Notes under the pieces: model-generated
Told to the model about the DNA's origin: nothing
Seen by the model: only the letters and a program-made list of their open reading frames with translations
Databases searched by the model: none
Program-made: the position numbers and the translations under genes
Source of the DNA: Nemertoderma westbladi
Lineage: Eukaryota; Animalia; Xenacoelomorpha
Direction of reading: 5' to 3'
Assembly (NCBI GenBank): GCA_032718475.1
Contig: JAUCBJ010007223.1
Span: 1 to 64,000 of the forward strand
DNA length: 64,000 bases
Shown: positions 1-64,000 of the stretch, one piece after another
Position numbering within the stretch: the first letter of the stretch is position 1
How the letters are laid out: every line of letters starts with the position of its first letter

Positions 1-2
1 CT

Positions 3-3000
3 TTCAGTTATTGGAGTTCCTTCCGGTACTCGCTCCGCATATCCCTTTGTGATAAATTTCTTCAACTGAGTTTGGTACATTTCCTTAGCTGAAGCGTTTG
101 CCGTAAGACGTCGATGTAATTGATTGATTCTTTTCTCAGCCAAGGGTCTGTTATTTATAAATCTGGGTTCCCGTTTTCGGAAGGGTAGTCCGATTTCATA
201 TCTACCTTGATCTTTTAAAAAACGTGTGGTTGTTTCCTGGATTTGCTTGGCTCTTTCTTCTTCTATCGACAGGGCTTTGTCGTATGAATTGGGTTCTACT
301 AATTCTTGGGTAAAGAATCGTACGGCGAGTTCGTCCCGAGTTCTAGCGTTGTAGCACTCTACCTCGTCATTAAGTTCGTCATTATAAATAATGGATTCCG
401 TTGGGCGAATCAGTTGACATAGGTTCGCTTGGTTTTTCCAAGTTTGATTCTCTGTAAGTAGGTCAATTGTGTTCTCTTCTTCGAAGAGTTGGTAGATGTC
501 GTCATTATCTGAGGAGTATGGTGTTCCCTCAGTTAGTTCGTCCACCTCACTGCTTTCCACTTCCCAATCATTTACTTGATATATTTGTTCGTGTGGCATT
601 CTCTCTTCGAGAGTTCTACGGGAAGGGCCAGTAAAGTACCAACCTACTCTAGTTCTTACCGCATAGGTTTGCAGTGGTTGTGGTTGAGCAGGCCTTTTCT
701 CTAATGTTTCGAGCGCCTCGTGAGCGTTTTGGCCGATGAGTATTTGCACTCCAGGATAATCTGTCTGGAATCGAGGTATCTTAAGATGTTGGATGCTCTC
801 ATCTTCGTCCCAATTATAAAGGTCTGCTTGAGTAGTAGCAAAGTTCTTTATAGCCACCATTTTTACTGACCTTATACCTTGTGTTCCTAACTTATCCTGG
901 GGGGTGGACAACACACCTACATAGTAATCTGCCGTTAGGGTAGATTTCCAAACCTGCATAATTCCTGACATATTCAATTTAGTCCGGAACTTGGGTTGTC
1001 CAGCAAAGATATCTTCGGCTAGTTCTTGATCGATGAATGTTCCTGTGCTGCCGGAGTCAAGGAGGGCGTTCACTATGTAGCTTTTGTTAAGACCGTGAAC
1101 TCTTACCTGAACTACAGGAAATTCTCTGATTCCTACGTTGGAAGCTGGAGATTTCCAAGATGGTTGTTTGGCGAAAGTAGTTGGGGAAAACTCATCGTTG
1201 ATGTCCTTTTTGTAAGTAAGTGCTCGATACACCGCGGTATTTATTAGATAACAGGATTCATTGGCGTCGGAGAATTCGTCAGTATAGAATCCTTCCATCT
1301 CAGACTCTTGATCAGTGTCGTTTACGTCACTAAATTGGACATGTAGTTCGGGCTCACTTACCTGACTCTGTCTGTCTCGTTCGAACTCACTGTGTAACAA
1401 GATGTGATGTTTCGCGCCACACTTTGCACACTTTATGTCTGAGTAACAGGTTCGCCGTTGATGTCCTGGTCTGAGGCAATTATAGCATAACCGCTTGTCC
1501 CACACGACTGTACGTCTGTCTACAAGGGATTTCTTTAGAAATTCAGCACACGCACTCAAACGGTGGGTCCCGTCGCACAGCGCACAGTTAGGTTTTATGT
1601 TACTCACTTTACCTTGGGTAACTTGATGCACTCTCGTTTTTTCTTCGGGTTTTCTTCGGTGCATTCTGTTAGGAGACTGAGGAGGGGTCTTGGCAACCTG
1701 TTCTCTCCTATCGTTGTTTCGAGCCTTGTATTTACTTACGTCCTTTGAGGTTTTGTCAACATAGTAAGATCGGTCTGTGTCTTTCCCGCTGTCCTCTTCT
1801 TGGGAAGCTTGGCTTTCGCCGTCGTCAGTGTAACACACCGGTGTTACTCTTCTCCTAGAAGTGGGTTTCTCACTTACCTTATTTTCCGATGTTTTCTCTC
1901 TGGACTGCTTGATGAGTTGTAGTTTTACTTCACCATCTAAGAAAGACATGGGATCAGCCATGGTAGGACTTCGTCGTTGTTGTTCATTCATGTACAACAC
2001 TTTCTTGTCCCAGCGTGTACATACTCCACCCTTTGGTAAAGTAGAGACTACGGCTCCAATAACCATGGAACTCTGATATTCATGCGACTTACCTAACCAG
2101 TCCAGTTGTCTACAGATCTCTTGAATTTCATCGGAAAACTCTATAATCCCGCTACTAAGGAAGTGTCGGGGGGCTACTAATTTTGCATACAAATACTTAG
2201 CTATGTTATCCTTGTTACCATACCTGATGTTTAATGTATCCCAAACTTGTCTTAATCCATCTGGATGTCCAATAAACTTTAACGCCATTAACTTGGGAGG
2301 TCCTTCCAAGCACTTGATGAGGAATCTAAGTTTCTCTCCGTTAGATAGTACAGAGTTCTGTATGCTATCTTTGTAATATTCGTTGAAAGGTAACCATTTC
2401 ATCTCATCTCCATTGAATTTGACGATCTCTCCCACTTTGACCGCTTGGCGGGCTTCTGTTCTAGCCATCTGACGCGTAAAGCTTTCTTGGGCCATCGTGT
2501 TATTTAATATCGAATTATCGGTATATAAATTTCTCGGATCATTATCAGGTCTATAGGGAATATCATTAATAACAGGTCTATAATCACCCTTAATAGGGTT
2601 TGCTATAGGAGTTTCAACTTCACTAGCAGTATAGATGCATGTAGGCTCCACACCTTGCGCATGTAATACTTCAGACCTAACAGGTTGACACAATGTTACA
2701 GGGGGTATTGGTATGCCCTTTTGTATATTGACTAATTTGTCGCGTTCTAGCGCGATACTTTGCTGCACTTCTTGCAACTCTGCTCTACCTTCCCTCACTG
2801 TTCCCTTAAGTTGGTGGACAGTCTCCTGCATCTGTCCTAGCAGGAGATTCATCCCCCGCCGTCCCTCTTCCACCCACTCAACCGCCGAAGCGGGAGTCGC
2901 CAACATAGTAGCGGGCTGACGCGGGACGACGGGAGACAAATTTTTGATTTCTCTCTCTGCTATCTGGACAGGGATATTCTCTTGGACTGTTCCACCGGGT

Positions 3001-4823
3001 ACAGGCAGTGTAGTACTATGTAAAGGGAATTTAGAGTTAAGCTCTGGAAGTACAGGGGTCTCTAACACAGAAGTGACTTTGGGAACGACAGGCCTAATTA
3101 TCTCAGGCTCATCAACTATTGTAGAGAGTCTTTGGACCTTAATACTTTGGGCTGTAGGTTCTATACTACTCAAGTCTGTGCTAGCTAGCTGTCTTCTAAC
3201 AGCTGGGGGCAAATCAGGCAATTTGCGACGGTAAGATGTTTTTCTACGCCTACTTAGATGAGATCTATTTCCTCCGCCTTCAGGATCGGTAGTCTCGCCT
3301 TCCTCCGAGGATGTGTATCCCTGGCGCTTGGGAGTAGATTTTCTCATCATCTGCATTTGATTAGCAGTAAACTGTTTATTTATACTGTCTTGCGTCTCTT
3401 GCAGATTTTCCAACTCCAATTGGATAGTCTCCTCAGAAGCTCTACGTTCTGCTTCTGCCACTGCTGCTTTTCTTTCTGCTTCTGCTTCTGCCGCCTTTCT
3501 TTCGGCTTCTGCTTCTGCCGACTTTCTTTCGGCTTCTGCTTCTGCCTCTGCCGCCTTTCTTTCGGCTTCTGCTTCTGCCGACTTTCTGTCGGCTTCTGCT
3601 TCTGCCGCCTTTCTTTCGGCTTCTACTTCTGCCGCCGCTGCTGCTGCCACCTTTCTTTTCTCTATCCGTTCTTTCTTTATTTGTTCTTCTCGGACTCTAG
3701 TGAGGCGGAGTTTTTCATCACATTCAGCTTGGTTTGCAGCTAACATTTCGGCATCGATTGAGTCCAACACAAGCTTGGTTCCTTCACTATTAGGGGAAAG
3801 TCCAGACAGCCGTCTCCTCAACTCTTCGTCTCCTAGGAATCGCTGATAGTCGGACAAATAAATGTCGATAGCGTCTCTAGTTCGCGGTTTCTCGGCGGTC
3901 TCTTCGCTTTCCGCTTGAGAAAGGGTGACATCAGTTTGTTCTTCATAGGTTGATCTCTCAGCCAGCTGGGATTTCCACTGGGCCGTTTCCTGTACTTTGA
4001 GATCTACCCGATGTAACCAAGTTTTGACAGCAACCTGCAGCGACGTGTCCTGTCTTCTTTTGGAAGTTTCCTCAAAGGCTGAGAGGATTAGTCGTATGCG
4101 TAGGGTTCTTTCGCATATTTGGTATAGCAGCTCTTCCTGCTCTTGAGTTCCTTGAGGTTGTCGAAACAGTTGTTCTTCCAATCGCTCCAAGGAGCCGAAG
4201 AATCCCTGCACATATCCTGCTGCCGACCTCTTCCAAACAGCTGGATCCATTGTATCTTTAGCCACTCCCATCCTGTGTATATCTTCCCAAGTAGCCTCGG
4301 ACAGATCCAACGGGAGTCCGAGTCCGGGAAAGTTCCATTGTGACTCGACAATAGACATCAATTCTTCCCTGGCGTATCCCGCATAATTATCTTGGGTCGC
4401 TCGCTTATTCCTCGCCCAGTCGGCTTGATGTTCCTCCACCGCAATGAATATAGTAGTTAGCACTGCAGCAGGAAGGGTAAGAAGGGGGTCCGAGTAGACT
4501 GTAGCAGCCATCTGCACTCCGCGTTCGGGGGTCAGCTCTACAGTATCCGAACTGCTGGAGCTATCGGGTTGCTGGGAAGTAGGTTCTTGACCAAGGTGTT
4601 GCTGCGATAGGACAACTGCCTCTTGGTTCCGTTTGACCTGTGCCCGAGTGCCTATGATGGACCTATGGTGGATTAGCCTAGGGTCTGATACTACTGGAGG
4701 GATGACCTTTTTTGCAGTAGGAGGTGAGTTGAACTCCTTTCTTAATCGCTCCACACTCCTATCTGTGTCACAGATAGTTGTATCGATCAGACTGTCTGAC
4801 AGGTTTTGCTGAGTGTCAGACAT
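3..4823 (-). CDS. BEL/Pao Gag-protease-(pre-RT) polyprotein, 3'-partial (~1600 codons in window)
   Basis: ATG at 4823 (MSDTQQNLSDSLID...). Contains the Gag core KFNGDEMKWLPF, three Cys/His knuckles (CALCDGTH, CYNCLRPGH, CAKCGAKHH), protease ALLDSGSTGTFI (~1035-1070) and the pre-RT segment GRYEIGLPF...NNRPLAEKRINQLHRRL. Absent from the ORF track, presumably because no stop lies in the window; I did not check every codon. Confidence 0.85.
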   Translation of the reverse strand, partial: MSDTQQNLSDSLIDTTICDTDRSVERLRKEFNSPPTAKKVIPPVVSDPRLIHHRSIIGTRAQVKRNQEAVVLSQQHLGQEPTSQQPDSSSSSDTVELTPERGVQMAATVYSDPLLTLPAAVLTTIFIAVEEHQADWARNKRATQDNYAGYAREELMSIVESQWNFPGLGLPLDLSEATWEDIHRMGVAKDTMDPAVWKRSAAGYVQGFFGSLERLEEQLFRQPQGTQEQEELLYQICERTLRIRLILSAFEETSKRRQDTSLQVAVKTWLHRVDLKVQETAQWKSQLAERSTYEEQTDVTLSQAESEETAEKPRTRDAIDIYLSDYQRFLGDEELRRRLSGLSPNSEGTKLVLDSIDAEMLAANQAECDEKLRLTRVREEQIKKERIEKRKVAAAAAAEVEAERKAAEAEADRKSAEAEAERKAAEAEAEAERKSAEAEAERKAAEAEAERKAAVAEAERRASEETIQLELENLQETQDSINKQFTANQMQMMRKSTPKRQGYTSSEEGETTDPEGGGNRSHLSRRRKTSYRRKLPDLPPAVRRQLASTDLSSIEPTAQSIKVQRLSTIVDEPEIIRPVVPKVTSVLETPVLPELNSKFPLHSTTLPVPGGTVQENIPVQIAEREIKNLSPVVPRQPATMLATPASAVEWVEEGRRGMNLLLGQMQETVHQLKGTVREGRAELQEVQQSIALERDKLVNIQKGIPIPPVTLCQPVRSEVLHAQGVEPTCIYTASEVETPIANPIKGDYRPVINDIPYRPDNDPRNLYTDNSILNNTMAQESFTRQMARTEARQAVKVGEIVKFNGDEMKWLPFNEYYKDSIQNSVLSNGEKLRFLIKCLEGPPKLMALKFIGHPDGLRQVWDTLNIRYGNKDNIAKYLYAKLVAPRHFLSSGIIEFSDEIQEICRQLDWLGKSHEYQSSMVIGAVVSTLPKGGVCTRWDKKVLYMNEQQRRSPTMADPMSFLDGEVKLQLIKQSREKTSENKVSEKPTSRRRVTPVCYTDDGESQASQEEDSGKDTDRSYYVDKTSKDVSKYKARNNDRREQVAKTPPQSPNRMHRRKPEEKTRVHQVTQGKVSNIKPNCALCDGTHRLSACAEFLKKSLVDRRTVVWDKRLCYNCLRPGHQRRTCYSDIKCAKCGAKHHILLHSEFERDRQSQVSEPELHVQFSDVNDTDQESEMEGFYTDEFSDANESCYLINTAVYRALTYKKDINDEFSPTTFAKQPSWKSPASNVGIREFPVVQVRVHGLNKSYIVNALLDSGSTGTFIDQELAEDIFAGQPKFRTKLNMSGIMQVWKSTLTADYYVGVLSTPQDKLGTQGIRSVKMVAIKNFATTQADLYNWDEDESIQHLKIPRFQTDYPGVQILIGQNAHEALETLEKRPAQPQPLQTYAVRTRVGWYFTGPSRRTLEERMPHEQIYQVNDWEVESSEVDELTEGTPYSSDNDDIYQLFEEENTIDLLTENQTWKNQANLCQLIRPTESIIYNDELNDEVECYNARTRDELAVRFFTQELVEPNSYDKALSIEEERAKQIQETTTRFLKDQGRYEIGLPFRKREPRFINNRPLAEKRINQLHRRLTANASAKEMYQTQLKKFITKGYAERVPEGTPITE

Positions 4824-6194
4824 GTTTAGCTATACAGTTGAATGTCTACTACTATAGTTTCAGTTAAAGCAAGTCTGGTAATTCAGTATGACCGCAAGCC
4901 TAGCGATTTATTACCGATACCGTTACTCGGTGTAACATGATATATATACAATATATTAGAATGCCGGTATGCTTATAATATATATAAGTATTATTACAGA
5001 CTAGATTTGTCACAGAGTACCGGTATATAATTTTAGCACAAATATATATAAATATATAATAGGCCTATAGTGAATACCGGTATACAGCTTACACTTATAG
5101 TATATATAAATATAATTATGAACTAGAATTAATTACAGAATACCGGTATGATTTCAGCTCAAATTTATAGAAATAAATATAATAAGCCTATGGTAAGTAC
5201 CGGTATGTCAATTATTTTTAGAATAATTAAATTTCTGAATATTCTAAGGTTACTTGGTTACTTTAACTTACTTTATTACCGTTATTTAAGCAGTAGTTCA
5301 ACTGATATTGAGACCTAGTTGTTGTATGGCAGGCCTACTATTTATAAATCGTTTGAGTTGATTTATAATAGATATATACCCGTTTAAAAGGGGTTTTGTC
5401 AATATTTGAAATAAATGTTATTATTTCTGGGGGAGTCACTACACAGAAGCTGTACGCTCTCAGTGAAGTGTTACTTATTGAGACACTAAAACTGATAATT
5501 CTAATTTACTTAAGTTACTTAATACTACAAATTACTTACGATACGGGTGAGATTAATTCTCTAATTAAACACAACAAAAATATTACGTACAAAATTTTTA
5601 GGGTAATTTTACAGGAAGTCTACAAACCAGCCTAACAAAGGGTTAGAATTCTGGTTATTACAACGGACAGGGTACTACGGTATTTGAAATAATAAGTAGT
5701 AGTAAATATATTGCACTGTCCAGATAGGAAAATACCACCGCCTGACGACCTATAACCGTATCGCTATAGGTACTACGTTATGTATCACGGAGTGTTCCTA
5801 CCCAGAAGTTAATAGAGCTAACGAATGTGCCTATCAACCACTTTACAACACAAATATACTGCCTACACACTAATTACTCTCGGAAGCACTGTACGCTAAA
5901 CCCTAAATTAGGTACAAGTACTGGTACAACAAATAATCAGTAGTTAAATATACTTGAACAGTTAAAAGAACCACGGCATCTGCTGGAGTGACCAGAGCAC
6001 AAAGTCACCAGTCTTGTCCTACGCCAAGCAGCCCGTGTAGTACCGGGGTTAATTTAACTATAACGGTATGTATAACAAGCACAATTACTGTAGGGATAAA
6101 CTTGGGGACATGAATGTTGCGAATAATCGCATAAACTCTGAATAATAAATATTACGCTACCCGTACAGAATACTCAAACAAAATACAAACCAAA

Positions 6195-6715
6195 CGCTGG
6201 CAGACTACCACCAAGCCTAAATAAACTACCGTACGTGTAGCTTCTGAAATGGTTAGTTAGTATGCGTTCTAACACGGTAGTACGACTTATTCTTTAAGAG
6301 GGGATTGACCTTACAGCATATGGCTGCCCCAACTTACTAACGGCACTTTATCAGACAAACTCCACACATACAGCAATCTCTTCAGACCTAATAATAGCTA
6401 GACAACAATCCAGCCTACAAAATATCTGAGTAATAACTATTACGGTACCTGAACAGACCACACAAACAAACACAGGCTAAAACACTGGCAGACTACGATC
6501 AAGCCTAAATAAACTACAGTATATGCAGATTCTGAAATAGTTAGTTAGTATGCGTTCTAACACGGTAGTACGACTTATTCTTTAAGAGGGGATTGACCTT
6601 ACAGCATATGGCTGCCCCAACTTACTAACGGCACTTTATCAGACAAACTCTACACACGCCGTAATCTCTCTAAACCCAACAACAGTCAGACAGCAGCTCA
6701 GCCTACAATTATCTG
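6195..6715 (-). repeat. ~290-bp tandem duplication in the copy 1 leader
   Basis: CTGGCAGACTAC...TTATCAGACAAACTC occurs at ~6197 and ~6485 with a ~110-bp identical core. Confidence 0.85.
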
Positions 6716-7071
6716 AACAATCTGAGCAGGGTCACACGCCTTCTGCTCAATATTAGCCTACTAGTAAATAAAACCGACAGAAATAAGTAGAATCTCAATA
6801 AAAATTCAGGGCTGCAGTCCCTGATTAAGTACTAAGACCTACCGGTATACACTAATCAAATTCGAATAATACTAATGTACTGATACAGCAGTACCGGTTA
6901 GGACAGTTGGGCCTACAGACCTACAGAAGTACCGGTTCTGGCAGTTGGACCTACGGACCTACAGCAGTACCGGTTCTGGCAGTTGGGCCTACTGACCTAC
7001 AGAAGTACCGGTTCAGGTTTACCGGTCACTACGGTATTTTGCAACCTTATTGCTTACTGCAATAAGATCGT

Positions 7072-7081
7072 TAACTGTTAT
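7072..7081 (-). promoter_or_regulatory. Non-tRNA primer-binding site candidate of copy 1 (ATAACAGTTA)
   Basis: Directly follows the LTR end on the minus strand and is the perfect complement of LTR-internal 7846..7855. Confidence 0.6.
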
Positions 7082-8300
7082 TGTTCGCGCTTTTGAAGAC
7101 CTTTAGCAGTTTAACCTGCCAAAATTTATATGTCTTTTAGTTAATTAAAACACCTTTAGCATACGACAATATTTTATGCTAATAAACAAAACATTAGCCG
7201 AAGTCAGCCCATGCGCGATTATTCACCCGATGGCTACGCCCGGGAGGCTGAATTCGGATGCTTAAATTTTATTATTGCAGTGTAAGGTTGCAGTGTAAAT
7301 CTACTGTATTATTCAATTGATCACTAATATATAATTTCTGACAGATATTATTAGCTTTCGGGAAATATTAACAGTTCCTTTAGGACGTGGCGCTCTATCT
7401 ATTTAAACAGAACTAGGACTTATACTAAACGCAACGATACTGCTTATGATTAAAGTATAAGGCGCATTCTTTAGGAAATGCTTTGTTACCAATCACAATC
7501 ATGCACACTATTCTGCCGACCGTCAGTAAATTTGATCACACATAAAGAGAGCAGCAATTGACTCATGTAGGGTCTGCTAAATAACATTAGATTCAATACA
7601 CGCCACATTGATATAAAATCGCAATTGTTATGTATAGCCTGTCTCTCTAACCTGTAGTGTATCAAGAAAATTGGGAATTTTGGGTGATTTATCCGTATTC
7701 TCCAAAGAGCAATATTTCCTCAATAAATCGATACAATTAATAACTGACGGTAAATAACAGTACAAACAATATAATTAATAAGTAAAGTTCGGAAGAATAA
7801 TATGATTATTAGTGAGTTAGTTAGGTAGGTAGGTAGGTAGGTAGGATAACAGTTATACTTTCGATAATTTAAGCAGTTTTACTAGAGTTCTTCCCAAAAG
7901 CCGGTGTTATGGCGAAAAATGGGAACACAACAACAGAATCATATGAAGAATCATATGACTAGATGACTATACGAGGATACCAACTACCCTTATTCCCCGA
8001 AGCTCCCGTCCAACACAGAGGATGAGCATACAGATAGGAAATTCAGTTCAGTAGCTCTGGGATAGGTCAAAATCAACGCCCACTCAAATTCTATTGGCCG
8101 ATACGGACAGCAGGGCTGAGGCAACCTCCCTAAGCTGGTTGGCCGATTAAACGGAGCCCAGATACCTTCGTACAGCACATCAGCCAATAAGCTGGTAGCT
8201 TGCACTATTTTGCTATAGATCCCTTTTAGAGTATTCTAGCGACCGGGGGGGAACTGGCCAGCAAGGCAAACGAATCAGTTATCCCACAAAAGCTTTTACA
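7082..8300 (-). repeat. 5' LTR of copy 1 (1219 bp)
   Basis: TGT...ACA termini shared with copy 2; the 3' part is homologous to 12570..13331; length matches the 1220-bp 3' LTR of copy 2. Confidence 0.8.
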
Positions 8301-8320
8301 GCTCAATTACAAGACGTGCG

Positions 8321-8339
8321 TGACGTCACTGTGACGTCA
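8321..8339. promoter_or_regulatory. Two tandem palindromic CRE/ATF-type motifs (TGACGTCA)
   Basis: TGACGTCA at 8321 and 8332, 20 bp outside the copy 1 LTR; motif match only. Confidence 0.25.
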
Positions 8340-9304
8340 CTGTACTCACGGTGAAAGCAAAGTCCATCAAATATGAGATGGCTCTGTTCAAGTGTCAAGT
8401 TAGGGGGATGGGGGTGGGGTGGTGTTGGGGGGGGGGGGATGAGCAATGAGACACCTCCAATGTTATATAGTGCATTGTACTTGGCATAATGAACCCAGTG
8501 AACTATTCTTGTTGAACAGTTAGAGCCCAGCGTCTAGTAGGTCTACATAAAAGTGGAAAATATTGATGGAGTTCCACCACTTCCCTGATTCTGATAATCG
8601 AAGCCACATACGGTAAGTAGCACATTTGTTACAGTTACATTTTGGCATCTAGCGGTTGATAAATAAAATATAAACATTAAACAAATTACAATAGAATAGG
8701 TTACAGTTTTATTTTTGAGAGTAATCAGCTGTTATTTGCGTCAAATTTCCCCTGGAGAGGGATTAATTTTTATTGCGTCCAGTTTTATTGCTCCCTCTCT
8801 GAGTCATTTAGTTATTTTATGAGTTATTTGTCCACGGGGAGTTAACGAAACCCTCTGCTAAAAAAAAAGGCTGATAAATAATGTCATAAGGATATAATGA
8901 GATTTACAAGAGTCTCAATTGTCAAACACTGTAAAATAATATATGCGCTGAACCATAAAGAAAATAATAATTAATATTTAGGGTTTGTTGATAATTACTT
9001 AAAGACAGCGAACCTGCTAATTTTAAATTATTGCTTATACAAAATGGTGTCATTGCGTTACGGGTACTGTCGCGCTACGGCTAATTATCGCGTTACGGCT
9101 ATACTGTCTTGGTTTTACATAAGGAATCATTATCAATATTATTCTATGGTAAATATAAATTAATACTTTTCAATTGTGCTTATTTCTTTTGATTATTTTA
9201 GTATAATAATTAAAAATATATATATAATATTCTATGGTGTTTACGTACAGATGAGCTGCGAATAATTTAATGTAATAATGTTTTACAGCATGGGGGGGGG
9301 GGGG

Positions 9305-12300
9305 TGTAAAAGCTTTTGCGGAATTGCCCGGTTATTTTTCCTTATTTTTCCCGTAAAATACTCTGTAGTTGGTTTAGTAGGCGTAAGAGGCCGTATTATT
9401 GCTGTATCGGTGTTTTTTAGAGGACCTAAGAGCTATTTCTTCCCTATGTGCACTTTGGAAGACATGGTTGGTGATTCTATGGCAATTCTATGACGCAAAA
9501 GGGGCTAGACGGTCAGGGCCCTAAACCGATTAGGTTCTCTGTTCGCAGAACACCGAACACTATTCCGGCCACGGAACTAGTCCAGCAGAATGCCTTTATA
9601 GAATCCTGGGATTTGTGGGACGAGAGGATCTCAGCAACTAAGCGAAAACGAACAATAGGATGTTCCTAGACCCCCCCCCCCCAAAATTTATCTAGAAGAC
9701 TTTTTCCCATATACATTACGTTTCAAAAGTCTACGGTTCTCCGGCTAGGGCCAATTTGAGTCAAAAAGTCAGCCTCCCTAGCAACCTCGTTGCTATGGAG
9801 ATAAGTCCAGAACCGCTAATGCTACGGACTTGGGACCGGCGCCAAACTGTAGGCAGCATATGGGTTTACCTTCACAGAGCTTTTTTTTGGAGCGATCAGA
9901 TCATGATCTTGACCATGATCAGCAAAGATCAGTTTTGATCAGCAATCGGACACTCAAGGCTTGCTCCAATCGAAAAACTTAACATTACAAAAAGATTCAG
10001 CGACCCCACATTAGTCATGATTCCCGTTAAAAGATTTTAAAAAAAGTGAATTCTTACTGGTCAAAACGCAAGATCATGATCGCGCAAAGATCGGACTTCG
10101 TAAAATCGTAACTAAGCATTTTGGATATAAACAATTACTGTAGGAAACGTTCAGAACACCGCCTTGAGTCGATTAAAAAAAAAATTGGCTCAATCGGACA
10201 ACCGGTTCTCGAGATCTGATACCTGATCATTAAAGATCATATTTTTCGGTTTTTTCCAATTTTCTCGAAAACTTTGTTTGAGACCCCCGATTTTTTTTTT
10301 ACGAATCGACTTCTATGGTGAAGGGGCAACTTTTAAGCATTTCGAAATTTTCAAAAAGCGATTTGATCAGGCCGCGATCAGAAAAGATCGTGTTTTTGGT
10401 TTTATTTCGAAGACCAAGTCCTGGGAGTTCACCGTATGGAAAAACTTAACATCACAAAAAGATTCCTCACCCTCGAATTATGGGGGGTAGCCAAAATTTG
10501 GGCATAAAAAAGTTCAAGTCTAGTGGGTCAAAACTCAAGATCATGATCGCGAAAAGATCAGTGTACTTAAAATCGAATCTAAACATTTTTTTAATAAACA
10601 TTTATTGTAAGAAATGTTCAATGGTCTATTCTGAGTTGATTAAAAAAAAAATTGGCTCGATCGGTCAACCGGTTCTCGAGATCTGATACCTGATCATTAA
10701 AGATCATATTTTTCGGTTTTTTCCAATTTTCTCGAAAACTTTGTTTGAGACCCCCGATTTTTTTTTTACTAATCGACTTCTATTAAGAAGGGGCAACTTT
10801 TAAGCATTTCGAAATTTTCAAAAAGCGATTTGATCAGGCCATGATCAGGAAAGATCGTGTTTTCGGTTTTATTTCGAAGACCAAGTCCTGTGAGTTCACC
10901 GTATGAAAAAACTTAACATTACAAAAAGATTCCTCACCCTCGAATTAGGGGGGGTAGCCAAAATTTGACCATAAAAAAGTTCAATTCTAGGGGGTCAAAA
11001 GATCATGATCGCGAAATGATCATTTTTTCGAAATTACTTCTGAGCATTTTGGAGCAAAACTGTCAAATTAAAAAACATTCACTGGAGTGTTCTAAGTAGA
11101 TTAAAAAAAATTTCGACTCAATAGGCCAACCGGTACCGGAGATATGGTCGTCCAAAGTCTGCTTCCGGTAATTCGAAAATATTTCGAAAACCCTTGATCG
11201 AATTTTTTCCTTGAAAATATGTGAATGTACAGTTAGTGGACCCGCATCTAACGATATATCACAATCCATATTTCAGATGACAGGTACCGGTGAAATCAGA
11301 CTTTACCGAAAAAAATTTAAATTTTTGCTACTCATGTCTGACTATCTCGAAAACTATAATAGGTATGGAAATACTTTCACTGCAAGAAATGTTCGCCTAT
11401 CCAATGCGCTTCTAACTCTGTGCTCGGATTTTGCATAGTGTCAAAACCTACAACTTAACCCCCCCAGCGGAGGGAACGGAGTGACCGGAGCGCCAGTACT
11501 ATCTTTCATTATTATGAAGTAATAAGGGCGGTGGGTGGGGTAGGTGGTGAACACTATTTATAGGGTGGAGGGAGGGTCTAGTATATTACTTTAGGATATT
11601 TGATTTCTTTGCAATATAGTTTAGCTGCCTCAGTCTTATTTGTAATATGTTATACATTATACCAAATTATATCAAGTTTTAACATACTACATTGTCTACC
11701 TGTAGGAGAAATATACAATGTAGGGCTCATAATATATTTATAAATAGATTTAGTATATTTACATTGTATAACAGAGTTAATTGATACTATTACGGTATTA
11801 TACTAAAGACGCCGCTTTGATATATCTAATCAAATGGCAATTTCTTGTATATTATCTATTTCCCTATCTTGGGTATATCATTCAATTTCTAAAACTATAA
11901 TAATAAACATTTACTTCACTTCTTGTTTACTCGCATGGATATATTGATATAAAACACTTCAGTATAATATGTTATAGGGCCGAACGCAGATTAATCGGAA
12001 TAATATGTTTAATTATTATTACAATTGGCACATTGATGTAAGTAGTACATGAGTTTGATAAAATAATTATGAATCTGTATCTTATTCTACTTTGTCTATA
12101 TGATTATGTTATATAATAATGTTACTTTATCACTTTGGTTTAAACCGATCTCCTTTACTATTACTTACTACTTATACTACTACTACTACTACTATTACTA
12201 CTACTGCTACTGACTACTACAGAGTTATATATTATAAGAGGACGGGGTTCGTGATTATTAGTTATTATACAAGTGCCCCTCGGCTATAGAGAGTCCACCC

Positions 12301-13331
12301 TCGGTTGCTTACTGGATACTCTTGAACAGTAGTTACTATGACGACGGTTAACAGCTGATATTCATACGTGTCGATTTTCTTTGTTCTACGGCTTCTCTTA
12401 GTTCAGTCAACCAATCAGAGCGTTTTTACGGCTCTTGTACAGAAATTTCCGAGAAATCACGCAATGCATTATGGGCAGTGTTATCATTCTGTCCTGAGCC
12501 AGGAAGAACGGCTTTGGAATATTTTGTGCTGTTCTGCTTTTAGCCTAACACTAGTAGGCTTAATTATAAGGACATATATCCGTTATCTGTGCAACTCAAT
12601 ACTTACCTACTAACCTAACTCAACTGGGCAATGCATATATCTTGTTGTACATACTTTTATATTGTTATACTGCTATTTACTGTCGATTATTCATTATATG
12701 GTGATGAAATATTATATTGGAATAACGAGAAATAACCCCGAAAACCCAATATTCTTGATATACCGAAGGTAAGAGAGACAGGTTACATATAACGATTGTG
12801 ACTTATGTTAAAGTGGTTTGAAGTGAATCTAATGTTATCTGATAGACCCTACATGAGTCGGTCTGTGTTCCTTTTATATGTGACTAAAATCAGTGAAGAT
12901 CGGCAGATCAGTGTGCAGTATTGTGCAGCATTGTGTATGAGTGAGACTGATAACGAAGCATTTCCTAAAGAATGCGCCATATATGTGAATTGTAACTAAG
13001 CCATATCGTTGCGTGTAGTTTAAGTCATAACTCTGTTTATATAGATAGAGCGCCACGTCCTAAAGGAACTGCTAATATTCCCCGAAGGTGAATAATATTG
13101 TCAGAGATTATATAACACGATCAGTCGAATAATACAGTAGGCTTACATAGCAATACGATTAAGCCGTCGAACCCAATCTCCCGGGTATATCCAGCGGGTG
13201 AATGATCGCGCACGGATTGGTTTCAACTAGTGTAGTGAATCAAATACTTGTCAGAGGCTAAAAGCGATTTATTATCTAGAAGACATCCTAATTTGGCGGG
13301 TTAAACTGCCAAAGGTCTGAAAGCGCGAACA
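9305..13331 (+). repeat. 5' LTR of copy 2, interrupted by a 2807-bp segment (9510..12316)
   Basis: Matches the 3' LTR on both sides of the extra segment; the junction shows 2-bp GA microhomology. Confidence 0.85.
9650..11525. mobile_element. Non-coding repeat element, possibly Helentron/HINE (DINE-1)-like, with an internal ~467-bp tandem repeat
   Basis: GGTTCTCGAGATCTGATACCTGATC recurs at 10204 and 10671, with a diverged third unit upstream. A short hairpin (TTCAT-TATT-ATGAA) followed by GTAATAA lies at the right end. The left boundary is uncertain. Confidence 0.35.
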
Positions 13332-13346
13332 ATAACGGATATATGT
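13332..13346 (+). promoter_or_regulatory. Non-tRNA primer-binding site candidate of copy 2 (ATAACGGATATATGT)
   Basis: Directly follows the LTR end, with no TGG. Perfect 15-nt complement of LTR 12572..12586 (also 28721..28735); partial duplicate at 13402..13412. Confidence 0.65.
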
Positions 13347-13522
13347 GTCTGTATTGCAGTGTAGGCATTAAATACAGTTTAATATTGTTCTGGTAAGAAC
13401 AATAACGGATATCGCTTCTGTATTGCAGTAGGCAATAAAGCTGAAGTACCGGCAACCGGTACCCAGTAGGCCTGACTACCTAACCACCCGGACCGGTACC
13501 TACAGCAGTACAGGTACAGCAG

Positions 13523-14388
13523 TAGGGTTCGATCGGTGCCAAAATTTTGCCGGTGCCGGTGCCGGTGCCGGTGTCACATTGTAAATGCCGGTGCAGGTGC
13601 CGGTGCCGGTGTTTTTAAATGTTGGGCAAATTTGGCGTAATTCTATTTGAAAACGAAATAATATAAATTTTTGTGTAATCTATGTCTATTACATTAGGCC
13701 ACACGCACACCTAACCCTGTCACCTAATGAAATGCAGAAATGAGGCAGTGATGCAGTAAAGTACCACAGTCACAGATTGACAGAAGGTACAGTACAGCAG
13801 TAGCTCAGTAGCTGGCCGACTATGTACTGATCAATTTCTGAATTAATATTGAAATAGCTTAACCCAGCTGTCCAGCACACGGGTACAGCAGCAGAGCAAC
13901 AATAAGTACGTACAATTCTACAATACTGTAAAATTATGATGTCACGCATTTATATAAAATGGTTTAGATTTACAATAAAATGAATATAAAAGTTTAAATA
14001 AAACGATTGCATTAAAATTATTTGTGTAGGCCTACAGTTACAGTAGGCCTACAGTATTTATATATTACATAAAATACAGAAATAACATAGTGTATCAGTT
14101 TTACACTAAGTAAGGCGTTATGATTCTGGGCTACCCTACCACTAGTCAAGTCACTAGACTGCTAGACCAGTAGACAGACAGTCAAACAGCTATAGCCAGA
14201 TAGCCTTGCTGCCTTGTAGCTGACTGATAGCTTAGCCAGGCTGTCTGCAGTACCGGTACTGCAGTAGGCTTCAATTTTAACAGCAGCCAATCATTTTAAA
14301 AAACACCGGCACCGGCAATGTTTTTGCCGGTGCAGGTGCCGGTGCCGGTGGTGCCAAACACCGGTGCCGGTGCACCGATCGAACCCTA
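13523..14388. mobile_element. hAT-type MITE (866 bp)
   Basis: 17-bp TIRs TAGGGTTCGATCGGTGC/GCACCGATCGAACCCTA; 8-bp TSD TACAGCAG (13515..13522, 14389..14396); subterminal GCCGGT repeats; absent from copy 1. Confidence 0.92.
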
Positions 14389-14561
14389 TACAGCAGTATT
14401 ATTCGATTTTGATTATTATATACCAGTAGGTCTTAATAATTAATCGGGGACGCCTGGTTTTTATTGGGATTTTACTTAGGCCTATTTCTGTCAGTTTTAT
14501 TTATTTGTAGGCCAGTATTGAACAGAAGGCGTGTAAGCCTGATCAGATTGTACAGACAATT

Positions 14562-15120
14562 TGTAGGCTGGGCTGTTGTCTGATTGTTGTTAAGTCTGAA
14601 CGGATTGCAGTGTGTGTAGATCATCTGTCCGATAAAGAACGGTTAGGAAGTAGGGGCAGCCAATAGCTGTAAGGTAAACCCCCATCTAAAGAATAAGTCG
14701 TACTACTGGGTTAGAACGCATACTACCTAACCATTTCGGAGTCTGCATGTCCTGTAGTTTATTTAGGCTTGAGAGTAGTCTGCCATCGTCTAGTCTGTAC
14801 TTTGTTTGTGTAGTCTGTACAGGTAGCGTATAATATTTATTTAGATAATTTGTAGGCTGGATAGTTGTCTGGCTGTTATTGGGTCTGAAGGGATTGTAGT
14901 GTGTGTAGAGTGTCTGTTCGATAAAGTGCGGTTAGGAAGTAGGGGCAGCCAAAGCTGTAAGGTAAATCCCTTCCTAAAGAATAAGTCGTACTACTAGGTT
15001 AGAACGCATACTAACTAACTATTTCGGAATCTGCACATACTGTAATTTATTTAGGCTTGATAGTAGTCTGTCAGTATTTAGTCTGCATTTTGTTTGAGTG
15101 GTTTGTACGCGTAGCGTAAT
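14562..15120 (+). repeat. ~290-bp tandem duplication in the copy 2 leader
   Basis: TGTAGGCTGG...GGTTAGGAAGTAGGGGCAGCC...TTTAGGCTTGA occurs twice; homologous to 6195..6715. Confidence 0.85.
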
Positions 15121-16460
15121 ATTTATTATTCAGAGTTTATGCGATTATTCGCAACATTCATATCCCCAAGTTTGTTCCTACAGTAATTGTGTTTGTTATA
15201 TATACCGCTATAGTTAAATTAACCCCGGTACTACACGGGCTGCTTGGCGTAGGTAAAGACTGGTAATTTTGTGCACCGGTCACTCCAGCAGATGCCGTGG
15301 TTCTTTTAGCTGTTCAAGTATTTTTAACTACTGATTATCTGTTGTACAAGTACTCGTACCTAATTTAGGGTTTAGTGTACAGTGCTTTCCGAAAGTAATT
15401 AGTGTAGGCATTATATTTGTGTTGTAAAGTGGTTGATAGGCACGTACGTTAGCTCTATTAACTTCTAGGTAGGAACACTCCGTGATACATAACGTAGTAC
15501 CTATAGCGATACGGCTATAGGTCGTCAGGCGGTGGTATTTTCCTATCTGGACAACGCAGTGTATTTACTACTACTTATTATTTTCAAATACCGTAGTACC
15601 CTGTCCGTTGTAATAACCAGATTTCTAACCCTTTGTTAGGCTGGTTTGTAGACTTCTTGTAAAATTACCCTAAAAATTCGTATTTGTGTTTTTTTGTAAA
15701 TTTTTGTGTTTATTTAGAGATTGAAATCTCACCCGAATTGTACGTAATTTGTAGTATTAAGTAACTTAGGTAAATTAGAATTATTTGTTTTAGTGTCTAA
15801 CAAGTAGCACTTCACTGAGAGCGCACAGCTTCTGTGTAGTGACTCCTTCCCAGAAATAATAACATTTATTTCAAATACTGACAAAACCCATTAAACGGGT
15901 ATATATATATTATAAATCAAATCTAACGATTTATAAATAGTAGGCCTACCATACAACCATTAGGTCTCAATATCAGTTGGACTACTGCTCAAATAACAGT
16001 AATAAAGTAAGTAAAGTAACCAAGTAACCCTAAAATTCAGAAATTCAATTATTTAAAATAATTGATATACCGGTATTTACGATAGGCCTATTATCTTTAT
16101 TTCTATAAATTTAGGCTGAAATTATACCGGTACTGTAATTAATTCTAGTCCAGAATTATACTTATATATACTACAAAACAAACTGTAAGCTGTATACCGG
16201 TATTCCCGATAGGCCTATTATATATTTATATATATTTGTGCTAAAAATTATACCAGTATTCTGTGATAAACCTAGTCTGTAATAATACTTATATAGTTAT
16301 ATATACTATAAGCATACCGGTATTCTAATATATTATATATATATCACGCTACACTGAGTAGCAGTATCGGTAATTAATTACTAGGCTAGCAGTTAATACT
16401 GAATTACTAGACTTGCTTAGACTGTAATATAGCAGTAGGCATTCAACTGTGTAAACAAAC

Positions 16461-18602
16461 ATGTCTGATACTAAACAGAACCTGTCAGACAGTTTATTAG
16501 ATGTAACTATCTGCGACTCAGATAGGAGTGTAGAACCGTCTGGACCTAAATTCAGTTCACCTCCTACTGTGAGGAAGGTCATCCCTCCTGTAGTAATATC
16601 AGACCCTAGGCTAATCCAACACCGTAGGTCTATCATAGGCACTCGAGCTCAGGTCAAGCGGGACCAAGAAGCAGCGGAACAACAACAACCCGCGAGCCAA
16701 GAACTTATTTCTCAACGGCCCGACAGCTCCAGTAGTGAGGATACTGTAGAGCTGACACCCGAGCGCGGGGCAAAGATGACGGATGCGGTTTATTCGGATC
16801 CCCTTCTCATCCTTCCTGCAGCCGTACTCATTAGGTTATTGATTGCGGTGGAAGAACACCAGATCGATTGGGCGAGAAGTAAGCGATCGACTAAAGATAG
16901 TTATGCGGGATACACAAGGGAAGAACTGAAGTCTATTGTCGAGTCGCAATGGAACTTCCCCGGACCCGGACTCCAGTTTGATTTATCAGAAGCTGTCTGG
17001 GAAGATATACACAGGATGGGAGTACCCAAGGAAACCATCGATCCAGCTGTGTGGAAGAGGTCCGCAGCCGGATACGTACAGGGATTCTTCAGCTCCATGG
17101 AGCGAGTAGAAAAACAACTGTTTCAACAACCACAAGGACCTCAAGAGCAGGGACAGCTGCTTTATCAAGTTAGAGAAAGAATTCTACGAATCAGGCTAAT
17201 CTTATCGGCCTTTGAGGAGGCTTCTAAAAGAAAACAAGACACGTTGTTGCAAGTTGCCGTAAAGACTTGGTTTCAACGGGTGAGTCTCCAAGTTCAAAGA
17301 GCTGCCCCGTGGAAATCGCAGTTAGATGAGCGCTCAACACTTGGAGAATCCACAGACGCTACCTTTTCCCAAGTGGAAAGTGAAGCGACAGCAGAGAAGC
17401 CGCATAAGAGGGATGCCATTGACATCTATCTGTCAGACTATCAACGTTTTTTAGGAGATGAAGAGTTGAGGAGAAGGTTAGATGGACTTAGCCCTAATAG
17501 TGAAGGAGCCAAGCTTGTGTTGGACGCAATCGATGTGGATAGGATAGCTGCGAACCAAGCTAAATTTGATGAACAACTCCGCATCGCTAGAGTCCAAGAA
17601 GAACAAGTCAAGAAAAAACGAATAGAAGACAGAAAGATAGCGGCCTTGGCAGCTGCAGTGGCAGAAGCAGAAAGAAAAGCGGCTTTGGCAGCTGCAGTGG
17701 CAGAAGCAGAACGAAAGGCGTCTGAAGAGACTGCCCAACTAGAGTTAGAAAATCTTCAAGAGAGGCAAGATAACTTTAATAAACAGTTAACAGCTAGTAA
17801 TATGCAGATGATGAATCGATCTACTCCCAAAAGACAGGGATATACATCATCTGAGGAAGGCGATACCACCGATGCTGAAGGCGGGGGAAATAGATCTCAT
17901 CTAAGCAGACGTAAAAGAACATCCCACCGTCAGAAATTGCCTGATTTGCCTCCAGCTGTTAGAAGGCAACTAAATAACACCAACTTAGGTAGTACAGAAC
18001 CCACAGACCAAATAATTAAAATAGAAAGACTCCCTACTATAGTAGATGAGCCTGAAATAATTAGGCCTGTTCTTGAAATCACCCCTTCAGTGATAGACAC
18101 ACCTGTGCTCCCTGAAGCTACCTCTAAATTCCCTCTGCACAGCACTAAGCTACCTGTGCCCAGTAGAACAGCCCATGAGACAGTGCAGGTCCTGGACCCT
18201 GAGCGAAATATTCATGATTTGTCGCCCGTTGTCCCTCGTCCGCCCGCTACAACGTTGGCGACTCCCGCTTCGGCGGTCGAATGGGTGGACGAGAGACGGC
18301 GGGGGATGGATCTCCTGCTCGGGCAGATGCAGGAGACTGTTCAGCAATTCAAGGGCACAGTAAGGGAAAGTAGGCTAGAGTTGCAAGAAGTGCAGCAAAG
18401 TATCGCGCTAGAACGCGATAAATTAGTAAATACACAAAGGGGTATACCACCACCCTCGGTAACAATGTGTCAACCTGTTAGGTCTGAAGTATCTCATGCG
18501 CAAGGTATGGAGCCTACACGCATATATACTGCTAGCAAAGTAGAAACTCCTATAGTGAACCCTATTAAGGGTAATTATAGACCTGTTGATAATGACATTC
18601 CC
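16461..18602 (+). pseudogene. N-terminal part of the copy 2 Gag ORF, interrupted by a LINE
   Basis: Homologous to the copy 1 N-terminus. Removing 18604..22482 plus one CCCT restores ...NDIPYRPD... in frame with 22486..24999. Confidence 0.9.
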
Positions 18603-18709
18603 TTCAATTTGAATTTCCCACTATTGACAAGATTTAGGGCCTACACCCAGCACTGACATACAGACATACACGGGTTCATTTATTATTAATTGACAATTAT
18701 TACTGTATT

Positions 18710-21700
18710 ATGGCACTACTCGTGGTAATGGCGGTTCTCGTTATGGTTGGTCGATTGCTGGCGGCAGATGTAATTCCTGTGAGAAAGGATCCGGTGAGCC
18801 TTCAACCAATTCCCGTATTGGATGTCTTCACAGTGTTCCAAATCAACGGAGAATATCGTGGCTGGCGACTACCAACTGTGGCGGATCTCTGGACAATGAA
18901 CGGTGTGAGTCTCTTTGCTCGAAGTAGGAGGAATGCTGGTCCAGTGAGATTTAGTGGGTGGACTTCCCAACTCTGCGCGTTGATTCTTGCTGGAGATGTC
19001 GAGGTAAATCCAGGGCCTAGCAGGACGATGAAGAAGACCTGTGCGATATGTAAACACGGAGCAAACTCGCGAAGCAAGATCGTTGAGTGCGAGAAATGTG
19101 TAACCTTTTCCCATGCCAAGTGCTACCGTAGGTCTTTAAATAAATATTCCACCCTCAGAAACAGTAACAGCCCAATTTATTTTTGTAACAGTTGTATTCT
19201 ATCTGAACTCCCATTTTTTGAAGATTCCTTAGATAACGAACTTGACGAACCTATCGCCTCACCCTTGCAACAACCAAGTGAGGCCGAGGGTGATACCTTC
19301 CAATATTTTAAGAGAAAAGGCTTACATTTTCTACATCTAAACGTGCGATCTTTGCTTCCAAAAATATCGGAACTTAAAATTCTATCAGTTAAAACGAACG
19401 CCGCAATAATCACAATTTCCGAAACATGGCTGGATGATACTGTTTCTGAGGAGGTGAGGTACACATTAATAACTATGTAATTGTACGCAAGGATAGGAAT
19501 AGGGATGGAGGCGGGGTGTGTATGTACATCAGGAATGACTTAGCTTTTAATCGTAGAGAAGAATTAGAGACTTGCGATGAGATTTTACTGCTCGAACTTT
19601 TACTACCAAAAACTAAACCAATTATTATCGCTAGCGTTTACAGGCCGCCAAAACAAGATAATTTTTTAGAAAATCTAGAAAATAAAATCTTAGTGAATCT
19701 TAGGTCTGACTGTGAATTTTATTTATTAGGAGATTTTAATATTTGTTTTCATCAAAAAGCCTCAGCTATTTGTAGAAAATATCAAAGTGTTCTGAATTTA
19801 TTTGGTTTAAAACAATTAATAAGTGAATCAACTAGAATTACAAGTAAAACTTCCACCCTATTAGATCATATTGTTATTAATAATAGAGATATGGTATCTC
19901 AGTCTGGTGTTTTATCTATAGGTGTAAGTGATCACTTTATTGTTTTTTGTACAAGGAAATCTCAAAAGTATTTTTTTGGGGAACATAATACTGTCAAAAT
20001 TAGGTCTTTAAAGAACTACAGTAAGCAACAATTTATAAATATTTTAACTAACTCCAACTGGGAACCATGTTTTAAGGCAGCTAATATTAACCTTGCTTAT
20101 GCAATTTTTAAAAATTTATTTTTGAACGCTCTTGATTCTGTAGCACCCATTAAAGAAGTTCACTTAAAACAAAGAACAGAACCGTGGATGACTGCTAATA
20201 TTCTTAAGGTTATAAAGGATAGGGATTGCTTATTGTATAGATTTAGAAAATATGGTATTTTAACTGATTATAATAATTACTGTAGGTTAAGGAACTTAGT
20301 ACAGCGTGAAATTAAAAAAGCGAAATCCGAATTTTTGTACAACAAAATTGATGAAAATAAGGATAATCCAAAATCACTTTGGACGACATTAAAATCTTTA
20401 GGGTATAAAAGCACAAATTCAAAATCGAATATAGTCTTGCAGGAAAACGGGGAGCTCATTCATGAGCCTAAGATTATAAGTAATTTATTCAATAACTATT
20501 TCATTAATGTAGCCTCGAATCTTGTCCAAAAATTGCCAATTGCTAAAAATAAATACAGTCTAAATTCGGAAATACTAAACAAATTTTACTCGGAAAAGGT
20601 TAAGAATTCTCCAAAGTTATTTTTACAGCCTGTCTCAGAAGCTTATGTATTGAAAAATCTTGTCAGTATTTCGTCATCTAAAAGTACTGGACTGGACCAG
20701 ATTCCAGCAAGGTTTCTTAAGGATGGTGCGGAAGTGCTAAAGATTCCTATTACTTACATAATTAACTACTCAATTTTAGAAAATGTAGTCCCGGATGATC
20801 TTAAATTGGCGAAGGTTGTTCCAATATTTAAAAAGAACAGTAAATTAGAAACCAGTAATTACAGGCCCATTAGTGTGTTAAGTATTGTATCCAAAATTCT
20901 TGAACGTTCAGTGTACACTCAGCTAGAGTTCCATCTTAACAAACTCAATTTAATATACGAATTTCAATCTGGCTTCCGTAAATCTTACTCTACAGATAGT
21001 TGTCTAATCAATTTGACGGATAATATTAGGTGTAACAACGCGAAGGGATTGTATACCGGTATGGTAATGTTAGATTTACAGAAGGCCTTTGACACGGTTG
21101 ATCACGAAATATTACTAGGAAAACTAGATCTTATGGGTGTGGGCTCAATTAATTGGTTCAGGTCATACTTATCAGATAGGGGTCAAGTTGTAGATATAAA
21201 TAAAACTCAGTCCTCAGTTCAGAAAATTAAGTGTGGAGTACCGCAGGGTAGCATCTTAGGGCCGTTGCTGTTTGTATGTTACGTAAATGATATGATTAGT
21301 AGCATAGATCCGGACTTTAAACTAATATTATACGCTGATGATAGTGCATTAATCTTTTCTCACAGGGACCCGGACACAATTTGTGAAAAACTAGGCAAAG
21401 TTCTAGAATCCTGCAACGAATGGCTCATCGATAATAAGCTTTCAATTCACTACGGCAAAACTGAAAATATTTTATTCGGCTCGAAAAGAAAATTAAACAA
21501 GTTCCGAAACTTTGAAGTAATTAGCAACGGCCACAAAATTGAAAATAAAAAAGAAGTTAAATATTTAGGCTCCAAATTGGATTGTAGTTTATCCGGAGAA
21601 AGCATTGTTAAAAATATTATTGCAAAAGTTAATGGCAGACTAAAGTTTCTTTATCGACATAAAAATAGCCTAAATTTTAATTCTCGTAGGTTGCTTTCTT

Positions 21701-22188
21701 CATCTTTAATTCAATGTCATATTGACTATGCAAGTTCATCTTGGTATGAAGGCTTAACTAAAAATCTCAAAAATAGGTTACAAACAGCTCAAAACAAGGT
21801 AGTACGTTTTATTAATGATTATAAACCACGTCACCATTTAACCCCTGAAGATTTTAATCAGTCTGGTTTAATTAAAGTAGACAGTAGAGTAAAGCAGCTT
21901 CGGCTCAACCATGTACATAAAGTTTTCAATGATAACTGCCCTAAATACTTAAATCAAAAATTTACCAAACTGAGTGATACACATTCATACGGCACCAGAG
22001 CCAGCACATCAAATTTTTATGTTCCCAATTGTATATCCTTTGAAAGCGAAACGTTTTTCTTTAATGGAATAAAGAATGGGAATTCCTTACCGAATAACAT
22101 TAAAAATATTAAAAATGAACATGCCTTTAAGTCTGCAGTAAAATCCCATCTCCAAGACCAGTGCAAATTCTTATATAGCAGTATTTAG
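18710..22188 (+). pseudogene. LINE polyprotein: signal-like leader, 2A peptide, PHD finger, AP endonuclease and reverse transcriptase; one frameshift near 19455
   Basis: LILAGDVEVNPGP; CAIC...CEKC...HAKC...CNSC; FLHLNVRSL, ISETWL, RKDR...GGGV, GDFN, SDH; YRPIS, DLQKAFD, GVPQGSILGP, YADD. The two track ORFs (18710..19480, 19516..22188) join across GAGGTGAGGT. Confidence 0.9.
18974..19018 (+). other. 2A-like ribosomal skipping motif (CALILAGDVEVNPG/P)
   Basis: Matches the D(V/I)ExNPGP consensus with the usual upstream hydrophobic run. Confidence 0.85.
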
Positions 22189-22332
22189 TTTAGTTCAATA
22201 TTAAATAGGTGCATGTGCAATAATTAGTAATAATGTTCAATTTTGTATTTCTTGTATCTTATTTAGTTTAAATTATATAATTATTCTATATACAGTAGTT
22301 AGTTTAGTTTGTATTGGTAACCAAGTAACTTG

Positions 22333-22378
22333 AAGGACCCCCTTGGAAATAAGCTGCAAAGCTTTAGGGGTTATCCTT
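22333..22378 (+). promoter_or_regulatory. LINE 3' UTR stem-loop
   Basis: AAGGA-CCCCT...AAGC-TGCAAA-GCTT...AGGGG-TTA-TCCTT nested inverted repeats ~100 nt before the tail, as expected for RT-recognition stems of CR1/L2-group elements. Confidence 0.5.
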
Positions 22379-22485
22379 TATGTTATGTTGGACAATACTT
22401 ACTATACATTAATAATTTTACTGAGTTAATGTATTGGTTTCTATTGTTTGCATAATATATAAATAAATCTATCTATCTATAACCC

Positions 22486-24999
22486 TATAGACCTGATCAT
22501 AATCCGAGAAATTTATATACCGATAACTCGATATTAAATAACACGATGGCCCAAGAAAGTTTTACGCGTCAAATGGCTAGAACCGAAGCCCGGCAAGCGG
22601 TAAAGGTGGGAGAGATCGTCAAGTTCAATGGAGATGAGATGAAATGGTTACCTTTTAATGAATATTATAAAGATAACATTCAGAACTCTGTACTATCTAA
22701 TGGAGAGAAACTTAGATTCCTCATCGAGTGCTTGGAAGGATCTCCCAAGTTAATGGCGTTAAAGTTTATTGGACATCCAGACGGATTAAGACAAGTTTGG
22801 GATATACTAAACATCAGGTATGGTAATAAGACTAACATAGCTAGGTATTTATATGCGAAATTAATGGCGCCCCGAAAGTTTCTTAGCAGCGGGATTATAG
22901 AATTTTCCAATGAGATTCAGGAGATCTGTAGACAGCTAGATTGGTTAGGTAAGTCTCATGAATACCAGAACTCTATGGTTGTAGGAGCCTTAGCATCTAC
23001 TTTACCAAAGGGTGGAGTAGGTACACGCTGGGACAAGAAGGTGTTATATATGATGGAACAGCAACAACGAGACCCTACCATGGCTGATCTCATGTCATTC
23101 CTAGATGGAGAAGTGAAATTACAGCTCCTAAAACAGTCTAGAGAGAAGACACCGGAAAACAAGGTAAGTGAGAAACCCGTTTCTAGGAGAAAGGTAATAC
23201 CAGTTTGTTATACAGACGACGGCGAAAGCCAGGCTTCTCAAGAGGAAGACAGCGGAAAAGACACTGAAAGATCTTACTATGACAATAAAATGCCTAAAGA
23301 CCAGGTAAGTAAATCCAAGTCTCGACCCAATGACAGAAGAGAACCGGTAAGAAAAACCCCTCCTACGTCTCCCAAGAGAATTCATGTAAGAAAGCCCGAG
23401 GAAAGAACAAGTGTGCACCACACAGCACAGGTTAAAGTAAGTAACATCAAACCCAAATGTGTGCTGTGCGACGGGCCCCACCGCTTGAATATGTGCGATG
23501 AATTCTTAAAGAAATCATTAAAAGAGAGACGGGAAGTCATGTGGGATAAGCGGTTGTGTTATAATTGCCTCAGACGAGGACACCAACGGCGAACCTGTTA
23601 CTCCGACGCAAGGTGTGCAAAGTGCGGCGCAAAACATCATATCTTGTTGCACACGGAATTCGAACGAAACAGCCCGAGTCAGGTAAGTGAGTCCGAACTA
23701 CATGTCCAATTCAGTGATGTGAACGACACTGATCAATCTGAGATGGAAGGATTCTATACGGATGAGTTCTCCGACGAAAACGAATCCTGTTACCTGACAA
23801 ATACCGCAGTGTATCGAGCACTCATGTATGAGAAAGACACAGACAGCGACCTCACCCTAACTACTTCAGATCAACAACAATCTTGGAAAGCGCCAACTTC
23901 AAATGTAGGAATCCGAGAATTTCCTGTAGTCCAGTTACGGGTCCACGGACCTCAGAAGAGCTATATAGTGAACGCCCTCCTGGACTCCGGTAGCACAGGA
24001 ACATTCATCGATAAAGAACTAGCCGAAGTCATCTTTGCTGGACAACCCAAGTTCCGAACCAAGCTAAACATGTCAGGGATCATGCAGGTTTGGAATTCTA
24101 CTGTAGCTGCCGACTATTATATAGGTGAGTTGTCCACTCCACAGGATAAACTAGGAGAATACAGTATAAGGTCAGTAAAAATGGTGGCAATAAAGAACTT
24201 CGCTACCACCCAAGTGGAACCTTATAATTGGGACGAAGATGATCATGTCCAACAACTTAACATCCCTAGATTCGACACCGATTATCCTGGAGTACAAATA
24301 TTAATCGGTCAAAACGCGCATGAGGCGCTGGAGACATTAGAGAAACGACCTACTCAACCGCAACCACTTCAGACCTATGCGGTAAGAACTAGAGTAGGTT
24401 GGTACCTTACTGGACCTTCCCGTAGAACGCTCAGGGAAAGACTGCTTCAAGATCGCGTCTGCCAGGTGAGTGAATGGGAAGACGATACTAGTGAGGGAGA
24501 CGACCCAACTGAGGGAACACCACACTCCTCAGATAATGACAATCTTAACTCCAATGTAGATCAATGGAGATATTGCCCCAAGACGATGAATATAACTGAC
24601 ATCGCTTCCAGAGGAGCAACTCCTCAAGAACTGACAGATACTACAGACCGGTTAGGTGAACCCGACTTCCTGAGTAAGGAGGATGAATGGCCTCCCCATC
24701 TTACTCCGACTGAGATTAGACCAGCCAAGGGAGCGGAGAAAGTCAAACCTAAAACCCGGACGGGTGGATCGGAGTTATTTGAACCCGGGATAGATCTGTC
24801 GGTATTACATATTGCCAGGGACGACGCCGTGGATCTGGACCTCCCCACCGCGAGTGGATCCTTCATGAAGATCAGAGAGAGCGATTGGAGCTCTGGAACA
24901 TCAGACGTCTCGCAGGGACTCTTACCTCTCCTGCAGGGAGCGACGGACCACTATAGCTCCTGGAATCGGCTTTGTAAGGCCGTCGTGTACTTAGAGTGA
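22486..24999 (+). pseudogene. C-terminal part of the copy 2 ORF: Gag core, zinc knuckles and aspartic protease, fused in frame to the RNase H tail
   Basis: CVLCDGPH/CYNCLRRGH/CAKCGAKHH and ALLDSGSTGTFI are present. The sequence diverges from copy 1 at ~24541 and continues QWRYCPKTMNITDIASRG...EPDFL..WP (BEL/Pao RNase H end). No RT motifs. An integrase-terminal-like HPVGRLCLP remnant lies at ~25070. Confidence 0.85.
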
Positions 25000-25741
25000 T
25001 GTTTTTATCGTCACTATTCCAGGACGAAGAGGAATCCTGGAATTGTATTCGGGATGCAGCGACTCAATCACCCAGTCGGTCGTTTGTGTTTACCGGAAGG
25101 GAATGGAGGACTCTCCGGAAACTGTGGAAGGCAAGATTCTCTTCCCACGACCACCTCCCTAATCCTTCAAACATCTAGGGACTCCATAATGTAACAACAT
25201 ATGGAGTGGGTGTGTGACTATATTATTTTATATTTATTTTTATTATTTTATATTATGTATGTATTATTATGTAATTTTATTATAATCGTTTTCTTTAATT
25301 TCATTTAGTAGAATGTTATTTTAGCGATTATTTATTAGATTAGTGCAATATATATTCGCGTTTATTACTTAATTACGTATATATTATATTTAGTGCGACG
25401 GCGAGAAATAATTCTTTTCCTCCTTCCTTACTGTCCGTATTACATTACAAATACGTAACTACAGTAAGATGACATATCCGTACTTATTAAAGTACAATAA
25501 AGCCACTACTATATTCAAGTATTATTGGTAGGCAGAGTATTAGGAATGCAAAGTTCAGATCCTCGTGTCTCGGCTAAACCAAGCTCTGGGTAGACCTTGG
25601 AAACGACTTGCCTCTTCACACTGACATTGCTTCGTGCGATATTGCTCTCATACCATATATTAAATAATACATATAGTAGCGTGATGTCCCTCTAACAGTA
25701 GCGTAAAACACACATAAATCTGTTAAACCTTTTGACCATCT

Positions 25742-26025
25742 GTAATTCTAGTCGATTAAGATATCGCGGCACCCACCGATATACTTGAAAGACAAAATTC
25801 TAGAATCAGTGGTTAACGTCCCCAGACAAGTTCTGGAATAAATCGGTGCCCATCTCAAATATTAATTATTTAATATTTGCAAATCTAATAAATCAAAATC
25901 TGTAAAATTCAGATCCTTCAACAATTCTAGTCAATTAAGATATCGTAGCATTTACCGATATTCTTAAAAAGACAATTTTCATAGAATTAAGGATCTTGTG
26001 TCCCCAGACATGTTCTAGAATCAAA
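25742..26025 (+). repeat. Diverged ~180-bp-period duplication in the copy 2 3' region
   Basis: AATTCTAGTC(G/A)ATTAAGATATCG...TCCCCAGACA at ~25744 and ~25923. Confidence 0.6.
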
Positions 26026-26872
26026 ATATGTCAATTTAATTATCAAATAATAAAATTTCAGGGAATAAATTTAAATTCATGTCTTTTAATGAATTTAATA
26101 AATTGCCATTTTTACGCAATTTATAACATTCCCAAAATTCCATTAATTAATAGATCAAGGGAGCGGAGATTTATCTTATTATGCGTATGAGTGTGCGAAA
26201 GTCTCCCAAACATAGTCAATAGCCGATAAAATTCATAAAGCCATGTATAAAACAGGACATTGACCATTAAAGAATTACTATTAAATAACATCCCAGATCT
26301 GTATGCATTGGAATTACCCTAATTCTACCGCTAGCTTTGCATAATGTCACCATAGCAACAACCACGCTAGAATTAGAATTGAATTAAAAGAACAATAGAC
26401 AGCTTGTCCCATTGAATAGCATAGGAAATAAATAGCGCACTGCTAGTATCCAAGGATACATGATAATAACGTGACATTCTGGAAGGCACTGACTAACGGA
26501 CAAGTGACCCGAGTGTGTGTAATTTGTGACAAATTGTGTGTGTGGTATTTGTGAGTTTATAGGCGAATGTTACTACTAAGGTGTGTTTACAGTAGCGAGT
26601 CGCAATTGTGAAAGTAACCCTAACTCTCCAGTAAGAACCTGAGGTGTATCTAAGCCTTTGGGACGGACAGTCGAGTGACTTGTGCCGGTTGTCGTTGTCG
26701 TTGTGCGGCTACGTCGTTGGCGAAAGTACAGCGGCGACGACACATCGGCGCTGAGGATCTCGCACTGTCCGGGGGCTGATTGGGGTAGGCAGCGACGCTC
26801 GCTAGCCTAAATATAAACTCATTATAATATTAATAAACTCATATATAGCAGATATGACGGAGTTGATAGAAG

Positions 26873-28182
26873 ATGGTCTTGGTATCAGGGAGCGATATAC
26901 TCTACTTTCAAGCGTTTGTTGATAGCTTGATACGCGGTGATACTAGCCCAACTACTACGGAGGATGATGGTCGTTATATCGAACCTACGATTTCCTGGAA
27001 GCAACTTACGCGTGAATTGGACTATGGAAAATTCACCGCTCGCTACACGCATTGTAATGGTATGTATATGGACTTCTTAACCATTGGCCATTCTATCGAT
27101 TTACACGATACGGACTATGTCGAACATATCCTACCCAGAGGAGTCGAAACGATAAACCAAAATTCTAATGCGAAAATCCTATTCGAAATCGACTCGAAAG
27201 AAAAGACATTAAAGAAACAAATAAACGCGGTAACTCCAACATATATTTGGAATTCTTGATAGAAGCATTGTAACAACAAATAAATATCATCCACGTTTCC
27301 CCTACCAGACGTGCGTCTTTGGTATTATTACGATAAATGCCCTAGACCCAGCCAATAAACGGAAAGACATAAACATCCACGGAAACGTTGTGTTAAACAC
27401 AGTTGTGCTCGTTATATTTACTGGAGTTTCGAGCGAAACTTGTTTGACGTATCACCTATGCTCACTCGGCTCGAACGATCCTGGAGTAAACCTACGATCA
27501 GAGTCCCGGAATACTCGGTCAAACCTCCTCATTCCTTAGTTGGACCTCAGACCTGCGATCCTGGTGGTGTCGCGGATCCTCGCGGACTGTATTCACTGTT
27601 CAAAGATCTAGTGCTACCCTAACAATTAATCGGTAACACTCCGACAGTGGTTTCTAGCTAGCCGCCCATCTTACCTAGCCGGATTGTGACGCGAACACCT
27701 AATATCACTATCCAACCGTATGGTCGTCCCCGTTTAACGCGATACAACCCTTCATCAAGGTGAAGGAGAGCGTTGTATGAAACGAGTTAAACGCTATTCT
27801 ATAAAGATCAAAAAAGAAACCTGCGTTTGTTCAGATAAACGTAAGTTATAACAGTAAGTCCAATCGATAAACGAATTGGCCTTATCTCAGTTCGATTGGG
27901 AAATCTCGAATCTCTAAGAAGATATCAAGCTTAGAAAACCCTATTCTCTGCGAGAGTTTTGGACGAACGTATCCCATGACAAGCGGAGGAAAATCAGCTC
28001 GAGGAGAAGCATATCGAAATGGACGAGACACCGACCGTAAACCCAAACCTTCTAATGCAATTGTATTGCACCCTTTACCCAGGAGTTATAGCCTTTCTAG
28101 TAAAGTGGCTCGCCCCAAAGAGAAAAGGACTCTTGCTGGCCTCGGGAAACTGCGTGAACGCCGTCCGCGCAAGAAAAACTAA
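26873..28182 (+). pseudogene. Possible decayed extra ORF in the env position of copy 2, function unknown
   Basis: A 128-aa ORF, a ~95-codon open frame overlapping its end (ILDRSIVTTNKYHPRFPYQTCVFG...) and a basic 68-aa ORF ending ~70 nt before the PPT. The region is more GC-rich than its flanks. No recognisable motif. Confidence 0.35.
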
Positions 28183-28260
28183 CTGTTTAGAGTATCTTTA
28201 TGTTTTAGAAACTGTGATTTTTATATTTTATAGACTGAAAATCCCATTTTCTGGGAGCGG

Positions 28261-29480
28261 TGTAAAAGCTTTTGCGGAATTGCCCGGTTATTTTTCCTTA
28301 TTTTTCCCGTAAAATACTCTGTAGTTGGTTTAGTAGGCGTAGGAGGCCGTATTATTGCTGTATCGGTGTTTTTTAGAGGACCTAAGAGCTATTTCTTCCG
28401 TATGTGTACTTTGGAAGACATGGTTGGTGATTCTATGGCAATTCTATGACGCAAAAGGGGCTAGATACTCTTGAACAGTAGTTACTATGACGACGGTTAA
28501 CAGCTGATATTCATACGTGTCGATTTTCTTTGTTCTACGGCTTCTCTTAGTTCAGTCAACCAATCAGAGCGTTTTTACGGCTCTTGTACAGAAATTTCCG
28601 AGAAATCACGCAATGCATTATGGGCAGTGTTATCATTCTGTCCTGAGCCAGGAAGAACGGCTTTGGAATATTTTGTGCTGTTCTGCTTTTAGCCTAACAC
28701 TAGTAGGCTTAATTATAAGGACATATATCCGTTATCTGTGCAACTCAATACTTACCTACTAACCTAACTCAACTGGGCAATGCATATATCTTGTTGTACA
28801 TACTTTTATATTGTTATACTGCTATTTACTGTCGATTATTCATTATATGGTGATGAAATATTATATTGGAATAACGAGAAATAACCCCGAAAACCCAATA
28901 TTCTTGATATACCGAAGGTAAGAGAGACAGGTTACATATAACGATTGTGACTTATGTTAAAGTGGTTTGAAGTGAATCTAATGTTATCTGATAGACCCTA
29001 CATGAGTCGGTCTGTGTTCCTTTTATATGTGACTAAAATCAGTGAAGATCGGCAGATCAGTGTGCAGTATTGTGCAGCATTGTGTATGAGTGAGACTGAT
29101 AACGAAGCATTTCCTAAAGAATGCGCCATATATGTGAATTGTAACTAAGCCATATCGTTGCGTGTAGTTTAAGTCATAACTCTGTTTATATAGATAGAGC
29201 GCCACGTCCTAAAGGAACTGCTAATATTCCCCGAAGGTGAATAATATTGTCAGAGATTATATAACACGATCAGTCGAATAATACAGTAGGCTTACATAGC
29301 AATACGATTAAGCCGTCGAACCCAATCTCCCGGGTATATCCAGCGGGTGAATGATCGCGCACGGATTGGTTTCAACTAGTGTAGTGAATCAAATACTTGT
29401 CAGAGGCTAAAAGCGATTTATTATCTAGAAGACATCCTAATTTGGCGGGTTAAACTGCCAAAGGTCTGAAAGCGCGAACA
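28261..29480 (+). repeat. 3' LTR of copy 2 (1220 bp)
   Basis: TGTAAAAGC...GCGCGAACA, preceded by the PPT at 28253..28260 and followed by a G-run. Confidence 0.92.
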
Positions 29481-29785
29481 GGGGGGGTGGGGGGGGGGGG
29501 GTGTTACCATCTTTCCTATGTTCTTTGACAACCTTACACTCACTACTGTATATTGTATTGTATTCTGTGGTGTACCGGTACATCTTTAGTTACAGTTTCA
29601 AGCCCGAGGAACGGATTACGTTCAGATTTGAAATTACTTTCATTTTGTCATTCCCCAACTGCGTTTTATATATAATAACTTTGCAATTATCCTTGCCACG
29701 CTTTATATTTTTACTGGTCGTATAGTATATACTTACTGGATAACTATGAAAAATTTTGGCTAAGTGCAAAAGGTTCTCAGTTCAT

Positions 29786-29912
29786 CCGAACCATACACAA
29801 CCCACCACCGAACCACCCCTTCGCGGACGAACCATTCATACACAACCCACCACCACTTCACAGCCGAACCATTCATACACCATACGAACCATTCATTCAT
29901 ACCACCGAACCA
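29786..29912 (+). repeat. Short degenerate tandem repeat (CGAACCATTCATACAC motif)
   Basis: About six CGAACC-containing units. Confidence 0.5.
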
Positions 29913-30798
29913 AATTCCATGTGCGGCCGGTGATTGGCTAATTCAAGAGCTTTAATTTTAGATACTTTTGATTATTATAGTGATAAATTAAACAAAGCAC
30001 AATATTTCGGAAATATACTCTCTGAGAATTAGCGACATTCCATAGCGCGACAGCGCCTACAGCGCCCACCGCGCCTACTGAATTGATGAACAATGCATAT
30101 AAAATCTAGCACATCCCCAATTTATTTAATTTATAAAATAGGTCCTACATGCTACATGATACATTACATTGCCCACCTGCGCTATACATTTAATAATTAA
30201 GTAGACAATTATTTTCTAACCAATCACACTTCAGATATAGTAAGTGGTTTACTAACTACCTGCATTTTTTATAGTCATCACTTTCATTTATTTTTCTTTT
30301 ACTAAATGTTGTTATCGTTTATAGTAGTTTCCAAAAGTTTCCAAGTTGTAATGCCTATTTACATCTTTTAGATGTAGATGTGCTACACGTAACGCAAAAG
30401 TACAATTTTCTTCACCGTTTGGTCTGTGTCCTCCCAAACACACAGCCTATGATCATAACTACGAAGTGTCAGTTAGAACAGACTGGGTCTGAAGCTGTAA
30501 TTGCTGCTATACAGTTTCCTGCCTGATGCTGACCAGTAATTTCGCCAAAATGACTACAGAATAGCCCAATGTGACCACAAATAACGCATTCCCCAAGCAG
30601 CATACACTGTACTGTACGTGTAAAATTTGTCACAATAAATCGACGGTTCACGTGCTTGGGATGCGAACTTGTGATCAATGTAACATTAGCTCTGATAGGT
30701 GGTCGGGTGTTAAAAAGGATTAGCTAGGACAGACACATATACAGACAGATAATATTTATATGCTGTATATGGATATATTTGTATATAGATAGATGTGA

Positions 30799-31025
30799 TT
30801 GCTAGTAATTTTGTTCGCAGATGATTTTGTATTTTATACTTCAAATAAAGAAGAATTACAATGTGCGATAGACAAGTTGCACAGCTATTGCTCAGAAAAT
30901 GAATTAACTGTGAACTTAAAGAAGTCGTAAATAGTAAAGTTTAGACGAGGAGGACGGTTGATAAATGATGATAAATTTTATTATAATGATAAAGAAATCG
31001 AAATTTCAAATGAATACTGTTACGA
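30799..31025 (+). pseudogene. LINE RT fragment (RTEX-like)
   Basis: LLVILFADDFVFY...LQCAIDKLHSYCSENELTVNLKKS*IVKFRRGGRL...IEISNEYCY. Confidence 0.75.
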
Positions 31026-32831
31026 TGTATGGTGTTGTGTCAGAAACAGCTCATTATTCAGTACAAAATAAATTAGAGAAGTGTATATCAATACGCAATT
31101 GTAGTATAATTAGATTAGGTAAATAAAATCGACAAGTTCGTTTTATATTCATTTAATTTTATACAGTATGTAGCTTTAATTACGTATATTTTATAATAAA
31201 ACCGCAGTGTATTAATTTACGGTGGCAAAGATCTACAAATCTAGTATACAAATTTGCCGTTATATAATATCTATTGAATCTACTTAATAATTGTGCGAAA
31301 TTCGCCTATATTTCTATATTAATCGATATTTGTGCTAAATCTTCATTTAAATTGTACTTTTAATAATTGCCAAATTAATTTAGGGCATTTGTGCGTTCCT
31401 GCTCGCTGGTTGGTCGAGAGCCCAGCTGGGAGGACCCTGGATCTGGACTGATCATGTGAGAATGACTGAGATTGCGTCATTATTCAGTTTTTTGTCAGCC
31501 ATCTTGAATTTCTTAAATTCGTGTTTCTTACTGACTGGAACTTTGCTGCTTTCTGCTTATAAAATGTGACTTTGATAAATGATTACTGCTACAGATTCAT
31601 GATTTTGATTAACTCTGATTGTATTATAACTGCTACAATGTAATAAATCTCAGTAATCTTTGTTTCTTCGAAAGACTGCCTGATTGTTTGATGCATTATT
31701 ATGCCTTTACGATAACAGTTCTCTTTAGCATGCAAGGCTAAAGTAGGCGTAGCGGGCGCACTACCCGGGAATGGCGACGGAGTGAGTAGAGGATCCAATG
31801 CACGGCAGTGCCGGCAAGGCGAGTGAATGTTTGGGACGGGCTGATTGAAGTCTAGGACTGGGGACCGGTCACCTTAAGGTGGTGAGGGCAGGGCGATCCA
31901 GATCCTGTCTCTCATTGTTTTTAAGTTAATTTAGAGGGGGAAATCATATTAGGCCTAGGTGACCTTGGGTTTTCACACTAATAACCGAGCTAAAGGCTAA
32001 AAAAGGCTAATGTTAGTAACTGAGATAACAGCTAACGCTAAGCTAAGTTAATGACACAAATGCGATACGGTAAGTTTGCCTGTTGTATTGTTTAGAAAGT
32101 GTTTGATTCTTTGCTGTAATGTTTTAGATAGACGCTATTTCTTGATTGTTTTCTATTTCTGAAATGAATGCTTGCTTGATTTGCATTTAGGTCAAATAAT
32201 ACAGTATTTAGGCTGACTCTAGTGTAACCCAGAAGCGTAACTAGTTGGTGTTACAATTCTGGAATACATTAATTTAGGTAGTTCGCAACTCTGTATGTTT
32301 AAATAATTGTAGTTCACACCAGTATTTAGGGTAAATAAAAGTTCATATGCTGCATAGTGGAGAGTAGTTTAGTTATTTACTCTTAGGGAATATTTGAACG
32401 AATCTATGCTAGGCGGTTATCTGAAAATAGCGGGTTCGCAAGTTCCACAATAGTCACAAGTGTCACAAGCAAGCAGTGATATAGCTGATTACAGTCAGCA
32501 CAAGGTCCAAAGTAGTGGTTTTGGGTAAAAATAAAATATACTTGTCCGTTTGTAACATTAAATATTCTCCAAATCAACATTCGATTACCTGATGAATTGC
32601 TTTCTTTCTCTGCGAAAAGTGAACAGAATGGAGTTCTGATTCACCTGCACTCATATTAGTAGCCTGGGAAGCCAAAATCGGATTTATTGTTTTGGTTATT
32701 TCTGTTTCGGCTTGCGTTTGCTTGATTAGCTTGATATGTTATAGTTTGATTAAACCAATTTGTTTCATTTGAAAATACAAACAAATCAAAAGAAAGAAAG
32801 CCCCCTTTATTAGGTGTGATTTCTTTACAAA

Positions 32832-33518
32832 TACGAATACCTAGGAGTAACGCTTCAGTCTAGCTTGACGTTCACACGGTATTTAAAAGAGAAGCGAGTT
32901 AAAGCAGCAGCCGAGTCAGCATCCATTAGGAATTTACAGAGATTATCACTCGAAGCTGATAAACGATATTTTAGTATAATGATACAAGCTATTGTTTGTT
33001 ACGCCATAGAATCATTCTGGTATGACCTAAAAGAACACCATCTAGAATTAATCGACGGTTGTTTATTTGATTTTATGAAGAAAGTACTTCGTCTCCCCAG
33101 TCCTCCTTATGTACAATATGCCTCTATTGACAGAAGAACTTGTATCTTCTGGGAGAGTAAGCCGCACAGCCGCGTTTGACAAATATCTCCCCGGGGTTGA
33201 AGGAGTTCTTTTTATCGCCAGCAATGACTCAAAGAAGATGGACTGAAACAAAATACGCTAAACGTCATCTAGTAACAAGACTAAGTTCCCGCGGATTCCA
33301 CTTTAAGCTCTGTAATTGTAACGACAAAGATGAGTCTTCTCCATTTCCATGATATTTGTAAACTCTGTGGAAGCTCCTGTACACTTCTGCATGCTCTTGA
33401 GTGTCCAGTCATCAAACCCCACGACCTTCACTATCTCTATAAAATATCTTAAAAGTCTCGAAATATTATGACTTACTATGAATCAATTTTACCACTTTTA
33501 AACTATTTATTTATTTAC
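32832..33518 (+). pseudogene. 3' fragment of a LINE (RTEX-like RT thumb, Cys/His tail, ATTT-repeat end)
   Basis: YEYLGVTLQSSLTF...FMKKVLRLP, a downstream CKLCG...HALEC and (TATT)n at ~33504. Confidence 0.6.
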
Positions 33519-33742
33519 TTAAACAATAACTAATACTAACAGGCCGAAAGATGCCTCCTTTTAAAGTATATATTTTATTTATGGGTGCAATTTTATTTGG
33601 TTTTATTGAAATACATACGCCCCTCAGATAAAGATATATATATAGGCATAATTGTATAATTGTACTCTTGTAATTTCTCAGATTGTGAAAATATAGTACA
33701 GTACGAAACGATTTTATTTGACATACTGGTATTTACTAATAT

Positions 33743-34084
33743 ATGAAAATCAAGTTGTCTTCATTACTTAAAGAAATGATTTTACCCACGATGTTGGCCA
33801 CCCTGGCCATCCTATATGTCATAACCAATCTGGTAACTTCATCACTTGGATCATTATATAGCAACAGTTTCTGTACAAACACGATAACAGTTGGAGTATC
33901 AGTTGTAACGTCATCATCCCACTTCTGCAGCATTGAGTGCGAGAAAATACATCAGGATTGTTTGGGGTTCAGCTACAGGGAAGGTGTTTGTACGATAAAT
34001 CAGGAGGATTGTCTCGCGGAGATGAATGATTGGGAGGAGGCGGATACAGGAGAGAAACGGTGGATCAGTAGAGAAAGAGGTTAG
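33743..34084 (+). CDS. Putative small secreted cysteine-rich protein with a PAN/apple-like pattern
   Basis: Hydrophobic signal-like MLATLAILYVITNLVTSSLG, then C...CSIEC-x6-CLGFSY-x4-C; start codon ambiguous (33743, 33776 or 33791). Confidence 0.5.
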   Translation: MKIKLSSLLKEMILPTMLATLAILYVITNLVTSSLGSLYSNSFCTNTITVGVSVVTSSSHFCSIECEKIHQDCLGFSYREGVCTINQEDCLAEMNDWEEADTGEKRWISRERG

Positions 34085-34681
34085 ATACGAAAAACGGTAG
34101 AACGACAGAATGGCAAAATTTAAGCAATGAATTTTGATGCTAAAATCAATATGTAAATCATCAGAAAATTTCCGAAAAACAGGCCATTTATGCCTTTTCA
34201 CTACTACTATTACTACTAGGTCAAGCAACTCGGACTATGGAAATGAGGTCATTATAGTCTTTCCTTCTCCATGGATGTCATAATTTCACTTCTTCGAAAT
34301 CCAGTATCCCTTTCAAGTGTTCAATGCCTGCCTTTTTACCCTAAAAGTAGATACTGTGAATCTTAGTCTGCTTTCAAGTATTGCGTAATGCCCACACTGT
34401 AAAGCATTGAAAGTCACTACTATCCAGGGACCAGAGTAAGAGCCGAGCATGGACTGCCATATAGCATAACAAAGTCTTAAAGAATAAATCGAAGCTAAGA
34501 GGAAGTGGGAACAAGTTTAAGAAGTTTATCTTTCTGAGGAGAAGTAGCTCAAGCGCCGCATGAATGATGCTTATAAAGAATGGTGGTCTCCATGATCTGA
34601 ATAATCCCAATGGGTTATATGTGTCTCCTTTGAGATGGGTTCGAAACAAAGAGTGACAATTCGTCGACTACCTGTCCATAC

Positions 34682-34870
34682 TTGGACGTAATTGTGATTA
34701 CTGAAAGTCACCGCGACCTATTCTTTAAATACTGCAGTTGGTTAGGTAATGCACGTTCTATATCAAATCGGAAAGCTAAAAAATGCTTTGGGAGGGTTGG
34801 GGTACTAATTAAAGATTTGGTATTCAGTAGTTACAATGTAAAAATTTTAGAAGAATTCGTAGACCTTTTG
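34682..34870 (+). pseudogene. LINE AP-endonuclease fragment
   Basis: LDVIVITESH...WLGNAR...RKAKKCFGRVGVLIK resembles the APE D-I-x-ET and GGV motifs. Confidence 0.45.
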
Positions 34871-35322
34871 TTGGTTTCAAAAGTTCAGTTCAGTTTAGTT
34901 CATCAAATAGTTATATATCAGTATATAGTACAGTATAGTATAGTATAATTATACAAATACAATAACTGCCAAGCTCATTGTGTATACCTGCAGTCGTGTG
35001 TACTGTACTGTATAAGTAGGGGCAATAGTCTCTGCATTAGATATTCTAGTATCTAGTACCTACCAGCCTACTGCAGTGCAGTACCGGTTACCAGCCTGAC
35101 CTGTTGTCAGAAAGACTAACAATTACATACTGAATTACTGACTGACTGATACGAGTTTGGTCAGTTGGTGCTGGAACTTGTTATTTACATCCTAAATTGC
35201 TATTTTGTGGCCGATGGTGTATGTTACCGGTAACCAAGTAGTCCTTGCCGGTAACAACCAACATCTGAACATCTGAACATGGCTGCATGGCCTGGCCTTC
35301 CCTAGCGAAGTCAGGATTTACC

Positions 35323-36315
35323 GGTAAAACGAACTTAGATCCCGCAAGGCCTGACTTTGATGAACTTGTATCTTTCCGAACTTAGGTCCTATCTGGGTGA
35401 ACTTAGATCTTTACAAGTGAACTTTAGATCCTAACTACAGTAGGTGAACTTAGATCCTAACTAGGTGAACTTAGATCCTAACTAGGTGAACTTAGATCCT
35501 ATCTAGGTTAACTTAGATCCTAACTAGTGAACTTAGATCCTATCTAGGTGAACTTAGATCCTAACTAGATGAACTTAGATCCCAGTTTATGTATTAAAAG
35601 CCTTTGTAATCATCATGCTCGTCACGAAGCGAACTTAGATCCCACGTTGAAAGCAACGCGAACTTAGATCTTAGGTGGACTTAGATCCCAATTTATACAA
35701 ATTCCTTAGCACACGCTACAGTAGAGGAGAAAGCGAACTTAGATCCCACGTGTACTGTGCGTTGGCCGCGTTCTATCGATATTATACAGTAGTATATTGT
35801 ACTCTGTTACATTAAGCATATAAAATTAATTATAATGATCTAATGCAAATAAGTCATACACTAAAACCAGTTGCGATCCCGATCAGTGACTCACCAACAC
35901 ACCACAATTTGCCAATTAATAGCTAATTGATTGCAATGTATTGTTGGTGGGATCTAAGTTCGCTTCCGAATAATTACCGTGATAATATTTATATCAAGGT
36001 CTGCTGGCCTATGGGAATGACATTTCACATTAACACATCTACGGTACAGCAATATAGGCGAGGTGGGATCTAAGTTCGTATGTTGAGGATCCAAGTTCCT
36101 ATGGGAAGGATCTAAGTTCGTATGGGAAGGATCTAAGTTCGTATGGGAAGGATCTAAGTTCGTATGGGAAGGATCTAAGTTCGTATGGGAAGGATCTAAG
36201 TTAGTATGGGAAGGATCTAAGTTCGTATGGGAAAGATCTAAGTTCGTATATGGGAACGATCTATGTTCAACCAAGATCTAAGTTCGTTCAGGATCTAAGG
36301 TGCTCTAGAGGAACC
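35323..36315. mobile_element. Foldback/Mutator-like non-autonomous element (993 bp)
   Basis: 9-bp direct repeat GGATTTACC at 35314..35322 and 36316..36324; GGT...ACC termini; tandem GAACTTAGATCC arrays on the left arm and GGATCTAAGTTC arrays (21-bp period) on the right arm. Confidence 0.75.
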
Positions 36316-36365
36316 GGATTTACCGTGTGCCAGTCCTTGCTTCAGTAGTCCTTGGTATTGCTGTA

Positions 36366-36651
36366 CGGTATGCAAATTTCCAATTGGGGTGTAGTTTCAG
36401 CCTTCCCTTAAGGTTAATGTTAAATTAATATTGAAAAGTAAAAATACTGTAAATTACTGTAAACTGTGTTCCTCAATTTAGTTTATTGTTTTGGTTAGAA
36501 AAGCCTTCCATTATGACCTGCTACTTTCCTTTAAAAGGTTCCTTAAATGGTAAATATCGAAATTAAATATTTTCGAAACGAATTGTTAAACTAAATGTTA
36601 ATTATGCTAAAATGGGCTGAAACGACACCCCAATTGGTAATATGCATACCG
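36366..36651. mobile_element. MITE (286 bp)
   Basis: ~37-bp imperfect TIRs CGGTATGCAAATTTCCAATTGGGGTGTAGTTTCAGCC; GTA on both flanks. Confidence 0.8.
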
Positions 36652-36817
36652 GTATGTCTAGGTAAACCATAGTAGTAGTAGTAGTAAGAATATACACTTA
36701 CAGCCACTTAGAGTAATTGAGTAATAATTTAACACGGTGCTTAATTTGGTCTGTTCAAATGTTATCAGTTTAATAAATGATATTTTACGTTACAAATTTT
36801 ACATTTTATGTTAAAAG

Positions 36818-39800
36818 GAACGCTGGTATGCATCGACTGCGATTTGGTTTTTTGTGAAGAATGTCTAGAATATCATTCGAAGATGCGAAGATTTAATGAC
36901 CATAAAGTGGTGAATCTTGGAGAGTGGACAGATAGGGATGCCCAGGTATGGTTGGAGATTGAACAGATAGGGATGCCCAGGTATGGTTGGAGAGTGGACA
37001 GATAGGGATGGATGCCCAGGTAAGGTTGGAGAGTGGACAGATATGGACGGATGCCCAGGCAAGGTTGGAGAGTGGACAGATATGGACGGATGCCCAGGTA
37101 AGGTTGGAGAGTGGACAGATAGGGATGGATGCCCAGGTAAGGTTGGAGAGTGGACAGATAGGGATGGATGCCCAGGTAAGGTTGGAGAGTGGACAGATAG
37201 GGATGGATGCCCAGGCAAGGTTGGAGAGTGGACAGATATGGACGGATGCCCAGGCAAGGTTGGAGAGTGGACAGATATGGACGGATGCCCAGGTAAGGTT
37301 GGAGAGTGGACAGATATGGACGGATGCCCAGGTAAGGTTGGAGAGTGGACAGATAGGGATGGGTGCCCAGGCAAGGTTGGAGAGTGGACAGATATGGACG
37401 GATGCCCAGGTAAGGTTGGAGAGTGGACAGATATGGACGGATGCCCAGGTAAGGTTGGAGAGTGGACAGATAGGGATGGGTGCCCAGGCAAGGTTGGAGA
37501 GTGGACAGATATGGACGGATGCCCAGGTAAGGTTGGAGAGTGGACAGATAGGGATGCCCAGGCAAGGTTGGAGAGTGGACAGATATGGACGGATGCCCAG
37601 GTAAGGTTGGAGAGTGGACAGATAGGGATGGATGCCCAGGCAAGGTTGGAGAGTGGACAGATATGGACGGATGCCCAGGTAAGGTTGGAGAGTGGACAGA
37701 TATGGACGGATGCCCAGGTAAGGTTGGAGAGTGTTCAGATAGGGATGGATATGTCCAGGTAAGTTTGGAGATTGGACAGATAGGGATGGATGCCCAGGTA
37801 AGGTTGGAGAGTGGACAGATATGGACGGATGCCCAGGTAAGGTTGGAGAGTGTTCAGATAGGGATGGATATGTCCAGGTAAGTTTGGAGATTGGACAGAT
37901 AGGGATGGATGCCCAGGTAAGGTTGGAGAGTGGACAGATATGGACGGATGCCCAGGTAAGGTTGGAGAGTGGACAGATAGGGATGGGTGCCCAGGCAAGG
38001 TTGGAGAGTGGACAGATATGGACGGATGCCCAGGTAAGGTTGGAGAGTGGACAGATAGGGATGGGTGCCCAGGCAAGGTTGGAGAGTGGACAGATATGGA
38101 CGGATGCCCAGGTAAGGTTGGAGAGTGGACAGATATGGACGGATGCCCAGGTAAGGTTGGAGAGTGTTCAGATAGGGATGGATATGTCCAGGTAAGTTTG
38201 GAGATTGGACAGATAGGGATGGATGCCCAGGTAAGGTTGGAGAGTGGGCAGATGGATGGATGCCCAGGTTGGAGAGTGGATAAATATGGACGGATGTCCA
38301 AGTAAGGTTGGAGAGTGGACAAATATGGACGGATGCCCAGGTAAGGTTGGAGAGTGGTCAGATAGGGATGGATGTTCAGGTAAGTTTGGAGAGTGGACAG
38401 ATGAATGGATGCCCAGGTTGGAGAGTGGAGAGATATGGACGGATACCCAGGTAAGGTTGGAGAGTGGACAGATGGACGGATGCCCAGGTAAGGTTGGAGA
38501 GTGGACAGATAGGGATGGATGCCCAGGTAACGTTGGAGAGTGGACAGATAGGGATGGATGCCCAGGTATGGTTGGAGAGTTGACAGATAGGGATGCCAAG
38601 GTAAGGTTGGAGAGTGGACAGATAGGGATGCCCAGGTATGGTTGGAGAGTGGACAGATAGGGATGCCTAGGTATGGTTGGAGATTGAACAGATAGGGATG
38701 CCCAGGTATGGTTGGAGATTGAACAGATAGGGATGGATGCCAAGGTAAGGTTGGAGAGTGGGCAGATAGGGATGGATGCCCAGGTATGGTTGGAGAGTTG
38801 ACAGATAGGGATGGATGCCCAGGTATGGTTGGAGAGTGGACAGATAGGGATGGATGCCCAGGTATGGTTGGAGAGTTTACAGATAGGGATGGATGCCCAG
38901 GTATGGTTGGAGAGTGGACAGATAGGGATGGATGCCCAGGTATGGTTGGAGAGTTGACAGATAGGGATGCCCAGGTATGGTTGGAGAGTGGACAGATAGG
39001 GATGCCCAGGTATGGTTGGAGAGTGGACAGATAGGGATGCCCAGGTATGGTTGGAGATTGAACAGATAGGGATGCCCAGGTATGGTTGGAGATTGAACAG
39101 ATAGGGATGGATGCCCAAGGTAAGGTTGGAGAGTTGACAGATAGGGATGGATGCCCAGGTATGGTTGGAGAGTGGACAGATAGGGATGGATGCCCAGGTA
39201 TGGTTGGAGAGTTTTTCAGATAGGGATGCCAAGGTAAGGTTGGAGAGTGGACAGATAGGGATGCCCAGGTATGGTTGGAGAGTGGACAGATAGGGATGCC
39301 CAGGTATGGTTGGAGATTAAACAGATAGGGATGCCCAGGTATGGTTGGGGATTGAACAGATAGGGATGGATGCCAAGGTAAGGTTGGAGAGTGGGCAGAT
39401 AGGGATGGATGCCCAGGTATGGTTGGAGAGTTGACAGATAGGGATGGATGCCCAGGTATGGTTGGAGAGTGGACAGATAGGGATGGATGCCCAGGTATGG
39501 TTGGAGAGTTGACAGATAGGGATGGATGCCCAGGTATGGTTGGAGAGTGGACAGATAGGGATGGATGCCCAGGTATGGTTGGAGAGTTGACAGATAGGGA
39601 TGCCCAGGTATGGTTGGAGAGTGGACAGATAGGGATGCCCAGGTATGGTTGGAGAGTGGACAGATAGGGATGCCCAGGTATGGTTGGAGATTGAACAGAT
39701 AGGGATGCCCAGGTATGGTTGGAGAGTGGACAGATAGGGATGGATGCCCAGGTGTGGTTGGAGAGTTGACAGATGGACGGATGCCCAGGTATGGTTGGAG

Positions 39801-42800
39801 AGTGGACAGATAGGGATGCCCAGGTGTGGTTGGAGAGTTGACAGATGGACGGATGCCCAGGTATGGTTGGAGAGTGGACAGATAGGGATGCCCAGGTAAG
39901 GTTGGAGAGTGGACAGATAGGGATGCCCAGGTAAGGTTGGAGAGTGGACAGATAGGGATGCCCAGGTAAGGTTGGAGAGTGGGCAGATAGGGATGCCCAG
40001 GTATGGTTGGAGATTGAACAGATAGGGATGCCCAGGTATGGTTGGAGAGTGGACAGATAGGGATGCCCAGGTAAGGTTGGAGAGTGGACAGATAGGGATG
40101 CCCAGGTAAGGTTGGAGAGTGGACAGATAGGGATGGGTGCCCAGGCAAGGTTGGAGAGTGGACAGATATGGATGTATGCCCAGGTTGGAGAGTGGGCAGA
40201 TATGGATGGATGCCCAGGTAACGTTGGAGAGTGGACAGATAGGTATGGATGCCAAGGTAAGGTTGGAGAGTGGACAGATAGGGATGGATGCCAAGGTAAG
40301 GTTGGAGAGTGGACAGATATGGACGGATGCCCAGGTAAGGTTGGAGAGTGTTCAGATAGGGATGGATATGTCCAGGTAAGTTTGGAGATTGGACAGATAG
40401 GAATGGATGCCCAGGTAAGGTTGGAGAGTGGGCAGATGGATGGATGCCCAGGTTGGAGAGTGGATAAATATGGACGGATGTCCAAGTAAGGTTGGAGAGT
40501 GGACAGATATGGACGGATGCCCAGGTAAGGTTGGAGAGTGGTCAGATTGGGATGGATGCCCAGGTAAGTTTGGAGAGTGGACAGATGAATGGATGCCCAG
40601 GTTGGAGAGTGGAGAGATATGGACGGATACCCAGGTAAGGTTGGAGAGTGGACAGATGGACGGATGCCCAGGTAAGGTTGGAGAGTGGACAGATAGGGAT
40701 GGATGCCCAGGTAACGTTGGAGAGTGGACAGATAGGGATGGATGCTGGCTGTGCGTAAGTAATATTTTCTATAATCAGAATACTGTATGTACAATTATCC
40801 CTTTACAGTAGCACAAAGCGTCGAATAATCTTCAGTTCCATACTGTAGGCCTATAATTATCGTTGTTAATTTATTTATTAACAGGATGTTGCCGAAAAGA
40901 GAAAGAGAGTTTGCGACATACACGGGGCCGAATTTGCTTTCCTTTGTACTACTTGTGACGTCATTGCTTGTCCAGCATGTACAATGTCCAAGCACTCGGC
41001 GGATTTAGGTGGTTATTCCTTATTTACTGGTTTATTAGTTAGACACTATTGTACGCTGTTGGAATTCAATACGGAATAGTTGGCCAACATGGTCGTCACT
41101 ACATGGTCGAAATCTTCGTAATGGTATTGAACGCAAAAAAATGTTCTAACATAATCTAATTTTATTCTTATTTACTGTTATTATTTACATATTCATGAAT
41201 TTTTATTCTTCCTTTAGGTCACGCTCCAGTGGAACTTGTTGATGTTGATGACACTTATATAACGCAAGTCGAAGAGATTCTTTCTCACGTGACCAATCAA
41301 CTGGAAACCAATCAGAACAACAAAATATCCACTGAACTTGAGCTGACCAATCACAGAAGCGCGGCGGCAACGATACAAAGTCTGGTACTTCGGGAATACA
41401 AACAGATGCACGAAATATTGAACAACCGCGCGGAACAGACATTACAAGGCTTAAATGAGTTAATGGAAGTGGAGAGTCGGTCTCTTAACGAGGGGTTGGG
41501 TAAGACAGTAACGAGTATAGAGTCGTTAGAATACGCCGCAGGTCTGGTTAGGTGCGCCCTCTCACTCAACCCAGAAACCCCGGCCATGCTGTGCGGAAGT
41601 AAAGATATTCTGACTGCTTTAAGAAGACCAGTGTCGCCAACTAGAAAGGAGAACAAGGATATCAACTACGAATGTATTGGATATCTACAAACAACTAAGG
41701 ATGTAAAAGAACATGCAGCTGAATTTACCTTCCCGAAGCTGGTTGTCGTCAAGGTATTTGTATATTTTATTTACTGGTTATTGGGGACATGAATAGACCA
41801 CGTATTTCAAAGTCCTCTGTATTTGAACCATTTTATATATTAATTGGTGGTTTTGGATTTGAAATATGTAAAATGAATTTGTAATATGATTTTGATATAA
41901 TTATTGCCTTGGATGACTTCATAATGTTTATACTTAAAGAATCGTTTATTGCCGCAAATATTCCATTTTAATAACTGATATAAATTTAGTTACGCTATAA
42001 CAGTATAACAGATAATAAACTGTTAATTTATCAGTAATGTTATAAACGTGGCTGAAATTTATATTGGTTATTAAAATGGAATATTTGCTGCTAAAAACGA
42101 TTCTTTTAGTGTATTATAACATTCGGAGGAATGTATTATGTAGCCATAAAAATGTAGGTCTATTCTATGACTTTATTTTGAATATTAATATATTAAGGTA
42201 AGTCATGTAATCGGTATATCACGGAATGATAATTTAGAATACATATTGTAATGTTAGATTTTATTTCATATATTACAGTGTTAATGGTTTGTAGATAAGT
42301 GAGTTATCTTAGTCAACTTTTATTATTATTGTGGAATTAATAGTAGTACCTGTAGAATATAATATACTGTAGACTTAATCAGAAGGATATAATGTTTACT
42401 ATATTTATCTGTAAAGAGTTTGTTGCGTTACAGGGTTCGTTACGAGGATCGGTTGCAGATAAAGCCTTTGTGTTGGATGTGGGCGTGGCTAAGGGGCCGT
42501 TAAGGATGTCCGACGCCAATGTCGATATTGTCGACTGGGACGGTGTAAATGTTAAAGTTGTTACCAGCGTCAACAATGATGGAAGTTTTAAGCTGAAAGT
42601 TAAGGTTAGATAAACATACCTCTATATGCGATCTATAGTGATGCAGGTGCGTACATGTAACATCCCTAACATCTATTATAACATCATTCATTATATACTG
42701 AAGAGTCTTCTTATAGTACCGGTTAATAATAATTAACAATTTATATTACAATTGAATATTTATTAATATCGCCATAATTACGATAATATATTTACGCGCA

Positions 42801-45800
42801 TTCTACTTTAGGTCACTGATGTCGGCCCCTATAAGCTCTTACTCAGGTTTCCCAATGTTGTCCCTTCCGAGATGGTGTTTAATATACAAGTTCCTCTTGT
42901 AGCCAATCAGGATCTCAACGTTAGTGTAACGCCCTCTACCGGCAAAGATACGAAAATGTCGGAATACGACGATAATGTTAAACGAGGTAAGACCTGGGTG
43001 GTTCTCCGTGTTGCAAAATATAAACATTAAGTTCAAATAAGTCTAGAAGGTACGATATATTGTCCGTTATATGAGCATTATGGTCATTGTTGTAGCCGAT
43101 ATCTCAATGATTGTGTTGGTATTTAGTTACTTGCCGGTACAGTAGGAGCAACACCGATTCTGTTGCGGAATTGGTTGATTGTACGTTTGTGTTGTTTCTG
43201 TAATACAATTCATCAGCCAATATTAGATGACCCTCCTAAAACAGAGTCTTAGTATCATAATGAGTTTCTCGTAGGAAATTTATTGCTCACATTTATAGAT
43301 ACTATTGTTTGGCAGGTCTTTGTGTTCCTAACTGGTGGCTACCTCAATCTGTAACGCAAGACTTTGTGTTGGTGGAGATGGTAGATTCCTCTACTTTCGA
43401 GTACCAGAGAGTTCAACAACTGTTTATAGACCGTTGCGATGACGACAAACAACCGTCTATTGTAACTGTTAGTAACTACTCATAGTATATCATTTAACGC
43501 CTTTTAATTTCTCAGTTTTTTTAGGAATTACACTGTATCGACTTTTCCTAGAATAACCTCCTGAGAATACCTCAATTTGTAAGAAAACATTCAGATTTTC
43601 TTACAAATCTTTATCAACAAACTAATTTGTTTCTTAATTTCTAATGCAGATTAAACGTCTTCAAAATCCCGAGTTATTTAAATCGTATCAGAAACATCGA
43701 CACGAAACACACACGGATGAGGGAGGGGTTGAGGAACACTACATGTTTCACACTCCTTATAAGATGGAACACATTGCTGACATTAACAGGGATGGGTTCA
43801 TGGGTCTCATTGATCGTATACCATCCTCGAAGCTGGGAACAAGTTAGTCGAAGCCGCTATGCCTGCAGAATGATGCTGGGTTTCGTAATGTAGAGAGTTA
43901 CACCCGAGTTGTAAAATGCATCGTTAGTGTCTGAGCATTGTATCTTGTCCTAAGCCATTTAACCTGCATAGCATCCGGGTGTATAACTGTATTTACGAGC
44001 AAGATATCTGGTGTCCTATACAGTAAGAGTGCAACAGGAAATACTGCTATAGAGCAGTATAGGCTCTACTTCTGCCCACTATAATTTTACATTGTGACGG
44101 TTTGTTTACAGTTTGAAGGTTTAATGCTGCGTAAATTAATCATTAATTAAATATCAAAAGTTTTTGAAAAATGTTTCAAAATCCTTTATTTGTTTACAGC
44201 TTTTAACGGTGAGTCGGGTATTCGATTCGTCCGGAGCTCCACGGATCAATCAGTAGACGAGGAATGGTGGGCCGTTTACGTCTGTCGGATATTCAGTGTC
44301 GCTAGTCAATTAGATGCAGGTAAATATGCCACGTTGTCTACAAACTTAATCAATCCCAAAAATATTAAGTGCTAAGTCAATAGCTACATAATTAGTAAAT
44401 AAAGCAACAATTATTGATGATTTTTTTTAACCTCAACTAAAATTGATATCATTTATTTTTGTATCTTATATAATATGCGTTATATACTTAATGTATATTA
44501 ATTATGTGATATCATGTAAATTATATAGGAATTCCAGAAGAGGGGAAAGCAAGCGAAGTTGGTTCCGGGAGGCGGACAGGTACACCTGTCGATAAACGAG
44601 TATTGGATAGCCGAGAAGACGGACGGCGTACCGGAACGAATAGTCGTAAATCTTCCGGAGTCACTTCGAGAAAGGGATCCAGTGGTTAGTTGATTAATTA
44701 AATACCATAGCAGTACGGTAGTAAATACTTAGCAGTAGTAAATACTTAGCAGTAGTAAATACTTAGTAGTAGTAAATACTTAGCAGTAGTAAATACTTAG
44801 TAGTAGTAAATACTTAGCAGTAGTAAATACTTAGCAGTAGTAAATACTTAGCAGTAGTAAATACTTAGTAGTAGTAAATACTTAGCAGTAGTAAATACTT
44901 AGTAGTAGTAAATACTTAGCAGTAGTAAATACTTAGCAGTAGTAAATACTTAGCAGTAGTAAATACTTAGCAGTAGTAAATACTTAGCAGTAGTAAATAC
45001 TTAGTAGTAGTAAATACTTAGCAGTAGTAAATACTTAGTAGTAGTAAATACTTAGCAGTAGTAAATACTTAGCAGTAGTAAATACTTAGCAGTAGTAAAT
45101 ACTTAGCAGTAGTAAATACTTAGCAGTAGTAAATACTTAGCAGTAGTAAATACTTAGCAGTAGTAAATACTTAGCAGTAGTAAATACTTAAAGCAGTAGT
45201 AAATACTTAGCAGTAGTAAATACTTAGCAGTAGTAAATACTTAGTAGTAGTAAATACTTAGCAGTAGTAAATACTTAGCAGTAGTAAATACTTAGCAGTA
45301 GTAAATACTTAGTAGTAGTAAATACTTAGCAGTAGTAAATTCTTAGTAGTAGTAAATACTTAGCAGTAGTAAATACTTAGCAGTAGTAAATACTTAGCAG
45401 TAGTAAATACTTAGCAGTAGTAAATACTTAGCAGTAGTAAATACTTAGTAGTAGTAAATACTTAGCAGTAGTAAATACTTAGTAGTAGTAAATACTTAGC
45501 AGTAGTAAATACTTAGCAGTAGTAAATACTTAGCAGTAGTAAATACTTAGCAGTAGTAAATACTTAGCAGTAGTAAATACTTAGCAGTAGTAAATACTTA
45601 GTAGTAGTAAATACTTAGCAGTAGTAAATACTTAGCAGTAGTAAATACTTAGCAGTAGTAAATACTTAGTAGTAGTAAATACTTAGCAGTAGTAAATACT
45701 TAGTAGTAGTAAATACTTAGCAGTAGTAAATACTTAGCAGTAGTAAATACTTAGCAGTAGTAAATACTTAGCAGTAGTAAATACTTAGCAGTAGTAAATA

Positions 45801-48800
45801 CTTAGTAGTAGTAAATACTTAGCAGTAGTAAATACTTAGTAGTAGTAAATACTTAGCAGTAGTAAATACTTAGCAGTAGTAAATACTTAAAGCAGTAGTA
45901 AATACTTAGCAGTAGTAAATACTTAGCAGTAGTAAATACTTAGCAGTAGTAAATACTTAAAGCAGTAGTAAATACTTAGCAGTAGTAAATACTTAGCAGT
46001 AGTAAATACTTAGCAGTAGTAAATACTTAGCAGTAGTAAATACTTAGCAGTAGTAAATACTTAGCAGTAGTAAATACTTAGCAGTAGTAAATACTTAGCA
46101 GTAGTAAATACTTAGCAGTAGTAAATACTTAAAGCAGTAGTAAATACTTAGCAGTAGTAAATACTTAGCAGTAGTAAATACTTAGCAGTAGTAAATACTT
46201 AGTAGTAGTAAATACTTAGCAGTAGTAAATACTTAGTAGTAGTAAATACTTAGCAGTAGTAAATACTTAGCAGTAGTAAATACTTAGCAGTAGTAAATAC
46301 TTAGCAGTAGTAAATACTTAGCAGTAGTAAATACTTAGCAGTAGTAAATACTTAGCAGTAGTAAATACTTAGCAGTAGTAAATACTTAAAGCAGTAGTAA
46401 ATACTTAGCAGTAGTAAATACTTAGCAGTAGTAAATACTTAGCAGTAGTAAATACTTAGCAGTTGTTCTCCTTTAGTACGGACCTAAAAGTACACCAGTA
46501 CCAGTCCCTAAGCCTACAACATAACGGAATTGCTGTCTGACTGTCAGACTTTCTGACGCCACTAGATTTTTGCTTAGTTTCGGGCTCGTTTGGGGATTCA
46601 CGTGGGGTTTTTTGGAATGGTTTGTTGCGGCTGTAGCAACTCCAAGTCGGGGCGCCGCTGCCAGAGATGCGTCTGTGCCGTAGAGGGTCGGCAATGTTCG
46701 AGTTGTGCTCCCGGGAGGAACGGAAACTGCGCGAACGGTGGTCAAACGTCTTCCTCGCAGCCGCTACCTTCCACCTACGGCGCTATCCCTGTAGCATCTG
46801 AGGGCTCTCTCTCACAGCCAGTTGATAGCGGAACCCCAGACTCGGGCGACGAAGGGGACGACGATGACACGGATTGGCACGACACCTTGGTGGACTTCGA
46901 CACAACCTTAACTGAGTCTACCTCAAATGAGGCGATAACTCCATTCAAGCCAAATCAAGCCAGCGTTGTCGACCCCCTGGTTGACCCAGCGTCCGTTGTC
47001 GGCCCCCTGGTTCCCCCAGCGTCCGTTGTCGGCCCCCAGGTTCCCCCAGCGTCCGTTGTTGGCCCCCTGGTTCCCCCAGCGCCCGTTGTCGGCCCCCTGG
47101 TCCCCCCAGCGTCCGTTGTCGACCGCCTGGTTCCCCCAGCGTCCGTTGTCGGCCCCCAGGTTCCCCCAGCGTCCGTTGTTGGCCCCCTGGTTCCCCCAGC
47201 GCCCGTTGTCGGCCCCCTGGTCCCCCCAGCGTCCGTTGTCGACCGCCTGGTTCCCTCAGCGCCCGTTGTCGGCCCCCTGGTTCCCCCAGCGCCCGTTGTA
47301 GGCCTCCTGGCTCCCCCGGCGTCTGGGATTAGCCCCTTGGTTCCCCCAACCGGTTCATCAGTGGGGCCAGCGCCGCTAGCAGGGCCTTCTTGTGTCACCG
47401 GTTCAACAGAGGTTACCTGGGCACATGTTAAATTACCCAAACAGCATATCGAGAAGTCTATCGCGGATGCTTATGGTGTTATAGTTCACTGGCGGCCCAA
47501 CCTATTCCTAGTGCCTCAGGGGGCTGGGGGGCGGGCTTTCGTTGCGGAAATGTGTCGAATTTTGGTTCTAGCCACCACCAACAACGTGCTGCAGGAAGTT
47601 TCTCTTACTGCATTGTTGTTGATGCCGGCGCTGTTGCTTCAGAAGCCTGGACGTTCATCAACGACGGCGATACACAGACGAATTCTAGAACGTAGACTAG
47701 AATCTTGGAAAGCGGGTAATTTCAATGAGCTACTTATTGAGGCCCGGGCGATTCAGTCGCATCTTCCCAAGTTAAGACAATTCGAGTCACAGGAGGTTAT
47801 GCGCCAGAAAACGTTCGTCAGACATATGTTGACAGGGAATGTGTCTGCGGCGACGCGATGTCTCCGCGACCTGACTAGAGGCAAACCGCTCCGCCTGGAC
47901 GATACGTTTACCGACAAGGACGGGGCAACAAAGGTAGTCCGCGATGTCCTGCGTGAGAAACACCCCGCTGCGAAACCCGCGGATGAGTCAGTTTTACTGA
48001 CAGAGTTCGATCGCGCGCCGGAGTTCCACAACGTTGTGTTCGAACGACTGGATGGTCCATGCATCCAGTCATGTTTACTTCGGATGAAGGGAAACGCGGC
48101 GGGCCCATCTGGCCTGGACGTTCAGGGGTGGAAACACCTTCTGACAAGGTTTCGCAATCCGTCGGCTGAGCTGTGCGAGAGAATCGCTGACCTGGCAAAG
48201 CGTCTAGCCCAGGTTGTTGTCCCCCCCGGGTCGCTGTCTGCGTTGCTCTCGTCTCGTCTGTTGGCCCTCGACAAGAACCCGGGGGTCCGCCCAATCGGGA
48301 TAGGCGAGGTGCTCCGGCGGGTAATCGGAAAGGCGACGGTGCTGTGTATCAGTCCAGATTTACAGGCCGTCGGCGGATCTGTCCAGATGTGTCTCGGACA
48401 GAAAGCGGGAATCGAACACGCGATACACAGTTTAAACGATTCCTTTGCCTCTGAAGACTGCGACGGCATATTACAGATCGACGCTACCAACGCATTTAAT
48501 GTGTTAAACCGCAGCGCAGCGTTGCATAGCATCGGTTTAGTCTGTCCGGCGCTGCACACGATAGTAACTAATTGTTACAGCGAACCAGCGCGGCTATTCG
48601 TCGGCGGGGAAACCCTCTACTCGGAGGAGGGTTCCACCCAAGGAGACCCGGTGGCGATGCCGATGTTTGGCTGCGGTATAACGCCGCTCCTTGACGAACT
48701 GGACCGCGGGTGCGACGTGGAACAGAAGTGGTTTGCGGACGATGGGAACGCGGGGGGCCGACTGGGAGAACTCAGGAAGTTCTTTGATATCGCATGTTCA

Positions 48801-50439
48801 AGGGGACCATTGTACGGGTACTACCCGTCGAAGTGTGTCCTGACTGTAAAGCCGGATAAGTTAGTGGAGGCGGAGGCGTTGTTTGCGAACACAATCGTCA
48901 CAATTGATACGACGGGCAACAAGCTACTCGGCGGCGTTATCGGTACCGAGGAATTTTGTTCCAGCTACGTCGAGGAGAAAGTCGATGAGTTCGCGGAGGA
49001 AGTCGATCGACTCGCCGAGATTGCCGCGTTGGACCCCCACTGCGCGTACGCCGGTTTGGCGTTCGGGCTCTCCTGCAGGTGGAGGTTCCTAACCCGCGTC
49101 ATCCCCAACGCAACGGAGCACTTCGGGAAGCTGGAGGAGACGGTGCAGCGGTTCATCGCCAAACTGCTCGACAGGCCGTCGCTATCGGCGGTTGAACGCC
49201 AACTAGTCTCCCTCCCAACTCGGGATGGCGGATTGGGTATCCCGGTTCCTTCCGACTTGGAGACGCAGTACGACCACTCGCGCCGAGTCTGTGAACCGTT
49301 CGCAGATGCGGAGTCGATGGCAGCGGTGCGGACTGAACAGAGACGGATCGTGACCGAGGTGAAGGCGGAGTCCGTAACATCGTCTCGTACTAAAAGGGAA
49401 CAAGTATACGCCCAGTTACCCACAGACCAACGCAAACTGTGTGAACTCACAACAGAAAAAGGTGCGTCAGCTTGGTTAAACTCCAAGCCACTAACCCTAC
49501 AAGTTACTCACCTGAGTAAAGAAGAGTTCCGGGATGCGGTGTGTCTCCGCTACGGTTGGTGTCCGAAGAATCTACCATCTCGTTGTGCCTGTGGGGCGCG
49601 ATTTTCTGCAACCCACGTCCTGTCGTGCCCAACTGGAGGTTTCCCCTCCATCAGGCACAATGAGATACGTGATTTCGTCGCCAACTCGCTCACTGAGGTC
49701 GCCTACAGCGTTGCTGTTGAGCCGATGCTCCAGCCGTTATCCGGTGAAACTTTCACCCATCGTACCACCTCGACGGACCAGCAGGCGAGGCTGGATGTGT
49801 CTGTGAGCGGCTTCTGGGGAAACCGATTCCAGCGGTCGTTCATCGACGTGTCCGTGTTTAACCCGCTGGCGGCGACGAACGCGGCTATGTCCCTAGACGC
49901 AGCGCACCTCCACCACGAGAATCGTAAGATTCTTAAGTACGAGGAGAGGATACGGGAGGTGGAACATTCTACTTTCGTCCCCCTCATATTCTCGGCCTTT
50001 GGCGGGATGGCGCCGACCACGCGCCAGTTTGTTAAGCGCCTGGGACAGAAGCTCGCGGACAAACGCGAGGTCAGGTACTCGGAATGCGTCACGTGGATCC
50101 GGCGCAAGTTAAACTTCGCGTTGCTTCGTTCCTCCCTGCTCTGCCTTCGAGGTTGTAGGTCAGCCTCTAAACGGCCGGTTCATTGTCCAGTGTCTGATGC
50201 CTCCATTCGGTTGGACAACGCCGACACTGAGCCGTAGCCTGGTAGTACAGCGCAGTCGTACAGGCCTACAATAGCTGACCAGTAGGCCTACAACATAAAC
50301 AACCAACTGTTTTGAATTTCCCCCTTACATCCGTATCACTGTACCTCATTGTATAAATCAGATTTGGTGATAGGGTGTAATAGTGCAATTTGAAATCCAT
50401 TGTATCAACTATGTTATTATACTATCATTCTCACCCAAT

Positions 50440-50476
<37 letters not shown>

Positions 50477-53400
50477 CAGTAGTAAATACTTAGCAGTAGT
50501 AAATACTTAGCAGTAGTAAATACTTAGCAGTAGTAAATACTTAAAGCAGTATTAAATACTTAGCAGTAGTAAATACTTAGCAGTAGTAAATACTTAGCAG
50601 TAGGAAATACTTAGCAGTAGTAAATACTTAGCAGTAGTAAATACTTAGCAGTAGTAAATACTTAGCAGTAGTAAATACTTAAAGCAGTAGTAAATACTTA
50701 GCAGTAGTAAATACTTAGCAGTAGTAAATACTTAGCAGTAGTAAATACTTAGCAGTAGTAAATACTTAGCAGTAGTAAATACTTAGCAGTAGTAAATACT
50801 TAGCAGTAGTAAATACTTAGCAGTAGTAAATACTTAGCAGTAGTAAATACTTAGCAGTAGTAAATACTTAGCAGTAGGAAATACTTAGCAGTAGTAAATA
50901 CTTAGCAGTAGTAAATACTTAGCAGTAGTAAATACTTAGCAGTAGTAAATACTTAAAGCAGTAGTAAATACTTAGCAGTAGTAAATACTTAAAGCAGTAG
51001 TAAATACTTAACAGTAGTAAATACTTAGCAGTAGTAAATACTTAGCAGTAGGAAATACTTAGCAGTAGTAAATACTTAGCAGTAGTAAATACTTAGCAGT
51101 AGTAAATACTTAGCAGTAGTAAATACTTAGCAGTAGTAAATACTTAAAGCAGTAGTAAATACTTAGCAGTAGTAAATACTTAGCAGTAGTAAATACTTAG
51201 CAGTAGTAAATACTTAGCAGTAGTAAATACTTAAAGCAGTAGTAAATACTTAAAGCAGTAGTAAATACTTAGCAGTTGTAAATACTTAGCAGTAGTAAAT
51301 ACTTAAAGCAGTAGTAAATACTTAGCAGTTGTAAATACTCAGCAGTAGTAAATACTTAAAGCAGCAGTAAATACTTAGCAGTAGTAAATACTTAGCAGTA
51401 GTAAATACTTAAAGCAGTAGTAAATACTTAGCAGTAGTAAATACTTAGCAGTAGTAAATACTTAGCAGTAGTAAATACTTAGCAGTAGTAAATACTTAAA
51501 GCAGTAGTAAATACTTAAAGCAGTAGTAAATACTTAGCAGTTGTAAATACTTAGCAGTAGTAAATACTTAAAGCAGTAGTAAATACTTAGCAGTAGTAAA
51601 TACTTAGCAGTAGTAAATACTTAGCAGTAGTAAATACTTAAAGCAGTAGTGAATACTTAGCAGTAGTAAATACTTAGCAGTAGTAAATACTTAGCAGTAG
51701 TAAATACTTAGCAGTAGTAAATACTTAGCAGTAGTAAATACTTAGCAGTAGTAAATACTTAGCTTACTCTAAATCAGCTGTTATTTACCTCGGCTTTCAG
51801 CTGAAGAGGGATGCATTTTGATTGCATCTAGAGACCCTCCCCCCCCCCCCCCCCCCTATCTGCAAAGTCTAGAAAATAAACCTACAGATGTATAATCTAA
51901 TAATCTATTAAATTATTTATTTGTCTTCGGCCTTCGCATTACATTGACAAATTCCATAATCTGAGATTATATTTCGTGTCACCCAGGGACCAATTCCGTT
52001 AAATCGAGGACAAAAACAAAATCACCGAGAAGCAGCCTTCAATCTGGTTCTATAAAACAACGCCAATTAGGTGAGTACCGGAATGGGTTCAATTAGGTGA
52101 GTACCGGAATGGGTTCAATTAGGTGAGTACCGGAATGGCTTCAATTAGGTGAGTACCGGAATGGGTTCAATTAGGTGAGAACCGGAATGGGTTCAATTAG
52201 GTGAGTACCGGAATGGGTTCAATTAGGTGAGAACCGGAATGGGTTCAATTAGCTGAGTACCGGAATGGGTTCAATTAGGTGAGTACCGGAATGGGTTCAA
52301 TTAGGTGAGTACCGGAATGGCTTCAATTAGGTGAGTACCGGAATGGGTTCAATTAGGTGAGAACCGGAATGGGTTCAATTAGGTGAGTACCGGAATGGGT
52401 TCAATTAGGTGAGTACCGGATTGGGTTCAATTAGGTGAGTACCGGAATGGTTTCAATTAGGTGAGTACCGGAATGGGTTCAATTAGGTGAGTGCCGGAAT
52501 GGGTTCAATTAGGTGAGTGCCGGAATGGGTTCAATTAGGTGAGTACCGGAATGGGTTCAATTATGTGAGTACCGGAATGGCTTCAATTAGGTGAGTGCCG
52601 GAATGGATTCAATTAGGTGAGTACCGGAATGGGTTCAATTAGGTGAGTACCGGAATGGGTTCAATTAGGTGAGTACCGGAATGGGTTCAATTATGTGAGT
52701 ATCGGAATGGGTTCAATTAGGTGAGTGCCGGAATGGGTTCAATTAGGTGAGTACCGGTATGGCTTCAATTAGGTGAGTACCGGAATGGGTTCAATTAGGT
52801 GAGTACCGGAATGGGTTCAATTAGGTGAGTACCGGAATGGCTTCAATTAGGTGAGTACCGGAATGGGTTCAATTAGGTGAGTACCGTAATGGGTTCAATT
52901 AGGTGAGTACCGGAATGGGTTCAATTAGGTGAGTACCGGAATGGGTTCAATTAGGTGAGTACCGGAATGGGTTCAATTAGGTGAGTACCGGAATGGGTTC
53001 AATTAGGTGAGTACCGGAATGGGTTCAATTAGGTGAGTACCGGAATGGGTTCAATTAGGTGAGTACCGGAATGGGTTCAATTAGGTGAGTACCGGATTGG
53101 CTTCAAATAGGTGAGTACCGGAATGGGTTCAATTAGGTGAGTGCCGGAATGGGTTCAATTAGGTGAGTACCGGAATGTGTTCAATTAGGTGAGTACCGGA
53201 ATGGCTTCAATTAGGTAAGTACCGGAATGGCTTCAATTAGGTGAGTACCGGAATGGGTTCAATTATGTGAGTACCGGAATGGCTTCAATTAGGTGAGTAC
53301 CGGAATGGGTTCAATTAGGTGAGTACCGGAATGGCTTCAATTAGGTGAGTACCGCAATGGCTTCAATTAGGTGAGTACCGGAATGGGTTCAATTAGGTGA

Positions 53401-56400
53401 GTACCGGAATGGGTTCAATTATGTGAGTACCGGAATGGGTTCAATTAGGTGAGTGCCGGAATGGGTTCAATTAGATGAGTACCGGAATGGGTTCAATTAG
53501 GTGAGTACCGGAATGGGTTCAATTAGGTGACTACCGGAATGGGTTCAATTAGGTGAGTACCGGAATGGGTTCAATTAGGTGAGTACCGGAATGGGTTCAA
53601 TTAGGTGAGTACCGGAATGGGTTCAATTAGGTGAGTACCGGAATGGATTCAATTAGGTGAGTACCGGAATGGGTTCAATTAGGTGAGTGCCGGAATGGAT
53701 TCAATTAGGTGAGTACCGGAATGGGTTCAATTAGGTGAGTACCGGAATGGGTTCAATTAGGTGAGTGCCGGAATGGGTTCAATTAGATGAGTACCGGAAT
53801 GGATTCAATTAGGTGAGTACCGGAATGGGTTCAATTAGGTGAGTACCGGAATGGGTTCAATTATGTGAGTACCGGAATGGGTTCAATTAGGTGAGTACCG
53901 GAATGGCTTCAATTAGGTGAGTACCGGAATGGGTTCAATTAGGTGAGTACCGGAATGGGTTCAATTAGGTGAGTCACGGAATGGGTTCAATTAGGTGAGT
54001 ACCGGAATGGCTTCAATTAGGTGAGTACCGGAATGGCTTCAATTAGGTGAGTACCGGAATGGGTTCAATTATGTGAGTACCGGAATGGGTTCAATTAGGT
54101 GAGTACCGGAATGGCTTCAATTAGGTGAGTACCGGAATGGGTTCAATTAGGTGAGTACCGGAATGGGTTCAATTATGTGAGTATCGGAATGGGTTCAATT
54201 AGGTGAGTGCCGGAATGGGTTCAATTAGGTGAGTACCGGTATGGCTTCAATTAGGTGAGTACCGGAATGGGTTCAATTAGGTGAGTACCGGAATGGGTTC
54301 AATTAGGTGAGTACCGGAATGGCTTCAATTAGGTGAGTACCGGAATGGGTTCAATTAGGTGAGTACCGTAATGGGTTCAATTAGGTGAGTACCGGAATGG
54401 GTTCAATTAGGTGAGTACCGGAATGGGTTCAATTAGGTGAGTACCGGAATGGGTTCAATTAGGTGAGTACCGGAATGGGTTCAATTAGGTGAGTACCGGA
54501 ATGGGTTCAATTAGGTGAGTACCGGAATGGGTTCAATTAGGTGAGTACCGGAATGGGTTCAATTAGGTGAGTACCGGATTGGCTTCAAATAGGTGAGTAC
54601 CGGAATGGGTTCAATTAGGTGAGTGCCGGAATGGGTTCAATTAGGTGAGTACCGGAATGTGTTCAATTAGGTGAGTACCGGAATGGCTTCAATTAGGTAA
54701 GTACCGGAATGGCTTCAATTAGGTGAGTACCGGAATGGGTTCAATTATGTGAGTACCGGAATGGCTTCAATTAGGTGAGTACCGGAATGGGTTCAATTAG
54801 GTGAGTACCGGAATGGCTTCAATTAGGTGAGTACCGCAATGGCTTCAATTAGGTGAGTACCGGAATGGGTTCAATTAGGTGAGTACCGGAATGGGTTCAA
54901 TTATGTGAGTACCGGAATGGGTTCAATTAGGTGAGTGCCGGAATGGGTTCAATTAGATGAGTACCGGAATGGGTTCAATTAGGTGAGTACCGGAATGGGT
55001 TCAATTAGGTGACTACCGGAATGGGTTCAATTAGGTGAGTACCGGAATGGGTTCAATTAGGTGAGTACCGGAATGGGTTCAATTAGGTGAGTACCGGAAT
55101 GGGTTCAATTAGGTGAGTACCGGAATGGATTCAATTAGGTGAGTACCGGAATGGGTTCAATTAGGTGAGTGCCGGAATGGATTCAATTAGGTGAGTACCG
55201 GAATGGGTTCAATTAGGTGAGTACCGGAATGGGTTCAATTAGGTGAGTGCCGGAATGGGTTCAATTAGATGAGTACCGGAATGGATTCAATTAGGTGAGT
55301 ACCGGAATGGGTTCAATTAGGTGAGTACCGGAATGGGTTCAATTATGTGAGTACCGGAATGGGTTCAATTAGGTGAGTACCGGAATGGCTTCAATTAGGT
55401 GAGTACCGGAATGGGTTCAATTAGGTGAGTACCGGAATGGGTTCAATTAGGTGAGTCACGGAATGGGTTCAATTAGGTGAGTACCGGAATGGCTTCAATT
55501 AGGTGAGTACCGGAATGGCTTCAATTAGGTGAGTACCGGAATGGGTTCAATTATGTGAGTACCGGAATGGGTTCAATTAGGTGAGTACCGGAATGGCTTC
55601 AATTAGGTGAGTACCGGAATGGGTTCAATTAGGTGAGTACCGGAATGGGTTCAATTAGGTGAGTACCGGATTGGGTTCAATTAGGTGAGTGCCGGAATGG
55701 GTTCAATTAGGTGAGTACCGGAATTTTTTAAATTAGGTGAGTGCCGGAATGGGTTCAATTAGGTGAGTACCGGAATGGGTTCAATTAGGTGAGTACCGGA
55801 ATGGGTTCAATTAGGTGAGTACCGGAATGGCTTCAATTAGGTGAGTACCGGAATGGGTTCAATTAGGTGAGTACCGGAATGGGTTCAATTAGGTGAGTAC
55901 CGGATTGGGTTCAATTAGGTGAGTGCCGGAATGGGTTCAATTAGGTGAGTACCGGAATTTTTTAAATTAGGTGAGTGCCGGAATGGGTTCAATTAGGTGA
56001 GTACCGGAATGGGTTCAATTAGGTGAGTACCGGAATGGGTTCAATTAGGTGAGTACCGGATTGGGTTCAAATAGGTGAGTACCGGAATGGGTTCAATTAG
56101 GTGAGTACCGGAATGGGTTCAATTAGGTGAGTACCGGAATGGGTTCAATTAGGTGAGTACCGGAATGGGTTCAATTAGGTGAGTACCGGATTGGTTTCAA
56201 ATAGGTGAGTACCGGATTGGGTTCAAATAGGTGAGTACCGGAATGGGTTCAATTAGGTGAGTACCGGAATGGGTTCAATTACGTGAGTACCTGATTGGGT
56301 TCAATTAGGTGAGTGCCGGAATGGGTTCAATTAGGTGAGTACCGGAATTTTTTAAATTATGTGAGTGTCGGAATGGGTTCAATTAGGTGAGTACCGGAAT

Positions 56401-59400
56401 GGGTTCAATTAGGTGAGTACCGGAATGGGTTCAATTATGTGAGTACCGGAATGGGTTCAATTAGGTCAGTACCGGATTGGGTTCAATTAGGTGAGTACCG
56501 GGATGGGTTCAATTAGGTGAGTACCGGAATGGGTTCAAATAGGTGAGTACCGGAATGGGTTCAATTAGGTGAGTACCGGAATGGGTTCAATTAGGTGAGT
56601 ACCGGAATGGGTTCAAATAGGTGAGTACCGGAATGGGTTCAATTAGGTGAGTACCGAAATGGGTTCAATTAGGTGAGTAGCGGAATAGGTTCAATTAGGT
56701 GAGTACCGGAATGGGTTCAATTAGGTGAGTACCGGAATGGCTTCAATTAGGTGAGTACCGGAATGGCTTCAATTAGGTGAGTACCGGAATGGGTTCAATT
56801 ATGTGAGTACCGGAATGGGTTCAATTAGGTGAGTACCGGATTGGGTTCAAATAGGTGAGTACCGGATTGGGTTCAAATAGGTGAGTACCGGAATGGGTTC
56901 AATTAGGTGAGTACCGGAATGGGTTCAATTAGGTGAGTACCGGAATGGGTTCAATTAGGTGAGTACCGGAATGGCTTCAATTAGGTGAGTACCGGAATGG
57001 CTTCAATTAGGTGAGTACCGGAATGGGTTCAATTATGTGAGTACCGGAATGGGTTCAATTAGGTGAGTGCCGGAATGGGTTCAATTAGGTGAGTACCGGA
57101 TTGGGTTCAAATAGGTGAGTACCGGATTGGGTTCAATTAGGTGAGTACCGGAATGGGTTCAATTAGGTGAGTACCGGAGTGGGTTCAATTAGGTGAGTAC
57201 CGGAATGGGTTCAATTAGGTGAGTACCGGAATGGCTTCAATTAGGTGAGTACCGGAATGGGTTCAATTAGGTGAGTACCGGAATGGGTTCAATTAGGTGA
57301 GTACCGGAATGGGTTCAATTAGGTGAGTACCGGAATGGGTTCAATTAGGTGAGTACCGGAATGGGTTCAATTAGGTGAGTACCGGAATGGGTTCAATTAG
57401 GTGAGTACCGGAATGGGTTCAATTAGGTGAGTACCGGAATGGGTTCAATTAGGTGAGTACCGGATTGGGTTCAAATAGGTGAGTATCGGATTGGGTTCAA
57501 ATAGGTGAGTACCGGAATGGGTTCAATTAGGTGAGTACCGGAATGGGTTCAATTAGGTGAGTACCGGAATGGGTTCAATTAGGTGAGTACCGGAATGGGT
57601 TCAATTAGGTGAGTACCGGAATGGGTTCAATTAGGTGAGTACCGGAATGGGTTCAATTAGGTGAGTACCGGAATGGGTTCAATTAGGTGAGTACCGGAAT
57701 GGGTTCAATTAGGTGAGTACCGGAATGGGTTCAATTAGGTGAGTACCGGATTGGGTTCAAATAGGTGAGTACCGGAATGGGTTCAAATAGGTGAGTACCG
57801 GAATGGGTTCAATTAGGTGAGCTACCGGAATGGGTTCAATTAGGTGAGTACCGGAATGGGTTCAATTAGGTGAGTACCGGAATGGGTTCAATTAGGTGAG
57901 TACCGGAATGGATTCAATTAGGTGAGTACCGGAATGGGTTCAATTAGGTGAGTGCCGGAATGGATTCAATTAGGTGAGTACCGGAATGGGTTCAATTAGG
58001 TGAGTACCGGAATGGGTTCAATTAGGTGAGTGCCGGAATGGGTTCAATTAGGTGAGTACCGGAATGGATTCAATTAGGTGAGTACCGGAATGGGTTCAAT
58101 TAGGTGAGTACCGGAATGGGTTCAATTATGTGAGTACCGGAATGGGTTCAATTAGGTGAGTACCGGAATGGCTTCAATTAGGTGAGTACCGGAATGGGTT
58201 CAATTAGGTGAGTACCGGAATGGGTTCAATTAGGTGAGTCACGGAATGGGTTCAATTAGGTGAGTACCGGAATGGCTTCAATTAGGTGAGTACCGGAATG
58301 GCTTCAATTAGGTGAGTACCGGAATGGGTTCAATTATGTGAGTACCGGAATGGGTTCAATTAGGTGAGTACCGGAATGGCTTCAATTAGGTGAGTACCGG
58401 AATGGGTTCAATTAGGTGAGTACCGGAATGGGTTCAATTAGGTGAGTACCGGATTGGGTTCAATTAGGTGAGTGCCGGAATGGGTTCAATTAGGTGAGTA
58501 CCGGAATTTTTTAAATTAGGTGAGTGCCGGAATGGGTTCAATTAGGTGAGTACCGGAATGGGTTCAATTAGGTGAGTACCGGAATGGGTTCAATTAGGTG
58601 AGTACCGGAATGGCTTCAATTAGGTGAGTACCGGAATGGGTTCAATTAGGTGAGTACCGGAATGGGTTCAATTAGGTGAGTACCGGATTGGGTTCAATTA
58701 GGTGAGTGCCGGAATGGGTTCAATTAGGTGAGTACCGGAATTTTTTAAATTAGGTGAGTGCCGGAATGGGTTCAATTAGGTGAGTACCGGAATGGGTTCA
58801 ATTAGGTGAGTACCGGAATGGGTTCAATTAGGTGAGTACCGGATTGGGTTCAAATAGGTGAGTACCGGAATGGGTTCAATTAGGTGAGTACCGGAATGGG
58901 TTCAATTAGGTGAGTACCGGAATGGGTTCAATTAGGTGAGTACCGGAATGGGTTCAATTAGGTGAGTACCGGATTGGTTTCAAATAGGTGAGTACCGGAT
59001 TGGGTTCAAATAGGTGAGTACCGGAATGGGTTCAATTAGGTGAGTACCGGAATGGGTTCAATTACGTGAGTACCTGATTGGGTTCAATTAGGTGAGTGCC
59101 GGAATGGGTTCAATTAGGTGAGTACCGGAATTTTTTAAATTATGTGAGTGTCGGAATGGGTTCAATTAGGTGAGTACCGGAATGGGTTCAATTAGGTGAG
59201 TACCGGAATGGGTTCAATTATGTGAGTACCGGAATGGGTTCAATTAGGTCAGTACCGGATTGGGTTCAATTAGGTGAGTACCGGGATGGGTTCAATTAGG
59301 TGAGTACCGGAATGGGTTCAAATAGGTGAGTACCGGAATGGGTTCAATTAGGTGAGTACCGGAATGGGTTCAATTAGGTGAGTACCGGAATGGGTTCAAA

Positions 59401-62400
59401 TAGGTGAGTACCGGAATGGGTTCAATTAGGTGAGTACCGAAATGGGTTCAATTAGGTGAGTAGCGGAATAGGTTCAATTAGGTGAGTACCGGAATGGGTT
59501 CAATTAGGTGAGTACCGGAATGGCTTCAATTAGGTGAGTACCGGAATGGCTTCAATTAGGTGAGTACCGGAATGGGTTCAATTATGTGAGTACCGGAATG
59601 GGTTCAATTAGGTGAGTACCGGATTGGGTTCAAATAGGTGAGTACCGGATTGGGTTCAAATAGGTGAGTACCGGAATGGGTTCAATTAGGTGAGTACCGG
59701 AATGGGTTCAATTAGGTGAGTACCGGAATGGGTTCAATTAGGTGAGTACCGGAATGGCTTCAATTAGGTGAGTACCGGAATGGCTTCAATTAGGTGAGTA
59801 CCGGAATGGGTTCAATTATGTGAGTACCGGAATGGGTTCAATTAGGTGAGTGCCGGAATGGGTTCAATTAGGTGAGTACCGGATTGGGTTCAAATAGGTG
59901 AGTACCGGATTGGGTTCAATTAGGTGAGTACCGGAATGGGTTCAATTAGGTGAGTACCGGAGTGGGTTCAATTAGGTGAGTACCGGAATGGGTTCAATTA
60001 GGTGAGTACCGGAATGGCTTCAATTAGGTGAGTACCGGAATGGGTTCAATTAGGTGAGTACCGGAATGGGTTCAATTAGGTGAGTACCGGAATGGGTTCA
60101 ATTAGGTGAGTCACGGAATGGGTTCAATTAGGTGAGTACCGGAATGGCTTCAATTAGGTGAGTACCGGAATGGCTTCAATTAGGTGAGTACCGGAATGGG
60201 TTCAATTATGTGAGTACCGGAATGGGTTCAATTAGGTGAGTACCGGAATGGCTTCAATTAGGTGAGTACCGGAATGGGTTCAATTAGGTGAGTACCGGAA
60301 TGGGTTCAATTAGGTGAGTACCGGATTGGGTTCAATTAGGTGAGTGCCGGAATGGGTTCAATTAGGTGAGTACCGGAATTTTTTAAATTAGGTGAGTGCC
60401 GGAATGGGTTCAATTAGGTGAGTACCGGAATGGGTTCAATTAGGTGAGTACCGGAATGGGTTCAATTAGGTGAGTACCGGAATGGCTTCAATTAGGTGAG
60501 TACCGGAATGGGTTCAATTAGGTGAGTACCGGAATGGGTTCAATTAGGTGAGTACCGGATTGGGTTCAATTAGGTGAGTGCCGGAATGGGTTCAATTAGG
60601 TGAGTACCGGAATTTTTTAAATTAGGTGAGTGCCGGAATGGGTTCAATTAGGTGAGTACCGGAATGGGTTCAATTAGGTGAGTACCGGAATGGGTTCAAT
60701 TAGGTGAGTACCGGATTGGGTTCAAATAGGTGAGTACCGGAATGGGTTCAATTAGGTGAGTACCGGAATGGGTTCAATTAGGTGAGTACCGGAATGGGTT
60801 CAATTAGGTGAGTACCGGAATGGGTTCAATTAGGTGAGTACCGGATTGGTTTCAAATAGGTGAGTACCGGATTGGGTTCAAATAGGTGAGTACCGGAATG
60901 GGTTCAATTAGGTGAGTACCGGAATGGGTTCAATTACGTGAGTACCTGATTGGGTTCAATTAGGTGAGTGCCGGAATGGGTTCAATTAGGTGAGTACCGG
61001 AATTTTTTAAATTATGTGAGTGTCGGAATGGGTTCAATTAGGTGAGTACCGGAATGGGTTCAATTAGGTGAGTACCGGAATGGGTTCAATTATGTGAGTA
61101 CCGGAATGGGTTCAATTAGGTCAGTACCGGATTGGGTTCAATTAGGTGAGTACCGGGATGGGTTCAATTAGGTGAGTACCGGAATGGGTTCAAATAGGTG
61201 AGTACCGGAATGGGTTCAATTAGGTGAGTACCGGAATGGGTTCAATTAGGTGAGTACCGGAATGGGTTCAAATAGGTGAGTACCGGAATGGGTTCAATTA
61301 GGTGAGTACCGAAATGGGTTCAATTAGGTGAGTAGCGGAATAGGTTCAATTAGGTGAGTACCGGAATGGGTTCAATTAGGTGAGTACCGGAATGGCTTCA
61401 ATTAGGTGAGTACCGGAATGGCTTCAATTAGGTGAGTACCGGAATGGGTTCAATTATGTGAGTACCGGAATGGGTTCAATTAGGTGAGTACCGGATTGGG
61501 TTCAAATAGGTGAGTACCGGATTGGGTTCAAATAGGTGAGTACCGGAATGGGTTCAATTAGGTGAGTACCGGAATGGGTTCAATTAGGTGAGTACCGGAA
61601 TGGGTTCAATTAGGTGAGTACCGGAATGGCTTCAATTAGGTGAGTACCGGAATGGCTTCAATTAGGTGAGTACCGGAATGGGTTCAATTATGTGAGTACC
61701 GGAATGGGTTCAATTAGGTGAGTGCCGGAATGGGTTCAATTAGGTGAGTACCGGATTGGGTTCAAATAGGTGAGTACCGGATTGGGTTCAATTAGGTGAG
61801 TACCGGAATGGGTTCAATTAGGTGAGTACCGGAGTGGGTTCAATTAGGTGAGTACCGGAATGGGTTCAATTAGGTGAGTACCGGAATGGCTTCAATTAGG
61901 TGAGTACCGGAATGGGTTCAATTAGGTGAGTACCGGAATGGGTTCAATTAGGTGAGTACCGGAATGGGTTCAATTAGGTGAGTACCGGAATGGGTTCAAT
62001 TAGGTGAGTACCGGAATGGGTTCAATTAGGTGAGTACCGGAATGGGTTCAATTAGGTGAGTACCGGAATGGGTTCAATTAGGTGAGTACCGGAATGGGTT
62101 CCATTAGGTGAGTACCGGATTGGGTTCAAATAGGTGAGTATCGGATTGGGTTCAAATAGGTGAGTACCGGAATGGGTTCAATTAGGTGAGTACCGGAATG
62201 GGTTCAATTAGGTGAGTACCGGAATGGGTTCAATTAGGTGAGTACCGGAATGGGTTCAATTAGGTGAGTACCGGAATGGGTTCAATTAGGTGAGTACCGG
62301 AATGGGTTCAATTAGGTGAGTACCGGAATGGGTTCAATTAGGTGAGTACCGGAATGGGTTCAATTAGGTGAGTACCGGAATGTGTTCAATTAGGTGAGTA

Positions 62401-62746
62401 CCGGAATGGGTTCAATTAGGTGAGTACCGGAATGGGTTGTGTACCGGTACTGTATAAATTGTTAATATACCGGGAAAGTATTATACTTCAACCGACCAAT
62501 ATATTCACTTTTATCGCTGATGATTTACAATTTTAACATTTATAAGTTTCTAAATTTATTTGGTTATGCGTTTTGTCAGGTTTTAACTCTTAGTGATTTC
62601 TTACTTTAGAGCTGGACGTGGTTCCAGACGTTACCCCTAGGGGGCGTACCACACCTTTCGGAGAGGGCGATGAAAGCTTGAAGGAGTTAGTCATTAACGA
62701 CAATCACCAAGTCTATTCCGAATACATTGTTTACTACCAACATTGA
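36818..62746 (+). CDS. Spliced gene (~660 aa visible): B-box1, B-box2, coiled coil, filamin/Ig-like and PARP-like ADP-ribosyltransferase domains; the 5' end may be incomplete
   Basis: Exons 36818-36945, 40885-41008, 41218-41753, 42434-42604, 42812-42986, 43316-43467, 43650-43842, 44200-44319, 44529-44684, 51987-52070, 62610-62746. All introns are GT-AG with matching phases. Motifs: CIDC..CEEC..H..H; CDIH..CTTC..CPAC..H..H; NNDGSF..GPY; EYQRVQQLF, IKRLQNPELF, MFH..I...GF, GIRF, VCRI, ELVINDNHQVYSEYIVYY*. AATAAA at 62892. Confidence 0.85.
36917..40745 (+). repeat. 35/39-bp minisatellite (~100 units) spanning the exon 1 end and its splice donor
   Basis: Unit GTTGGAGAGTGGACAGATAGGGAT(GGAT)GCCCAG|GTAAG or |GTATG; the first unit is the coding end of the B-box1 exon. 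Confidence 0.95.
41931..42111. mobile_element. Hairpin-type MITE (~180 bp) in an intron
   Basis: AAAGAATCGTTT...GCAAATATTCCATTTTAATAAC...ATATAAATTT is mirrored by its reverse complement at 42055..42111. Confidence 0.65.
46617..50237 (+). CDS. Reverse transcriptase with restriction-like endonuclease (1206 aa from the first ATG)
   Basis: N-terminal Cys cluster; AAGPSG, VRPIGIGEVLRR, DATNAFN, GSTQGDP, WFADD; zinc knuckle CACG...HVLSC; RHNEIRD; RLDV...FIDVSV and K-x2-KY of the RLE. Confidence 0.92.
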   Translation: MVCCGCSNSKSGRRCQRCVCAVEGRQCSSCAPGRNGNCANGGQTSSSQPLPSTYGAIPVASEGSLSQPVDSGTPDSGDEGDDDDTDWHDTLVDFDTTLTESTSNEAITPFKPNQASVVDPLVDPASVVGPLVPPASVVGPQVPPASVVGPLVPPAPVVGPLVPPASVVDRLVPPASVVGPQVPPASVVGPLVPPAPVVGPLVPPASVVDRLVPSAPVVGPLVPPAPVVGLLAPPASGISPLVPPTGSSVGPAPLAGPSCVTGSTEVTWAHVKLPKQHIEKSIADAYGVIVHWRPNLFLVPQGAGGRAFVAEMCRILVLATTNNVLQEVSLTALLLMPALLLQKPGRSSTTAIHRRILERRLESWKAGNFNELLIEARAIQSHLPKLRQFESQEVMRQKTFVRHMLTGNVSAATRCLRDLTRGKPLRLDDTFTDKDGATKVVRDVLREKHPAAKPADESVLLTEFDRAPEFHNVVFERLDGPCIQSCLLRMKGNAAGPSGLDVQGWKHLLTRFRNPSAELCERIADLAKRLAQVVVPPGSLSALLSSRLLALDKNPGVRPIGIGEVLRRVIGKATVLCISPDLQAVGGSVQMCLGQKAGIEHAIHSLNDSFASEDCDGILQIDATNAFNVLNRSAALHSIGLVCPALHTIVTNCYSEPARLFVGGETLYSEEGSTQGDPVAMPMFGCGITPLLDELDRGCDVEQKWFADDGNAGGRLGELRKFFDIACSRGPLYGYYPSKCVLTVKPDKLVEAEALFANTIVTIDTTGNKLLGGVIGTEEFCSSYVEEKVDEFAEEVDRLAEIAALDPHCAYAGLAFGLSCRWRFLTRVIPNATEHFGKLEETVQRFIAKLLDRPSLSAVERQLVSLPTRDGGLGIPVPSDLETQYDHSRRVCEPFADAESMAAVRTEQRRIVTEVKAESVTSSRTKREQVYAQLPTDQRKLCELTTEKGASAWLNSKPLTLQVTHLSKEEFRDAVCLRYGWCPKNLPSRCACGARFSATHVLSCPTGGFPSIRHNEIRDFVANSLTEVAYSVAVEPMLQPLSGETFTHRTTSTDQQARLDVSVSGFWGNRFQRSFIDVSVFNPLAATNAAMSLDAAHLHHENRKILKYEERIREVEHSTFVPLIFSAFGGMAPTTRQFVKRLGQKLADKREVRYSECVTWIRRKLNFALLRSSLLCLRGCRSASKRPVHCPVSDASIRLDNADTEP
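46960..47350 (+). repeat. 30-bp coding tandem repeat (PASVVGPLVP) in the RLE element ORF
   Basis: About 12-13 decapeptide units, with a 120-bp four-unit block duplicated. Confidence 0.9.
52064..62438 (+). repeat. 26-bp satellite CAATTAG|GTGAGTACCGGAATGGGTT (~399 units) spanning the exon 10 end and its splice donor
   Basis: 10,375-bp array; the first unit begins with the last 7 nt of exon 51987..52070. Confidence 0.97.
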
Positions 62747-63065
62747 AGACTCTATGGGTTGACTCGTATTTGCGTAGAGAACCCACCCCCTCCTCATTAC
62801 GGAGTTGAGTTAACAGGAAAAATAGTCATGTAGTCTGCTGTACAGTAATTATTATATATATATATACTTTACAATATATTTCAATTTTCTTAATAAATTA
62901 GCTATGTTAAATTTATTTCCTTTACTTTGATTTTATATTAAAGTGCGAATAGTTTTTAATAGAGGAGAGAATCTCATAAAGTGCTATGTTATGATTTGTA
63001 GTATCTCTCTGGATACTCACCAGTCGTATAAAGTTCTACATTATGTAGGGCCTACAACCTCTTAA

Positions 63066-63448
63066 GGCCTGTTTACACGTGGCAACTTTTAGAGCAACTT
63101 TCTCGGCAACTAGCAACTTTTTTTGGAGCAACTTAATTTAATCGCTGTTTACACGTGGCAACTTTACCAGCAACTTTATCAGCAACTTGGCCGGCAACTT
63201 TTAGAGCAACTTGGCTAGTTTGACTGTAAAATAGTGGGTCATTTTATCTACTAGCTAGTTTTTGATAATTTAATTTGATTATCCCGCTTTAATTCGCCAA
63301 CGCAAATTCCTTCAAGTTGCCGTAAAAGTTGAGCAACTTTTACAGCAACTTTTTTACGTGTTTACACGGAGCAACTTGATCGGCAACCTGGGTTGCTCTA
63401 CAAGTTGCCGAGAAAGTTGCTCTAAAAGTTGCCACGTGTAAACAGGCC
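63066..63448. mobile_element. MITE (383 bp), TTAA-flanked (Kolobok or PIF/Harbinger-like)
   Basis: ~45-bp TIRs GGCCTGTTTACACGTGGCAACTTTTAGAGCAACTTTCTCGGCAACT; internal GCAACTT repeats; TTAA on both sides. Confidence 0.88.
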
Positions 63449-64000
63449 TTAATACCTGAGGAGTTAAATTTGTCTTTAAAGTAGTTTTTTTATTTGGTGC
63501 CTCTGTTGTACTGGTTCATTGGTCACGTATACCAGTAGTGGTACATCAATAATAATAGTTGTAGACCTACAGTACAGTAGACGATACAGTTCTACAGATT
63601 ATGTGACTTCATTATTTTTACAAGTTGTTTAGATATGATTTACCTATTTAATGAACATAATTAGTATTTTGATTTTATAAACTTTATTATCAACTGAATT
63701 TCAAATGAAGGCCTATGTACGCCCAATAGATAACCACTTCATTGTTTATACCATTAGGCTACTAAGTCATTATTATAGTATAAATTTTGTTATGAAGGTG
63801 TGACACAAACCTGGAATTTTTTCAAAGCATGGTTTCAAATTTGAATTTAAATTCGGAATTTGAAATATGCCTTCATAATCTCCGAATCTCGTCATGGATT
63901 ACTTTTATACCCTTGGCATAATTTCAAACACATTGCGATTAAACGTTAGTTTTCGTTATTTAATACGTCCAGCAATGTATTTACTTAGTTAAACAAACCT

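Follow-up and report, generated by a model that had tools for sequence, protein, structure and literature searches.

Two BEL/Pao retrotransposon copies in Nemertoderma westbladi point to likely priming of reverse transcription by the element's own RNA

Results

Two copies of a BEL/Pao element and their LTR boundaries

The window, a 64,000-nucleotide stretch of contig JAUCBJ010007223.1 from the xenacoelomorph Nemertoderma westbladi, contains two diverged copies of one LTR retrotransposon family, copy 1 on the minus strand and copy 2 on the plus strand (Table 1). The copy 1 frame exits the window at the start of the reverse transcriptase (RT), and copy 2 is interrupted by a LINE in gag, by an unclassified insertion of ~2.8 kb with a 467-nt internal tandem repeat in its 5' LTR, and by a deletion that leaves little of RT, RNase H and integrase. 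The assignment to BEL/Pao made in the original prediction is well founded, as DUF1759 was found in both copies and the 29 homologues of the window protein carry BEL/Pao Pfam domains (PF05380, PF03564 or PF18701). As the listed homologues are BEL/Pao by these domains, the element does not belong to the Tf1/sushi lineage. Homologues with Pao peptidase and DUF5641 are shared with Belpaoviridae (Semotivirus), as are the other features in the ICTV profile, namely LTRs of up to 1.2 kb (here 1219 and 1220 nt, of TG...CA form), one gag-pol frame, a polypurine tract and a DUF1759 Gag (PMC8742986); G-runs flank copy 2 on both sides as the target-site duplication. The same profile describes belpaovirids as primed by host tRNA, with an 18-nt primer-binding site (PBS) for the 3' end of tRNA-Arg or tRNA-Gly (PMC8742986), which neither copy possesses.

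The 3' LTR of copy 2 ends in GCGCGAACA followed by a G-run, and a G-run also precedes the start of its 5' LTR at 9305. The first 14 and last 12 bases of the copy 1 LTR are identical to this 3' LTR. The LTR end is therefore genuine, as originally predicted, being fixed by the copy 2 3' LTR with copy 1 ending alike. The LTR numbering of the two sites in Table 1 follows from this true length of 1220 nt.

No close relative of the window protein was found among 1.8 billion representatives, the best stretches showing 27-39% identity. In a quick tree from gag to the start of RT (37 rows, leaving out 14 with a short frame or a missing anchor motif), the protein forms a long, loosely placed branch between two BEL/Pao groups, outside the clade of the metagenome relatives described below. 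Scanning viral contigs with the protein gave no match, a prokaryote protein scan gave a single irrelevant match of 31 residues, and a conserved 22-nt LTR motif had no match in metagenome or viral contigs.

Table 1 Features of the two element copies in the 64,000-nucleotide window
Feature	Position	Strand	Remarks
Copy 1 gag-protease-start of RT frame	3..4829	-	1609 aa, leaves window; DUF1759; homologues PF05380, PF03564, PF18701
Copy 1 hairpin just 3' of PBS	7042..7070	-	predicted by folding, -14.3 kcal/mol
Copy 1 PBS position	7072..7081	-	10 nt abutting LTR; exact complement of 7855..7846
Copy 1 5' LTR	7082..8300	-	1219 nt, TGTAAAAG...GCGCGAACA; LTR comparison
Copy 1 U5-terminal stem-loop	7096..7136	-	predicted by folding, -12.9 kcal/mol
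Copy 1 AATAAA, candidate polyadenylation signal	7268..7273	-	LTR nt 1028, ~570 nt downstream of site
Copy 1 LTR site, candidate self-primer	7846..7855	-	LTR nt 446-455, 764 nt from LTR end
Copy 2 5' LTR, first 205 nt	9305..9509	+	G-run (target site) before; 3 mismatches vs 3' LTR
Unclassified insertion (~2.8 kb) in U3 of copy 2 5' LTR	9510..12311	.	ends uncertain by few bases
Copy 2 5' LTR, other 1020 nt	12312..13331	+	1 mismatch vs 3' LTR
TATAA just upstream of copy 2 site	12565..12569	+	basis of downstream-start alternative
Copy 2 LTR site, candidate self-primer	12572..12586	+	LTR nt 461-475, 745 nt from LTR end
Copy 2 U5-terminal stem-loop	13281..13318	+	predicted by folding, -12.9 kcal/mol; position as in copy 1
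Copy 2 PBS position	13332..13346	+	15 nt abutting LTR; exact complement of 12572-12586
Copy 2 second PBS-like unit	13402..13412	+	70 nt downstream of first; 11-nt pairing with site
Copy 2 gag, 5' part	16455..18603	+
LINE interrupting copy 2 gag	18604..22482	+	PHD finger, endonuclease, RT
Copy 2 gag 3' part and protease	22483..24999	+	deletion follows
Polypurine tract	28253..28260	+	adjoins 3' LTR
Copy 2 3' LTR	28261..29480	+	1220 nt; G-run after; fixes LTR end

Pairing of the PBS position with a site inside the LTR

Both copies carry the strings quoted in the original prediction where it had placed them, and both lack a TGG-type PBS: TGG is absent from the first 80 nt after the copy 1 LTR and from the first 59 nt after the copy 2 LTR, where the earliest lies at +60. 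No tRNA gene was found within the 64-kb window and no Rfam match in 6500-14500. The nucleotides directly at the LTR end (offset 0) are the exact reverse complement of a site inside the LTR, over 10 nt in copy 1 and 15 nt in copy 2, which is the arrangement of a Tf1-type element. The two LTR sites are homologous by alignment, and the predicted compensatory changes are present: PBS positions 6 and 8 differ between the copies, and within the site exactly the bases that pair with these two differ as well. Complementarity was thus kept despite the change of letters (2/2 changes matched, in a comparison of two copies only). In a simulation, 942 of 400,000 random sets of 2 + 2 substitutions kept full pairing (0.24%). 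Cross-pairing the PBS of one copy with the site of the other gave just 5-6 nt, with duplex energies of -8.3 and -4.5, compared to -10.2 and -18.7 for the cognate pairs.

Over 33,700 window positions, the background probability of a complement within 1220 nt was 0.005 for at least 10 nt and 0.0003 for at least 15 nt. Under a looser null, which allowed offsets of 0-6 and splice joins, 10 nt was reached by 11 of 150 random positions, so that copy 1 alone is weak, and the copy 2 match by 0 of 150. The site is quasi-palindromic, and the PBS therefore also matches it directly, at 9/11 positions in copy 1 and 8/11 in copy 2. In copy-2-like contigs the match to the window sequence ends at PBS base 11 or 12; judged from these sequences, the pairing core looks to be 11-12 nt long and the 15-nt match copy-specific, the first PBS unit of copy 2 pairing 4 nt past the 11-nt core. 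One contig lacks the 70 nt by which the second PBS-like unit is set off from the first. The base giving a twelfth pair, at 13413, made up 57-65% of depth in three runs among the variants listed (40 of 168 rows, in which a missing row at the site or PBS does not mean invariance). The base 3' of the paired stretch is C in both window copies.

Position of the site in the LTR and predicted RNA folds

Identity between the two LTRs is 32-46% over nt 30-448 (50-column windows); beyond that, starting with nt 449, it ranges over 40-90% and is mostly 50-90%. This step at nt 448/449 suggests a U3/R-like boundary at the site, the inter-copy similarity starting only ~10-25 nt before it. The available part of PMC10085805 describes a self-priming yeast family in which the divergent U3 segment stops 9 bp from the U3-R junction. 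No TATA was found at -30 of the site. TATAA occurs at LTR nt 454 in copy 2, 7 nt upstream of the site, and at nt 444 in copy 1, overlapping the site; from their position these words could place the start ~30 nt downstream. The AATAAA in Table 1 is the only one in the copy 1 LTR. Copy 1 also has one weak AGTAAA at LTR nt 418, which is absent from copy 2.

Folding predicted a U5-terminal stem-loop and a hairpin behind the PBS in both copies. The R-to-U5 duplex adjoining the primer, which Tf1 needs, was not conserved between the predicted folds of the copies. With a 70-nt leader and an RNA starting at the site, the mean pair probability was near 1. It fell to 0.22 or 0 in copy 1 once upstream sequence was added, and in one folding set the pairing of copy 2 persisted with 30-120 nt added upstream. 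With a 150-nt leader the values were 0-0.01 (copy 1) and 0-0.97 (copy 2), and global folds were unstable.

Related signatures in distant BEL/Pao loci

Metagenome BEL/Pao loci (L001-L080) with ~20-30% protein identity to the window element, which we take from their motifs to resemble Suzu/Sinbad, were also analysed. The LTR end is fixed by two copies in only 8 of the 80, and all eight lack TGG and have a PBS that pairs over 11-15 nt across a GT-AG junction inside the LTR, the null for each match being 0-2 of 150. A junction match was present in 7 of 16 further loci, six of them directly after ACA, and the match in L050, which is not after ACA, was discarded. Among the nine without a junction match, L012, L014, L029 and L055 contain an unsplit site, and neither form was found in L009, L032, L037, L060 and L062. 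An unsplit 11-mer complement after ACA was detected in 11 of 59 loci (21 of the 80, with <500 nt upstream, being excluded), as compared with 0-1 in each of 20 Markov simulations, using a filter (ACA, 0-5 nt, G/A-T start) that was picked after matches had been seen. Ten loci beyond the junction loci pair with an unsplit site, and L017 has both intron-bearing and intron-less LTRs.

The resulting 24 signature loci represent 20 families at 80%. They share with the window element the absence of TGG, an LTR complement of 11-15 nt and a C after the paired stretch (22 of 24), often with a C/A-rich tract behind it, and PBS letters track the LTR junction across the 20 families. Unlike the window element, 14 loci form the site only after removal of an LTR intron; a splice-junction primer was rejected for the window family, whose best junction match is 6-7 nt versus 10-15 nt unsplit. 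In 8/8 relatives the junction is followed 20-105 nt further on, and not preceded, by A(A/T)TAAA; 9 of 10 unsplit relatives have an A immediately ahead of the paired stretch, weak evidence given the AT-rich background. Pairing starts 0-5 nt from the LTR end in the 24 loci. Two differences from these loci were counted against own-RNA priming in the window family: its loop of 745-764 nt is far longer than the 140-328 nt of unsplit relatives, and these relatives are distant, with a PBS offset of mostly 2-5 nt, not 0.

Discussion

By analogy with Tf1, this family likely starts minus-strand DNA synthesis from a segment of its own transcript folded across a long loop. The transcript would begin on the LTR site itself or a few bases upstream of it, and the RNA 5' end would fold over ~750 nt onto the PBS, placing the last site base opposite the last U5 base. 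A cut just past the paired stretch and before the C, probably by the element's own RNase H, would leave a 3'-OH from which RT could copy U5 and R before transfer to the 3' R. In plus-strand synthesis the PBS would then be rewritten from the primer, a step that would maintain exact complementarity while the family drifts and yield matched changes without a second mutation. The original prediction of self-priming across a ~750-nt R-U5 loop is supported in part: the absence of a tRNA PBS, the true LTR end, the double-sided changes and the signature in distant families argue for it, while predictions of RNA folding gave the long-range pair no robust preference and the 15-nt match looks copy-specific. 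Further points against it are the TATAA words beside the site, the marginal match of copy 1 under the looser null with its quasi-palindromic site, and the R-to-U5 duplex that differs between the copies.

The start of the transcript could be placed differently. In a variant that is unlikely in itself and takes a minor share of the likelihood given to own-RNA priming, the RNA would begin well upstream in the apparent U3, and a longer 5' fragment would pair only through its final 10-12 nt before the cut. Such an internal primer would fit the relatives, whose paired stretch spans the splice junction, so that their RNA would have to start no less than 4-9 nt ahead of the donor, maybe further up, and it would fit copy 2, with its pairing past the 11-nt core and its tolerance of upstream sequence. 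The late onset of inter-copy similarity, the loss of predicted copy 1 pairing with upstream sequence and, weakly, the start-site-like A before the paired stretch of unsplit relatives speak against it. We regard it as improbable that the AT-rich, quasi-palindromic site is a TATA-like core promoter in U3, with a start downstream, a pairing of PBS and 3' LTR that circularises or packages the RNA, and some other primer. The TATAA words suit this explanation, but, measured from the 3' end of the site, the two are offset from each other by 10 nt, and no second primer site was found. Moreover, in both copies the first paired base of the PBS is the one next to the LTR, and in the 24 distant loci the pairing starts 0-5 nt away, a fixed start that priming needs but a structural helix could do without.

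Other sources of the primer were also considered. According to the available part of PMC6317226, half-tRNAs serve as primers in Ty1/copia lineages, and half of a host tRNA or a different small RNA might prime here, the LTR match being secondary. This seems quite improbable, because each of the two PBS sequences would need its own fragment together with a coincident match in its own LTR, and because in the 20 families of relatives the PBS changes in step with the LTR junction. It is very unlikely that the primer is the 3' end of the RNA with the site as polyadenylation cut: the sole AATAAA of copy 1 lies far downstream, copy 2 has none upstream of the site, and the signals of all eight relatives lie beyond the junction. 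Chance, or a one-off inverted duplication without a role, could account for the copy 1 match (0.5% of window positions, more under the looser null), and there is a local duplication in the copy 2 leader; we give this explanation hardly any weight in view of the 15-nt match (P=0.0003), the two matched changes (P=0.0024), the exact position and the recurrence in distant families.

Own-RNA priming has been demonstrated for Tf1 (Ty3/gypsy), and in fission yeast Tf1 and Tf2 the first 11 nt of the mRNA fold onto the PBS as primer. The ATAAC start suggested for the Tf1 PBS in the original prediction had no match in the text of the papers examined. The window element has in common with Tf1/Tf2/Tj1 and the Tf1/sushi group (Ty3/gypsy chromoviruses, Metaviridae) a PBS that abuts the LTR and complements ~11 nt in its own LTR, the lack of a tRNA site and a predicted stem-loop at the U5 end. 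It differs in its BEL/Pao Gag and protease, which place it in another superfamily, in its long loop and in the three-duplex 'pretzel', incompletely conserved in the predicted folds; its start site and cleavage are deduced from sequence by analogy. In the available part of PMC6317226, self-priming is predicted on similar sequence evidence for one Ty1/copia lineage, TAR with Houba/Osr-1, and for the plant Tcn1 clade, which are plant elements of superfamilies other than BEL/Pao. Fungal GalEa copia elements, which have a conserved hairpin site, likewise have no tRNA PBS and a quasi-palindrome after the LTR, but the partner in those elements lies outside the LTR and no Tf1-type complement was seen by the authors, as far as the available part of PMC5445492 goes, whereas the window partner lies inside the LTR. 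Replication of belpaovirids is poorly understood (PMC8742986), and the window copies, without a tRNA PBS and with a protein lacking a close relative, differ from the family as described there. Our literature search found no report of BEL/Pao self-priming.

The window case likely adds a third LTR superfamily to a known mechanism, with an unusually long loop; if true, self-priming is found in all three. This would account for such elements being overlooked by tRNA-based PBS finders, and the elements would also escape silencing by tRNA 3' fragments; the case further yields exact, testable coordinates for start site and cut. In the relatives, the primer would often be put together across an LTR intron, host splicing assembling it in the intron-split form. 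A broader view, which we hold tentatively and at slightly less than even confidence, is that self-priming is widespread and unrecognised in Belpaoviridae, in intron-split and unsplit forms, the window lineage using the unsplit form with a ~750-nt loop and the PBS being rewritten from the primer in each round; large parts of the third LTR superfamily may then be tRNA-independent and beyond the reach of tRNA-fragment silencing.

Structure of the two BEL/Pao copies

The window carries one LTR element twice, in opposite orientations, as two diverged copies designated copy 1 (minus strand) and copy 2 (plus strand). Both element ends are present in copy 2, whose 5' and 3' LTRs differ at 4 positions and whose RT, RNase H and integrase regions are largely deleted; the copy 1 reading frame of 1609 aa exits the window where RT begins. 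The proteins of the two copies share 75-82% identity, DUF1759 was found in both, and BEL/Pao domains were present in the 29 homologues. No close relative was found at E 1e-30 among 1.8 billion representatives.

Features of the two element copies and other repeats
Feature	Position	Strand	Remarks
Copy 1 5' LTR	8300..7082	-	1219 nt
Copy 1 PBS	7081..7072	-	bases right after 5' LTR
Copy 1 LTR site	7855..7846	-	complementary to PBS
Copy 2 5' LTR	start 9305, resuming 12312-13331	+	G-run before start; split by ~2.8-kb insertion
Copy 2 LTR site	12572-12586	+	complementary to PBS
Copy 2 PBS	13332-13346	+	bases right after 5' LTR
Copy 2 second PBS-like unit	13402-13412	+	70 nt downstream of first PBS
LINE within copy 2 gag	18604-22482
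Copy 2 3' LTR	28261-29480	+	1220 nt, TGTAAAAG...GCGCGAACA; purine tract before, G-run after
Satellite array	36917-40745		39 nt x 102
Satellite array	52064-62438		26 nt x 399

In both copies the leader exceeds 2 kb and includes a tandem duplication of 288 nt (6137-6669 and 14554-15127). The copy 2 leader holds a further ~900 nt not in copy 1, bordered by oppositely oriented GCCGGT-rich stretches (13548-13611 and 14100-14330), which is probably another small insertion. The 2.8-kb insertion in the copy 2 5' LTR (9510-12311) is non-coding and unclassified. It holds a tandem repeat of 467 nt, a TAC microsatellite and numerous short inverted repeats, of which the 25 longest pairs include no long terminal one. 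The LINE in gag has a PHD finger in the first of its frames and, in a long frame of 912 aa, an endonuclease and RT; as an insertion in copy 2 it is younger than the element around it. Only short open frames occupy the ~3 kb from the pol remnant to the PPT (25000-28250). Elsewhere, a 1219-aa non-LTR RT frame (46578-50237) shows at its C-terminus the pattern of a zinc knuckle and a restriction-like endonuclease, which we take to be CRE-like. It is followed by a 35-nt poly(A) end (50441-50475) and sits in a 17-nt satellite (44718-46463 and 50475-51763); it is possibly a satellite-targeting LINE.

Complementarity between the PBS and the LTR

The LTR end was fixed independently of the pairing, as the copy 2 3' LTR stops at GCGCGAACA and the copy 1 end is identical. 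The original prediction, that the PBS is exactly complementary to a site within the LTR, was reproduced in both copies. In copy 1 the pairing covers 10 nt and joins the first post-LTR base to LTR nt 455, which lies 764 nt from the LTR end; in copy 2 it covers 15 nt and joins that base to nt 475, at a distance of 745 nt. The two LTR sites align with each other. The double-sided changes were likewise confirmed, the copies differing at the sixth and eighth bases of the PBS and at the bases that pair with them, and crossed pairing of the PBS of one copy with the site of the other fell to 5 and 6 nt. Random placement of the changes gave full matching in 942 of 400,000 trials, and the background over 33,700 window positions reached at least 10 nt in 0.5% and at least 15 nt in 0.03%. 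Copy 1 alone is marginal under a looser null (11/150), and its evidence by itself is weakened because the site is quasi-palindromic (direct identity to the PBS 9/11 in copy 1, 8/11 in copy 2). The PBS-site complementarity is a real feature. A TGG-type PBS is absent, as had been claimed: copy 1 lacks TGG over 80 nt from the LTR end, and the first TGG of copy 2 is at +60.

Comparison of 12312-13560 with four runs (assembled contigs only, at most 3 samples) gave 10,692, 2,291, 4,584 and 52 matching contigs, which shows that the family is abundant; the best runs are possibly the source of the window itself, and the family contigs are too short for linking a PBS with its own site. Single contigs, one from a second organism, agree with the copy 2 PBS for 11 or 12 bases but not beyond, and at 13413 the base forming the twelfth pair made up 57-65% of depth in three runs among the variants listed (40 of 168), both indicating a copy-2-like core of 11-12 nt. 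The 15-nt match looks specific to copy 2 and could have arisen if the primer copied into its PBS was a longer one. The extra 70 nt that separate the LTR end from the second PBS-like unit (13332-13401) have a terminal 6-7 bp hairpin recreating GAACA; one contig lacks them, and they may be a template-switch product.

Transcript start and RNA structure

Over nt 30-448 the LTRs of the two copies are no more alike than background (32-46% identity), and from nt 449 on their identity is mostly 50-90%, a step that is expected if U3 ends there and that was counted in favour of an RNA start near the site. In self-priming Tosmo elements, the divergent U3 block ends 9 bp from the U3-R junction, according to the text available from PMC10085805. 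A TATAA precedes the site by 7 nt in copy 2, and another overlaps the copy 1 site, although the two words stand 10 nt out of register; position -30 of the site has no TATA. The position of TATAA and the lack of TATA at -30 would argue against an RNA start near the site. A stem-loop at the U5 end (-12.9 kcal/mol each) and a hairpin directly past the PBS were predicted in both copies. The predicted long-range PBS-site pair probability was near 1 in one fold set and 0-0.01 (copy 1) and 0-0.97 (copy 2) in another, and modelled folding was counted neither for nor against the pairing. A G-poor tract follows right after the site (12596-12615 in copy 2, 7810-7846 in copy 1); in copy 2 this tract includes ATACTTACCT, which on the antisense strand fits the splice-donor consensus perfectly, and in copy 1 it has repeated donor-like AGGT units (element minus strand).

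Pairing in distant BEL/Pao relatives

A scan of metagenome contigs with a four-homologue alignment as query gave at least 398 BEL/Pao loci, and the best 80 were taken as relatives. They share about 20-30% identity with the window protein over long alignments and are, by motifs, presumably Suzu/Sinbad-like. The eight loci whose LTR end was fixed by two copies all lack TGG within 8 nt after the LTR. In each of them the PBS, at offset 0-4, pairs over 11-15 nt across a GT-AG intron in the LTR that is 76-175 nt long, with a GTAAG donor in seven; that length occurred at 0-2 of 150 random positions. The intron of one locus, L017, is present in one LTR and precisely absent from the other. Where only the LTR start was known, a junction match was found in 7/16 loci, 6 immediately after ACA. 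An unsplit 11-mer complement after ACA was found in 11 of 59 loci (at least 500 nt upstream) versus 0-1 in 20 simulations, using a filter set after the matches were known, and ten inspected loci have loops of 140-328 nt.

Altogether, 24 relative loci from 20 families carry the signature, and a C directly follows the paired stretch in 22 of them, as it does in the two window copies. The window family shows the pairing without any intron and falls outside the relatives' clade in our tree, on a long branch of uncertain placement. In fourteen loci (L001, L006, L007, L017, L018, L027, L040, L042, L048, L049, L052, L053, L058 and L075) a GT-AG intron of 76-372 nt lies in the LTR, and the exon junction forms an 11-15 nt complement of the PBS. 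Of this match just 4-9 nt are upstream of the donor, implying that the first exon is tiny or that the primer is internal.

Discussion

Most likely, and with good probability, the element primes with its own RNA. A short 5' primer, by analogy with Tf1, would account for the larger part of this probability, and a longer 5' fragment, of which just the last bases pair, for a clearly smaller one. The RNA would start at or near the site and be cut once before a C by a cleaving enzyme, and pairing would set the primer 3' end opposite the final U5 base. Plus-strand synthesis would then copy the primer into the PBS, and we propose this re-templating as the reason for exact complementarity in diverged copies. 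The Tf1 self-primer is reportedly not removed, going by the title of a Tf1 paper.

A promoter element at the site, with a structural role for the PBS-site pairing, would suit the neighbouring TATAA; we consider it unlikely. Somewhat less likely still is a host tRNA fragment as primer, for which half-tRNA primers are a precedent; these are described in PMC6317226, as is predicted self-priming in Tcn1 and copia TAR. Priming from the 3' end is very improbable; the site is far from the likely RNA 3' end, because the sole AATAAA in the copy 1 LTR is at nt 1028. Chance complementarity, despite the marginal copy 1 figure, is equally improbable beside the matched changes.

According to ICTV (PMC8742986), belpaovirids have an 18-nt PBS for tRNA-Arg or tRNA-Gly and are primed by host tRNA, a description of its own family from which the window element departs. 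The text available from the BEL/Pao survey PMC3118150 nowhere mentions primer, PBS, tRNA or self, that from the Sinbad paper PMC554778 nowhere mentions PBS, tRNA or priming, and BEL/Pao self-priming is absent from the portions of PMC3601003, PMC8220671 and PMC7472051 covered. No report of it was found in the literature searched, which was mostly open-access; an annotation in Repbase, GyDB or original papers could pre-empt its novelty. Self-priming is described for Tf1 (PMC7175516, PMC10085805, PMC4600332 and PMC5341516, each in part), and a hairpin site for fungal GalEa in the available part of PMC5445492. The window element resembles the Tf1 type, but its lineage is not Tf1/sushi. The recurrence of the signature in relatives shows that it is common in BEL/Pao, as distinct from covariation inside the window family, and the window case would work like a Tf1-like self-priming variant in a BEL/Pao lineage.
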